A DNA stretch of 32,000 nt, taken from positions 1,860,001-1,892,000 of the forward strand of contig NZ_LT549890.1 in the NCBI RefSeq assembly GCF_900079115.1. Direction: 5' to 3'. The notes beneath the pieces were generated by a model. That model saw only the letters and a program-made list of their open reading frames with translations. It did no database searches and was not told the origin of the DNA. The position numbers and the translations under genes are program-made. This document shows positions 1-32,000 of the stretch, piece after piece; positions within the stretch are counted from its first letter, which is position 1, and each line of letters starts with the position of its first letter. This DNA comes from Saccharolobus solfataricus (GTDB taxonomy: Archaea > Thermoproteota > Thermoprotei_A > Sulfolobales > Sulfolobaceae).

Positions 1-915
1 AATCCAGTACTGCAAACGACGATACTGCATAAGATACAACTTATCCCTAAACTCCTTAGATAGCTTTTCCACGCTCTTAATAAGGTTCTTAAGACTCTCC
101 AATTTGATGACGTTAACACCCATTCTCTTTGCTACATCAACAACCCACTTCCCCACTTTCCTAGCAAAGTCCTCCATAATCCTCCTAGCCTTTAGATGGA
201 AAGAACGAACTCTATACAAGATCCTCTTATTCTCCCTCCACCTCCTTGGATACTTCTTCAGCAACCTCTCGGCTAACGACTTCCAGTGGTGAACTTCCTC
301 AAGGCGAGTTGGGATCCTAACGTAGTTCTTATCGTCCTTCCCTACAACTACCTCAGCCATGTTTATATCTACGGCAATACTTTCCTTTGGCTCAACCTTC
401 TGCTCCTCTTTCTCAAAAACAACTTTAAGGAAAGCCTTATCATCCCTGATCACTAACCTAGCCTCCTTCATCTTCCAACCCATGTACTCCTTGAGGTTTC
501 TAGGATAACCTAAGATTGAAAGTTCGCCAACACTCACAATCCTAACAGTCATTGCTTCGAAGTCCACATTATAACTTGCCCTCGGTGTTAACCATACCGT
601 AGGTCTGTACACTCTAGGAAAACGTCCTCTTCTAGGATTATTATACCAACCCTTGTACGTCGCTAGAGCTTCCCTATAGCAATCCTCAGCAACCTTTGAT
701 GGTAGATTGTACTCCTCCCTTAACTTCTCGTACAACGCCTCGTGGACTTTCGAAAGCACTCCCTTCTCTTCCGGGTTCGGGACATTTTCTTTCAACCAAA
801 ATAGGGTGAAACGGAGTGCCTTAACGTAGTTGTTCACGAGGACTAGGAGGGGTTCAGAGAGGGCGATCTTCATTGAAACAGTTGCTCTGATCGCTTTATT
901 ACCCCTCCTAGCCAT
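1..915 (-). CDS. tnpB: IS200/IS605-family TnpB (OrfB) RNA-guided nuclease-like transposon protein, N-terminal ~305 codons; the C-terminus lies outside the window
   Basis: This frame is open to the window edge, which explains its absence from the ORF track. Reverse translation from the ATG at 915-913 gives [44 protein letters not shown]...[18 protein letters not shown]...[25 protein letters not shown]...[13 protein letters not shown] with no stop down to nt 1. The layout and the AVDIN (RuvC-I-like) motif are typical of TnpB/OrfB. Confidence 0.85.
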
Positions 916-937
916 TAATGAAATTTTGACAAAGAAG

Positions 938-949
938 TATTTAAATATA
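938..949 (-). promoter_or_regulatory. TATA-like box upstream of tnpB
   Basis: TATTTAAATATA lies about 25-35 nt upstream of the tnpB ATG at 915. This spacing fits archaeal leaderless or short-leader promoters. Confidence 0.35.
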
Positions 950-1191
950 GGGGGCTATCCATCCCCTGGCGAGGCTTTCCGCCCCCTTAACCTCCAATTT
1001 TTGTAAAGAAATTAATAGTACAATGATATAACGACGATATTCACACAAAAGTACCTCTGGATTGAAATTATTTACCTAGAAAATATTCAGTAAAACTATG
1101 ATAGAAAAAGAAGTCTAAATAGAAAATTTATAAAATATTTCCCTCTTTAAAGTATTTTGCTAACTGAAGCCTAAAGACGGTATAATAAATC

Positions 1192-1569
1192 CTAAGTAAT
1201 TAGAGCGACTTTCAGTTCATTAAATTCGTCAGCTACTTTTAAAAAATCAGTATCCTTAGTCACTAGAGTTAAATCTCTATTGATAGCTTGGGCGGATATT
1301 AATATATCGAAATATCCTATCAACTTTCCCTTATCTCTTAATCTCTTGTATATCCTTGAAGCAATAATGGAATCTTTTTTATTAAGACCTATTACATTAA
1401 ATGCTGACAAAAAGTCGAGGATTTTATTTTCCTCAACTTTGCCGAGTAATACTTCAAAAATTGTTAATGTACTAACATAAAAATCTTCAGAATTGGAAAT
1501 AATTTCCTTTACCTTTGCATTACCTTTCAAATATTCAATAATTGCTGAGCTTTCTATTAATACTTTCAT
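1192..1569 (-). CDS. vapC: PIN-domain toxin (VapC-like)
   Basis: The 125-aa ORF has a PIN-like layout (MKVLIESSAIIEYL...TLTIFEVLLG...DILISAQAI...LVTKDTDF). It overlaps the end of the upstream small antitoxin-like ORF. Confidence 0.75.
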   Translation of the reverse strand: MKVLIESSAIIEYLKGNAKVKEIISNSEDFYVSTLTIFEVLLGKVEENKILDFLSAFNVIGLNKKDSIIASRIYKRLRDKGKLIGYFDILISAQAINRDLTLVTKDTDFLKVADEFNELKVALIT

Positions 1570-1789
1570 CAGTTATCTTCCTCACTTCTTTGATTTCTTT
1601 CATAATCTCTTCTGCTTCCTCTTCATTAAGAATTCCGAAATACTTCTCCAATTTCCTCCTCCTCAAGGTTAGAGATTCTTCTATAAGTTCCTCAATTATT
1701 TCACTAAAGCTTTTGTCCCCTTTTATTTCTACCAATTTCTTATAGACGTCGTCCCTTATCATTATCGTTTTCATATATGATGTATACAT
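1535..1789 (-). CDS. vapB: VapB-like antitoxin; the true start is probably the internal MKTIMIRDD near 1774
   Basis: This small ORF (MKTIMIRDDVYKKLVEIKGDKSFSEIIEELIEE...) sits immediately upstream of, and overlaps, the PIN gene. That is the classic vapBC arrangement. Confidence 0.6.
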   Translation of the reverse strand: MYTSYMKTIMIRDDVYKKLVEIKGDKSFSEIIEELIEESLTLRRRKLEKYFGILNEEEAEEIMKEIKEVRKITDESINRKLSNY

Positions 1790-2017
1790 ACTATAGGTAA
1801 ATAAACCTTGTGGAGAATTTGCTTACAGAAAGTCTAGCCAAGTTGCATCTGACTTCTCTTCTAAATTCTCAATAATTCCAGCTCGACTGTGAGTAAAGCT
1901 TGTTATACTTCAGCCCTTGATTGAGGAGTAATTTCTAACAATTTTTCTAACTAGAGGAGAATTTCAAACTCAAATACATTCTATGCGTTATTAAGGAGGA
2001 AAAAATGAAAAAGATTT

Positions 2018-2362
2018 TCAACTACTTTTCTCCACTACAACCGCAGTTCCGTAAGCGATAATTTCGTCCATCGCCTCTGATAACTCGTTAGAGTCGAATC
2101 TAACGTTTACTACAGCATTTGCCCCTAAGGCTTTCGCATTATCAACCATTCTCTGTAAGGCTTGTAGCCTTGCTTGTTCCGCTAACTCTACGTACTCTTT
2201 AATTTCTCCTCCTAGAAGGCTACGCAAAGAGGCAATTATGTTTTTACCTAGGCCTCTAGACCTTACTGTTATTCCTACTACTAAACCCTTTATTTCCACA
2301 ATCTTATACCCGGGCGATTGTTCGCCGTTAGTAACTAGGACATCTCCTTCTTTATAGCTCAT
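2018..2362 (-). CDS. UPF0145 / YbjQ-family protein
   Basis: The 114-aa product carries GLGKNIIASLRSLLGGEIKEY...A...A...RM...A..LGANAVVNVRFD...YGTAVVV. This is the characteristic YbjQ/UPF0145 pattern. Confidence 0.75.
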   Translation of the reverse strand: MSYKEGDVLVTNGEQSPGYKIVEIKGLVVGITVRSRGLGKNIIASLRSLLGGEIKEYVELAEQARLQALQRMVDNAKALGANAVVNVRFDSNELSEAMDEIIAYGTAVVVEKSS

Positions 2363-2665
2363 AAGGTAGTTGACGAAATAGTAAATTTAGACTTTGCTTT
2401 CAAACATGAAAACAGCAGATAAGGACAATGCGTTCACGCTATTAGCATATTAAGATGCTCTTCAAAGATATCACCTTGCATTCGTGTTCTCGTTGAGACA
2501 CTTAGACGTACGTAACCCTACCCTATTAGCTAAGATCTTGATCTTCCTATTGTCCAAAATTTACTGAACAGTCTCTTTCAAACATACATTAACGAATTTG
2601 GAAAAACGTGAAGCTTAGTAAGCATCAAAGAAAGAAAAGGAATACTGGATAAAAAAGGAGATGAC

Positions 2666-3064
2666 TTAAATCATTCTTCTGTCTATAATTGGTAACATGG
2701 GAATGTTGAATTTAGGAGTCGCACTACTTGGGCTCATAGCTTTCACTACTATGTATATCGACGTATAAACGCTAACGTTATTCAACTTAACAGCAATCCA
2801 GCTTTTTAGACAACAATGAGCTTCAGTTTGACCGTGAGATATTAAAGTGAAGTATGTCGAAGGTTCTACTCCTATTAGTTCTAAGTTTTGGCTATATCTA
2901 TATGCAGTAAAGCTTATGTTAATTATTGAGCCTGGTGAATAATACTTCCCTATTGTACAATAATATAAGCAACAAACCTTACCGCAAGGTAATTCGTATT
3001 TTATGTATACGTTAAAGACGTAAGATACTAGATGAGGAGTTAACGTTACGTTCACGTTGTCCAT
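2666..3064 (-). CDS. Hypothetical Cys-rich protein
   Basis: Support is the 132-aa ORF alone. It has several Cys clusters (CGKVCCLYYC, HCC). The frame stays open about 130 nt upstream of the ATG without another ATG. I recognised no motif. Confidence 0.25.
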   Translation of the reverse strand: MDNVNVTLTPHLVSYVFNVYIKYELPCGKVCCLYYCTIGKYYSPGSIINISFTAYRYSQNLELIGVEPSTYFTLISHGQTEAHCCLKSWIAVKLNNVSVYTSIYIVVKAMSPSSATPKFNIPMLPIIDRRMI

Positions 3065-4147
3065 ACAACATTTACAAGCGTAAACTAACTTTATAGGAGT
3101 CGACGAATTCGGAACTAGGAAGCTTATATAAGTACAGTATACTTCTCCAGTTACTAAATACTTGCAAAATCCGGGAGGTAAGAAGCAATAACTTTATCCC
3201 TACTGCTCACCAAATGGAGTCCAGAATAGATGGTGGAAACGATGATGACGTAACCCTCACCCTTCCCGGTAGACCCAAAATCGTATTATGAAAAATAATT
3301 CTGACAGAATAATATCGATTCATGATAGATAACAGGATTTATATGAGTATTAAGAATTCAGTTGAAGAAAGGGTTTAAGGTGAGGGAGATGTGGTATTAC
3401 CACGTGAGTAAGTGAGATGGTAACACCCGGTCTCCCTCACCAAAATAACATTCAACAAATAGGATATAAATTACTTTCCATGCTGAACTTCAAGGGAAAG
3501 AAAGGGGAAGAGGTGGCGAGAACCCTCATCTCAGCGTGTTTATGGAACGATTCGGTGGAAAGCAAGTCGAGGGCGTATGGCGTGTCCCCACAGACCGTGA
3601 CGAATTACGTAGAGAAACAAGGGGTGGAAGTTATTGAGAAACTCTTGGAAAGCGCCAGGAAGATATCCTTGAAGGTACTGAAGGGAGTCAAGGAGATAGA
3701 CCTCTCAATAGACTGGACAACCAAGATCTGGTACGGGAGACCGGTGGGAGGGCTCGGGAGTTCGGAGGAGGGAAACTCTTGGAACTACGCAACTGCGACG
3801 ACAAAGTTTAACGGGAAAGTGCTCCTACTGGCCTTCGTCACTCAAGTCAAGGGGATGACTAAGGAAGAGATCGTGAAGGCCCTCGTGGAGCAAGTCGTCG
3901 CCATGGGGTTCAAGATAAGGTTGATGACTCTCGACGCTGGTTTCTACACGATTGACGTGCTCAACTTCGTTTCGCAGTTCAAGTACGTAATCGGAGTTCC
4001 TGTTGGGGACGTGAAGGTCTACCAGGAGTTTGACGGCGAGTACGAGACTAACAGTAAGAGGCACAGGAGGGACGAGCAGGTCAAGTTCAGGCTCCTCGTG
4101 TACAGCAAGGAGAAGGTTAAGAGAAAGAGGAAGACTCTCGTTTACTT

Positions 4148-5479
4148 GGGGCTACTGGGTATAGTTGTGTGAGAAAATATGTAAGCAGAAGGTTAAAAGT
4201 CTTCATCAAGACTCACCTGGAACCTTGAAGCGTGGAGTTGTTTGAGATGATATGAGTAATGCCTTATCACCGACATGGGCCTGAACTTCCAACGCGAATT
4301 ACTTTCATGGATCGAAACGTAGAGATAGACCTCCAAGGAGCGAAGAGAGGGAAAGTAACCTCCGAGCTCCTCCTCAAACCTAGCCAGGGTCAAGTTGAAA
4401 CTCTCCGACGTGTTATTAGTGTAGAGGTAGTGTCTAATCTCCCTGGGGAAGTTGAGAAAGGAACAATACTTGTCAGCAGCGTCAAGAAGCCTCTTGGCTC
4501 GGGCTGGAGAAAAGGGTTGGACAAGTTGGCTGAGGGACAATATAGCCTTCCTTCCCTCCTCCACGTTCCTGGAGGACTTTAGATCCCTAACTCTAATCAT
4601 TAGTTCCTCCTTCTCCTTGTCTGGGAGGACCCTCATGAGGTTCCTAACCATGTGTGTTATACAGAGCTGGTGTTGAGAGGAGGGAAAGAGCGTGGACACG
4701 ACGCGATCGAGTCCAGAGAAGTCATCGCTCACGATTACGTCAACCCTACTGACTCCCCTGCTTACAAGTCCGCTCAAGAAGGACTTCCAACCGTCCAAGT
4801 CCTCCCTATCCCTAACTTCGTAGTCCAAGACGAACTTATTCCCTTCTAAGTCAACTCCTATGGCAATGTAAATGGCTCTCTCCATGATCGACTCGCTGAT
4901 TCTGACCTTTACGATCTTCACATCGATGTAAAGGGCTAGGAGATCGTGAGGTAGTTCGCGGCTCTTGTATTCCTTGAGTTTGTTGGATATTCTCTCGGCA
5001 ACCCGATTCATTACGATCTCACTATACGGTATTCCCTTGGCTGCTAACACGGCCTTGACTTGACTTGGAGTCATGCCTGATAGAACGAGCTGCTGGAGGA
5101 AGTCCTCGTAATCTGGGCTGGTCCTCTCGTACTTCTCCGGAAGGATCTTGGGTCTGAAGCCACCCTTTCTGGTTCTCGGTACTCTGAGTCTTAATACTCC
5201 GTCTCCGGTTCCCAGATATCTGAAGTAGGTCCCGTTCTTGTGGTCGTCCTCAACTTCTAGGTAGGCTTCCCTCTCTTCCATCATGGCCTCTTGCAAGATT
5301 ATCTCCTCTATTTCCCTTAGGCTAACTCCTTCTTTGATTGCCTTTCTTATCTTTTCTCTTATTTCTTCCATTACCTTCATGGTATTACTCTCCCTTATGG
5401 TATTACCCCTTCCGGGGTTATTTTTACTTTTTGTCATTATTTTTCACCTTTTGCTACCACAACTATAACTGGTAGCCCC
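4148..5479 (-). mobile_element. IS256-family insertion sequence, exactly 1,332 bp (ISC1332-like by size and family), nested in IS copy 1
   Basis: The imperfect terminal inverted repeats are GGGGCTACTGGGTATAGTTGTG (4148-4169) and CACAACTATAACTGGTAGCCCC (5458-5479). They are flanked by a 9-bp direct duplication, CGTTTACTT, at 4139-4147 and 5480-5488. Confidence 0.85.
4193..5437 (-). CDS. IS256-family (Mutator-like) transposase
   Basis: The 414-aa ORF carries ...REAYLEVEDDHKNGTYFRYLGTGDGVLRLRVPRTRKGGFRPKILP...ALYIDVKIVKVR...VVSDDFSGL...QLCITHMVRNL...TNNTSESFN, the typical IS256 transposase pattern. Confidence 0.9.
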   Translation of the reverse strand: MTKSKNNPGRGNTIRESNTMKVMEEIREKIRKAIKEGVSLREIEEIILQEAMMEEREAYLEVEDDHKNGTYFRYLGTGDGVLRLRVPRTRKGGFRPKILPEKYERTSPDYEDFLQQLVLSGMTPSQVKAVLAAKGIPYSEIVMNRVAERISNKLKEYKSRELPHDLLALYIDVKIVKVRISESIMERAIYIAIGVDLEGNKFVLDYEVRDREDLDGWKSFLSGLVSRGVSRVDVIVSDDFSGLDRVVSTLFPSSQHQLCITHMVRNLMRVLPDKEKEELMIRVRDLKSSRNVEEGRKAILSLSQLVQPFSPARAKRLLDAADKYCSFLNFPREIRHYLYTNNTSESFNLTLARFEEELGGYFPSLRSLEVYLYVSIHESNSRWKFRPMSVIRHYSYHLKQLHASRFQVSLDEDF

Positions 5480-5832
5480 CGTTTACTTCGCTAGGGCTAC
5501 AAACCTCGACCTACCGAAGGGGGAGGTGTTGAAGTTGTACAACAAGGTGAGGGGTCCCATAGAGACCTCTTATAGGAACATTAAGGCTTTTCTCCCATTC
5601 ACCAGTTCCACCAAGTTCGTCTTCCGCACGTTGATCTTCGTGCTGGCCGTGGCCTTCTACTCCCTGTACACCGTGTTCAAGGGGGAGGTGAGGAGGGAGC
5701 AGTTCAGGATACTCCTAATACTCTTGTTTTCTGATGATCTATTCTATCTAAAAGATTTTCTATTTAAATCAATAGAACCGCTTATTAATAATATAGATTT
5801 ATTTTCAAGGAGGTGATTTTGGGTCTACCGTA

Positions 5833-7539
5833 ATGGGTGCGGCTTCCCTAGCCATCATCTCGGTGCTCACGCACATGGCATTCAAGAAGGAGGAGGAGAA
5901 CTACCTCAAGGAGATCATTGAGTTGAGGGAGAGCCTTGAGAGGTTGAGGAGACGGGATGGCGAGTTTAATGAGTTGGGTAGGTTGTTGGTCTATAGGGTT
6001 GCCTACGCAATGGGGATGAGTTATGATGAGGCAAAGAAGGCACTAATGGACATAACAGGCTTGAGCATAGATGAGCTGGAGAGGAGGGTTAACGAGATTG
6101 AGAAGAAGATTAAGAAGCTTGAGAAGAAGATTAAGTTGTTCAGGCAGGAGGTGCCTGCGGGCATAGTCACGGCTGATGTTGGTGAGTTCGCGAAAGGTAG
6201 GATTTACCCAAACATCAAGGTTGAGAACGGCGAGTTGAGGGTTAGGGTTGAGGATGGGTACCACAGCATTGTTAGGGCAGGTAAATTCAACGAATTGGTT
6301 AACGAGGTTAGGGATAGGCTTTTGAAGCAGGGCTTCGTTGTAATCGTTGGACCCAAGGGTATTGGCAAGTCCACGCTAGCCGCAGCCGTGATTTGGAAGT
6401 TGTTCATGAACGGCGATATTGGGCTAGTTGCACGTGTTGAGGTGCTTGATTCGAAGAATTACCCGAAGTTTGTCACATTCGTTGAGAACTTCGGTAAGGA
6501 ATTCGGCAAGTACTTCGGTAGGTTGCTCATACTCTACGACCCAGTGTCAACCGAAGCCTATGAGAGAGTGGACATTGATGTGAAGGCATTCATACAAACA
6601 AACATCAAGAGGACAATAAAGGACTTGATGAATGCCATAAAATCGATAAGCTCCGAAGCTTCGAAACCGCTCACACTCATCGTGATACCGAGCGATGTCT
6701 ACAACGCATTGAGTGGGGAAATGAGGAATGCGTTAGAGGTATATAGGCTTGACGTTTCGCAGGGACTCATCAACACCGAATTCCTGGCTGAGTTGATTAG
6801 GGAGTACACGAGGACCAAGAGCAACCCCAACGGGTGTGCATTAAGTGATAGGGAACTTAGTGAATTAACCGGCGAATTAGCAAAGTTCGACTCCGGCCAC
6901 GCACTAATAGCTAGGCTCATCGGCGAGGAACTGGCGAGGAACAATTGTAGTGCCCGTGAGATCAAGGAGTTAATCAGCAAAGCCAAGGGTAAAGCCGAGA
7001 AGTTCATAATACTACACATAAACGGATTATTTAAGGTCCATAAGAACACTAACACGGCCAATGCCTTGGTCGAAATCTTCGCATTGAGGAGGCCATTCGT
7101 TGATTCAGTAAGGCCAGGCGTCCCAATACTGACGCCAGGCATTATTGAGCTAATTGGCGAGAAAAAGGGATCGAGTTTGCTCCAGAGTGCTGAGGGTGGG
7201 GAGTTGAGGGGTTGGTTAGTTATTAGGCAGCACGACCTAATTGAGGAGGCAATAAAGAAGCTGCTTATATGCATCGTGAATAGGAGTAAGGAGTGCGAGG
7301 AACTTGGTGATGAGTTGGAGCCCTGGCGCCTAGGAACTGTTAGGAGGTCGTTAAGGGAGGTCTCGGAGAAGGTAAGGGATGTAAGCACTGCCGTTGAGTA
7401 TTTCGTAGGCAACTACGGCAAGGATTTCACAGACGCACTAAGGGATTTCAGCAATGAGTGCTGGAAGAGGGCCGCGTTAATCATTGGGTATGCCTCGGCT
7501 GGGCGTGTTTCAGTGCCTAGGCACGAGGACTTACCTTAG
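5833..7539 (+). CDS. P-loop NTPase (STAND / archaeal-ATPase-like) with an N-terminal coiled coil. It is the 5' part of a longer frame that a TAG at 7537-7539 terminates.
   Basis: Walker A GPKGIGKST is at nt 6349-6375. Walker-B-like LLILYDP lies about 50 aa later. A coiled-coil segment reads ELERRVNEIEKKIKKLEKKIK. Coding-like composition differs markedly from the neighbouring DNA. Confidence 0.7.
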   Translation: MGAASLAIISVLTHMAFKKEEENYLKEIIELRESLERLRRRDGEFNELGRLLVYRVAYAMGMSYDEAKKALMDITGLSIDELERRVNEIEKKIKKLEKKIKLFRQEVPAGIVTADVGEFAKGRIYPNIKVENGELRVRVEDGYHSIVRAGKFNELVNEVRDRLLKQGFVVIVGPKGIGKSTLAAAVIWKLFMNGDIGLVARVEVLDSKNYPKFVTFVENFGKEFGKYFGRLLILYDPVSTEAYERVDIDVKAFIQTNIKRTIKDLMNAIKSISSEASKPLTLIVIPSDVYNALSGEMRNALEVYRLDVSQGLINTEFLAELIREYTRTKSNPNGCALSDRELSELTGELAKFDSGHALIARLIGEELARNNCSAREIKELISKAKGKAEKFIILHINGLFKVHKNTNTANALVEIFALRRPFVDSVRPGVPILTPGIIELIGEKKGSSLLQSAEGGELRGWLVIRQHDLIEEAIKKLLICIVNRSKECEELGDELEPWRLGTVRRSLREVSEKVRDVSTAVEYFVGNYGKDFTDALRDFSNECWKRAALIIGYASAGRVSVPRHEDLP

Positions 7540-7542
7540 AGC

Positions 7543-9465
7543 TTGAGGAGAGATGTTGATGAGTCCCTTGGTGATGCTTTAAGGGAATGCGATGTTGATT
7601 ATTACCTACTCGTTGGTAACGAAATACCGCCATTAATAATAGGTCTAGTAATAATGGGTCTAGCTTATACACTTGCCTTGACCTTAGCATTCATCGATAG
7701 GTACAATGAGGCCGTTGCCGAGGTGAATAGGATCCTTAACATCGCCAGGGGTAGGGGCAGTATTTATGACGCTGAGAGTTTTTATGGTCTTGGGCTAGCC
7801 TCAATAATCGCCAACGCCGCCAGGTTAGGCAGGGATGTCAAGCCCGGCGATGCCGATATAGCATTGCGCATAGCGTCATTCACTATACAACGTGTTGCAT
7901 CACCAGACCTCATTAAGTCAGTGCTAGGTGCCTTAGAACCGTTGCATGGTAAGGCACCACATAGGTACCTCGAACTACTAGCCGCCGCATTGAATATGGA
8001 GAACCTCGACCTTATCACAGTTAGGTACATATTTGATAAGCTGAATGAGATTTTAGACAATTACTGTGATGTGGTTAGGGGGTATGCCTGGTCCCTCGTA
8101 CATGCAATAATTGCCTACGCCAACCTGCTTAGTAGATACTTTGGTCATTTCAATAGTGAGGAAGTTGGGGATATGGTTGGTAGGGTTGTTGATTTGCTCA
8201 ATGAGTTGGGTAGGTTCAAGTCCAGCCTGGGCGTCATTGCTCGGGCGGATGCTTTAGCCCCAGCGTTAGATAGTGAGTATGTGAGGGGGCTTATGAAGGA
8301 GAAACTAGGCATTGATGTGGTTGGTAAGGCTAGTGAGATCCTTGAGGAACTAAACGATATGAGAGAGAGGGTTCAGGAGTTAATGGGCGATAAGGAATTC
8401 ATGAGCTACATCGAATCCAGGTCCGTAAAGGCTGATGAGGAGGCAGTTAGGAGATCAATCCTTGAGGCAGCATCGCATCTCAAGCACGCATTGGTGTTTT
8501 ATAGGCTTGATAATAATGAGCTTGATGAGGCGAGGGACCTATTTAACGAGGCAGCTGAGGAGCGTAGGGAGATCGGTGATTACGAAGACTACCTAGTTGC
8601 ACGTAGTTTGGCATTGCGTGTTGAGGCGATTAAGGGCTCGTTGGTTGGCGAAAAGTTGGTTGATGGGTTTAGGCAATTGTATGAGGAAGCTTTTAATAAG
8701 AAGCGTTTCTCCATGCCCACGGCTAGGTATCTCAGTTTTGCATCGGGTATACTTGGTGAGTACCTCGTGTCCCTGGCCCTAACGGGTGATCACGAAACGA
8801 TAAACAAGTTGCTTGAGGGGCATTTGTGGGTGCTGAACGCCGTTAGGAGCGTCTCGGTCCTGACTAGGCTTATGCTCAACGCCCTACTCAGTCCAAGGGG
8901 TAGGTTAAGCAGCGAGCTTAAGGGTAAGCTTAGCGTCAACCCTGAGGAGTTGATTTATGCCTTTGGATATGATAAGCTTCGTAAGTACCTGCCTGCGTTA
9001 AGGGTTGCCCTTGGTATTGCGAAGCCTGAGGTTGGAATTAAGTTGTGTGAAGAGTTTAACGATGAAGTTTGCATAGATTTCGTCTTGGCAGTTAAGGGAA
9101 ACAGTGCTGTTGTTAAACAGTTAAGAGAAGGAGTAATTAATGCTTTTAACAATTCGCTTAAGGGATTTGGTTTTGACGTTGAGTCGTTGATTAATGAGTT
9201 TAGGGGGTTGGTGAGCGGGCTTGATGGCAGGTCCCTAGTCCAACTAATCGCCCCCTCAAACTCAATGGCTCAGTTAGCCCTAATGCTCCGCGCATTGATT
9301 AATGGTAATAAGGAACTAGCCAAGGCACACGCACTCTATGGAGCTATTTATTATTCCAGGAAGTTGCTCAGGAGGTTGTACCTTGAGGTCTATAAGGAGT
9401 GTTGCGACTTGGAGAGTGAGTCGTTTAGGCTTGCCTTAGCCAGGCTCTTCTTCTTCCACGTTTAG
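7543..9465 (+). CDS. Large all-helical (TPR-like by eye) protein in the same frame as the upstream NTPase ORF; probably its C-terminal sensor or repeat region
   Basis: The 640-codon open frame begins one codon after the TAG. The listed start is a TTG, and the first in-frame ATG is about 38 codons in. I saw no intergenic spacer, TATA box or SD. Confidence 0.6.
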   Translation: MRRDVDESLGDALRECDVDYYLLVGNEIPPLIIGLVIMGLAYTLALTLAFIDRYNEAVAEVNRILNIARGRGSIYDAESFYGLGLASIIANAARLGRDVKPGDADIALRIASFTIQRVASPDLIKSVLGALEPLHGKAPHRYLELLAAALNMENLDLITVRYIFDKLNEILDNYCDVVRGYAWSLVHAIIAYANLLSRYFGHFNSEEVGDMVGRVVDLLNELGRFKSSLGVIARADALAPALDSEYVRGLMKEKLGIDVVGKASEILEELNDMRERVQELMGDKEFMSYIESRSVKADEEAVRRSILEAASHLKHALVFYRLDNNELDEARDLFNEAAEERREIGDYEDYLVARSLALRVEAIKGSLVGEKLVDGFRQLYEEAFNKKRFSMPTARYLSFASGILGEYLVSLALTGDHETINKLLEGHLWVLNAVRSVSVLTRLMLNALLSPRGRLSSELKGKLSVNPEELIYAFGYDKLRKYLPALRVALGIAKPEVGIKLCEEFNDEVCIDFVLAVKGNSAVVKQLREGVINAFNNSLKGFGFDVESLINEFRGLVSGLDGRSLVQLIAPSNSMAQLALMLRALINGNKELAKAHALYGAIYYSRKLLRRLYLEVYKECCDLESESFRLALARLFFFHV

Positions 9466-9698
9466 CCCTGGGGAGTCAGTCTCGGAGTTCTGGTCTGTTC
9501 TCATTGTCTAGTTGGCACGGCTTGTGTAATCGAGGTTGTAGTCAGGGTGGTGAATTGATGCTTAGATGATGAGCGTTAATGCATAAATCCTAGTGCTCGT
9601 TATTGCCTTACCAGCGCGGTTGTGGTTAGGGCTGGGTCTTGGTTGTATTGTGAGGTTGAGCATCTACCAGTGACCATGATTAGGGTGCCGAGAGACGC

Positions 9699-9965
9699 TT
9701 GGCGTGGTCAAACCCTGCATCCATCTCAGCAGTTGCTTGGTTTGTTTGGGCCGTAATGCTTAAAGGGTTTGTTTGTTTTGGTGGTGTTATGGGTGCGTTG
9801 AAGTACGTGGCCATTGGCGTTGTGGTTTTCGCCACCACTGTGTTTTACTACTACCGACACCGGGTGCCTGTGCAGTACGTGGGTTCACCCAGCGGTTATG
9901 AGGCATTTGTACCAAATGGTCAAGCAATAAATTATAATGGACATACAGATCCTGTGGTGATTTAA
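9699..9965 (+). CDS. Small putative membrane protein; the likelier start is ATG 9789 (MGALKYVAIGVVVFATTVFYYY...)
   Basis: The ORF has one clear hydrophobic helix. The listed start is TTG. The ORF straddles the GC-rich to AT-rich transition. Confidence 0.3.
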   Translation: MAWSNPASISAVAWFVWAVMLKGFVCFGGVMGALKYVAIGVVVFATTVFYYYRHRVPVQYVGSPSGYEAFVPNGQAINYNGHTDPVVI

Positions 9966-9982
9966 TACTAAGTAATGGAACT

Positions 9983-10432
9983 ATGATACAAAATGTGGTA
10001 TGGGATGGACAATATGCAGGTACAATAATTCAAAATCATTACCAAATAGTTCAATTGAATGATGAATGGGTAGGAAGAACCGACCCAGTGAATAATCAAC
10101 AATATGTAACTTTTCAAGATTTCTACGTGATCAAGGGTCAAGTACCAATTGAGAATGTAACAATAAATGGACAGACGTATTACGTGATAGATGCGGATAA
10201 AATAAACCCAGCGGACATCGCGGGATTTTTCACATACTGGAGATGGGTAAACAACTTCGTAACAGCAATAAACACACCAGGAACATATGCAGCAGTACTA
10301 CCAGGGAACTCACCAGTATTCACCTGGGAAAACCTAACAGGAGCAGTAGCATATGAAACGCGCAGGAACGGAATTATGGGTCTCGATTGGGGAATTGTAT
10401 TAACCCAATGGAACTATAATTCCATACGGTAG
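9983..10432 (+). CDS. Hypothetical N/Q/Y/W/T-rich protein
   Basis: This is a 149-aa ORF. A TTTAATACTAAG TATA-like element lies about 15-25 nt upstream of the ATG. I recognised no motif. Confidence 0.4.
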   Translation: MIQNVVWDGQYAGTIIQNHYQIVQLNDEWVGRTDPVNNQQYVTFQDFYVIKGQVPIENVTINGQTYYVIDADKINPADIAGFFTYWRWVNNFVTAINTPGTYAAVLPGNSPVFTWENLTGAVAYETRRNGIMGLDWGIVLTQWNYNSIR

Positions 10433-10519
10433 TGGTGGTATTGCTGGTTTAGCTCTCTTTAACTTTTCCGCTCCACAGCAATCATATAACCTTTCCAGCT
10501 AATTTTTTAGCAATATTTT

Positions 10520-11101
10520 TTAAGATACATTCACAACATAAGGCACGCCATATGTTACAATAATCCAAATTAAGTACATAAACCCTGACCCTCCGCCAGA
10601 ACCTGCTGAAACAAACAAATAAGGTGTTCCTACATATACACCTGCATCATCTTGCAAGTAATTTATATAAAAACGTTGTGAAGGAGTATTATATTCTTCC
10701 TTATATCCAAAAGTTCCAGGTACGAAGTTACTATTTACATCACTATAAGTAAATTTATTATAATTATTCAAAGCTTTTTGATAATTTAGATTATAGCCCG
10801 AGGTTTCTTGATTAAACGCCGTATTATATGCGTTTATGTATGATTGTGCGAATATTGGTTCTCCAGTATTTGTAGATGCTGGTGGGCTTGGTGGTATTGC
10901 ATATGCACTAAACGGAGAACATTCCAATAACCAACAATTAGAGTCCCAAATATATTGTTCTAAAGCGAGTGAATAATTGTATATGTTTCCATTTATTAAG
11001 AAGAATATATTCATATTATTATTTTCTGCCTGGAACCAATTATACAACCAAAACACTCCATATTGATAATAATTTTTATTCTTTTGTTGATCTGGTGGCA
11101 T
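10520..11101 (-). CDS. Hypothetical N/Y-rich protein with a Gly-rich linker and a C-terminal hydrophobic anchor
   Basis: The 193-aa ORF ends ...SAGSGGGSGFMYLIWIIVTYGVPYVVNVS. It is convergent with the 149-aa ORF. Confidence 0.4.
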   Translation of the reverse strand: MPPDQQKNKNYYQYGVFWLYNWFQAENNNMNIFFLINGNIYNYSLALEQYIWDSNCWLLECSPFSAYAIPPSPPASTNTGEPIFAQSYINAYNTAFNQETSGYNLNYQKALNNYNKFTYSDVNSNFVPGTFGYKEEYNTPSQRFYINYLQDDAGVYVGTPYLFVSAGSGGGSGFMYLIWIIVTYGVPYVVNVS

Positions 11102-11763
11102 AAAAGCAAAATAATTTAATCCTTCATGTGGTGCTTAAAACCGCAAAAATTCAACAACAAATCCTCGGTGCAAATCTCAAGTACCATTTTCTAAGCTTCT
11201 CGTGCCTAGGGCTCCAGTAGCGAGCAATTAATATGCAGAACTCGCTGCTTTGCTGTGTAGTGTGTTCGCAACGCTCTCCGGCATGCTCATCCGCGTGTGA
11301 ATGGCTCGTGGAGCTCGAGATCTGTGGGGTTAATACTGCCTTCGGAGTTTTCGATGAGAACGTTGATCAAGATAAAAGGAATCAAGTGTTTCTTAAGGGG
11401 CAGGATAATGATGATGATGAATGAATAAGTAATGAATAAAATTCTCAGCTCATGTTTTTGCTTTTATCTACTTGCTGGATGCGTAGAAAGAGATTTTTTC
11501 CTCCTCTTGAGCTTCTTACAAGTTCTAAATAAATAGGCCTCAAGACGTTTGCTGTCGAAAAGACCTTTCATGATTATTAAATTTCATTCATATATTGTAA
11601 TATTAAGTTATTAATACTGAAGCTAAACTAACTTATTAATCTTTATCTTATATGGCAGTAATTGACCTCCTTTTTATCGTGATAAATTATATTTATAGAG
11701 ATAATAACGAGAAAAATATCGTGGATAAAAGCGCGTAAGAACTTTTGTATTATGAATTATACA

Positions 11764-11773
11764 ATATAAATAT
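11764..11773 (+). promoter_or_regulatory. TATA box of the cmr operon
   Basis: ATATAAATAT is centred about 27 nt upstream of the cmr7 ATG at 11795. This fits a leaderless first cistron, as is common in Sulfolobales. Confidence 0.45.
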
Positions 11774-11794
11774 CCGATTCAATCAACTATTATT

Positions 11795-12388
11795 ATGACT
11801 AGTGGAGCTGGATGGGAAGAGCAGGTATTTTTACCAATAACAAATTCTATTTCTTCTGAGGATAATAATCAAATAAAAATTGGAAGTAGTGTTTCAATAG
11901 AATATAATCAGAATGGACAACATGTCAGTCAAATCGATGATAAGGGGCTTCATAATATCTTAGTACTTACAGGTTATGCAATAGATGAAAGTACCGGCGA
12001 ACTAGTACCTACTTTTGATCCTTGTGATTACGTAAAAGGAATTTTGATAAGTGGTAAAATTTTAAAAGGTAACCATTTTAAGATTATCGGCATTCCTTCA
12101 AACAAATTATATATAATTCGCAAGAAGGACGTGCATGGAAATATAACTTTTAGTCTTCCAATAAAAAACTTTAATACGGGAACCTATCAAGTAGATCTAA
12201 GAGATAAAGTCACATCGTTTGTAAGTTTAGACCGAGATGTCGCTAAGACAATTGTTGACAATGTTTTAGCGAAAATCTATGCGAAAATCTATAATAGTTT
12301 AAATAAAGAGCAAAAGGATAAGCTTTATAGGGATGTAGAAGAAATATTCAACTACTATTCAATAAAAAGTTTAAAATCGAATCCCTAA
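11795..12388 (+). CDS. cmr7: Cmr7-like Sulfolobales-specific Cmr subunit
   Basis: The 197-aa ORF is the first gene of the Cmr operon, directly upstream of cmr4. Its position and size match the Cmr7 subunit described for S. solfataricus/S. islandicus Cmr complexes. It has no RAMP motifs. Confidence 0.55.
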   Translation: MTSGAGWEEQVFLPITNSISSEDNNQIKIGSSVSIEYNQNGQHVSQIDDKGLHNILVLTGYAIDESTGELVPTFDPCDYVKGILISGKILKGNHFKIIGIPSNKLYIIRKKDVHGNITFSLPIKNFNTGTYQVDLRDKVTSFVSLDRDVAKTIVDNVLAKIYAKIYNSLNKEQKDKLYRDVEEIFNYYSIKSLKSNP

Positions 12389-12401
12389 GATATATTGCTA
12401 A

Positions 12402-13328
12402 GTGATTATAATGACTTATTACACTTTTGTTAAACCTTTTTTTATTAAGGCAGTAACTCACTTGCATGTAAGTTCTGGAACATCTGTAGAAGAGGAAGTA
12501 GATTTACCTTTTCAAAGAGATGAGTTAAACTATCCCACAATATTTGCATCTAGTCTTAAGGGTGCAATAAAATCGTTCCTACTAAAGGAATATAGTAATG
12601 CAAGAGAAATAATTTATAAGGTTTTAGGTTCTGACGAAAATCCTGACGAAGCCTCTCTAGGATCTTTTTTGGATGCAGTTCTTTTTGCTATTCCTGCCAG
12701 AAGTATAGGCGTTAGCGGTCTCGATGAAGCATGGGTTTATGTTACCACGTATGAACTTCTCAGGAAGGTAAAATCACTTCTAGAATCGATGAACACTTTA
12801 TCCGCTACACAATTTACCTCTCTTCTGGACGCTATTAATAACATTCTCCAAGAGAGTAAAAATTTGATAATTTCTGATAATGCGGCTAGTGTGATCTTAA
12901 ACGAGGACTTTTACGTAGAATTGAGTAATATTCAAAACGAGTATATTCAGTCTCTTTTAGGAGACATGCTAATTGAGAATTCAACGTATAACCAGAGTAA
13001 CCAAAATTCTCAGTCTCAAGGAAACCACTTAGTAAAGCCTTTAATAGTCCTTAAGGATTCAATAGGTAGGGAAGTGATTAATAGGTCATTAATAAGAGTG
13101 AGAAGGATAAAAATTAAGAGAAGTAGTAAAACCGTGGAAGAAGGTGGTTTATGGTCTGAAGAATATGTTCCAGTGAACTCATTGTTCTTTTCCTCTTTTT
13201 TAGCTAGAGGAAGTAAGGATACCGCATATTTTGCTGACTGTATTTTAAGGAAAACAAGATACTTAATTTTAGGAGGTAAGGAAACTATAGGTAAAGGAAT
13301 TGTTGAATTGAGGTGGTTAAATGACTGA
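12402..13328 (+). CDS. cmr4: Cmr4 (Cas7-family RAMP backbone subunit)
   Basis: AVTHLHVSSGTSVEEEVDLPFQRDELNYPTIFASSLKGAIKSF is the Cmr4 N-terminal RAMP motif. The C-terminal G-rich loop reads LILGGKETIGKGIVEL. Confidence 0.85.
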   Translation: MIIMTYYTFVKPFFIKAVTHLHVSSGTSVEEEVDLPFQRDELNYPTIFASSLKGAIKSFLLKEYSNAREIIYKVLGSDENPDEASLGSFLDAVLFAIPARSIGVSGLDEAWVYVTTYELLRKVKSLLESMNTLSATQFTSLLDAINNILQESKNLIISDNAASVILNEDFYVELSNIQNEYIQSLLGDMLIENSTYNQSNQNSQSQGNHLVKPLIVLKDSIGREVINRSLIRVRRIKIKRSSKTVEEGGLWSEEYVPVNSLFFSSFLARGSKDTAYFADCILRKTRYLILGGKETIGKGIVELRWLND

Positions 13329-13791
13329 AGTACAAGAGGAGAAAGATTATAAACTAGCTATTGAGGCATTTAACCTAGTCTATAATGCTCTAGATAAGAA
13401 GGCTAGAGAAAAATTTAGGAGTAGGGCAAGGGATATGGTGGAGGAGATATATACTTCTGGGTTCATCCCCACGTTGTTTTACATAATATCAAAAGCTGGG
13501 TTAGAGAATAATAATGATAAACTAACCGCGTTATTAAATTCTCCCTCTTCAAAGAGCATTGATCTGGGCAGTAGCGATGAGGCTTCTTATATGGCCTATT
13601 TGTTTGTCATTCTGTACTATCTGTCTGAGAGAAACATTATAAATAAAGAGTTTCTAATTAATAAACTCAAGAATAACCGTTTAGAACTCATAGACAAGTT
13701 GTATGAGTTGTCTCCTATAATTTCCGCCAGGATAAAGAGGTATTTAATGGCAATAAAGAGATTGGCTGAGGCTTTAATAGAGGTGAGGTAA
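13321..13791 (+). CDS. cmr5: Cmr5 (type III-B small subunit)
   Basis: This 156-aa helical protein lies between cmr4 and cmr1. It overlaps the cmr4 stop by 8 nt. Confidence 0.75.
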   Translation: MTEVQEEKDYKLAIEAFNLVYNALDKKAREKFRSRARDMVEEIYTSGFIPTLFYIISKAGLENNNDKLTALLNSPSSKSIDLGSSDEASYMAYLFVILYYLSERNIINKEFLINKLKNNRLELIDKLYELSPIISARIKRYLMAIKRLAEALIEVR

Positions 13792-15195
13792 ATGGAGGAG
13801 TTGTTAATGTCTTTTAAGCTAAAGGCTATTTATCCGTTAACCGGAGGTTATAATAGGCATAGTATAAACGAATTTTATGAAGAGAACGTTAGGCCTACTG
13901 AAATTAAGGGTTTATGGAGGTGGTGGAATAGGGTTTTATTCAATACAGTAAGTTATGTGAAAGAAGGAAAGCTTTACACTTACGACTCTATAGATAGGCT
14001 ATTTGAGGACGTTTTCGGAAGTGAAAACAAGAAGTCTGCAGTAAGGTTAGAGGTGATAACTGATGAGGGAAGCGATAATCATTTTGAACTATCTAATGTT
14101 GAGTTAGATAATGTGATAGATTGCCTAAAGGCAAATAGGGAAGAAAAAGTGAATTTAGACTTTAGAGATAATACGCTAATTATTGAAATAGAAGGCTCAA
14201 CTAAAATTCCCATTTCTTTTAAATCTAATTTAGATATAGATAAAATTAAGGATCTAGTATATAAGAATAAACTTCTTAGCTTTGAGCTCTTAGGTTTTAA
14301 GAGTATTAAAATAGATACAAAGATTTCTGATAAGGAAGTAATTAAGGAAATCTTGCGTGATCTAATTACAAATTATTTAGAATACTTTAATATTAAGCAA
14401 GAAGTTACATTCACTCTTAATATTTATCTAGATAAGAGTCTTAAGCATAAGCAAAACTTTGATGCTAAGCTTAAGTTTGCGCTACATAGTCTATTAGTTT
14501 TTATACTGTTAGGAGGAATTGGAAGGAAAACAAGTAGAGGATTTGGTGGTTTATCAATAGTTAATGCAGAATGTCACGACGGATTATGTGGTGAAATATA
14601 TGGAATAGTAAATAATATGGAGTCAGAAAAAGAAAAAAAGGATCTCGCTACAGTTCTTCCAAATATCATTTTTTCGCAAACTATTGAACAATATTTTAGT
14701 GAGCTAATAAATAATGAAAGCTATAAATTGAGATCATGGAATAATAACTCAGATTTTTTTGTTTATTATTTTATAAAAGATATCAATATATTGAGAATTA
14801 ATAGAATAGACACTAACGTTAACAGAAATGGGATAGAAAATATCTTAAATAGGATATCTAATGAACTATCAGCCTCTGGTAACTGCCTTAAAGACCTCAT
14901 AATGCAAGAAATGAGAAGGAGAGCCTTTGCTTTAGCATTTCTTGGAAATAGAAAATTTAGAAATATTCATGAAATTTATCCTAGAATATTGGAATTTCTA
15001 TACGCTAATTACATCAAAAGAGAATTTGTAAATTTGATAGGAAAAGAAAGAAGGTTATCCAACTTAAGGTTTAAGATTCTTGAGATCAATAATACTTATT
15101 ATATAATTTCATATTTACTTTATTCCAGTTATCTTAAAGATCCAAATTCGAGCATAAAGGATACGTTATATCAGTTTGCTAGATGTGTGATTTAA
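13792..15195 (+). CDS. cmr1: Cmr1 (RAMP)
   Basis: RPTEIKGLWRWWNRVLF is the hallmark Cmr1 motif. The G-rich loop reads LLGGIGRKTSRGFGGLSI. The start abuts the cmr5 stop (TAAATG). Confidence 0.8.
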   Translation: MEELLMSFKLKAIYPLTGGYNRHSINEFYEENVRPTEIKGLWRWWNRVLFNTVSYVKEGKLYTYDSIDRLFEDVFGSENKKSAVRLEVITDEGSDNHFELSNVELDNVIDCLKANREEKVNLDFRDNTLIIEIEGSTKIPISFKSNLDIDKIKDLVYKNKLLSFELLGFKSIKIDTKISDKEVIKEILRDLITNYLEYFNIKQEVTFTLNIYLDKSLKHKQNFDAKLKFALHSLLVFILLGGIGRKTSRGFGGLSIVNAECHDGLCGEIYGIVNNMESEKEKKDLATVLPNIIFSQTIEQYFSELINNESYKLRSWNNNSDFFVYYFIKDINILRINRIDTNVNRNGIENILNRISNELSASGNCLKDLIMQEMRRRAFALAFLGNRKFRNIHEIYPRILEFLYANYIKREFVNLIGKERRLSNLRFKILEINNTYYIISYLLYSSYLKDPNSSIKDTLYQFARCVI

Positions 15196-15196
15196 A

Positions 15197-16051
15197 ATGA
15201 AAATGAGTATAAGTACTCATTTACCAAGAATTTTAGACACATTAAATAGAAATAATATTAATCTATTCTCGGCACTGAGTTTAACCAGCATAGTATACAA
15301 TAACTTTGGAGAATTTCTCTCGAATAAACAGTCATATAGTGCTAATAACCCACTATTAAAGTATCAAATTATAATCCTAAAAGATAAAAATAAAACTAAG
15401 GATGTCGAAGAGAAGAAAAGCCTATTTAAGAGGGAAATAGCTGAACTTGTCTCAAGGAACTTTAAATTAGAGGGCGAAAAAGTAAAGAAATATTTTGATA
15501 ATCTCAAAGAAATACTAAAGTCGTTAAAATACACGATAGTAGACTTTGAAATAACTACTAGGACGAGGGCTTTAATAGGAGTTTCAACTTCTTTAGGTAA
15601 GCTGATTTTTGACTCTGGGATTTCTTTCGATCCATACATGAACTTGCCTTACATACCTGCATCTGAAATTAAAGGTATTGTGAGAAGTTATATTGAGGAT
15701 AAACTAGGCGAGCAAGATGCTGAGGAAATTTTCGGTAATGAGGAAATGGAAGGTAATGTAAACTTTACAGATGCCTATCCTACTAGGCCTGAGAATTTCT
15801 TGTTTGTACCAGACGTAATTACACCTCATTATAATAAGAAGAAGTCTGAGGCTGATGCTGAGCCTAAGCCGGCTATTCATTTAACTATAGCTCCTAAAGT
15901 TTCGTTTAGATTTTTAATTTACTATAAGAGGGAAGATGTAGGAAAACCAATTTGTGATTCCTTACCTCTGGTGATTATGAAAGGTTTAGGTGCTAGATCT
16001 TCTGTTGGATATTCCTTATTTGAATTAAGTAAGATAGAGGTGATTAGATGA
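15197..16051 (+). CDS. cmr6: Cmr6 (RAMP)
   Basis: It carries PYIPASEIKGIVRSYIE and a C-terminal GLGARSSVGYSLFEL G-rich loop. An ATGA overlap links it to cmr2. Confidence 0.8.
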   Translation: MKMSISTHLPRILDTLNRNNINLFSALSLTSIVYNNFGEFLSNKQSYSANNPLLKYQIIILKDKNKTKDVEEKKSLFKREIAELVSRNFKLEGEKVKKYFDNLKEILKSLKYTIVDFEITTRTRALIGVSTSLGKLIFDSGISFDPYMNLPYIPASEIKGIVRSYIEDKLGEQDAEEIFGNEEMEGNVNFTDAYPTRPENFLFVPDVITPHYNKKKSEADAEPKPAIHLTIAPKVSFRFLIYYKREDVGKPICDSLPLVIMKGLGARSSVGYSLFELSKIEVIR

Positions 16052-19000
16052 GTACTGATGATAATTCTAGAGAAGAATTCTTAAACTACAAAATTATGGC
16101 ATTACTTCATGATCCTCCAAATAAGGCGTGGGTGATAACAAGTCGTGCACATAATCTAACAGTGCAGTTAAGAAGCGTAAGAGCTAGGAAAAGTCATGAA
16201 AGAGTGGCTAAGTATATAATCAATCAATTATTCGGCGATATTAATTCTAAAACAGTTGATAATGCAGACAAATTAGCTAGTTCCATAGATAGATATCTAG
16301 GTAGTATCGTATATAAAGAATATAGCTTATTCAGAAATAGATCAATATTCTTAAAGAACATACTTCTATCAAATATTCAAAGGGATGTAGGCAATTTATT
16401 TCCTAAAGATAAATCTAAACTAGATAATTTAATATCAGAATATAAAAAGCTATTAAATGTTACAAATACAACTAATCTTAATATTTTGAAATATCAATTG
16501 TTTTATCTAATTTATGAACTAATATGGATAGATTCTAGATATGAAAATACTCCTGCAGAGACTAGAAACCCTACTCACACAATATTTGACCATTTATATG
16601 CAACTGCTGCAATGATGAACTGGATATTTAGTCTAGAGAAAGAAGCAAAAGGTTACTTACTAGGAATAGATACTATAGGAGTTGCGGACTTCATAAGCAA
16701 GGGAAAGAAGACTAGGGACTTATGGATTTCTAGTTATTTAGTGTCAGCCCTACTCTGGTACGTAATTACCTGGTTTATTGAGGAGTACGGCCCTGACGTT
16801 ATACTTTTCCCCTCGTTAAGGTTTAATCAATTTTATGCGTTTTACCTTTTAGAAAAATTAAGAAAAGAAAAAATATCAGAGGATGTTATAGATGAAATAA
16901 AGGAGTTAATAACTAAGTACATATTTAATGGTGACGATCTGTTTGAGAAATTGGAAATCCCGCCCTATCCGATAATACCTGGTAGGATTACGTTAATCTT
17001 ACCGGGGTTAATAAGGGAAGGTGAAGAATATACGCAAGTTCCAGACGATAATTACTTCATTTCTAAGGTAAAGGAGAGATATAATGAAGGTTGGCGTAAG
17101 CTAATTGAGGGATTAAAGTGTTATTCTGAACTAAAGAGGGAAGATGGTTTCTGGAATTTAGTATGTAGAGTGTTAAAACTGACGGAGGATTTACTTCAAA
17201 CTACTCCTTTAAACATTCGTGTGAAACAAGTGAGTGTAACTAAGGATGAGATATTTAACAATAGCAAATTACGCTCAGATTCGTGGAAGATTTACGACAA
17301 TAAATATCGTCAATTAGTTAGTGAGTTTAAGAAGAGTAAATTAGTGAAAGTTACTCCCGAGTCACGCTTAAAATTATTTGAATTAACTAAATTTGACAAG
17401 TTACCTCAAATTGGTGAGAAATCTAAAAGAGGTTACGAATTCTGTACTTCATGTGGTGTTTTGCCAGCGGTAATTATAATGCCCAAGGAAGACGAATTCG
17501 AGAAAAAATTAATTGAGCTCGGAATTGCGAGAGACGAGAAAGACGTAAGATCTATAAAGAATATGATTTCACCAGGTGAGAGGCTTTGCCCATGGTGTTT
17601 AGTGAAAAGGGCCTTAGGTGCTGAGCCCAGACTTATGAGAATTCTTTTGCTAGGAGATCTTTGCAGCGTTGAGAAGATTGTAAATGAAATCGTTAGTAAA
17701 GATGTTAAGATAGAAATTCCGTCAACTAGTGATATTGCATCGATTAAAACTTTTGAGGAAATGATTGAGAAGAAAAACGAAATCTGTGAAGATCTAAAGG
17801 AAGAGGAAGTTTGCGAGAAGCCTAATGAGAGTATGCTTTCTATGTGGCAGCGGTTTAATAAAAATTACTATACTGGGATAAATCTTACTATAGATCCTGA
17901 GGAGTATTGGTTTAGTGAAAAGAGGAGGAGATATTATTTCTCTCTCTTTAGAAGACATAGAATAACTTTTCCATCACCTTATTACGCTTTAGTTAGGGCT
18001 GATAGCGATTACTTAGGGGATTTGTTAGAAGGTAAGTTAACTCCTTATTTGGCTGGAATTATTGATTCTGGAGATTATGCTAATATTAGTGAGAAGAAAG
18101 AGGAAGTAAATAAATTATTAGAGGAATATTTAGTAAATGCCGGAAGTGGGCCAATAGTAGATTACGTTAAGACAGTATTAGAGTGTATAAGGGGAAATTT
18201 AAATAAGTGTTCATGTGCAGTGAAAATTTATTCTAACGAAGTTGCCGAAGTAATGTTTAGGGCAAATCGTCTGTTACGTAAAAAACTCGAAAAGATAGAC
18301 GTAGAGAGAGAAGTCGAAAACAGTCTTAAATATTTTAGAACTATTTTGAAAGAGGGAAGGATAATAGTTACTCCCGCTTGGCATGTATCGATTTCTTCAG
18401 CACTCAATAGGGGGCTTCTCGTAGAATTAGAATTGATTAATAAACATAAGGGATTTGTAATTTATGCGGGGGGAGATGATTTATTGGCAATGTTGCCAGT
18501 AGATGAAGTTTTAGATTTTGTTAAGGAGAGTAGGAGGGCATTTGCAGGAGTTAGTACTGGAAGATTAGGTAACATGTGCTTAGAGAATGGATTCGCTAGA
18601 ATCAATAATGCTTACTATCCTTCATTACCTATAGTAGGCAGATCGTATTCTGTAATTATAGCACATTATGCCGATCCTCTATTTTTCGTCATAAATGATT
18701 CTTATAATCTTTTAGAGGAGGGGAAGGAAATGATAAGATATAGAGTAATGTATAACGGAGAATATAAGGACGCTAAGAAGGATGTTGCAATATTTAGATA
18801 TCAAGGTTTAACATCAGTAATTCCATTATCGTTAAAGAGACCTATAGTTAACTCTGTGAGTGACTTTAATGAAATAGCCTCTATCATAGACTTAATATTA
18901 GAATTAAAGAAGAGGATCGATGAGGGTCATATTTCCGTGTCCTTACTTTATGATTATGAGGAGTATAAACACTTAATCGTAGCTAGTGATGAGAAGTATT

Positions 19001-19185
19001 TAACTGAATTCTTAGTAAAGGATTGGATAAAAAGAAATTCTCTTAGAAAACACGTTGAGTTTACTATAGACGAGAAGTTATACGGTGTTAGGTTAACTAT
19101 TGAAAATTATCCGATTAAAATTCCTAATGACCTAATTTCTAACATTGTTTATACTCTTAGAATAATTTACGGTGGCGAGAAGTGA
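16048..19185 (+). CDS. cmr2: Cmr2 / Cas10 large subunit
   Basis: The 1,045-aa product has the ALLHDPPNKAW N-terminal Cmr2 motif and NPTHTIFDHLYATAAMM. A Cys cluster reads CTSCG...CPWC. An intact GGDD cyclase motif (VIYAGGDDLLAMLP) is at nt 18469-18480. Confidence 0.9.
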   Translation: MSTDDNSREEFLNYKIMALLHDPPNKAWVITSRAHNLTVQLRSVRARKSHERVAKYIINQLFGDINSKTVDNADKLASSIDRYLGSIVYKEYSLFRNRSIFLKNILLSNIQRDVGNLFPKDKSKLDNLISEYKKLLNVTNTTNLNILKYQLFYLIYELIWIDSRYENTPAETRNPTHTIFDHLYATAAMMNWIFSLEKEAKGYLLGIDTIGVADFISKGKKTRDLWISSYLVSALLWYVITWFIEEYGPDVILFPSLRFNQFYAFYLLEKLRKEKISEDVIDEIKELITKYIFNGDDLFEKLEIPPYPIIPGRITLILPGLIREGEEYTQVPDDNYFISKVKERYNEGWRKLIEGLKCYSELKREDGFWNLVCRVLKLTEDLLQTTPLNIRVKQVSVTKDEIFNNSKLRSDSWKIYDNKYRQLVSEFKKSKLVKVTPESRLKLFELTKFDKLPQIGEKSKRGYEFCTSCGVLPAVIIMPKEDEFEKKLIELGIARDEKDVRSIKNMISPGERLCPWCLVKRALGAEPRLMRILLLGDLCSVEKIVNEIVSKDVKIEIPSTSDIASIKTFEEMIEKKNEICEDLKEEEVCEKPNESMLSMWQRFNKNYYTGINLTIDPEEYWFSEKRRRYYFSLFRRHRITFPSPYYALVRADSDYLGDLLEGKLTPYLAGIIDSGDYANISEKKEEVNKLLEEYLVNAGSGPIVDYVKTVLECIRGNLNKCSCAVKIYSNEVAEVMFRANRLLRKKLEKIDVEREVENSLKYFRTILKEGRIIVTPAWHVSISSALNRGLLVELELINKHKGFVIYAGGDDLLAMLPVDEVLDFVKESRRAFAGVSTGRLGNMCLENGFARINNAYYPSLPIVGRSYSVIIAHYADPLFFVINDSYNLLEEGKEMIRYRVMYNGEYKDAKKDVAIFRYQGLTSVIPLSLKRPIVNSVSDFNEIASIIDLILELKKRIDEGHISVSLLYDYEEYKHLIVASDEKYLTEFLVKDWIKRNSLRKHVEFTIDEKLYGVRLTIENYPIKIPNDLISNIVYTLRIIYGGEK

Positions 19186-20126
19186 TGAAGAGAGTGTTAA
19201 TAAAACCATTAGAACCGTTAATGTTTAGAAGTCAGGGGGAATTTGAGCCCTTAATTACCGGTTCCCACACTGCAGCACAGTCTTTAATAATACCAAGACC
19301 TTCTACAATTGCCGGAATGTTAGGTTATATATTATTTAACAAGAGTTCTGGGACTGGGGACTGGTTATCGGACTTAACGAATTTGCTAGATACTATATAT
19401 GGAACTTTCATAGAGACTAATGGAGAGTATTTATTTCCTCTCAGAATGGGCAATCATTTAGCTTTAGTAGACCAACAACATCTTATAAATCTACCTATTT
19501 TGCTAGAAAAAGAGTACGAACAACGGGAGAAGGGGATTTATGAACTTTTTTATGATAAAAATAAACTATTCCAGATCATAAATCATCAAGATAGGATAGG
19601 AATAAGTATAGATAAAAGTACCAGAACTGTTAAGGAACATTATCTTTACTCAGCTAGATATTTAGCATTTAAGAAGGAGGTTAATTACGTAATATTCATA
19701 GATAATGATGCGATAAGTGATAAGATAAATGGTAAAATAGTGAACTTTGGAGGAGAAAATAGAATAGCTAAGCTTGAAGTTGATGATTATAAAGTGGATA
19801 CAAGTATTGAAGAAGAGTATTACTTAACACTATCTCCTATCTTAATTCCCGATGAAGCTTTAGATGATTTACTTGATAACATAAGCGATTATGTTACAAT
19901 GGGTAAGGTGGATAAGATAAGCTTAGGATTCGATATTGCTAATACTAAAAGAAAAGAGATGCTAACGGCTATTTTAGAGGGTAGTATAGTCAAGAGAAGT
20001 ATTATTGATTTTATTAAAAAGGAGATTAACAACAATTTGCTAGATAGGTTTACTAAATATGAAAAAATAGGATATAACACTCTTATGAATCTTTGCAAGT
20101 TAGCGTTCAGAAAGATATTAAGCTAA
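19182..20126 (+). CDS. cmr3: Cmr3 (Cas5-like)
   Basis: The N-terminus VLIKPLEPLMFRSQGEFEP is typical of Cmr3. The gene overlaps the cmr2 stop and is last in the operon. Confidence 0.8.
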   Translation: MMKRVLIKPLEPLMFRSQGEFEPLITGSHTAAQSLIIPRPSTIAGMLGYILFNKSSGTGDWLSDLTNLLDTIYGTFIETNGEYLFPLRMGNHLALVDQQHLINLPILLEKEYEQREKGIYELFYDKNKLFQIINHQDRIGISIDKSTRTVKEHYLYSARYLAFKKEVNYVIFIDNDAISDKINGKIVNFGGENRIAKLEVDDYKVDTSIEEEYYLTLSPILIPDEALDDLLDNISDYVTMGKVDKISLGFDIANTKRKEMLTAILEGSIVKRSIIDFIKKEINNNLLDRFTKYEKIGYNTLMNLCKLAFRKILS

Positions 20127-20231
20127 TTAATGCTATTACATTCCTACGTTTGTCCCTACACTTTCATCTCACTCCTATCCTTAGAAAGCCTATATATGGA
20201 GTGAATTATCGAATATTGGGGATGTCCACAA

Positions 20232-20720
20232 TTAAGGGTCATTCAAGGTTTTCACAATTTTCTGAAAAACTTCTAATTTATAGACCGTATTTAAGTCTAT
20301 GTTTCTTATACGTTTAGGTAAGTCACTCTTTTCATATCTATCATGCGTTCTCAAATATTCTAACGGATTGTTCTCTTGTGGTGCTAAGAGTATTTCAATA
20401 TGAGGATTGAAAACAATGATACAAACTCTATTCATATCTACACCATTTCTTTTTAACATATCTTTTATCCTATTTTCCAGTATTTGGGAGTCTTCATTAT
20501 CGCTGTCCACAAAGATCATGATTTTGTCGTATCCTTTAAAAATGGAACTTTTTACAATTCTTACTGTCTTTGCAGAGATTATATTTCCTTTTCCGCCCAT
20601 AGAATGACAATCTAATTTGATTTCATTTTCTATCTTTTTGTTCTCTTCAAGTTTTCTGATTAATTCAGCGATTGCACTGCAACCGTATTTATCTTCTGTA
20701 ATTGCTAGAATTATTTTCAT
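20232..20720 (-). CDS. Small Toprim-like (DUF4276/RloB/OLD-C-terminal-like) protein
   Basis: The 162-aa product has an E...DxD...E pattern: ILAITEDKYG, then IMIFVDSDNED, then FNPHIEILL. It lies 10 nt downstream of the ATPase gene and is evidently co-transcribed with it. Confidence 0.55.
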   Translation of the reverse strand: MKIILAITEDKYGCSAIAELIRKLEENKKIENEIKLDCHSMGGKGNIISAKTVRIVKSSIFKGYDKIMIFVDSDNEDSQILENRIKDMLKRNGVDMNRVCIIVFNPHIEILLAPQENNPLEYLRTHDRYEKSDLPKRIRNIDLNTVYKLEVFQKIVKTLNDP

Positions 20721-20730
20721 TATTTTTCAC

Positions 20731-21822
20731 TTAGTATAATAACCATTCACTTAACAAGATACCGTTCTCAGTCAACTTTTCCTTCAATTTCTCTGGCTCT
20801 TGTACTTTATTAACTTTAGTCTCTCCTCTTTCTTTATCAAGAATTATTATTTCTGAAGGATCCATGAAGTCGATAATTAGTGGCGAATGTGTAGTTGCTA
20901 TGAACTGTGAGTCGGAATAGCGCATTATATCAACTAGTCTTTCAATGTACTTAAGGTGGAGGGAGTTCTCTATTTCGTCGATAATGATTGTCGACATTTT
21001 TAACAGATACACAGCTATAATGATTGTCAACATTTTTATAAAACCGTCAGGCACTGATGCGGGCAGTAAAATCAGCTCTTTGTTGTTTTCACTCTTTTCA
21101 ATGAAATGTAGTCTTATATTTCCGTCCTCAGTGAAAACCGGTCTTAGAGAGATGTTGTTTTCAACTAAGAAATCATAAACTTGTTTAGTCTCATTAATTC
21201 TAGACAAGTTATTGCTTATCACCTTAACTAACCCGCGACCGTTTTCGTCTAACGCTTCTGGGAATGTGAAATGGACTGGAGATACTGCTATTTGAGGAAC
21301 TATTCTAAACACTCCTACGTCATTTAGGAAATTCGTCATAAAATTCAAGAGTTCAGGTGGAAGGGTGAAATTGAGATTATATGCTATTATAAAAGGTTGT
21401 GCAAAAAATAAGTTAAATACACTTAAATTATCAGGAATTGTCATCTCTTTATTTTCATATCTTATTACGTTGCCTCTTCTTTCCATACTGTAAGAGTCAA
21501 AATTTATAATTTCCTTTTTTATCTGCAACTTATTTAGCGAAATCTCATAATGGTAATCTTTACCCTTATATTCACCATCGATCTCAAAGGAGATGTCCAA
21601 ATTCTCATCTTGCATAAATACAACGTTCTTGTAATCTCCCCATCGAATGAAAGGATAAGGCGGGTAAGATAGAGGTCTGATAAGTTGCTTTAGAAAACTA
21701 AAAGCGTCGACAAGATTAGTTTTACCAGAACCGTTAGGCCCTACAACGATACTTACTTTCTCAAACTCAAACTCGCTGTCACGGTAACTCTTGAAGTTCT
21801 TTATCTTTAATCTTTTTATCAC
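20731..21822 (-). CDS. ABC/SMC-RecF-like ATPase (AAA_15/AAA_21-type)
   Basis: The start is GTG. The N-terminus reads MIKRLKIKNFKSYRDSEFEFEKVSIVVGPNGSGKTNLVDAF, which includes Walker A. Walker B/D-loop is TIIIDEIENSLH and the H-loop is FIATTHSP. Confidence 0.8.
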   Translation of the reverse strand: MIKRLKIKNFKSYRDSEFEFEKVSIVVGPNGSGKTNLVDAFSFLKQLIRPLSYPPYPFIRWGDYKNVVFMQDENLDISFEIDGEYKGKDYHYEISLNKLQIKKEIINFDSYSMERRGNVIRYENKEMTIPDNLSVFNLFFAQPFIIAYNLNFTLPPELLNFMTNFLNDVGVFRIVPQIAVSPVHFTFPEALDENGRGLVKVISNNLSRINETKQVYDFLVENNISLRPVFTEDGNIRLHFIEKSENNKELILLPASVPDGFIKMLTIIIAVYLLKMSTIIIDEIENSLHLKYIERLVDIMRYSDSQFIATTHSPLIIDFMDPSEIIILDKERGETKVNKVQEPEKLKEKLTENGILLSEWLLY

Positions 21823-22010
21823 ATGATAAAATAAGAAATCTCGTTTAAAACTCTTGCTTTGTTGATGACTTTACGCTTTAATATTTTCTGGCATTAAGCT
21901 CTAGGGTTTGGGCTTCATAGGATTTCATAATATTTAATATCAATCCTCAGCCCTTGGACTTCACCAGAGTCACGGGGACATTGTCCCCTTCACACCCCTC
22001 CGCCCCTTTA

Positions 22011-23201
22011 CGGTAGACCCAAAATCGTATTATGAAAAATAATTCTGACAGAATAATATCGATTCATGATAGATAACAGGATTTATATGAGTATTAAGAA
22101 TTCAGTTGAAGAAAGGTTTAAGGTGAGGGAGATGTGGTATTACCACGTGAGTAAGTGAGATGGTAACACCGGTACTCCCTCACCAAACATTCAACAAATA
22201 GGATATAAATTACTTTCCATGTTGAACTTCCAAGGGGAAAAGGTAGAGAAGGTAGCGAAAACTCTCATCCCCGCGTGTTTGTGGAACAACTCTGTAGAGA
22301 ACAAGTCCAGAGCGTATGACGTATCCCCACAGACCGTGAGGAATTACGTAGAGAAACAAGGGATGGAAGTGATTGAAAAGCTATTGGAAAGAGCTAGGAA
22401 AATATCCTTGAAGGTACTGAAGGGAGTCAAGGAGATAGATCTTTCAATAGACTGGACAACCAAGACGTGGTATGGGAAACCAGTGAAAGGGAGCTCTGAA
22501 AAAGGAAACTCGTGGAACTACGCAACAACCAAGTATAAGGGGAAAGTACTTTTACTTGCCTTTATTCCGCAAGTGAACGGTATGACTAAGGACGAGATAG
22601 TGAAGGTTCTTGTGGAGCAAGTAATGGCAATGGGATTCAAGATAAGGTTGATAACTCTTGACGCTGGTTTCTACACAGTTGATGTGCTCAATTTCATTTC
22701 ACAGTTTAAGTATATAGTTGCTGTGCCTGTTGGGGATGTTAAGGTGTATGAGGAGTTTGACGGGGATTACAAGACTAATAGTAAGAGGCATAGGAGGGAT
22801 GAGCAGGTCAAGTTCAGGCTTCTCGTGTACAGCAAGGGAAAAGTGAGGAGAAAGAGTCTTGTTTATTTTGCTAGGGCTACTAACCTAGACCTATCCAAGA
22901 GGGAAGTGTTGGATTTATACAATAAGGTAAGAGGTCCCATAGAGACCTCTTATAGGAACATTAAGGCTTTTCTTCCATTTACTGGTTCTACTAAGTTTGT
23001 TTTCCGCACGTTGATCTTCGTGCTGGCCCTTGTACTCTATATACCATATTCAAGGGGGAGGTGGGGAGAGAGGAGTTTAGATTATTATTAATTCTTTTAT
23101 TTCCTGATTTATTCAATCCAGAGAATTTTACATTTAATCTAGTAGATACACTTATTTACACTATAGATTTATTTTTAAGGAGGTGATTTTGGGTCTACCG
23201 T
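22011..23201 (+). mobile_element. DDE-type insertion sequence, copy 2 (about 1.19 kb), uninterrupted
   Basis: It has the same 16-17-bp terminal inverted repeats as copy 1. It is flanked by a 4-bp direct repeat, TTTA, at 22007-22010 and 23201-23204. If the shared T at 23201 belongs to the duplication, the element is 22011-23200. Confidence 0.85.
22219..23091 (+). CDS. DDE transposase (IS4/IS5-superfamily-like) of IS copy 2
   Basis: The 290-aa product contains DWTTKTWYG, LDAGFYTVD and RGPIETSYRNIKAF. Compared with copy 1, the last ~25 codons are in a different frame (...LYIPYSRGRWGERSLDYY versus ...FYSLYTVFKGEVRREQFRILL...). This indicates a small indel near the 3' end, after the catalytic E. 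Confidence 0.8.
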   Translation: MLNFQGEKVEKVAKTLIPACLWNNSVENKSRAYDVSPQTVRNYVEKQGMEVIEKLLERARKISLKVLKGVKEIDLSIDWTTKTWYGKPVKGSSEKGNSWNYATTKYKGKVLLLAFIPQVNGMTKDEIVKVLVEQVMAMGFKIRLITLDAGFYTVDVLNFISQFKYIVAVPVGDVKVYEEFDGDYKTNSKRHRRDEQVKFRLLVYSKGKVRRKSLVYFARATNLDLSKREVLDLYNKVRGPIETSYRNIKAFLPFTGSTKFVFRTLIFVLALVLYIPYSRGRWGERSLDYY

Positions 23202-23228
23202 TTAGGGCGGGGAGGAAGTCATCTTCTA

Positions 23229-26200
23229 CTTTCAATTCTATAGTAGATTAGCAACACATTGCTCATATAACTACACCATTCACTATTGCCTCCTTTCAAT
23301 TCTATAGTAGATTAGCACAATGTATGACTATGGATATCAATGGAGCGTCGGCTTAACTTTCAATTCTATAGTAGATTAGCCAAATAATCTAGCATTTTCT
23401 TCATAAAGTTCATTACATACCTTTCAATTCTATAGTAGATTAGCCTTAAAAGTGTTGGAGTTTGTGCAGTTAGTTGAATTTCACTCTTTCAATTCTATAG
23501 TAGATTAGCGTTATTCCTAATTGTTTTCGGAAATTATTTTGAGAATGAACTTTCAATTCTATAGTAGATTAGCGCCGTACTGACTTCTCCCCTGCCAGCG
23601 AGGGTTCTCCTCATCTTTCAATTCTATAGTAGATTAGCTTCCCCACCATTATGTACCACTATTATGCTTCCATTTATTCTTTCAATTCTATAGTAGATTA
23701 GCATGTTCTTTTTCCAGAACTGTAACTATAATTTTGTTGATACTTTCAATTCTATAGTAGATTAGCTATTTTTGCGTATTTACACGATTTATTTATTTCG
23801 CAGAATTCTTTCAATTCTATAGTAGATTAGCAGTGATGCGTACTACGACCGTGAAAATGAGTTGAAAAAACTTTCAATTCTATAGTAGATTAGCCATCAC
23901 GCAGAATAATGGTTCAGGTAACTTTTTAAGGCTTTCAATTCTATAGTAGATTAGCTGATTATATTCAAGGACAATATGTTGAAACGCCGATTTTATCTTT
24001 CAATTCTATAGTAGATTAGCAGATGCTATTGGAGGATTTCACCAGGTTGGGTTATAATGTCAAATACTTTCAATTCTATAGTAGATTAGCTCAGAGTTTT
24101 TTTATTTTTTCTATTTGAAATTAAGCACGCTTTCAATTCTATAGTAGATTAGCTTGGGTGTTTTGTTTAGGTTTGAAAAAGATTATCTTATTTTCTCTTT
24201 CAATTCTATAGTAGATTAGCCCAACGGCTCTTACGCCCTCCTCGGCATGTACAACGGGACGCTTTCAATTCTATAGTAGATTAGCAAGATACCACAACAC
24301 TTGGAGTTAATGCATTATTGAATATGGATACATCTTTCAATTCTATAGTAGATTAGCGGAAAGGCTAATGGAGACAAAAAGAAGTCTAAAAAGCAGCTTT
24401 CAATTCTATAGTAGATTAGCTTCTTCAGCTTCTTCCCAACGCTATATGTGCTATTAGGTGTAACCTTTCAATTCTATAGTAGATTAGCCGGCACAGTACT
24501 ACTATCTGAAAGTGTTGCATCTCCAAATACTTTCAATTCTATAGTAGATTAGCAACACGTCCTTTTTCATTTGTAATATCTGAACCTGGAACTTTCAATT
24601 CTATAGTAGATTAGCCCTAATATCCTCGGGTACTTATAGAACCCTCCTTCTGGTCCTTTCAATTCTATAGTAGATTAGCCTGTTAGTAAGCCCCTTGCTA
24701 CAACTCTATAGAAGTGCGGGTTTTAAACAGCTGTTTGAGAATATAAACATGGGGTAAAAAAGCTACAACTCTATAGAAGTGCGGGCTTTCAATTCTATAG
24801 TAGATTAGCATATTTAAAGTTTTTGCTCAACCAGTTAGGTAACAAGTATTCTCTTTCAATTCTATAGTAGATTAGCAAAGCGGTTGTTTTCCAGTTCCAG
24901 AAACTGGAATTCTTATCTTTCAATTCTATAGTAGATTAGCGGATTTTTAAATGGAGTGAATTGATAAAATGATAAAGCCTTTCAATTCTATAGTAGATTA
25001 GCTTGGTGGGGCGATGAACGGCAACGATATGTTGGACGTCATCTTTCAATTCTATAGTAGATTAGCCTGGAAAACAAATTGAAGAAAGTAAAAAAATTGA
25101 AATTTTAACTTTCAATTCTATAGTAGATTAGCGATAGAGAAAAGTTTATAAAGGAGAGTGAAGATATGTATATCTTTCAATTCTATAGTAGATTAGCTCT
25201 AACACTTTATGATTTCAAGAACTTTGCAAGAAATAACTTTCAATTCTATAGTAGATTAGCTTAGCATGCGAAACAAATGAAGAATTCAGAAGAGAGTTAG
25301 CTTTCAATTCTATAGTAGATTAGCAAAGAATGAGGAAAGAGGCATTGGAAGGCATTGAAGAAGGTACTTTCAATTCTATAGTAGATTAGCTGGAGATTTA
25401 ATTAGATATCATCACTTCGTTCCTTTCTCTCCTTTCAATTCTATAGTAGATTAGCCTGTTACGCCGGTGCTGGAGGGTAAGTTAGTTGGAGAGCTCTTTC
25501 AATTCTATAGTAGATTAGCTTTCCCAGACTTAGTAAAGGACATTTGGAAGGTTCTAATCTTTCAATTCTATAGTAGATTAGCATGAAACAGAAAAAGTTA
25601 ACATTTTAGACCACCAATTAAACTTTCAATTCTATAGTAGATTAGCAAGACCCCGACTTTTTAAGGTTTACAGATCCCGCAGAAAACTTTCAATTCTATA
25701 GTAGATTAGCATGAGGTTCGTCGTGTAGGGATTAATCCCGTGTCTAAAGCTTTCAATTCTATAGTAGATTAGCTAATTATCAATGGCAAACCGCATATAA
25801 TTGGATGAGATTACTTTCAATTCTATAGTAGATTAGCTTTACTACACATGTAATAAGTATGTTGATTATGGAATAGAATCTTTCAATTCTATAGTAGATT
25901 AGCTTGAACACGTGATATAGAACCAGTTGTTCTAATACGTTCTTTCAATTCTATAGTAGATTAGCAACAATAGCAATAGCTTTGCTTATAGTCGGTGTAA
26001 TAATCTTTCAATTCTATAGTAGATTAGCTTGTAAAGACTAGGTAAAACTTTGTTATCATAATAGCAGTACTTTCAATTCTATAGTAGATTAGCAGGAGGG
26101 GCTATACGTACGATCACGAATGTAACATTATCGTGACTTTCAATTCTATAGTAGATTAGCAGTATCTGGCTTTTCGACACAAAACTTCCTTTACCAACCT

Positions 26201-29015
26201 TTCAATTCTATAGTAGATTAGCACGACGATGCTATGTGTTGCACTGTATTTGATCACGGTTATCTTTCAATTCTATAGTAGATTAGCTACGGTTAAAAGT
26301 TGGCAAAAAGCTTAAATTTTTGCATCTTTCAATTCTATAGTAGATTAGCCTTATGAGCCTCTTTGAGATGTGTCTCTGACTTCTGACTTTCAATTCTATA
26401 GTAGATTAGCATAAATAAACTAGGTTTGTATTTATCACCTCCAACAATTCACTTTCAATTCTATAGTAGATTAGCAAACGATAAATTAGCACTATATTAT
26501 AACTATGATTCTACACACTTTCAATTCTATAGTAGATTAGCAACTGTAACTGGTAGCCTTGGTCAGGTGTTACTGACAGTGTCGATGCTTTCAATTCTAT
26601 AGTAGATTAGCCAAAATGATATACATATAGTACCATCACCTAGCGCAAGACCTTTCAATTCTATAGTAGATTAGCGGATATCCAGCAATTGCAACAGGTG
26701 GGTCGGGGATATCATTGCCTTTCAATTCTATAGTAGATTAGCTTTAACTATGACTTTTCAGAATACAACAATTTCGCCAATTCTTTCAATTCTATAGTAG
26801 ATTAGCATGTATACAATAGATCATATGTTATATATAGAGAATGTACCAATCTTTCAATTCTATAGTAGATTAGCTCTTGTACAAACTCTCATACACGTTC
26901 ATTGCAAAACAGTTCATCTTTCAATTCTATAGTAGATTAGCTACACTGTTGCTTTCCTAACGCTCTACATCGCGTTGTCTTTCAATTCTATAGTAGATTA
27001 GCTGCAGGAGGGCGAGGAAGAATGATAAAGATGGAGGAAAACTTTCAATTCTATAGTAGATTAGCTTGTCCCTTCCATGGGCATTTGTCACTTTCACAAA
27101 ACCTACTTTCAATTCTATAGTAGATTAGCATAAAAAAAGAATTATAACTTATTCATCATTCTTTTAATACTTTCAATTCTATAGTAGATTAGCTTATAAT
27201 CCCCGTGACACAGAAAGAATTTTAAATATCATAATCTTTCAATTCTATAGTAGATTAGCTAAACTAACAAGTAAAATTATAACTCCTAACGGAATTGCCT
27301 TTCAATTCTATAGTAGATTAGCTGACGATTATAACACTGAACATGAGTATGCAGTAAGTGAAGTCTTTCAATTCTATAGTAGATTAGCAGAATAATCAGT
27401 GATGAACAGTGTGAGAAACTTGTCCAAGTTTTCTTTCAATTCTATAGTAGATTAGCATGATGTTGAAAATGGACTAAAACTTTTAGATGAAAAACTCTTT
27501 CAATTCTATAGTAGATTAGCTGAACGGAACATCTATTTTTACTCCTAACATCATTCAATCACTTTCAATTCTATAGTAGATTAGCAAATAATGATAAATA
27601 AGGATGAGGTGATAGTACAATGAAATTCTTTCAATTCTATAGTAGATTAGCAGCCCTCCAAAATCGTAAAACCTTGAATATATGAAGTTAAATTTACTTT
27701 CAATTCTATAGTAGATTAGCGTGCTGTAGGCTGTAGGACTGTCGAGGTAGCGTTTGAAGCTTTCAATTCTATAGTAGATTAGCAGAGTTAATAAACATTT
27801 CGAATCCCCACGCTAACGAAAAGCTTTCAATTCTATAGTAGATTAGCACAAATAACGAAACGAATAAATATAATAAATTATGAATACTTTCAATTCTATA
27901 GTAGATTAGCTTGGTGAACCGGTGATAATATTCGTTACGGCGTCCAATACTGTCTTTCAATTCTATAGTAGATTAGCCCTTACCCTTCAGGAAGCTGCAG
28001 AAGATGGTGGAGTACACTTTCAATTCTATAGTAGATTAGCCATCCGTTACGCTGAGCATACTAAGATCTGTCCTATTTGCCATACTTTCAATTCTATAGT
28101 AGATTAGCTATGGGGGTCAGTGACACTTATTCCACCGTTCAGTATTTCTTTCAATTCTATAGTAGATTAGCTGGAATTTTGAATTTTTTGCACCGCTCCA
28201 ATTATTATTTGGCTTTCAATTCTATAGTAGATTAGCTTGTCTGTCGGTGAAGCAGTAGTATTTCTAAGAGGCCGTCCCTTTCAATTCTATAGTAGATTAG
28301 CTCTACTTCTGTCTTCTTAGCCATTCAGCTCACCTTTGCTTTCAATTCTATAGTAGATTAGCGTAAGAATAATTTTACAAAATCTTAGTAATTATATAGT
28401 TTATATCTTTCAATTCTATAGTAGATTAGCCCTCGCTTTAACCGAGGTGTCTCGGTGACGCTTGCTCCGTCTTTCAATTCTATAGTAGATTAGCAGATTG
28501 GTGTATAGTAACAGAAAAGCAGACAACGAAAGGACTTTCAATTCTATAGTAGATTAGCATGTTAGTTATCGGCGTTATAATGGGTATCGGAATCGGTGTA
28601 GCTTTCAATTCTATAGTAGATTAGCCTATTTTTGTCAATAATTTTTTTATTTTTGCATTTTTCGAAATCTTTCAATTCTATAGTAGATTAGCGTAATCTT
28701 ATTTCTGCGGTAAATTGAGATTATAGATGGTACCTTTCAATTCTATAGTAGATTAGCATCATTTATGCACATTTCAACTCCATTTCCAATATGAATCTTT
28801 CAATTCTATAGTAGATTAGCCCACGTTTTTTGTCTTAACTTTAATTGATTTATTAGAATCTTTCAATTCTATAGTAGATTAGCAAGGTCAATCCATTCTG
28901 GGGGCGTTAAACCCGCATCCCTGTCTTTCAATTCTATAGTAGATTAGCGGCAGTGTTAGAATACTAACGGGCGAAGAAGAATGGGTTTATTCTTTCAATT
29001 CTATAGTAGATTAGC
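23229..29015 (-). CRISPR. CRISPR array with 89 identical 24-nt repeats. It has 87 ordinary spacers of 37-48 nt and one aberrant 106-nt interval.
   Basis: I located every repeat by hand; the first is 23229-23252 and the last 28992-29015. All read CTTTCAATTCTATAGTAGATTAGC on the + strand. The reverse complement, GCTAATCTACTATAGAATTGAAAG, ends in ATTGAAAG, the known 8-nt 5' crRNA handle of Sulfolobales. The functional transcript is therefore inferred to be minus-strand. Confidence 0.97.
24697..24785. repeat. Heterologous mini-array: two copies of GCTACAACTCTATAGAAGTGCGGG (24697-24720 and 24762-24785) around a 41-nt spacer-like segment
   Basis: This is an exact 24-nt direct repeat with CRISPR-like spacing, embedded between standard repeats 23 and 24. 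The second copy abuts the next standard repeat with no spacer. Confidence 0.8.
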
Positions 29016-29038
29016 AAGAAGAGAAGGAGGGTATCATA

Positions 29039-29428
29039 GTGAGGGTAGCCAACTTGTTGGCTGTGGGCTTCCTCTATAGCGAGTCTCCAACACTAGTGGA
29101 TAGGTTTGCTAATGCCTTATCCAAAGAGGCTGTGACTAAGGTTCTATATGATGTTCAAAGGATTGTACAGATGGGTATTGATAGGGGTGAGATAGTGAGC
29201 ACGACAACTATGATTCAAGGAAAGGAATATCCCGCTGTTAACGTGTCTTCAAGTGAGGGGAAGTACACGGTAGTGGGTTATCTACCGACTAACCAAGATA
29301 TAGAATATTTTCTTAGGATGATTGAGGAAGATGTGTATTATGCTAGGAAGGCTGGTGCGTTAGCCATGAGTATAGCAAATAGGACTAAGTTAGTTAGTAA
29401 GAGTGAACAAGGTGGTGAAAAGAAATGA
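29039..29428 (+). CDS. csa5: Csa5 (type I-A small subunit)
   Basis: The 129-aa ORF lies directly upstream of, and overlaps, cas7(csa2). The start is GTG, with GGAGGG 8 nt upstream. Its position and size match Csa5 of Sulfolobus type I-A modules. Confidence 0.7.
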
Positions 29429-30390
29429 TAGGCGGTTCAGGTAGATTTTTAGTAAATCTGGAGTCGCTGAATGGTGTTGAGAGTATAGGGAACTTAACCA
29501 AGCACAGAACCGCTCCAGTTGTGTTAAAGACTTCAACCGGTTATTTAGTGAGATATGTTCCAGTGATTTCCGGAGAAGCCTTAGCTCATGCCTATCAAGC
29601 AAGCCTAGTGGATATAGCTAAAAAAGAGGGATTGCCTGTAGGTAATTTATCTTCTCAATACGAGTTCATAAAGTTCTCAACCGATGAGGCGTTAAAGATT
29701 GAAGGGATAAAGGAACCCAAGGATTATAATGATGCGAGGAGGTTCGAGGTAGAGGTGATGCTTAAGGACGTCATTGCTGATGTTGGAGGTTTCATGTACG
29801 CTGGAAGTGCTCCGGTGAGAAGAACATCAAGGATAAAGTTAGGTTATATGATACCGGCTTTAAGGGGAGACGAAATACCTGCACAACTAGAAGCGCAATT
29901 TCACGTGAGATTCTCAAATAAGCCTGTTAAAGGTTCTCAAGCTATCTTCAACGTGGAAGTGTCCTCTGCTCTCTACACGTTTTCGTTTGAACTTGACGAA
30001 GATTTGATAGCAGTTCCATCTACTGTGGGGGAAAAGGTTAAAGGCGAAGAGGAGTTAGAGAGGCAAAAGGCTCGAAGGGTTGACTCTGCAATTAAAGCCC
30101 TTTACTCTTTGCTAGCGGGTAATTTCGGAGGGAAGAGGTCTAGGTTCTTACCATCCATGAAGTTGATGTCTTTAGTAGTGGTGAAGACTGATTTCCCATT
30201 CATACCGGAACCTGGGCATGACGATAGTTACATTAAGACCACTGTTATGAGGTTAGAGAAGGCTAAAAGTGTGTTGAACGGAAATGTAGCTAAGGTCTAT
30301 GTGATTAACAATGAGGGTATAGAAGTGGGTGAAGGAGCTACAGTACTGTCAAGTGTTGAGGATTTGGTAGCTAAATTAAAGGAAAAGTAG
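29425..30390 (+). CDS. cas7: Cas7 / Csa2 (type I-A backbone)
   Basis: [29 protein letters not shown]...[16 protein letters not shown] is the hallmark Csa2 N-terminus. Confidence 0.9.
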
Positions 30391-30405
30391 TGAGGCAGGG
30401 GAGAT

Positions 30406-31111
<706 letters not shown>

Positions 31112-31128
<17 letters not shown>

Positions 31129-32000
31129 TTTCTATAACGATTTCATAACTCGTCATGGCTTTGAGGAAAGGAAGGGTATTGAAGAGACTTTACTAAATTT
31201 GGAAAACGGGCATAGCGTTATACTTAAGGCTCCCACTGGTTACGGTAAAACAACGTTAACTATGATTTTAGCTAATGCCGTTAGTAGTGATATTGACCTA
31301 GGTAGTAGGGTTATTCACGTATTGCCGTATAGGGCTATTGTGCAAGATTTGTATCTAAAGCTGAAAAATTACGCTGATAGAGGGGTAATTTACACTAAGA
31401 ATATTGGTGCCCAAGACATGGATTATCAAGATTCCCCTTTTTTCATGAAGAAAGTTAACGTTACGACTCTAGATACCTTCATTCTCAATTTGTTTAAATT
31501 ACCTACTGTTGATTTTAAGTTAATTTTTAAAAATTACGGTTCTCATTATGAGTTCCCTAGGGCGTTAATATATAGTAGTATTGTAATATTTGATGAATTT
31601 CACTTATTGGGAGAGGATGGTAAGAGTTTAGGAGCTGGACTTGCCGCTTTAGAAGTTTTGAGGGATGCGGGTGTTCCGATAGTAGTTACTTCAGCTACAA
31701 TAGATAAGGGGTTGGAGAGGGTTTTGATGAACAAGCTGGGTAAGAATGTAAAGGTAGTTAACGCGGATGATTTTAAAATTGATAGAAAGATATACGTTAA
31801 CGTATTGGAGAATGATGAGATTTCCATTACTGAGGAAAAGGTAAAAGAGGGTAAGAGGGTTCTTTTGGTTTACAATACGAGAATGGGGGCAATTGAAGCC
31901 TATAAGAAGTTAAAGGGAAGGGGGTTATCTCCTATTCTAATTCACAGTAAGTTCAGTAAAAAGGATAGGATAGATAAAGTGAACAAGATAAACGAGGCAA
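31112..32000 (+). CDS. cas3: Cas3' helicase (SF2 DEAH-type), N-terminal ~296 codons; it runs off the window
   Basis: The frame is open to the window edge, so it is not in the ORF track. Translation gives MLSLADFYNDFITRHGFEERKGIEETLLNLENGHSVILKAPTGYGKTTLT (motif I) ...VIFDEFHLLG (motif II, DEFH) ...VVTSATI (motif III). The ATG overlaps the cas5 end. Confidence 0.85.

Follow-up and report, generated by a model that had tools for sequence, protein, structure and literature searches.

Within a 32,000-nucleotide stretch of Saccharolobus solfataricus DNA (NZ_LT549890.1:1860001-1892000; hereafter, the window), two long open reading frames follow one another in the same frame of the plus strand, and the arrangement raises the question of whether they are two genes, one gene expressed across a stop codon, or the remains of a gene that has been broken. 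ORF listing and translation confirm the layout described in the first-pass annotation. The upstream ORF (5833..7539, +; 568 aa) starts with ATG and the downstream ORF (7543..9465, +; 640 aa) with TTG, its first ATG being codon 38; between them lie the TAG (7537-7539) and one AGC codon (7540-7542) alone, and the translation reads ...HEDLP*SLRRDVDES.... In the S. solfataricus P2 deposits the halves (AAK42172/WP_009990957 and AAK42173/WP_010923710) are labelled hypothetical proteins, and a literature search on SSO1982/SSO1983 returned nothing. Comparison with relatives indicates that the locus is very probably the non-functional remnant of a single large, horizontally acquired gene with two independent lesions.

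The ORF pair descends from one gene. More than 100 relatives span 100% of the joined query, and all are single uninterrupted proteins of 1,450-1,550 aa that are 56-84% identical to it; they come mainly from Thermoproteales, and include proteins from Vulcanisaeta, Thermocladium, Pyrobaculum and the Sulfolobales Acd1. One tblastn alignment of the intact relative P0001 crosses the stop, placing residues 252-1470 onto 5800-9462 at 83% identity, which together with the full-cover relatives shows that the continuity of the two ORFs is not due to chance. The part upstream of the stop (5833..7536, +) corresponds to residues 263-831 of intact relatives and is 84% identical to P0001. The part downstream (7540..9465, +) corresponds to residues 833-1470, at 82% identity, and reaches the native C-terminus of P0001, with the native stop at 9463-9465. 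The earlier proposal, in which a point nonsense mutation divides a single gene, is thereby upheld, since uninterrupted orthologues exist and the closest of them carries a sense codon at the site. A scan of genome contigs with two strict peptide patterns confirmed three loci, with S. solfataricus not among them, and so understates the distribution of the family.

The in-frame TAG (7537..7539, +) is a nonsense mutation of a glutamate codon. In the DNA of the closest intact relative, a metagenome contig that is 90.6% identical, the codon is GAG and the surrounding stretch is 94% identical. None of the 90 full-length relatives has a stop at this column, where the residues are E (54), K (10), S (8), G (5), N (3), D (3), W (1) and M (1), with a gap in the remaining 5; conservation of the TAG among close relatives, which had been named earlier as the deciding observation, is thus not seen. 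After the TAG, AGC-TTG preserves the ancestral Ser-Leu found in intact relatives. ATG 5833 and TTG 7543 did not evolve as starts; they are ordinary Met and Leu codons from the interior of the ancestral gene.

The 5' end of the locus carries a second lesion, which the first-pass annotation did not notice. DNA homology begins exactly at ATG 5833, which corresponds to Met263, an internal residue in intact relatives with a protein length of about 1,470 aa. What had been described as a short hydrophobic N-terminus is consequently the sequence from residue 263 onward, and the supposedly complete gene of about 1,209 codons is missing its first ~262, which encode a conserved N-terminal P-loop domain. 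When residues 1-262 of intact relatives were sought by tblastn with P0001, no trace was found in the whole window. These codons are gone because the gene abuts a nest of two insertion sequences, and given their loss, reversion of the TAG would not restore the gene.

The outer element of the nest is a copy of ISC1225 (ISH3/IS4-type; 3267..5830, +), of which the right end abuts the truncated gene. Its terminal inverted repeat, CGGTAGACCCAAAATC, is found at 3267-3282 and 5815-5830, and an ORF at 3417-4172 has been deposited as 'First ORF in transposon ISC1225'. The copy is interrupted by ISC1332 (IS256 family; 4148..5479, -), a simple insertion with 30-nt terminal inverted repeats that duplicated 9 bp of its target, CGTTTACTT (4139-4147 and 5480-5488). 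The ISC1332 transposase (4193-5437, -) matches Pfam Transposase_mut at 1e-67 and is named as such in deposits. Removal in silico of ISC1332 and one duplication copy yields a 1,223-bp ISC1225 with a transposase ORF of 355 aa. The ISC1225 copy is flanked by TTCC and TAAT, and so has no target duplication; a second copy (22011-23200) is bordered by TTTA at each end. The ISC1225 end also holds an AT-rich stretch and the motif GGAGGTGA just upstream of ATG 5833.

From these junctions we infer the following order of events. The large NTPase gene was acquired by horizontal transfer, and ISC1225 would have inserted at about codon 262, after which the upstream part was lost. As this ISC1225 is without a target duplication, the loss probably occurred through recombination with another ISC1225 copy; with it went the promoter, the start codon and the N-terminal domain in its entirety. 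ISC1332 would later have inserted into the abutting ISC1225. The other lesion is a single G-to-T change, which converted Glu GAG into TAG and so separated the NTPase and solenoid halves.

The gene is foreign to the S. solfataricus genome, a further point missed in the earlier reading. Its GC content is 0.46-0.49 against 0.29-0.36 in the rest of the window (47-48% against 32-36% for the genome), and across hosts with flanks of 0.41 to 0.58 the gene has a GC of about 0.47-0.51. The high GC of about 0.45-0.55 persists up to ~9900. The 3' flank (9466..9650, +) is conserved, matching the sequence downstream of the relatives at L001, Acd1 (L002) and Pyrobaculum (L003), and arrived together with the gene. 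Further along, a neighbouring gene (9789..10432, +) is frameshifted: in Acd1 it is a single 253-aa ORF (L002 14632-15393), which aligns to the window at 62% identity, switching from frame +3 (9789-9956) to frame +2 (as far as 10414). Tandem family copies were considered as the cause of permuted flanks and rejected, the ORF upstream in L001 being an unrelated membrane protein. A 117-nt conserved block (11265-11380) was considered as a possible RNA and likewise set aside, with no Rfam match, a fold z-score of 0.28 and one compensatory pair from two sequences; at gathering thresholds no tRNA genes or Rfam families are found in the window. The defence-rich neighbourhood noted earlier is real, and comprises a Cmr module, an 89-repeat CRISPR array, type I-A cas genes, an AbiEii-like ATPase and a PIN gene.

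None of 97 invariant columns is altered in the pseudogene, and only 2 of its residues are private. Taken with the unameliorated GC, this lack of decay indicates that both acquisition and inactivation were recent. Relative to the closest relative, dN/dS is 0.45 for the N half and 0.95 for the C half, compared with family baselines of 0.24-0.35 and 0.46-0.79, respectively; the mosaic nature of the family confounds this test. The absence of decay fits a very recent inactivation, and is also compatible with continued use of the fragments.

The first-pass annotation had offered two alternatives, a freshly inactivated gene or a gene expressed as two products, and the former is the one that the evidence supports. 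Two functional products, by termination at the TAG with reinitiation at the TTG or by partial readthrough, would amount to a working split sensor. The spacing of stop and TTG, only 3 nt apart, would suit such a scheme, as would the intact conserved positions of both halves and the identical arrangement in all S. solfataricus records. The organism is moreover known to use recoding: its fucA1, a single gene in relatives that is here annotated as two ORFs, is expressed by a programmed -1 frameshift (PMC1616953, PMC8037382). The likeness to fucA1 ends with the shared host and the two-ORF annotation, however, as frameshifting there takes place at a slippery site and gives a functional enzyme, whereas the present locus has an in-frame stop without a conserved signal and is truncated at the 5' end. 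Among Archaea, Sec and Pyl are the only established cases of stop-codon recoding (PMC8211752). The TTG is the ancestral leucine, relatives have no stop at the column, and the other broken copies break elsewhere, that of pNOB8 by a frameshift near residue 575 and that at L018 by at least four frame changes. The N-terminal P-loop domain, the start codon and the upstream region have also been lost, and with 0 differences in 4.8 kb among the S. solfataricus records, the apparent conservation of the TAG between strains carries no information. We consider expression as two products to be highly unlikely. The loss of ~262 codons beside an insertion sequence, combined with the GAG-to-TAG change, marks an ordinary dead gene rather than a case of stop-codon readthrough.

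Slightly less improbable, though still very unlikely, is that the truncated fragment has been retained and used, perhaps as a decoy or regulator that lacks an effector and is transcribed from the IS end. The unchanged invariant columns and few private residues would agree with this, as would the AT-rich stretch and GGAGGTGA upstream of the ATG, but the motif overlaps the transposase stop codon and lies 17-24 nt from ATG 5833. The unameliorated composition (GC 0.47-0.48 in a background of ~0.33) points to a recent arrival, enough to account for the absence of decay with no need of selection; in addition, dN/dS exceeds the family baseline in both halves, and the TAG would still remove the sensor half. 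An error of sequencing or assembly, with the real gene uninterrupted at this site, is next to inconceivable. The difference from the closest relative is of a single base and the genome was first sequenced in 2001, but seven further S. solfataricus records have the same TAG in a 100% identical context (strain 98/2, ACUK01000195.1; the complete genome CP050869.1; and five independent read-set assemblies), which shows that it is not an error, and without the TAG the gene would still be 5'-truncated. The two ORFs should not be taken to indicate recoding or a working sensor beside the Cmr module. Measured against its intact homologues, the locus has the disabling lesions of a pseudogene, a nonsense codon and 5' loss at an IS junction, and AAK42172 and AAK42173 should be annotated as one 5'-truncated, nonsense-interrupted pseudogene. 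It provides a clean, datable instance of a gene that crossed between orders into S. solfataricus and was then eroded by IS activity within a defence island.

The architecture of the encoded protein was examined using structure models of the two halves, which bear out the general description: first a P-loop NTPase, then a long stretch of helical repeats. The upstream part is laid out as a hydrophobic helix, a coiled coil, a small beta domain, the P-loop NTPase and helical domains, and the downstream part is an all-alpha solenoid. Both motifs reported earlier are present, Walker A (GPKGIGKST; 6349..6375, +; residues 173-181) and the Walker B-like LLILYD (6523..6540, +; residues 231-236); G173, G176, G178, K179 and D236 are the sole invariant columns across 60 diverse relatives, and the Walker B-like motif is without a second acidic residue after D236. 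The AF2 model of the N half has a pLDDT of 86 and pTM of 0.84, and that of the C half, with about 38 helices, a pLDDT of 92.6 and pTM of 0.90. For the N half, the best Foldseek matches are Apaf-1, NRC2/3, CED-4, ZAR1 and SAMD9, over 410-560 columns with TM-scores of 0.25-0.35, and AAA+ proteins are close behind. The C half matches generic TPR/HEAT/ARM structures (best E 5e-3), which assigns the fold class only, and Pfam TPR_12 at E 0.046.

Profile searches of Pfam, NCBIfam, PADLOC and PDB sequences gave matches at the level of the Walker A motif only, over ~40 residues and at or below cut-offs. The nSTAND3 profile (PF20720) scores 29.3 bits on the window N half against a cut-off of 27.2, covering only profile positions 7-45 of 155, and falls under the cut-off in five intact relatives (20.8-27.0 bits). 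Scores for ATPase_2 (Arch_ATPase, PF01637; 20.1 vs 33.2), NB-ARC (17.0 vs 23.5) and NACHT (12.6 vs 26.7) are under the Pfam cut-offs. In PADLOC, the N half matches no Avs model and has short P-loop matches only (LmuB over 27 residues; mad8 at 20-32 bits), and the C half has no match. The suggestion of a STAND/Avs-like protein is accordingly not supported beyond a resemblance of fold and of borderline profiles, and none of the Avs models is matched. What the predicted structures support is an NTPase of STAND/AAA+-like type with an alpha-solenoid behind it, with family membership suggested by weak profile matches.

STANDs have been described as tripartite, with an N-terminal domain, a central NTPase and a C-terminal repeat region (PMC13581612). 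The window copy has the NTPase with Walker A and B motifs, subject to the missing second acidic residue, and a predicted repeat region that agrees as a fold class; the N-terminal domain, a putative effector in intact relatives, is entirely absent. Intact relatives, at about 1,470-1,500 aa, have the full set. Their N-terminal ~260 aa form a domain that carries a P-loop of its own (GPPxSGK); a coiled coil leads into the central NTPase module, which is STAND/AAA+-like, and the last ~640 aa make up the alpha-solenoid. No Pfam family matches the N-terminal domain, which is weakly kinase-like, resembling adenylate kinase/AdkA (E ~1e-4).

The tripartite order of N-terminal domain, P-loop NTPase and C-terminal helical repeats in intact relatives is shared with Avs (AVAST) proteins, among which Avs5 has an NTPase annotated as nSTAND3 (PF20720) combined with TPR, Sel1 or PPR repeats. 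Like Avs, the family is patchily distributed, multi-copy and found near mobile-element and defence genes, and its C-terminal region outpaces the NTPase in evolution (dN/dS of 0.46-0.79 for the C half and 0.24-0.35 for the N half across the family). It differs from Avs in that the N-terminal domain is a second P-loop domain rather than a nuclease, Sir2, TIR or protease, and in the coiled coil and small beta domain that precede the NTPase; the window copy differs further in having no N-terminal domain. In structure, the N-half model is matched best by the NB-ARC modules of Apaf-1, CED-4 and plant NLRs (3shf, E 5.8e-6, followed by NRC3, NRC2, CED-4 and ZAR1), but with TM-scores of 0.28-0.35 and 11-16% identity, and the classical AAA+ proteins FtsH/AFG3L2, Rpt, TRIP13, ClpB and ORC match almost equally well. 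The NTPase core is followed by a conserved G(H/Y)(A/T)LIARLxG that is similar to the 'GLPL' motif of NB-ARC, a candidate likeness at the sequence level. We know of no antiviral activity for intact members of the family.

A distant member is encoded by the Sulfolobus conjugative plasmid pNOB8, where it is annotated as two ORFs (WP_011229436.1 and WP_011229435.1). It is 25% identical (E 1e-50) over residues 4-970 of P0001, including an N-terminal GPPKSGKT P-loop, and its presence indicates that relatives travel on conjugative, integrative plasmids of Sulfolobales. The pNOB8 protein is very divergent and retains the N-terminal domain. Being broken by its frameshift rather than by a stop at residue 832, it was rejected as a natural split form. 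Two candidate short forms were also rejected, P0158 (402 aa, same start) as a start-call artefact of an intact gene (L020) and P0170 (625 aa) as the multiply frameshifted pseudogene at L018. No family relatives were found in phage records or IMG/VR contigs, and a viral origin was rejected on that basis.

The intact members may be conflict sensors of STAND type with a three-part division of labour, whereby the solenoid would bind a ligand, the NTPase oligomerise and the N-terminal P-loop domain serve as effector, and they may be carried on integrative or conjugative elements. A broader reading, which we put forward only tentatively and hold to be somewhat less probable than its contrary, is that they form an undescribed clade of STAND-type conflict sensors confined to hyperthermophilic Thermoproteota, in which a second P-loop (kinase-like) domain would be the putative effector in place of a nuclease, Sir2 or TIR domain, moving between Thermoproteales and Sulfolobales on pNOB8-type integrative or conjugative elements, diversifying as mosaics among paralogues and frequently lost, the S. 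solfataricus locus being a recent casualty. The intact family is small and uncharacterised (~150 clusters at 50% identity), and its proteins of ~1,480 aa combine two P-loops and a STAND-like fold with a solenoid that evolves fast; a role in immunity of archaea against viruses or plasmids is a reasonable hypothesis for it. Its genes lie beside integrases, RM genes and helicases, and one Vulcanisaeta MAG contains at least five paralogues.

The locus is what remains of a gene disabled by two independent lesions, an ordinary pseudogene lying in a horizontally acquired island. As described in the first-pass annotation, the remnant consists of two ORFs in the same frame, 5833..7539 (568 aa, ATG start; hereafter, N half) and 7543..9465 (640 aa, TTG start, first ATG at codon 38; hereafter, C half), between which lie a TAG (7537-7539) and an AGC codon, reading ...HEDLP*SLRRDVDES.... 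Exact-sequence look-ups identified the window as S. solfataricus P2 and matched the N half to AAK42172.1 (UniProt Q97WX9, 'ATPase'), the C half to AAK42173.1 (UniProt Q97WX8) and the upstream transposases to those of ISC1332 and ISC1225. Judging from the consecutive accession numbering these are probably SSO1982 and SSO1983, and a literature search on the two names found nothing. When the two halves were joined conceptually and used as the query, 306 matches came back, and the best 120 of these (56–84% identity) are nearly all single proteins of 1,450–1,550 aa with 100% query coverage rather than pairs of genes. In the closest intact relative, a protein of 1,470 aa (P0001), residues 263–831 correspond to the N half, residue 832 is Glu, and residues 833–1470 correspond to the C half, which reaches the native C-terminus. 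The closest relative's DNA contig (L001) shares 90.6% identity with the window across 5833-9520 and carries GAG at the position of the TAG. Uninterrupted relatives spanning the joined query, together with this GAG codon, bear out the proposal of a single gene. The AGC-TTG on the 3' side of the TAG encodes the same Ser-Leu as in the intact genes and, being unaltered, shows that the TTG at 7543 is not an evolved start codon.

The annotation had taken the joined frame of ~1,209 codons as the complete gene; the split by the TAG holds, but the first ~262 codons have been lost at an ISC1225 copy. The N-terminus of intact relatives is ~262 residues longer than that of the remnant, and this extension forms a conserved domain that has a P-loop of its own (GPPxSGK, YxPPGLV). 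The ATG at 5833 corresponds to internal Met263, DNA homology to L001 starts exactly at 5833, and no trace of residues 1–262 of the intact protein was found by tblastn anywhere within the 32-kb window. Correction of the TAG would thus not regain a complete gene, since the N-terminal ~262 codons are also gone. The sequence directly upstream of the remnant is the ISC1225 copy (3267-5830), ending in its right terminal inverted repeat; this copy itself contains an ISC1332 element (4148-5479) whose inverted repeats are 30 nt long and which has a perfect 9-bp target duplication, CGTTTACTT. Taking out ISC1332 regains the 355-aa ISC1225 transposase ORF, which is annotated as separate ORFs of 251 and 96 aa. 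The ISC1225 copy at 3267-5830 has no target duplication (flanks TTCC versus TAAT). A second ISC1225-type element at 22011-23200, in the same orientation and 83% identical to the first, shows a clean 4-bp duplication, TTTA, within a GC-rich palindrome (CCCTCCGCCCC-TTTA-GGGCGGGGAGG). A similar imperfect palindrome (GCCGCAACCCCAC-TGAT-GGGTGCGGC) occurs in the intact relatives exactly at the breakpoint position, and this resemblance suggests a target preference. In the simplest reading, ISC1225 would have inserted at codon ~262 of the ancestral gene, and the upstream part would afterwards have been lost via recombination with another ISC1225 copy.

A sequencing error at 7537-7539 is ruled out as the source of the TAG. 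Over the region that each covers (up to 4.8 kb), contigs from strain 98/2 (ACUK01000195.1), from the complete genome CP050869.1 and from five independent read-set assemblies match the window at 100% identity. All seven of these S. solfataricus records carry the TAG, which is therefore real; the ISC1225 junction is likewise identical in those records that extend to the 5' end. This presence of the TAG in all seven records is uninformative on selection because divergence is zero, and beyond the species the stop is not conserved: among 90 aligned full-length relatives the column holds Glu in 54, Lys in 10, Ser in 8 and a stop in none.

The alternative that the two ORFs are joined by readthrough of the TAG is accordingly unsupported and can be dropped. 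Nor do broken copies of the family share a split point. The relative on the conjugative plasmid pNOB8 (NC_006493.1, 11625-15328; 25% identity) is annotated as a pair of hypothetical ORFs that overlap (620 and 630 aa); a frameshift splits it at a point equivalent to about residue 575 of the intact protein. A heavily decayed metagenomic relative (L018, 1988-5041; 37% identity) changes frame at least four times and is truncated at the C-terminus. The window contains no tRNAs and no known RNA elements. Established stop-codon recoding in Archaea is limited to selenocysteine and pyrrolysine (PMC8211752), and the known S. solfataricus case of recoding, fucA1, is a -1 frameshift and not stop readthrough (PMC8037382, PMC1616953). 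Fortuitous reinitiation at TTG 7543 may occur, although its products would be fragments of a protein already without its N-terminal domain.

The remnant and its flank are compositionally foreign, with a GC content of 0.46–0.49 (3-10 kb) versus 0.29–0.36 in most of the window. None of the 97 columns invariant among all other family members is substituted in the window copy, which carries only two private residues where intact relatives average 14. Taken with the unameliorated GC, these constraint data indicate that acquisition and inactivation were both probably recent, in keeping with the freshly inactivated gene proposed in the annotation. Between intact genes, dN/dS is 0.24–0.35 for the N half and 0.46–0.79 for the C half. 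Values for the window copy against distant relatives are indistinguishable from those of an intact gene and are raised in the closest pair only (0.45 and 0.95), in a test that is confounded because the family is mosaic, the best-matching relative differing segment by segment.

The family of intact relatives is uncharacterised and of moderate interest in itself. An exhaustive phmmer search over 1.84 billion representatives returned 151 clusters at E ≤ 0.001, most of them of 1,400–1,500 aa and with the same layout, so the family is small and coherent. The remnant contains a Walker A motif (GPKGIGKST) and a Walker B-like motif (LLILYD), whose key residues are the sole invariant columns across 60 diverse relatives. 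Sequence profiles match the Walker A neighbourhood alone: in the window's N half nSTAND3 clears its cut-off (29.3 versus 27.2 bits, over 39 residues), in five intact relatives it falls under it, and AAA_22, ATPase_2, NB-ARC and NACHT are all under their cut-offs. PADLOC gave short LmuB and mad8 matches only, NCBIfam gave nothing useful, and a Pfam search with the N-terminal domain of intact relatives found no match; this domain, lost from the window, shows a weak resemblance to small P-loop kinases (adenylate kinase, AdkA-like, SSO1041; E ~1e-4 to 1e-3). The AlphaFold2 model of the N half, built with 60 diverse relatives, is confident (pLDDT 86, pTM 0.84); its best PDB matches are Apaf-1, NRC3, NRC2, CED-4, ZAR1 and SAMD9, at TM-scores of only 0.25–0.35, with AAA+ proteins ranking closely behind. 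The C half is very confidently predicted as an all-alpha solenoid (pLDDT 92.6, pTM 0.90) with generic TPR/HEAT/ARM matches (best E 5e-3). Intact relatives have the tripartite layout by which STANDs are defined (PMC13581612). The annotation was right on the STAND-like layout, and the intact family is a candidate STAND group, resembling the combination of nSTAND3 and helical repeats in Avs5-type proteins.

Named relatives among the best 120 of the 306 matches come from Vulcanisaeta and Thermocladium MAGs, one Vulcanisaeta MAG holding at least five paralogues; a strict genome scan added Sulfolobales archaeon Acd1 and Pyrobaculum sp. WP30 as carriers of the gene, and a Desulfurococcales MAG with a distant copy. 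Gene GC is ~0.47–0.51 irrespective of flank GC (0.41–0.58). Intact copies adjoin a 426-aa archaeal integrase and an ORFan block (L005) or an integrase fragment (L007), or sit between a type IIG restriction-modification gene and helicases (L008). Second, highly divergent paralogues (24–29% identity) occur within 10 kb of the family gene in Pyrobaculum sp. WP30 (L003, ~4608-8977), where the paralogue appears to be split into two ORFs, and in Acd1 (L002, 1-2426, minus strand). Searches of phage records and IMG/VR contigs turned up no relatives. The distribution fits mobile, fast-turnover cargo, and fits a conflict system without proving one. The decayed relative in L018 is followed, a few kilobases on, by an integrase fragment at the end of the locus.

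Homology with relatives extends beyond the remnant's stop codon, and the downstream flank is syntenic with the Acd1 locus. The next gene there, a single ORF for a 253-aa membrane-anchored protein, is frameshifted in the window (9789-10432; frame +3 to 9956, then +2) and annotated as ORFs of 88 and 149 aa. Window 9466-9520 matches the downstream flank of L001, and 9520-9650 shares 93% identity with that contig's sequence upstream of the gene (L001 319-448); the flanks are therefore permuted between loci, and may represent a circular element opened at different points. Farther downstream in the window, about 1.8 kb from the remnant, a sharply bounded, GC-rich block of ~117 nt (window 11265-11380, L002 9832-9948) is 89% identical to sequence 53–170 nt upstream of the intact Acd1 gene, the coding region being 76% identical. 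An Rfam search with this block gave no match, its predicted fold is not significant, and the small ORFs that overlap it appear to be non-coding.

The remainder of the window is a defence region, as first annotated, and includes a PIN gene. Cmr7-4-5-1-6-2-3 occupy 11795-20126, the ORF at 11795 being Cmr7 (SSO1986, PDB 2X5Q). Directly after cmr3, an AAA_21/AbiEii-like ABC-type ATPase (20731-21822, minus strand; E 1e-32) and a small unannotated ORF beside it (20232-20720, minus strand) may form a two-gene defence module. Between the ISC1225-type copy at 22011-23200 and csa5/cas7 (29039-30390) lies a CRISPR array (23229-29015) of 89 identical 24-nt repeats (CTTTCAATTCTATAGTAGATTAGC), of which Tandem Repeats Finder picked up just a 2.4-copy piece.

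Follow-up and report, generated by a model that had tools for sequence, protein, structure and literature searches.

What are the two genes that lie between the Cmr operon and the CRISPR array of Saccharolobus solfataricus, and do they have anything to do with either? We analyzed the stretch of 32,000 nucleotides that includes them (contig NZ_LT549890.1, positions 1,860,001 to 1,892,000), which we will call the window. The S. solfataricus window is 100% identical to CP050869.1. A first-pass annotation had described open reading frames of 363 and 162 amino acids that are separated by 10 nt; both are in our list of open reading frames, at coordinates that agree. Both genes are on the minus strand. 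The larger gene (20731..21822) has a GTG start and the smaller gene (20232..20720) has an ATG start. The spacer at the operon junction (GTGAAAAATA, 20721..20730, minus strand) is 10 nt and includes a short Shine-Dalgarno-like GTGA. By reading the sequence, we also noticed a TATA-like box on the minus strand (TTTTAAA, 21844..21850), 22–28 nt upstream of the GTG of the larger gene. Because of the known layout of promoters in Sulfolobales, this box is likely to be the archaeal promoter of a leaderless transcript of both genes. In S. tokodaii, which has a related cassette, the DNA homology with the window starts exactly at this box (window position 21850).

The pair is convergent to cmr3 (19182..20126, plus strand; Pfam Cas_Cmr3), which is 105 nt away. 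On the far side of the pair from cmr3 are an IS transposase (22219..23091; DUF4322 and DDE_Tnp_1) and the CRISPR array, which starts near 23221 and has ~89 repeats. So the placement that had been proposed, convergent to cmr3 and with the Cmr operon on one side and the array on the other, is borne out by the Cas_Cmr3 match and by mapping the array. The conflict-type genes in the window include a PIN toxin, IS elements, a STAND NTPase, Cmr, the CRISPR array, and type I-A genes. A scan of the window with Rfam gave no matches.

By its motifs and its profile matches, the 363-amino-acid protein is an ABC/SMC-head-type ATPase, as had been proposed. It matches AAA_21 (E = 1.2e-32), SMC_N (7e-17), and AAA_15 (3e-16) from Pfam. 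The three motifs that had been quoted are all present: the Walker A motif GPNGSGKT (amino acids 28–35), the Walker B/D-loop IIIDEIENSLH (279–289), and ATTHSP (309–314), which contains the H-loop TTHSP. There is also a signature-like SVPDG. We aligned eight orthologues and more distant relatives from Sulfolobales, an Asgard MAG, a WOR-3 bacterium, and a plasmid (where the relative is embedded in BREX), and found that Walker A, the DG of the signature, the DE of Walker B, and the TTHSP of the H-loop are invariant. The Sulfolobales clade lacks an insert of ~90 amino acids that is found in the distant relatives. The nearest solved relatives are TsOLD, PtuA, and the heads of Rad50, and the best match in the PDB to the sequence of the N-terminus is TsOLD.

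Among the PADLOC models, the ATPase matches HEC-01A (PDLC04176; 1.8e-37), with amino acids 2–351 aligning to positions 3–355 of 371. The ATPase also matches AbiLi (1.3e-35; profile positions 49–265 of 326), PDC-M25A (4e-33), mad3, and the AriA model PDLC02980 (4e-32; amino acids 24–318 aligning to positions 2–304 of 304). The match to AriA seems to reflect AAA_21 in general and not AriA in particular, because both the aligned residues and the length of the profile are the same as in the alignment to Pfam's AAA_21. The ATPase scores 69.9 bits against NCBIfam's MAD3, whose cut-off is 420.

The 162-amino-acid protein does not reach any curated threshold in our scans with Pfam, NCBIfam, and PADLOC. 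Its best match in Pfam is to DUF3226 (E = 0.0018; 18.6 bits, with a cut-off of 27). At E ≤ 1, the Pfam scan found no match to DUF4276 (PF14103), RloB (PF13707), or DUF4435; Toprim_OLD was not found in the Pfam scan, nor AriB in the PADLOC scan. It has weak matches to the HEC-01B models PDLC04206 (7.9e-5; amino acids 6–58 only) and PDLC04202 (8e-4), to MAD4 (4e-4), to AbiLii (0.006; amino acids 43–88), and to Toprim_2 (0.19). Against NCBIfam's MAD4 it scores 20.5 bits, with a cut-off of 160. When the protein or a profile of its family was compared to sequences from the PDB, we found only noise (PUF repeats and Arf GTPases; E > 0.1).

To find relatives of the small protein, we used a profile that was made from Sulfolobales sequences only. 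An exhaustive search of 1.84 billion cluster representatives yielded about 56 clusters of relatives of ~160 amino acids. A repeat search with the family alignment, which was word-indexed, returned only the narrow family again (22 proteins). Ten of 46 relatives match Pfam's DUF4276 (E ≤ 0.01) and three of 46 match RloB, and the alignments to both profiles are colinear. One relative exceeds the gathering cut-off for DUF4276 (P0012, 32.4 bits versus 30.2) and another exceeds the gathering cut-off for RloB (P0021, 35.9 bits versus 31.5). In PADLOC, the commonest match is mad4 (18 of 46). At least 10 relatives match a HEC-01B model (up to 10 of 46 for a single model), 6 of 46 match AbiLii, and some match ATPase-Toprim_I-B. 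In the literature, DUF4276 and RloB proteins are described as nucleases of the Toprim superfamily, with a glutamate after β1 and DxD after β3, and MAD4, HEC-01B, and AbiLii are assigned to this superfamily too (PMC12065111). Judging from these profile matches, the small protein is in a fringe subfamily of the DUF4276/RloB superfamily, with no formal membership in a Pfam family, and we annotate it as a putative DUF4276/RloB-like nuclease of the Toprim superfamily. Its size, which had been described as unusual for a Toprim partner, is not so exceptional: the profiles for DUF4276 and RloB have 192 and 195 positions, so at 162 amino acids it is only ~30 shorter. A full-text search of the literature for SSO1993, SSO1994, or SSO1995 (locus tags from strain P2) and for DUF3226 found nothing.

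The first-pass annotation had picked out by eye a Toprim-like pattern of E, DxD, and E in the motifs ITEDKYG (amino acids 7–13), FVDSDNED (70–77), and NPHIEILL (105–112). These positions turn out to be the invariant columns of the 46-member family alignment: E9 is conserved in 43 of 43 sequences without a gap at that position, and D72 and E109 are conserved in 46 of 46. Position 74 is aspartate in 37 of 46 relatives and glutamate in another 5. Y129 and K131 (in the motif YEKxxLP) are invariant or nearly so, even though the relatives are 20–68% identical. In the loop after β2, where Toprim domains have a conserved glycine, G43 is glycine in 27 of 46, and the length of this loop varies. As catalytic residues, we predict E9-D10, D72-x-D74, E109, and K131. 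For comparison, the hallmark of Toprim domains is a conserved glutamate in the loop between β1 and α1 and DxD after β3 (PMC6755086, PMC12065111), and the catalytic set of BpOLD is E400, D455xD457, E508, and K562 (PMC6755086). We believe that the finding of this pair is more than chance because of the E-value of the match to AAA_21 (1.2e-32) and because the acidic positions that were chosen by eye are invariant.

The AlphaFold 2 model of the small protein from a deep alignment has a pLDDT of 97 and a pTM of 0.91 (with a shallow alignment, the pLDDT is 82). In this model, a βαβαβαβ core (β1 at 2–8, β2 at 34–40, β3 at 66–72, β4 at 99–104) is followed by helices; E9 is just past β1, D72xD74 is at the end of β3, and E109 is in the helix after β4. 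In Toprim domains, the four strands of the core form a parallel sheet of order 2-1-3-4. The top match among predicted viral structures (BFVD) is a RloB-like protein (TM 0.60, probability 1.0), with primases and one topoisomerase lower in the list. Foldseek comparisons of both models to the PDB found weak and generic three-layer α/β matches (TM ≤ 0.47), with no Toprim in the top 50.

That the two genes form an operon was checked at other loci as well. The ATPase gene is followed by the small gene in 11 of 11 genomic contexts, which are from Sulfolobales, an Asgard MAG, and a WOR-3 bacterium. This strict conservation as an operon is what the first-pass annotation required. At the other loci, the genes are 10–13 nt apart or they overlap by 14–29 nt. 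Across loci, the identities of the two proteins drop together (80/67, 80/71, 76/64, 58/40, and 42/31%). The pair is missing from most Sulfolobales genomes, and the sites where it is found are variable regions. Furthermore, one of the partners is disrupted in 5 of 9 sequenced versions of the cassette. In S. tokodaii, the small gene has a 1-nt deletion and has lost its start (in four assemblies); the cassette from Stygiolobus has a 71-nt insertion; and the ATPase is frameshifted in L007, in L009, and in the P2 reference. The module is evidently dispensable, and it may be decaying. Elsewhere, its neighbors include PIN/VapB, HEPN-MNT, TnpB, a phage integrase, and Cas3. The nearest relatives of the ATPase on plasmids (22–28% identity) are in cassettes that are embedded in BREX-1. 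We also used tblastn to compare the small protein to phages, and its relative P0022 to plasmids; there were no matches, and therefore no evidence of the cassette in any known virus or plasmid of archaea.

Is the location next to Cmr conserved? Among the 11 contexts, the pair adjoins cmr3/cas10 in S. solfataricus strains and on one Stygiolobus contig only. The WOR-3 homologue is ~2.4 kb from cas3. In S. tokodaii, L007, L009, Sulfolobus sp. E5-1-F, the Asgard MAG, and L023, the pair is away from CRISPR-cas. Being next to Cmr is thus not conserved across the family. Scans with Pfam, NCBIfam, and PADLOC did not identify CARF, SAVED, or any other sensor of cyclic oligoadenylates in either protein. 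And in a survey of accessory proteins of type III systems, the ATPase clusters that are described in the main text do not include this family (PMC6546367).

The first-pass annotation viewed the pair as an ATPase with a small Toprim partner that follows the logic of OLD, PARIS, and AbiL. The profile matches, the conserved residues, and the operon support that logic. They do not support PARIS or OLD as close kin, as there is no DUF4435, no Toprim_OLD, and the domains are not fused; the closest systems are HEC-01 and MAD3/MAD4.

HEC-01 (Hma-embedded candidate 01 in PADLOC; Payne et al., 10.1101/2024.01.29.577857) has an ABC ATPase of ~370 amino acids and then a small stand-alone TOPRIM protein, and like our pair, it is embedded in other immune loci. 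The ATPase from the window spans the HEC-01A model from end to end, and many relatives of the small protein match HEC-01B. However, the family of the small protein is shorter than HEC-01B (~160 amino acids versus 176–219 profile positions), and the window protein's own match to HEC-01B is weak and partial. Also, this family is mostly archaeal and thermophilic, and the pair adjoins Cmr and CRISPR instead of lying within Hma. The sole representative of HEC-01 that has been tested, in E. coli, did not protect against the phages that were tried (10.1101/2024.01.29.577857). MAD3 and MAD4, which are components of MADS, the methylation-associated defense system of P. aeruginosa, are similarly an AAA_21-type ATPase and a DUF4276-type partner. 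But the pair is free-standing, with Cmr genes, IS elements, and the array as neighbors instead of a methyltransferase and MAD6-8, and both proteins are far under the equivalog cut-offs (69.9 versus 420 bits and 20.5 versus 160 bits).

PARIS shares the design of ATPase and Toprim split across two genes, and its ATPase scaffold frees the Toprim nuclease upon sensing a viral protein (PMC11464382). However, AriB is a 35-kDa TOPRIM tRNase with DUF4435, while the small protein has 162 amino acids and lacks DUF4435; and AriA is 55 kDa and has coiled-coil insertions (PMC11464382), while our ATPase is a minimal head of 363 amino acids. The OLD family (P2 Old and TsOLD in class 1; GajA and BpOLD in class 2) also combines an ABC ATPase with a Toprim domain, and the predicted residues E9, D72xD74, E109, and K131 mirror E400, D455xD457, E508, and K562 of BpOLD. 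But OLD proteins are single polypeptides of 500–600 amino acids, and the pair comprises two open reading frames without a match to Toprim_OLD, a helical insert domain, or a UvrD-like helicase. AbiL (AbiLi and AbiLii) and RloA/RloB likewise have an AAA_21 ATPase and a small Toprim-like partner, although the matches of the window's small protein itself to AbiLii and RloB are marginal. Also, RloB is typically tied to type I restriction-modification loci, and there is none here. Finally, PDC-M25 includes the closest ATPases from plasmids, and it too is placed within another immune operon (BREX-1). Its second component, PDC-M25B, is a partner of 245 amino acids with no match in Pfam, and the small protein does not match it. 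We rejected PDC-M25B as a relative of the small protein because it belongs to a different family.

[quoted passage not shown] On this reading, it is not PARIS, it is not OLD proper, and it is not a Cmr accessory. Its place between the Cmr operon and the array would reflect the tendency of such cassettes to settle in immune loci, and not cooperation with Cmr. For the physical complex, the trigger, the substrate, and the defense phenotype, we infer the following scheme. The cassette's own TATA box would give a leaderless mRNA for both genes, which would be translated as a unit. The ATPase would dimerize or oligomerize via its nucleotide-binding heads and bind the small nuclease, either to keep it inactive or to position it. 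A cue from a virus or a plasmid, such as a protein of foreign origin or a nucleic acid with an aberrant structure, would alter the ATP-bound state. The nuclease would then be licensed to cut nucleic acid with its two-metal site (E9/D10, D72xD74, E109, K131). The cut might be nicking or degradation of DNA, as for OLD and Gabija, or cleavage of tRNA, as for PARIS. Either the invader would be destroyed or the infected cell would be arrested.

We also considered that the pair might be an accessory or back-up of the type III-B Cmr system, functionally coupled to it, for instance by being switched on once Cmr has been triggered or inhibited. This would account for why it lies between cmr3 and the array, and it fits with the adjacency to cmr3/cas10 in S. 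solfataricus strains and on one Stygiolobus contig, as well as with the WOR-3 bacterial homologue that is ~2.4 kb from a cas3 gene; furthermore, ATPase cassettes inside other immune systems are a known pattern (10.1101/2024.01.29.577857). However, the majority of the homologous cassettes are away from CRISPR-cas, and in the window the pair runs toward cmr3 with what looks like a promoter TATA box of its own. Neither protein has a cOA sensor domain that Pfam, NCBIfam, or PADLOC can recognize, and where the main text of PMC6546367 describes clusters of accessory ATPases, this family does not come up. Coupling to Cmr therefore seems doubtful, and given the unconserved linkage and the missing CARF and SAVED domains, we rejected a Cmr accessory as the main explanation. 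A related proposal is that archaea have in this pair a working system for abortive infection or nuclease defense, whose embedding next to Cmr is functional, so that it acts as a second line when viral anti-CRISPRs or other factors disable type III-B. PARIS, which senses anti-restriction proteins, would be a parallel for a system at Cmr that fires as a second line, but we give this proposal just an outside chance.

A different kind of explanation is that the pair is a selfish addiction cassette, similar to a toxin-antitoxin system, or simply a decaying remnant. It would spread horizontally and persist because the nuclease is toxic unless the ATPase keeps it in check, and there would be no antiviral benefit. 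In Pfam, the description of AAA_21 reads "putative AbiEii toxin, Type IV TA system," toxin-antitoxin genes and IS or TnpB elements are often nearby, the family is patchily distributed (a search of 1.84 billion representatives yields very few clusters of it), and inactivating lesions are common (in S. tokodaii, Stygiolobus, L007, L009, and the P2 reference). However, intact genes with invariant catalytic residues are found across distant archaea and bacteria, which argues for purifying selection on an enzymatic function. Also, defense roles have been demonstrated for the related MAD3/4, PARIS, Gabija, and OLD. Abortive-infection systems and toxin-antitoxin modules also do not exclude each other. 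We view a purely selfish cassette as unlikely, but it deserves to be taken seriously. We see much less reason to believe that the small protein lacks catalytic activity and acts as an adaptor or a regulator, its flavodoxin-like α/β fold being generic and its likeness to Toprim superficial. It is true that Foldseek's matches in the PDB are generic (lumazine synthase, low-molecular-weight phosphatases, TIR, and small GTPases) and that the window protein is under every curated threshold. But E9, D72, E109, Y129, and K131 do not vary among the 46 relatives, which are 20–68% identical, the matches to the DUF4276 and RloB profiles are colinear, a RloB-like protein is at the top of the predicted viral structures, and every time the gene is paired with an AAA_21 ATPase, as with DUF4276, RloB, and AbiLii; so we consider an adaptor to be very unlikely. 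Even harder to sustain is a housekeeping role in DNA repair or recombination, by analogy to RecF (an ABC ATPase) and RecR (a Toprim fold) or to machines of the Rad50 type. The N-terminus of the ATPase does match profiles for RecF (TIGR00611, 3.6e-12), Rad50, and SMC proteins, and the model of its partner suggests a Toprim-like fold. However, these matches are far under the curated cut-offs and mostly cover the Walker A region only; the pair is missing from most Sulfolobales genomes, is disrupted in several, and lies in variable regions; and the small protein keeps a full predicted metal site of the nuclease type, without the HhH and zinc-finger parts of RecR.

If the pair is indeed a conflict cassette, then this class of gene pair, which is already catalogued as anti-virus defense in bacteria, has a reasonable candidate member in S. 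solfataricus. Few defense systems beyond CRISPR-Cas, restriction-modification, and Argonautes have been reported from the Thermoproteota (PMC12988326), and it appears that no ATPase-Toprim pair from archaea has previously had a functional test. Genetic tools are available for the model organism S. solfataricus, whose viruses (SSV, SIRV, and STIV) are well studied, and the mutational targets are clear: K34 in Walker A of the ATPase, and E9, D72/D74, E109, and K131 of the nuclease. If a role in defense holds up, this would be the first ATPase-Toprim system in a crenarchaeon that can be manipulated genetically and has model viruses. It would also be the first stand-alone functional example for the HEC-01 or DUF4276 class, because HEC-01 itself failed in E. 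coli. And it would provide a thermostable and minimal system (363 plus 162 amino acids) for studying how a Toprim nuclease comes to be licensed by an ABC ATPase. If it does not hold up, then the pair is one more decaying gene pair of this island.

The segment with the pair had also been described as bracketed by IS elements. This is literally true: besides the IS copy at 22219..23091, there is a second and related copy at ~3260-5831, which is split by a Mutator-family IS. We considered that the segment might be a composite transposon, and we rejected this idea because the two IS copies are diverged (only 81–85% identical) and one of them is interrupted.

Two adjacent genes on the reverse strand encode an ATPase of 363 amino acids (20731..21822, with a GTG start) and a protein of 162 amino acids (20232..20720, with an ATG start); in the mechanical ORF list, they are 10 nt apart. 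On one side lies a complete type III-B cassette on the forward strand (Cmr7, Cmr4, Cmr5, Cmr1, Cmr6, Cas10/Cmr2, and Cmr3; 11795..20126), whose last gene, cmr3, is convergent to the small ORF across a 105-nt gap. On the other side lies an IS transposase (22219..23091), and beyond it a CRISPR array of about 89 repeats (CTTTCAATTCTATAGTAGATTAGC) starts near 23221 and is followed by the type I-A genes Csa5, Cas7/Csa2, and Cas5a. The ORF and domain map thus bears out the placement given in the first-pass annotation (convergent to cmr3, between the Cmr operon and the array), and all six motifs that it quoted are found in the translations of the two ORFs. The window, from Saccharolobus solfataricus, matches CP050869.1 at 100% identity and the reference of strain P2 (AE006641.1) at 99.985%.

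The ATPase matches AAA_21 (1.2e-32), SMC_N, and AAA_15 in Pfam. In PADLOC, it matches HEC-01A end to end (1.8e-37), as well as AbiLi, PDC-M25A, AriA, mad3, NsnB, and PtuA, while its NCBIfam matches (MAD3, PtuA, RecF, and Rad50) are all sub-threshold. The nearest solved structures, by sequence, are TsOLD, PtuA, Rad50, and SMC heads. We aligned the ATPase with a plasmid relative and with its Sulfolobales, Asgard MAG, and WOR-3 bacterial orthologues. Walker A (G28-N30-S32-G33-K34), a signature-like DG (G260), Walker B (D282-E283), and the H-loop (T310-T311-H312-S313-P314) are invariant. The protein is a minimal ATPase of the ABC/SMC-head type and looks catalytically competent.

The small protein by itself is nearly an orphan. 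Its own matches are to DUF3226 (0.0018, below the cut-off), Toprim_2 (0.19), HEC-01B (7.9e-5), AbiLii (0.006), and MAD4 (4e-4), with no match among PDB sequences. A word-indexed search turned up no more than six close relatives, of which the named ones are from Sulfolobales (Sulfurisphaera tokodaii and Stygiolobus). When a profile built from these was compared exhaustively with 1.84 billion representatives, it retrieved 56 clusters, almost all with lengths of 150–175 amino acids; members with a named source belong to Metallosphaera, Sulfolobus sp. E5-1-F, an Asgard MAG, and a WOR-3 bacterium, each of them annotated as hypothetical. Among 46 relatives scanned with Pfam, 10 matched DUF4276, 3 matched RloB, 2 matched DUF3226, and 1 matched Toprim. 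Two relatives exceed the gathering score: P0012 for DUF4276 (32.4 bits vs. 30.2) and P0021 for RloB (35.9 bits vs. 31.5), with colinear matches over the 192- and 195-position profiles, respectively. The PADLOC model mad4 was matched by 18 of the 46, and HEC-01B models, PDC-M38B, AbiLii, and ATPase-Toprim_I-B were matched as well. DUF4276 and RloB are described in the literature as nuclease domains of the Toprim superfamily that have the canonical Glu and DxD (PMC12065111).

An AlphaFold2 model of the small protein, made with the 46-sequence alignment (pLDDT 97, pTM 0.91), has β1 (2–8), α1, β2 (34–40), α2, β3 (66–72), α3, and β4 (99–104), followed by five short helices. E9 comes directly after β1, D72xD74 is at the end of β3, E109 is within the helix after β4, and K131 is within the helical tail. 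Across the 46 members, D72, E109, Y129, K131, and L134 are each conserved in all 46; K51 is conserved in 42; E9 and D10 are conserved in 43 and 42 of the 43 non-gap sequences; and position 74 is D in 37 and E in 5. Given these counts and the placement in the model, the three acidic positions that had been picked by eye in the first-pass annotation are exactly the invariant ones. E9, D72xD74, E109, and K131 are arranged like the residues of the OLD/RNase M5 type of two-metal site, which in BpOLD are E400, D455xD457, E508, and K562 (PMC6755086).

The fold search is the weak point of the Toprim assignment. Against the PDB, both models of the small protein found just generic three-layer α/β folds (TM at most 0.47), with no Toprim protein among the top 50. 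Against predicted viral structures, the best match was an RloB-like protein (TM 0.60, probability 1.0, E 1.5e-3); primases and a topoisomerase ranked lower. We consider membership in the Toprim superfamily to be well supported by the protein's sequence and residue pattern but only modestly by the fold search.

The first-pass annotation read the pair as an ABC ATPase with a Toprim-type partner, and this is essentially right: the small protein is a putative stand-alone nuclease of the Toprim superfamily, and the pair is a split analogue of OLD. We are confident of this architecture and of the enzyme classes. The pair is not OLD proper, as the two domains are not fused and the test for Toprim_OLD failed. 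Nor does it belong with PARIS, as the test for DUF4435 failed. Its place is instead with HEC-01 and MAD3/MAD4, which are pairs of an ATPase with a partner of the DUF4276/RloB type. The partner had been described as unusually small; it falls some 30 residues short of the lengths of the DUF4276 and RloB profiles, which makes it compact but not exceptional. What is new is an archaeal and essentially unannotated pair; the class itself was already known. By analogy, we propose that the ATPase would be an ATP-dependent sensor or regulator that licenses the small protein, a two-metal nuclease, and that the licensed nuclease would degrade the invader or cause abortive infection. That the pair works in this way, as a defence or conflict system, seems somewhat probable.

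In every context that we examined, an AAA_21/AAA_15 ATPase gene is immediately upstream of the small gene, so the operon is conserved. These contexts were the window, other S. solfataricus assemblies, two Stygiolobus contigs, S. tokodaii (four assemblies), three metagenomic or sequencing-run contigs (L007–L009), Sulfolobus sp. E5-1-F, a WOR-3 bacterium, an Asgard MAG, and a further contig beside a phage-type integrase. The genes are 10–13 nt apart or overlap by 14–29 nt. Furthermore, the identities of the ATPase and the small protein to the window's pair fall in step (80/67, 80/71, 76/64, 58/40, and 42/31%), and therefore the two genes evolve together. A TTTTAAA box is present 22–28 nt upstream of the ATPase's GTG, nucleotide homology to the S. 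tokodaii cassette begins exactly at this box, and the intergenic spacer holds a short GTGA that is Shine-Dalgarno-like. We infer from these signals that the transcript is probably leaderless and bicistronic.

Among these contexts, S. solfataricus and one Stygiolobus contig are the only ones where the pair adjoins Cmr. The WOR-3 copy has a cas3 gene 2.4 kb away; other copies have PIN/VapB, PaREP1, TnpB, HEPN-MNT, an integrase, or ordinary metabolic genes as neighbours. CARF and SAVED domains are absent from both proteins. A systematic survey of type III accessories (PMC6546367) describes ATPase clusters in its main text, and this family is not one of those it mentions. The ATPase's nearest plasmid relatives are in two-gene PDC-M25 cassettes inside BREX-1 operons, in the pglX/pglZ or brxC/pglX interval (L017 2501-4369 on Acinetobacter plasmid pNDM1_010055 and L018 2501-4427 on a Moellerella plasmid); they have a different partner, of 245–249 amino acids, with no Pfam match. 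ATPase cassettes of this type are known to settle within other immune loci or next to them (10.1101/2024.01.29.577857). This habit is the best explanation of the pair's place beside Cmr and the array.

Nine versions of the cassette have been sequenced, and in five of them one gene is damaged. In P2, one extra C near 20859 (GGATCCCTT vs. GGATCCTT) frameshifts the ATPase at amino acid 322, and a 328-amino-acid product is annotated; CP050869.1 and several read-set assemblies agree with the window, with an intact ORF of 363 amino acids. The extra C may reflect an error in sequencing or a genuine difference between strains. In S. tokodaii and related assemblies (L003–L006; L004:7870-8384), the small gene has a 1-nt deletion in an A-run (near window position 20625) and its ATG is gone, a lesion shared by four independent assemblies. 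The N-terminal 35 residues, including E9, are thereby removed; the protein is annotated at 127 amino acids, without the catalytic Glu, and the ATPase is intact. In a second copy in Stygiolobus sp. CP850M, the small gene is split by a 71-nt insertion (L002:10256-10326) that ends in 12-bp inverted repeats, has a repeated AGGAT on its flanks, and folds into a hairpin that is strong (−16.7 kcal/mol, z = −6.4). It resembles a miniature inverted-repeat element or some other tiny mobile insert of that sort. The ATPases of L007 and L009 are frameshifted. (In the low-coverage Stygiolobus contig L001, the small ORF is listed at just 114 amino acids; in tblastn, the full 162 residues align in a single frame.) Such frequent lesions fit a conflict module that is costly or toxic, and dispensable. 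They also keep alive the alternative that the pair is a decaying selfish cassette.

We also noticed other mobile or candidate defence genes nearby. Two IS copies (DUF4322/DDE transposase; 3260-5831 and 21997-~23150), 81–85% identical and with both transposase ORFs on the + strand, flank a segment with a STAND candidate, Cmr, and the pair. The left copy is broken by a Mutator-family IS (transposase at 4193..5437, − strand). Homology to Stygiolobus ends at 21996, the end of the right copy, 175 nt upstream of the ATPase's start. Just upstream of the Cmr operon (5833-9465, + strand) are ORFs of 568 and 640 amino acids. The former has a STAND-type P-loop (Pfam nSTAND3, 8e-7; PADLOC mad8/LmuB P-loop matches) and the latter has no match whatever. 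GC content is 44–49% at about 3000-10000, vs. 29–36% across the Cmr and pair region. These ORFs look like a horizontally acquired candidate STAND NTPase defence pair. At the island's left edge is a PIN-domain (VapC-like) toxin gene (1192-1569, − strand; Pfam PIN, 8.7e-14), and the S. tokodaii cassette is likewise flanked by PIN/VapB pairs. Positions 1-1008 are 76% identical to a TnpB-like gene (Cas12f1-like_TNB) of S. tokodaii (L004:5647-6664), which is directly upstream of its ATPase-nuclease pair; thus the same family of IS200/605-type elements is near the cassette in both genomes, here 20 kb off. Finally, the CRISPR array contains a 31-nt direct repeat (24697-24792; GCTACAACTCTATAGAAGTGCGGG...), with copies 94% identical and 65 nt apart, which coincides with irregular spacing (double or triple steps of 129, 128, and 194 nt in the D1 family) and suggests a duplicated spacer and one or more degenerate repeats.

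Follow-up and report, generated by a model that had tools for sequence, protein, structure and literature searches.

A foreign CRISPR repeat of virus-borne mini-arrays inside locus F of Saccharolobus solfataricus and its possible use as an integration site

The window (the whole 32,000-nt stretch of S. solfataricus DNA analysed here) contains a CRISPR array that reads on the minus strand and adjoins type I-A interference genes (Table 1). All copies of its repeat, CTTTCAATTCTATAGTAGATTAGC (sense form GCTAATCTACTATAGAATTGAAAG), are identical, and its 24-nt length, its ATTGAAAG end and spacers of 37–48 nt, where ~36–45 nt are expected, place it in the C-F subfamily. The array shares with published locus F the lack of a leader, the 88 intervals and the adjoining interference genes. 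As both published locus F primers match exactly, at 28570–28596 (+) and 29173–29200 (−), we assign it on sequence grounds to the type I-A-associated locus F of S. solfataricus. In a PAM calibration with 13 host spacers, minus polarity gave CCN five times and TCN three times and plus polarity gave CCN in 0/13, with CCN on the leader-proximal side of the protospacers. In sequence L004, which has the canonical layout, the leader lies on the CTTTC... side; in the window, csa5, cas7 and cas5a start 23 nt past the last host repeat and there is no leader. Window positions 29016–29600 are 99.8% identical to L004 7732–8316, a match that starts 16 nt inside the canonical csa5 ORF, and the border between truncated csa5 and the last repeat is the deletion junction at which the leader and the adaptation cassette were removed. 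Locus F has been reported as inactive in spacer uptake, so the insertion described below either predates the loss of the leader or was leader-independent.

Table 1. Features of the locus F array and of the irregular block within it (window coordinates).
Feature	Position	Strand	Remark
Host CRISPR array, S. solfataricus locus F	23229..29015	-	89 perfect 24-nt repeats (0 mismatches); leader-proximal end at high coordinates
Host repeat 23	24656..24679	-	leader-distal side of block
17-nt stub, CTGTTAGTAAGCCCCTT	24680..24696	.	presumably the 3' terminus of a spacer from a viral mini-array
Spacer X (stub + vR copy 1), inferred original 41-nt spacer	24680..24720	.	length within host spacer range
Variant repeat (vR) copy 1, GCTACAACTCTATAGAAGTGCGGG	24697..24720	+	native polarity +
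S41, 41-nt spacer	24721..24761	-	PAM-proximal end 24761, host polarity
vR copy 2, identical to copy 1	24762..24785	+	flush with host repeat 24; read as 24-bp target duplication
Host repeat 24	24786..24809	-	leader-proximal side of block
5'-truncated csa5	29016..29428	+	fused directly to last host repeat; Csa5 HMM match

The inter-repeat intervals span 37–48 nt in 87 of 88 cases (median 40). The sole interval outside this range, 106 nt at 24680–24785, had been described in a sequence-only reading as a stub, a 24-mer, a 41-nt segment and the same 24-mer again between repeats 23 and 24, and all coordinates and sequences of that description proved correct. The two copies of the 24-mer (vR) are identical over 24 nt (0 mismatches) and start 65 nt apart, the 41-nt segment between them (S41) contains the palindrome AAACAGCTGTTT at 24725–24736, and both ends of the block are exact host repeat borders. 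Stub and vR add up to 17 + 24 = 41 nt, which is the usual spacer length and also that of S41, and the block plus one repeat amounts to 130 nt, or 2 x 65, that is, two ordinary units. On the transcribed strand the order is host repeat, rc(vR), rc(S41), rc(vR), rc(stub), host repeat, equivalent to two ordinary 65-nt units whose central repeat is the wrong one. The alternative of a decayed host repeat separating two normal spacers was rejected, because block positions 42–65 (TTTTAAACAGCTGTTTGAGAATAT) are unlike the host repeat. No further copies of vR were detected in the window with up to 6 mismatches allowed. The block is not an assembly artefact, because another genome from an independent assembly (CP050869.1) also contains it, in an array set apart by three internal deletions, and because the same arrangement is known for S. 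solfataricus P2 from a review, as "half a spacer ... two atypical repeats" (Garrett et al. 2015, Life 5:783, section 4.5, citing Lillestol et al. 2006).

A recount confirmed that vR matches the host repeat at 14/24 positions in direct and 15/24 in inverted orientation. CTATAG occupies positions 10–15 in the host repeat and in vR, whichever way vR is read. Of random 24-mers, 0.27% matched the host repeat at 14/24 positions or more; the likeness is not due to chance. The polarity of vR, which the earlier reading had left open, is now settled: its native polarity is that of the window's plus strand, opposite to the minus-strand reading of the host array and of S41.

Searches of metagenomes and viral collections bear out the suggestion that the 24-mer is a foreign CRISPR repeat. 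Exact vR occurs in 31 metagenome contigs, all of them viral contexts, and a variant of it in one IMG/VR contig that is ~90% identical to SMV1. The sequence-only reading would have given up its claim of novelty had the 24-mer occurred in no other array, and it does recur. Across 32 contigs there are 45 distinct modules of 1–9 repeats, in which viral vR always stands behind a conserved leader and the repeats are phased by 32–45-nt spacers. Adjacent viral repeats are identical in 24/53 pairs (for example, in L018, L019, L023 and L035). The leader (~130 nt) is GC-rich, is present in several copies per contig and on both strands, and ends in ...GGTATATAAACTTTCA, with a TATA-like box, a putative promoter, ~8–15 nt before the first repeat. 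It is unlike host leaders except at its junction with the repeat, TCA/GCTA, which is common to host and viral arrays, as is the CCN PAM; the same integrase class thus serves both. Nine mini-array spacers have protospacers on sister contigs, of which 7/9 carry 5'-CCN on the leader side and 0/9 on the opposite side only. The vR family thus consists of short arrays on viral genomes with spacers against related viruses and the PAM of the host system. Its carriers encode ATV_ORF273 paralogues, MoxR and VWA proteins, and one of them, L047, is ~90% identical to SMV1 with near full-length PHROG matches. TnpB-like genes lie next to the viral cassettes. By tblastn, none of Csa1, Cas1, Cas2, Cas4, Csa3 and Cas6 was detected in 188 kb of vR contigs, which are partial genomes.

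No match was obtained for paired 3' halves of vR in ~185,000 cellular species representatives, for exact vR in IMG/VR, or for exact vR in the GTDB species representatives, a collection that lacks or masks even the locus F copy. The viral leader with its array had no match among sequenced phages and PLSDB plasmids, which rejects a plasmid origin and presence in sequenced SMV or ATV genomes. Likewise, Rfam gave no match on four mini-array contigs, neither the vR core nor viral leader sequence was present in the other 177 unique host spacers, and vR was not found in the searchable literature. Identity to the repeat on 31 independent viral contigs excludes a chance repeat-like piece of an ordinary spacer. 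vR is a real CRISPR repeat and, in these searches, was found only on virus-like contigs. The arrays resemble the virus-borne mini-CRISPR arrays of SPV1, SPV2 and ATV (Medvedeva et al. 2019, Nat Commun 10:5204), which are Cas-less, in residing on viruses of Sulfolobales, in having a leader (promoter-bearing in those arrays), few spacers and related viruses as targets, and perhaps in lacking cas genes. However, the published arrays use four host consensus repeats, whereas vR is not close to the host consensus (15/24 to the locus F repeat, 4/8 in the 8-nt tag region, with a predicted tag AGUGCGGG versus AUUGAAAG in the host), and the vR arrays differ further in their GC-rich multi-copy leader on both strands and in reaching up to 9 repeats.

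S41 aligns without gaps and flush at both ends, at 36/41 positions, with a site in SMV4 (L001:1150–1190). The sequence before this site ends in ...ATAT, and TGG, or CCA on the other strand, comes after it. The pattern recurs at another SMV4 site and in L050, again with TGG, hence CCA, after the match. On the host-polarity side the best protospacers thus carry CCA, and their other side lacks CCN; this PAM is read from homologous protospacers of ~88% identity in which CCA is part of a conserved ATGG start-codon context. S41 is a genuine spacer, directed at a promoter/operator motif that is repeated in SMV-type viruses. Because CCA lies on the host-array PAM side, opposite to the PAM rule of the vR mini-arrays, S41 has the orientation of a spacer acquired by the host. 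Viral genomes outside arrays match only the central 41 nt, so the block is not one contiguous non-CRISPR protospacer, the case in which the sequence-only reading would have dropped its capture idea. The SMV4 match extends for 7 nt into vR (GGCACAA versus GCTACAA), probably by chance. Neither an exact search with the 17-nt stub nor a search with the 3' half of S41 gave a match in IMG/VR, and no source was found for the stub, nor an exact one for S41; the stub does not match the viral leader end ...GGTATATAAACTTTCA. Host spacers h7, h27, h30, h47, h58 and h80 match vR-bearing contigs or SMV1/SMV4, which indicates that the owner of locus F had met this virus group, and the protospacer of h47 overlaps a viral leader module. 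SMV1 infects S. solfataricus P2. Spacer h24 has 14–16-nt matches near viral leaders, too short to interpret.

We consider it moderately probable that the block arose in place by two adaptation events, in which spacer X was taken from a viral spacer-repeat junction and S41 was later integrated into the captured vR. In a first step, a host exposed to an SMV-type monocaudavirus with leader and mini-array cassettes would have gained X as an ordinary 41-nt spacer, from a protospacer spanning the last 17 nt of a viral spacer and a complete 24-nt vR. Integration of X would have left vR flush against the leader-side host repeat, giving a pre-insertion allele GATTAGC-CTGTTAGTAAGCCCCTTGCTACAACTCTATAGAAGTGCGGG-CTTTCAAT with X between two host repeats. 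In a second integration, possibly during the same infection episode and with X still beside the leader, host Cas1-Cas2 would have docked one repeat length out of register, on vR instead of the host repeat. Staggered cuts at both vR borders, joining of S41 and gap repair would then have duplicated vR; S41, with its CCA PAM, would stem from an SMV promoter and lie in the polarity of the host array. Afterwards, the array would have lost its leader and adaptation genes and been frozen. If Cas6 spares the foreign repeat, the block should yield one double-length crRNA with a guide that starts with the viral repeat, leaving S41 largely inert.

The ends of the block at exact host repeat borders are a signature of Cas1-Cas2 integration, not of recombination, and together with the 41-nt and 130-nt arithmetic and the PAM side of S41 they favour two adaptation events. 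The perfect direct duplication of repeat length around a spacer, the normal spacer length (41 nt) and the PAM-flanked protospacer (CCA) are all as expected of ectopic integration. As a target, vR has the length of the host repeat, CTATAG at positions 10–15 and G/C at both borders (+1 on both strands). S. solfataricus Cas1-Cas2 is promiscuous when leader and host factors are lacking and prefers G/C at +1, and mid-repeat positions 9–12 matter to it (PMC5815122); in another archaeal system, mid-repeat motifs and fixed spacing define both cut sites (PMC6698737). In locus E, which has the same repeat, spacers enter at internal repeats, and the repeats themselves were concluded to direct insertion (PMC3468723). 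Some observations fit less simply. Neither inferred attack site (TT/G, AG/C) has the C at −2 that S. solfataricus Cas1 prefers. The allele with X between two host repeats was not seen in the 31 metagenome hits, CP050869.1 or the Logan contigs. In its own plus polarity, vR resembles the host repeat by repeat positions 1–4 (GCTA), so purely repeat-guided integration predicts the opposite orientation of S41; the observed orientation needs either a polarity set by context (the leader or the neighbouring host repeat) or a register slip. The flush position of vR beside a host repeat would be either coincidental, at odds of ~1 in 18, or a prerequisite for such a slip.

The sequence-only reading had proposed capture of, or recombination with, a repeat-spacer-repeat unit in place of normal adaptation. 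The foreign viral repeat and the virus-derived 41-nt spacer of that proposal stand; whole-unit capture or recombination is disfavoured by the repeat-border ends, the 41-nt and 130-nt lengths and the PAM side of S41. The main rival, which is the capture idea of that reading and in our view unlikely, is that a 106-bp viral mini-array fragment (spacer tail, repeat, spacer, repeat) was integrated in one step as a single oversized spacer. Units of vR, spacer and vR with identical repeats do exist on viruses, as the 24/53 identical adjacent pairs attest, an anti-SMV spacer suits the inter-viral targeting of virus-borne arrays (PMC6858448), and the block would end at host repeat borders, as with any integrated spacer. 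However, none of the other 87 spacers exceeds 48 nt, less than half the 106 nt required here, and experimentally acquired spacers in S. solfataricus measure 36–43 bp (PMC3468723). Integration in one step also leaves unexplained why stub and vR make up one spacer length and why the two-unit periodicity is kept. Moreover, S41 is inverted relative to the viral mini-array PAM rule, for which 0/9 spacers were reversed, reversed insertions in Sulfolobus are reported at <2%, and no viral array with S41 or the stub was found.

A templated insertion, in which a host already holding X copied S41 and vR into it by recombination or gene conversion with a viral mini-array, is more doubtful still. Homology would be provided by stub and vR on one side and by vR on the other; short-repeat recombination has been blamed for rearrangements and deletions of Sulfolobus CRISPR arrays (PMC4390879), and recombination in this array is evident from its three internal deletions in CP050869.1. 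Yet the event requires a double crossover within 24–41 bp and a viral array that already bore S41 in the 'wrong' orientation beside the same stub-containing spacer, and no array of this kind was seen. Homologous recombination within the shared TCTATAG core was rejected, as the junctions sit at repeat borders and not in the core. An origin unrelated to CRISPR, be it an assembly error, a single long protospacer or the direct repeats of a mobile element, has nothing in its favour beyond the initial ambiguity. It is already refuted by the match of viral genomes outside arrays to the central 41 nt only, by the phasing of vR with 32–45-nt spacers in 45 distinct modules headed by a conserved leader, and by the presence of the block in two independent assemblies and its mention in the literature.

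The two adaptation events would resemble ectopic Cas1-Cas2 integration, in that a normal-length spacer sits away from the leader-proximal repeat and a target of repeat length is duplicated. The target here, however, is a viral CRISPR repeat stored in a spacer, neither a host repeat nor a random pseudo-repeat, and the case is natural, fixed and inferred from sequence. Nivala et al. in 2018 reportedly described non-canonical integration from which new repeat pairs arise. Such integration is also cited in PMC6698737 (ref. 51), and ectopic acquisition inside arrays occurs in S. thermophilus (PMC7999890, PMC5338259). Locus E (Erdmann & Garrett 2012, PMC3468723) shares with the present case the locus F repeat family, single internal insertions and the maintained polarity and CCN PAM, but there the host repeat itself is duplicated, whereas here it is a heterologous 24-mer beside a host repeat.

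If two adaptation events did produce the block, it would be a natural, fixed record of type I-A Cas1–Cas2 using a heterologous repeat of the right length and central motif, with bearing on repeat recognition (a mid-repeat anchor and ruler) and on the origin of new repeat families and arrays. It would also record host immunity against a virus's own CRISPR cassette, as X and h47 would both derive from viral mini-array modules, and would widen the mini-array concept beyond copies of host repeats to a repeat family known to date only from SMV-type viruses, raising the question of which Cas6 and effector use a crRNA with the AGUGCGGG tag. More tentatively, CRISPR arrays might nest, with a stored viral repeat staying a live substrate of the host integrase and seeding an array within the array. 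Behind this could stand undescribed cassettes of SMV-type monocaudaviruses (GC-rich leader plus mini-array, multi-copy and possibly mobile), with a repeat loaded by the host's CCN-dependent adaptation machinery and an orthogonal tag, so that host and virus would sample each other's CRISPR modules. That tag would then imply either a cognate effector yet to be named or a decoy function. Among archaeal CRISPR models, the host of this locus is one of the most thoroughly studied, and SMV1 is an established adaptation trigger in it, so the two-event model is directly testable.

Garrett et al. (2015) gave neither an origin of the atypical repeats nor a mechanism, and a viral mini-array fragment inside a host array has not been described before. 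New here are vR as a repeat of virus contigs, the PAM and targets of its mini-arrays, the target and polarity of S41, and the sum of 17 + 24 = 41 nt. The review puts the irregularity in 'locus D', whereas both locus F primers flank the leader-side end of the present array, and it places in locus F an 899-bp insert that is absent from this array; the D and F labels were probably swapped there.

The CRISPR array in the window comprises 89 identical repeats (CTTTCAATTCTATAGTAGATTAGC on the + strand) spanning 23229-29015, and 87 of its 88 inter-repeat intervals measure 37-48 nt (median 40). The sole outlier is a 106-nt block at 24680-24785, between host repeats 23 and 24, in which the sequence-only reading had described a stub, a 24-mer, a 41-nt segment and the 24-mer again; checked in the window, this anatomy proved exact. 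The block borders are exact host repeat borders at both ends, and the duplication flanking the 41-nt segment (S41) is perfect and exactly one repeat length. The stub and first copy of the 24-nt variant repeat (vR) together also amount to 41 nt, and the block plus one repeat makes 130 nt, or two normal units. Aligned with the host repeat, vR is identical at 14/24 positions when read directly and at 15/24 when inverted, a likeness equalled by random 24-mers in 0.27% of trials, and CTATAG occupies positions 10-15 in the host repeat and in both reading directions of vR. The block is kept in a second genome cited in S. solfataricus papers (CP050869.1), and is therefore a real and inherited feature.

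Coordinates in the window of the block components, the published primer sites and the TCN-flanked spacers
Feature	Position	Remarks
Stub	24680-24696	17 nt
vR copy 1, GCTACAACTCTATAGAAGTGCGGG	24697-24720	24 nt
S41	24721-24761	41 nt
vR copy 2, same 24-mer	24762-24785	flush with host repeat 24
Locus F primer 1	28570-28596	inside spacer 83
Locus F primer 2	29173-29200	minus strand; inside csa5
TCN-flanked spacer 76	28172-28212	protospacer in SIRV4
TCN-flanked spacer 78	28302-28338	protospacer in SSV10
TCN-flanked spacer 82	28559-28601	protospacer in SSV-RH

The window contains exact matches to the two PCR primers reported for 'locus F' of S. solfataricus P2 (PMC3468723). According to the literature, locus F has 88 spacers and no leader, takes up no new spacers and does not vary between strains P1, P2 and P3 (PMC4390879), and the flanks in the window agree with this description: the type I-A genes csa5, cas7 and cas5a begin 23 nt beyond the last repeat, and the other end of the array adjoins an ISH3-family transposase gene. 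The locus is not invariant everywhere, as CP050869.1 (L003/L013) shows three internal spacer losses (31-38, 40-41 and 68-84). A short Logan contig (L015, SRR10574348) joins spacers 1-7 straight to csa5, through either a large deletion in a variant or an error of assembly.

On metagenome contigs with the same Cas7, the canonical order is array, leader, csa1 cas1 cas2 cas4 csa3a, leader, array, csa3b csa5. Compared with this layout (L004 1348-7731), the array passes at 29015|29016 from the exact leader-proximal edge of its last repeat straight into nucleotide 17 of csa5, whose truncated product has 129 aa instead of the canonical 142 aa. The junction equals a ~6.4-kb deletion of leader, csa1, cas1, cas2, cas4, csa3a, second leader and array, and csa3b, and is the source of the leaderless state. 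The breakpoint lies exactly at the Cas1 attack site, which hints at an integrase-linked rearrangement. The canonical layout also sets the polarity of the array, which is therefore read on the window minus strand, with the leader side towards higher coordinates. This reading is confirmed by the protospacer flanks of the 13 host spacers that have good matches: the minus-polarity side carries CCN in five cases and TCN in three, and the plus side CCN in 0/13. TCN rather than CCN stands beside the best protospacers of three leader-side spacers (76, 78 and 82); this PAM has been reported for loci A and B, which form the other S. solfataricus subfamily.

Exact vR was found neither in IMG/VR nor in species-representative genomes. 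It is present in 31 metagenome contigs, always as the repeat of a short array of 1-9 repeats, and variants such as GCTGCAAC… occur too. These arrays yielded 51 unique spacers of 32-45 nt and are preceded by a strongly conserved leader of ~130 nt (…AAGCGGGGTTCCC…GGGTAGACCCG…GGGGCACGCACCCCCACGTGAA…GGTATATAAACTTTCA|GCTACAAC…), which is GC-rich and hairpin-prone within AT-rich genomes. We counted 45 distinct leader and mini-array modules; a single contig often has several, and both strands are occupied (for example, L018 345-950 and 2737-2965; L038; L034). The modules have no match in Rfam, the leader is absent from sequenced phages and plasmids, no array with the 3' half of vR was found in cellular genomes, and 188 kb of viral contigs held no adaptation or cas6 homologues. 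From the position of the leader, the native polarity of vR is that of the window + strand and thus the reverse of the host array's. Mini-array spacers match sister contigs, and 5'-CCN (in vR polarity) flanks seven of the nine with protospacers; the other two are the weakest matches, and CCN solely on the opposite side occurs in 0/9. The junction TCA|GCTA is common to host and viral arrays. The vR arrays are virus-borne mini-arrays as Medvedeva et al. 2019 use the term, but their repeat is diverged and they differ in the predicted 8-nt crRNA tag (AGUGCGGG, versus AUUGAAAG in all S. solfataricus arrays). A number of modules have IS605 OrfB/TnpB-like genes nearby, raising the question of cassette mobility.

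The vR carriers are viral. Contig L016 encodes four ATV_ORF273 paralogues, and L040 encodes MoxR-type and VWA proteins, as in bicaudaviruses. A degenerate vR search of IMG/VR returned one contig, L047, whose proteins match PHROG families at 650-1140 bits and whose DNA is ~90% identical to SMV1, a monocaudavirus infecting S. solfataricus P2. In L047, a 2.8-kb segment (1174-3983) with a 144-aa ORF, leader, 4-repeat mini-array and TnpB-like gene stands in place of ~0.5 kb of SMV1 (L051 2673-3186) that holds a GtrA-family gene; the leader and mini-array cassette is absent from sequenced SMV1-4. The earlier guess of a virus-borne mini-array as the source was therefore right, as vR is the repeat of short arrays on virus-like contigs.

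S41 matches a repeated promoter-like motif in SMV4, SMV3, SMV1 and ATSV, consisting of the palindrome AACAGCTGTT and then a TATA-like box just upstream of ORF starts. The best site, in SMV4 (L001:1150-1190), is identical to S41 at 36/41 positions in a gap-free alignment that covers the full 41 nt and is flush at each end, with TGG after and …ATAT before it; a 3' TGG is also found at a second SMV4 site and in L050. Read in host polarity, S41 therefore has a CCA PAM, and read in vR polarity it has none, as judged from homologous protospacers of ~88% identity. The orientation of S41 thus suits the host array and runs against the rule of the viral arrays. The motif consensus is TTTT(T/A)AACAGCTGTTTGAGA(A)TAT(A/G)AA, with sites at L001 1150, 1501 and 1994, L050 10773 and 11213, and L002 1501. 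In SMV-type genomes it precedes ORF start codons by ~10-15 nt, with five occurrences in SMV4, and it is probably a binding site of a viral regulator.

We somewhat favour an origin of the block in two adaptation events. First, a normal 41-nt spacer, X (stub plus first vR copy), would have been acquired from a viral spacer-repeat junction. Later, an integration aimed at the captured vR, or one that slipped by one repeat length off the adjacent host repeat, would have inserted S41 and duplicated vR. This accounts for all five block facts: host-border ends, one-repeat duplication, 41 + 41 nt, viral vR and S41 orientation. The first step is plausible because spacers h7, h27, h30, h58 and h80 of locus F target the same virus group as the vR carriers, and because h47 (26288-26325) matches, at 33/34 positions, the conserved 5' portion of the leader module of a viral mini-array (L039 1641-1674), which would make h47 and X two locus F spacers taken from viral CRISPR cassettes. 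The second is plausible because spacers are inserted at internal repeats of locus E, whose repeat is that of locus F (PMC3468723), because S. solfataricus Cas1-Cas2 has weak intrinsic specificity, prefers G/C at +1 and depends on mid-repeat positions (PMC5815122), and because the cut sites of another archaeon are determined by mid-repeat motifs and a fixed spacing (PMC6698737). If the slip occurred while X was still leader-adjacent, leader-directed polarity would explain the host orientation of S41, and the flush position of vR would be a precondition rather than a coincidence; in loci C and D, several spacers are commonly inserted in one adaptation episode (PMC3468723). Counting against two events, no pre-insertion allele (host repeat-X-host repeat) was found and C at -2 is absent at both inferred attack sites. 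Further weak points are that the GCTA 5' end of vR alone would predict the opposite S41 orientation and that the S41 PAM is read from homologues of ~88% identity.

One-step capture of a 106-bp viral unit would also explain the host-border ends, the one-repeat duplication and the viral source of vR. It is unlikely, however, as the prespacer would have exceeded twice the length of the longest neighbouring spacer (48 nt), the viral array would have had to carry its spacer reversed, and the stub length would be a coincidence. Templated insertion by gene conversion from a viral array, which needs the same reversed spacer and very short homology, is more doubtful still. The capture or recombination mechanism of the sequence-only reading is thus probably wrong; the leftover probability falls to something not considered here. 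The phased viral modules containing vR, together with CP050869.1, rule out chance, a direct repeat of a mobile element and an artefact of assembly.

What the block does today we can only infer. In a sense transcript, Cas6 would cut in host repeats 24 and 23. The reverse complement of vR keeps CUAUAGA before the expected cut and has a different tag, GUUGUAGC; if Cas6 did not cut there, a double-length crRNA would result, with a guide starting with the viral repeat and S41 lacking a proper 5' tag. Until the second insertion, the match of X would have been complete to its source cassette and would have extended over its first 24 nt to every vR-bearing cassette.

The irregularity itself is already known: a review noted the atypical-repeat anatomy (section 4.5) under locus D, listed an 899-bp pNOB8-like insert for locus F, and gave neither origin nor mechanism (PMC4390879). 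As the array bounded by the locus F primers has the two atypical repeats and lacks the 899-bp insert, these labels are probably swapped. The vR sequence was not found in the searchable literature, and the viral origin, the polarity evidence, the nested-integration reading and the vR cassette family on SMV-type viruses appear to be new.

Located upstream of the array, a type III-B cassette (cmr1, cmr6, a 1045-aa cas10/cmr2 and cmr3) is followed by an opposite-strand gene pair encoding an SMC/AAA-type ATPase and a 162-aa partner; cassette and pair together cover 11795-20126 and 20232-21822. The ATPase N-terminus gives weak MADS3/PtuA-like matches, and the pair may be a separate defence module.
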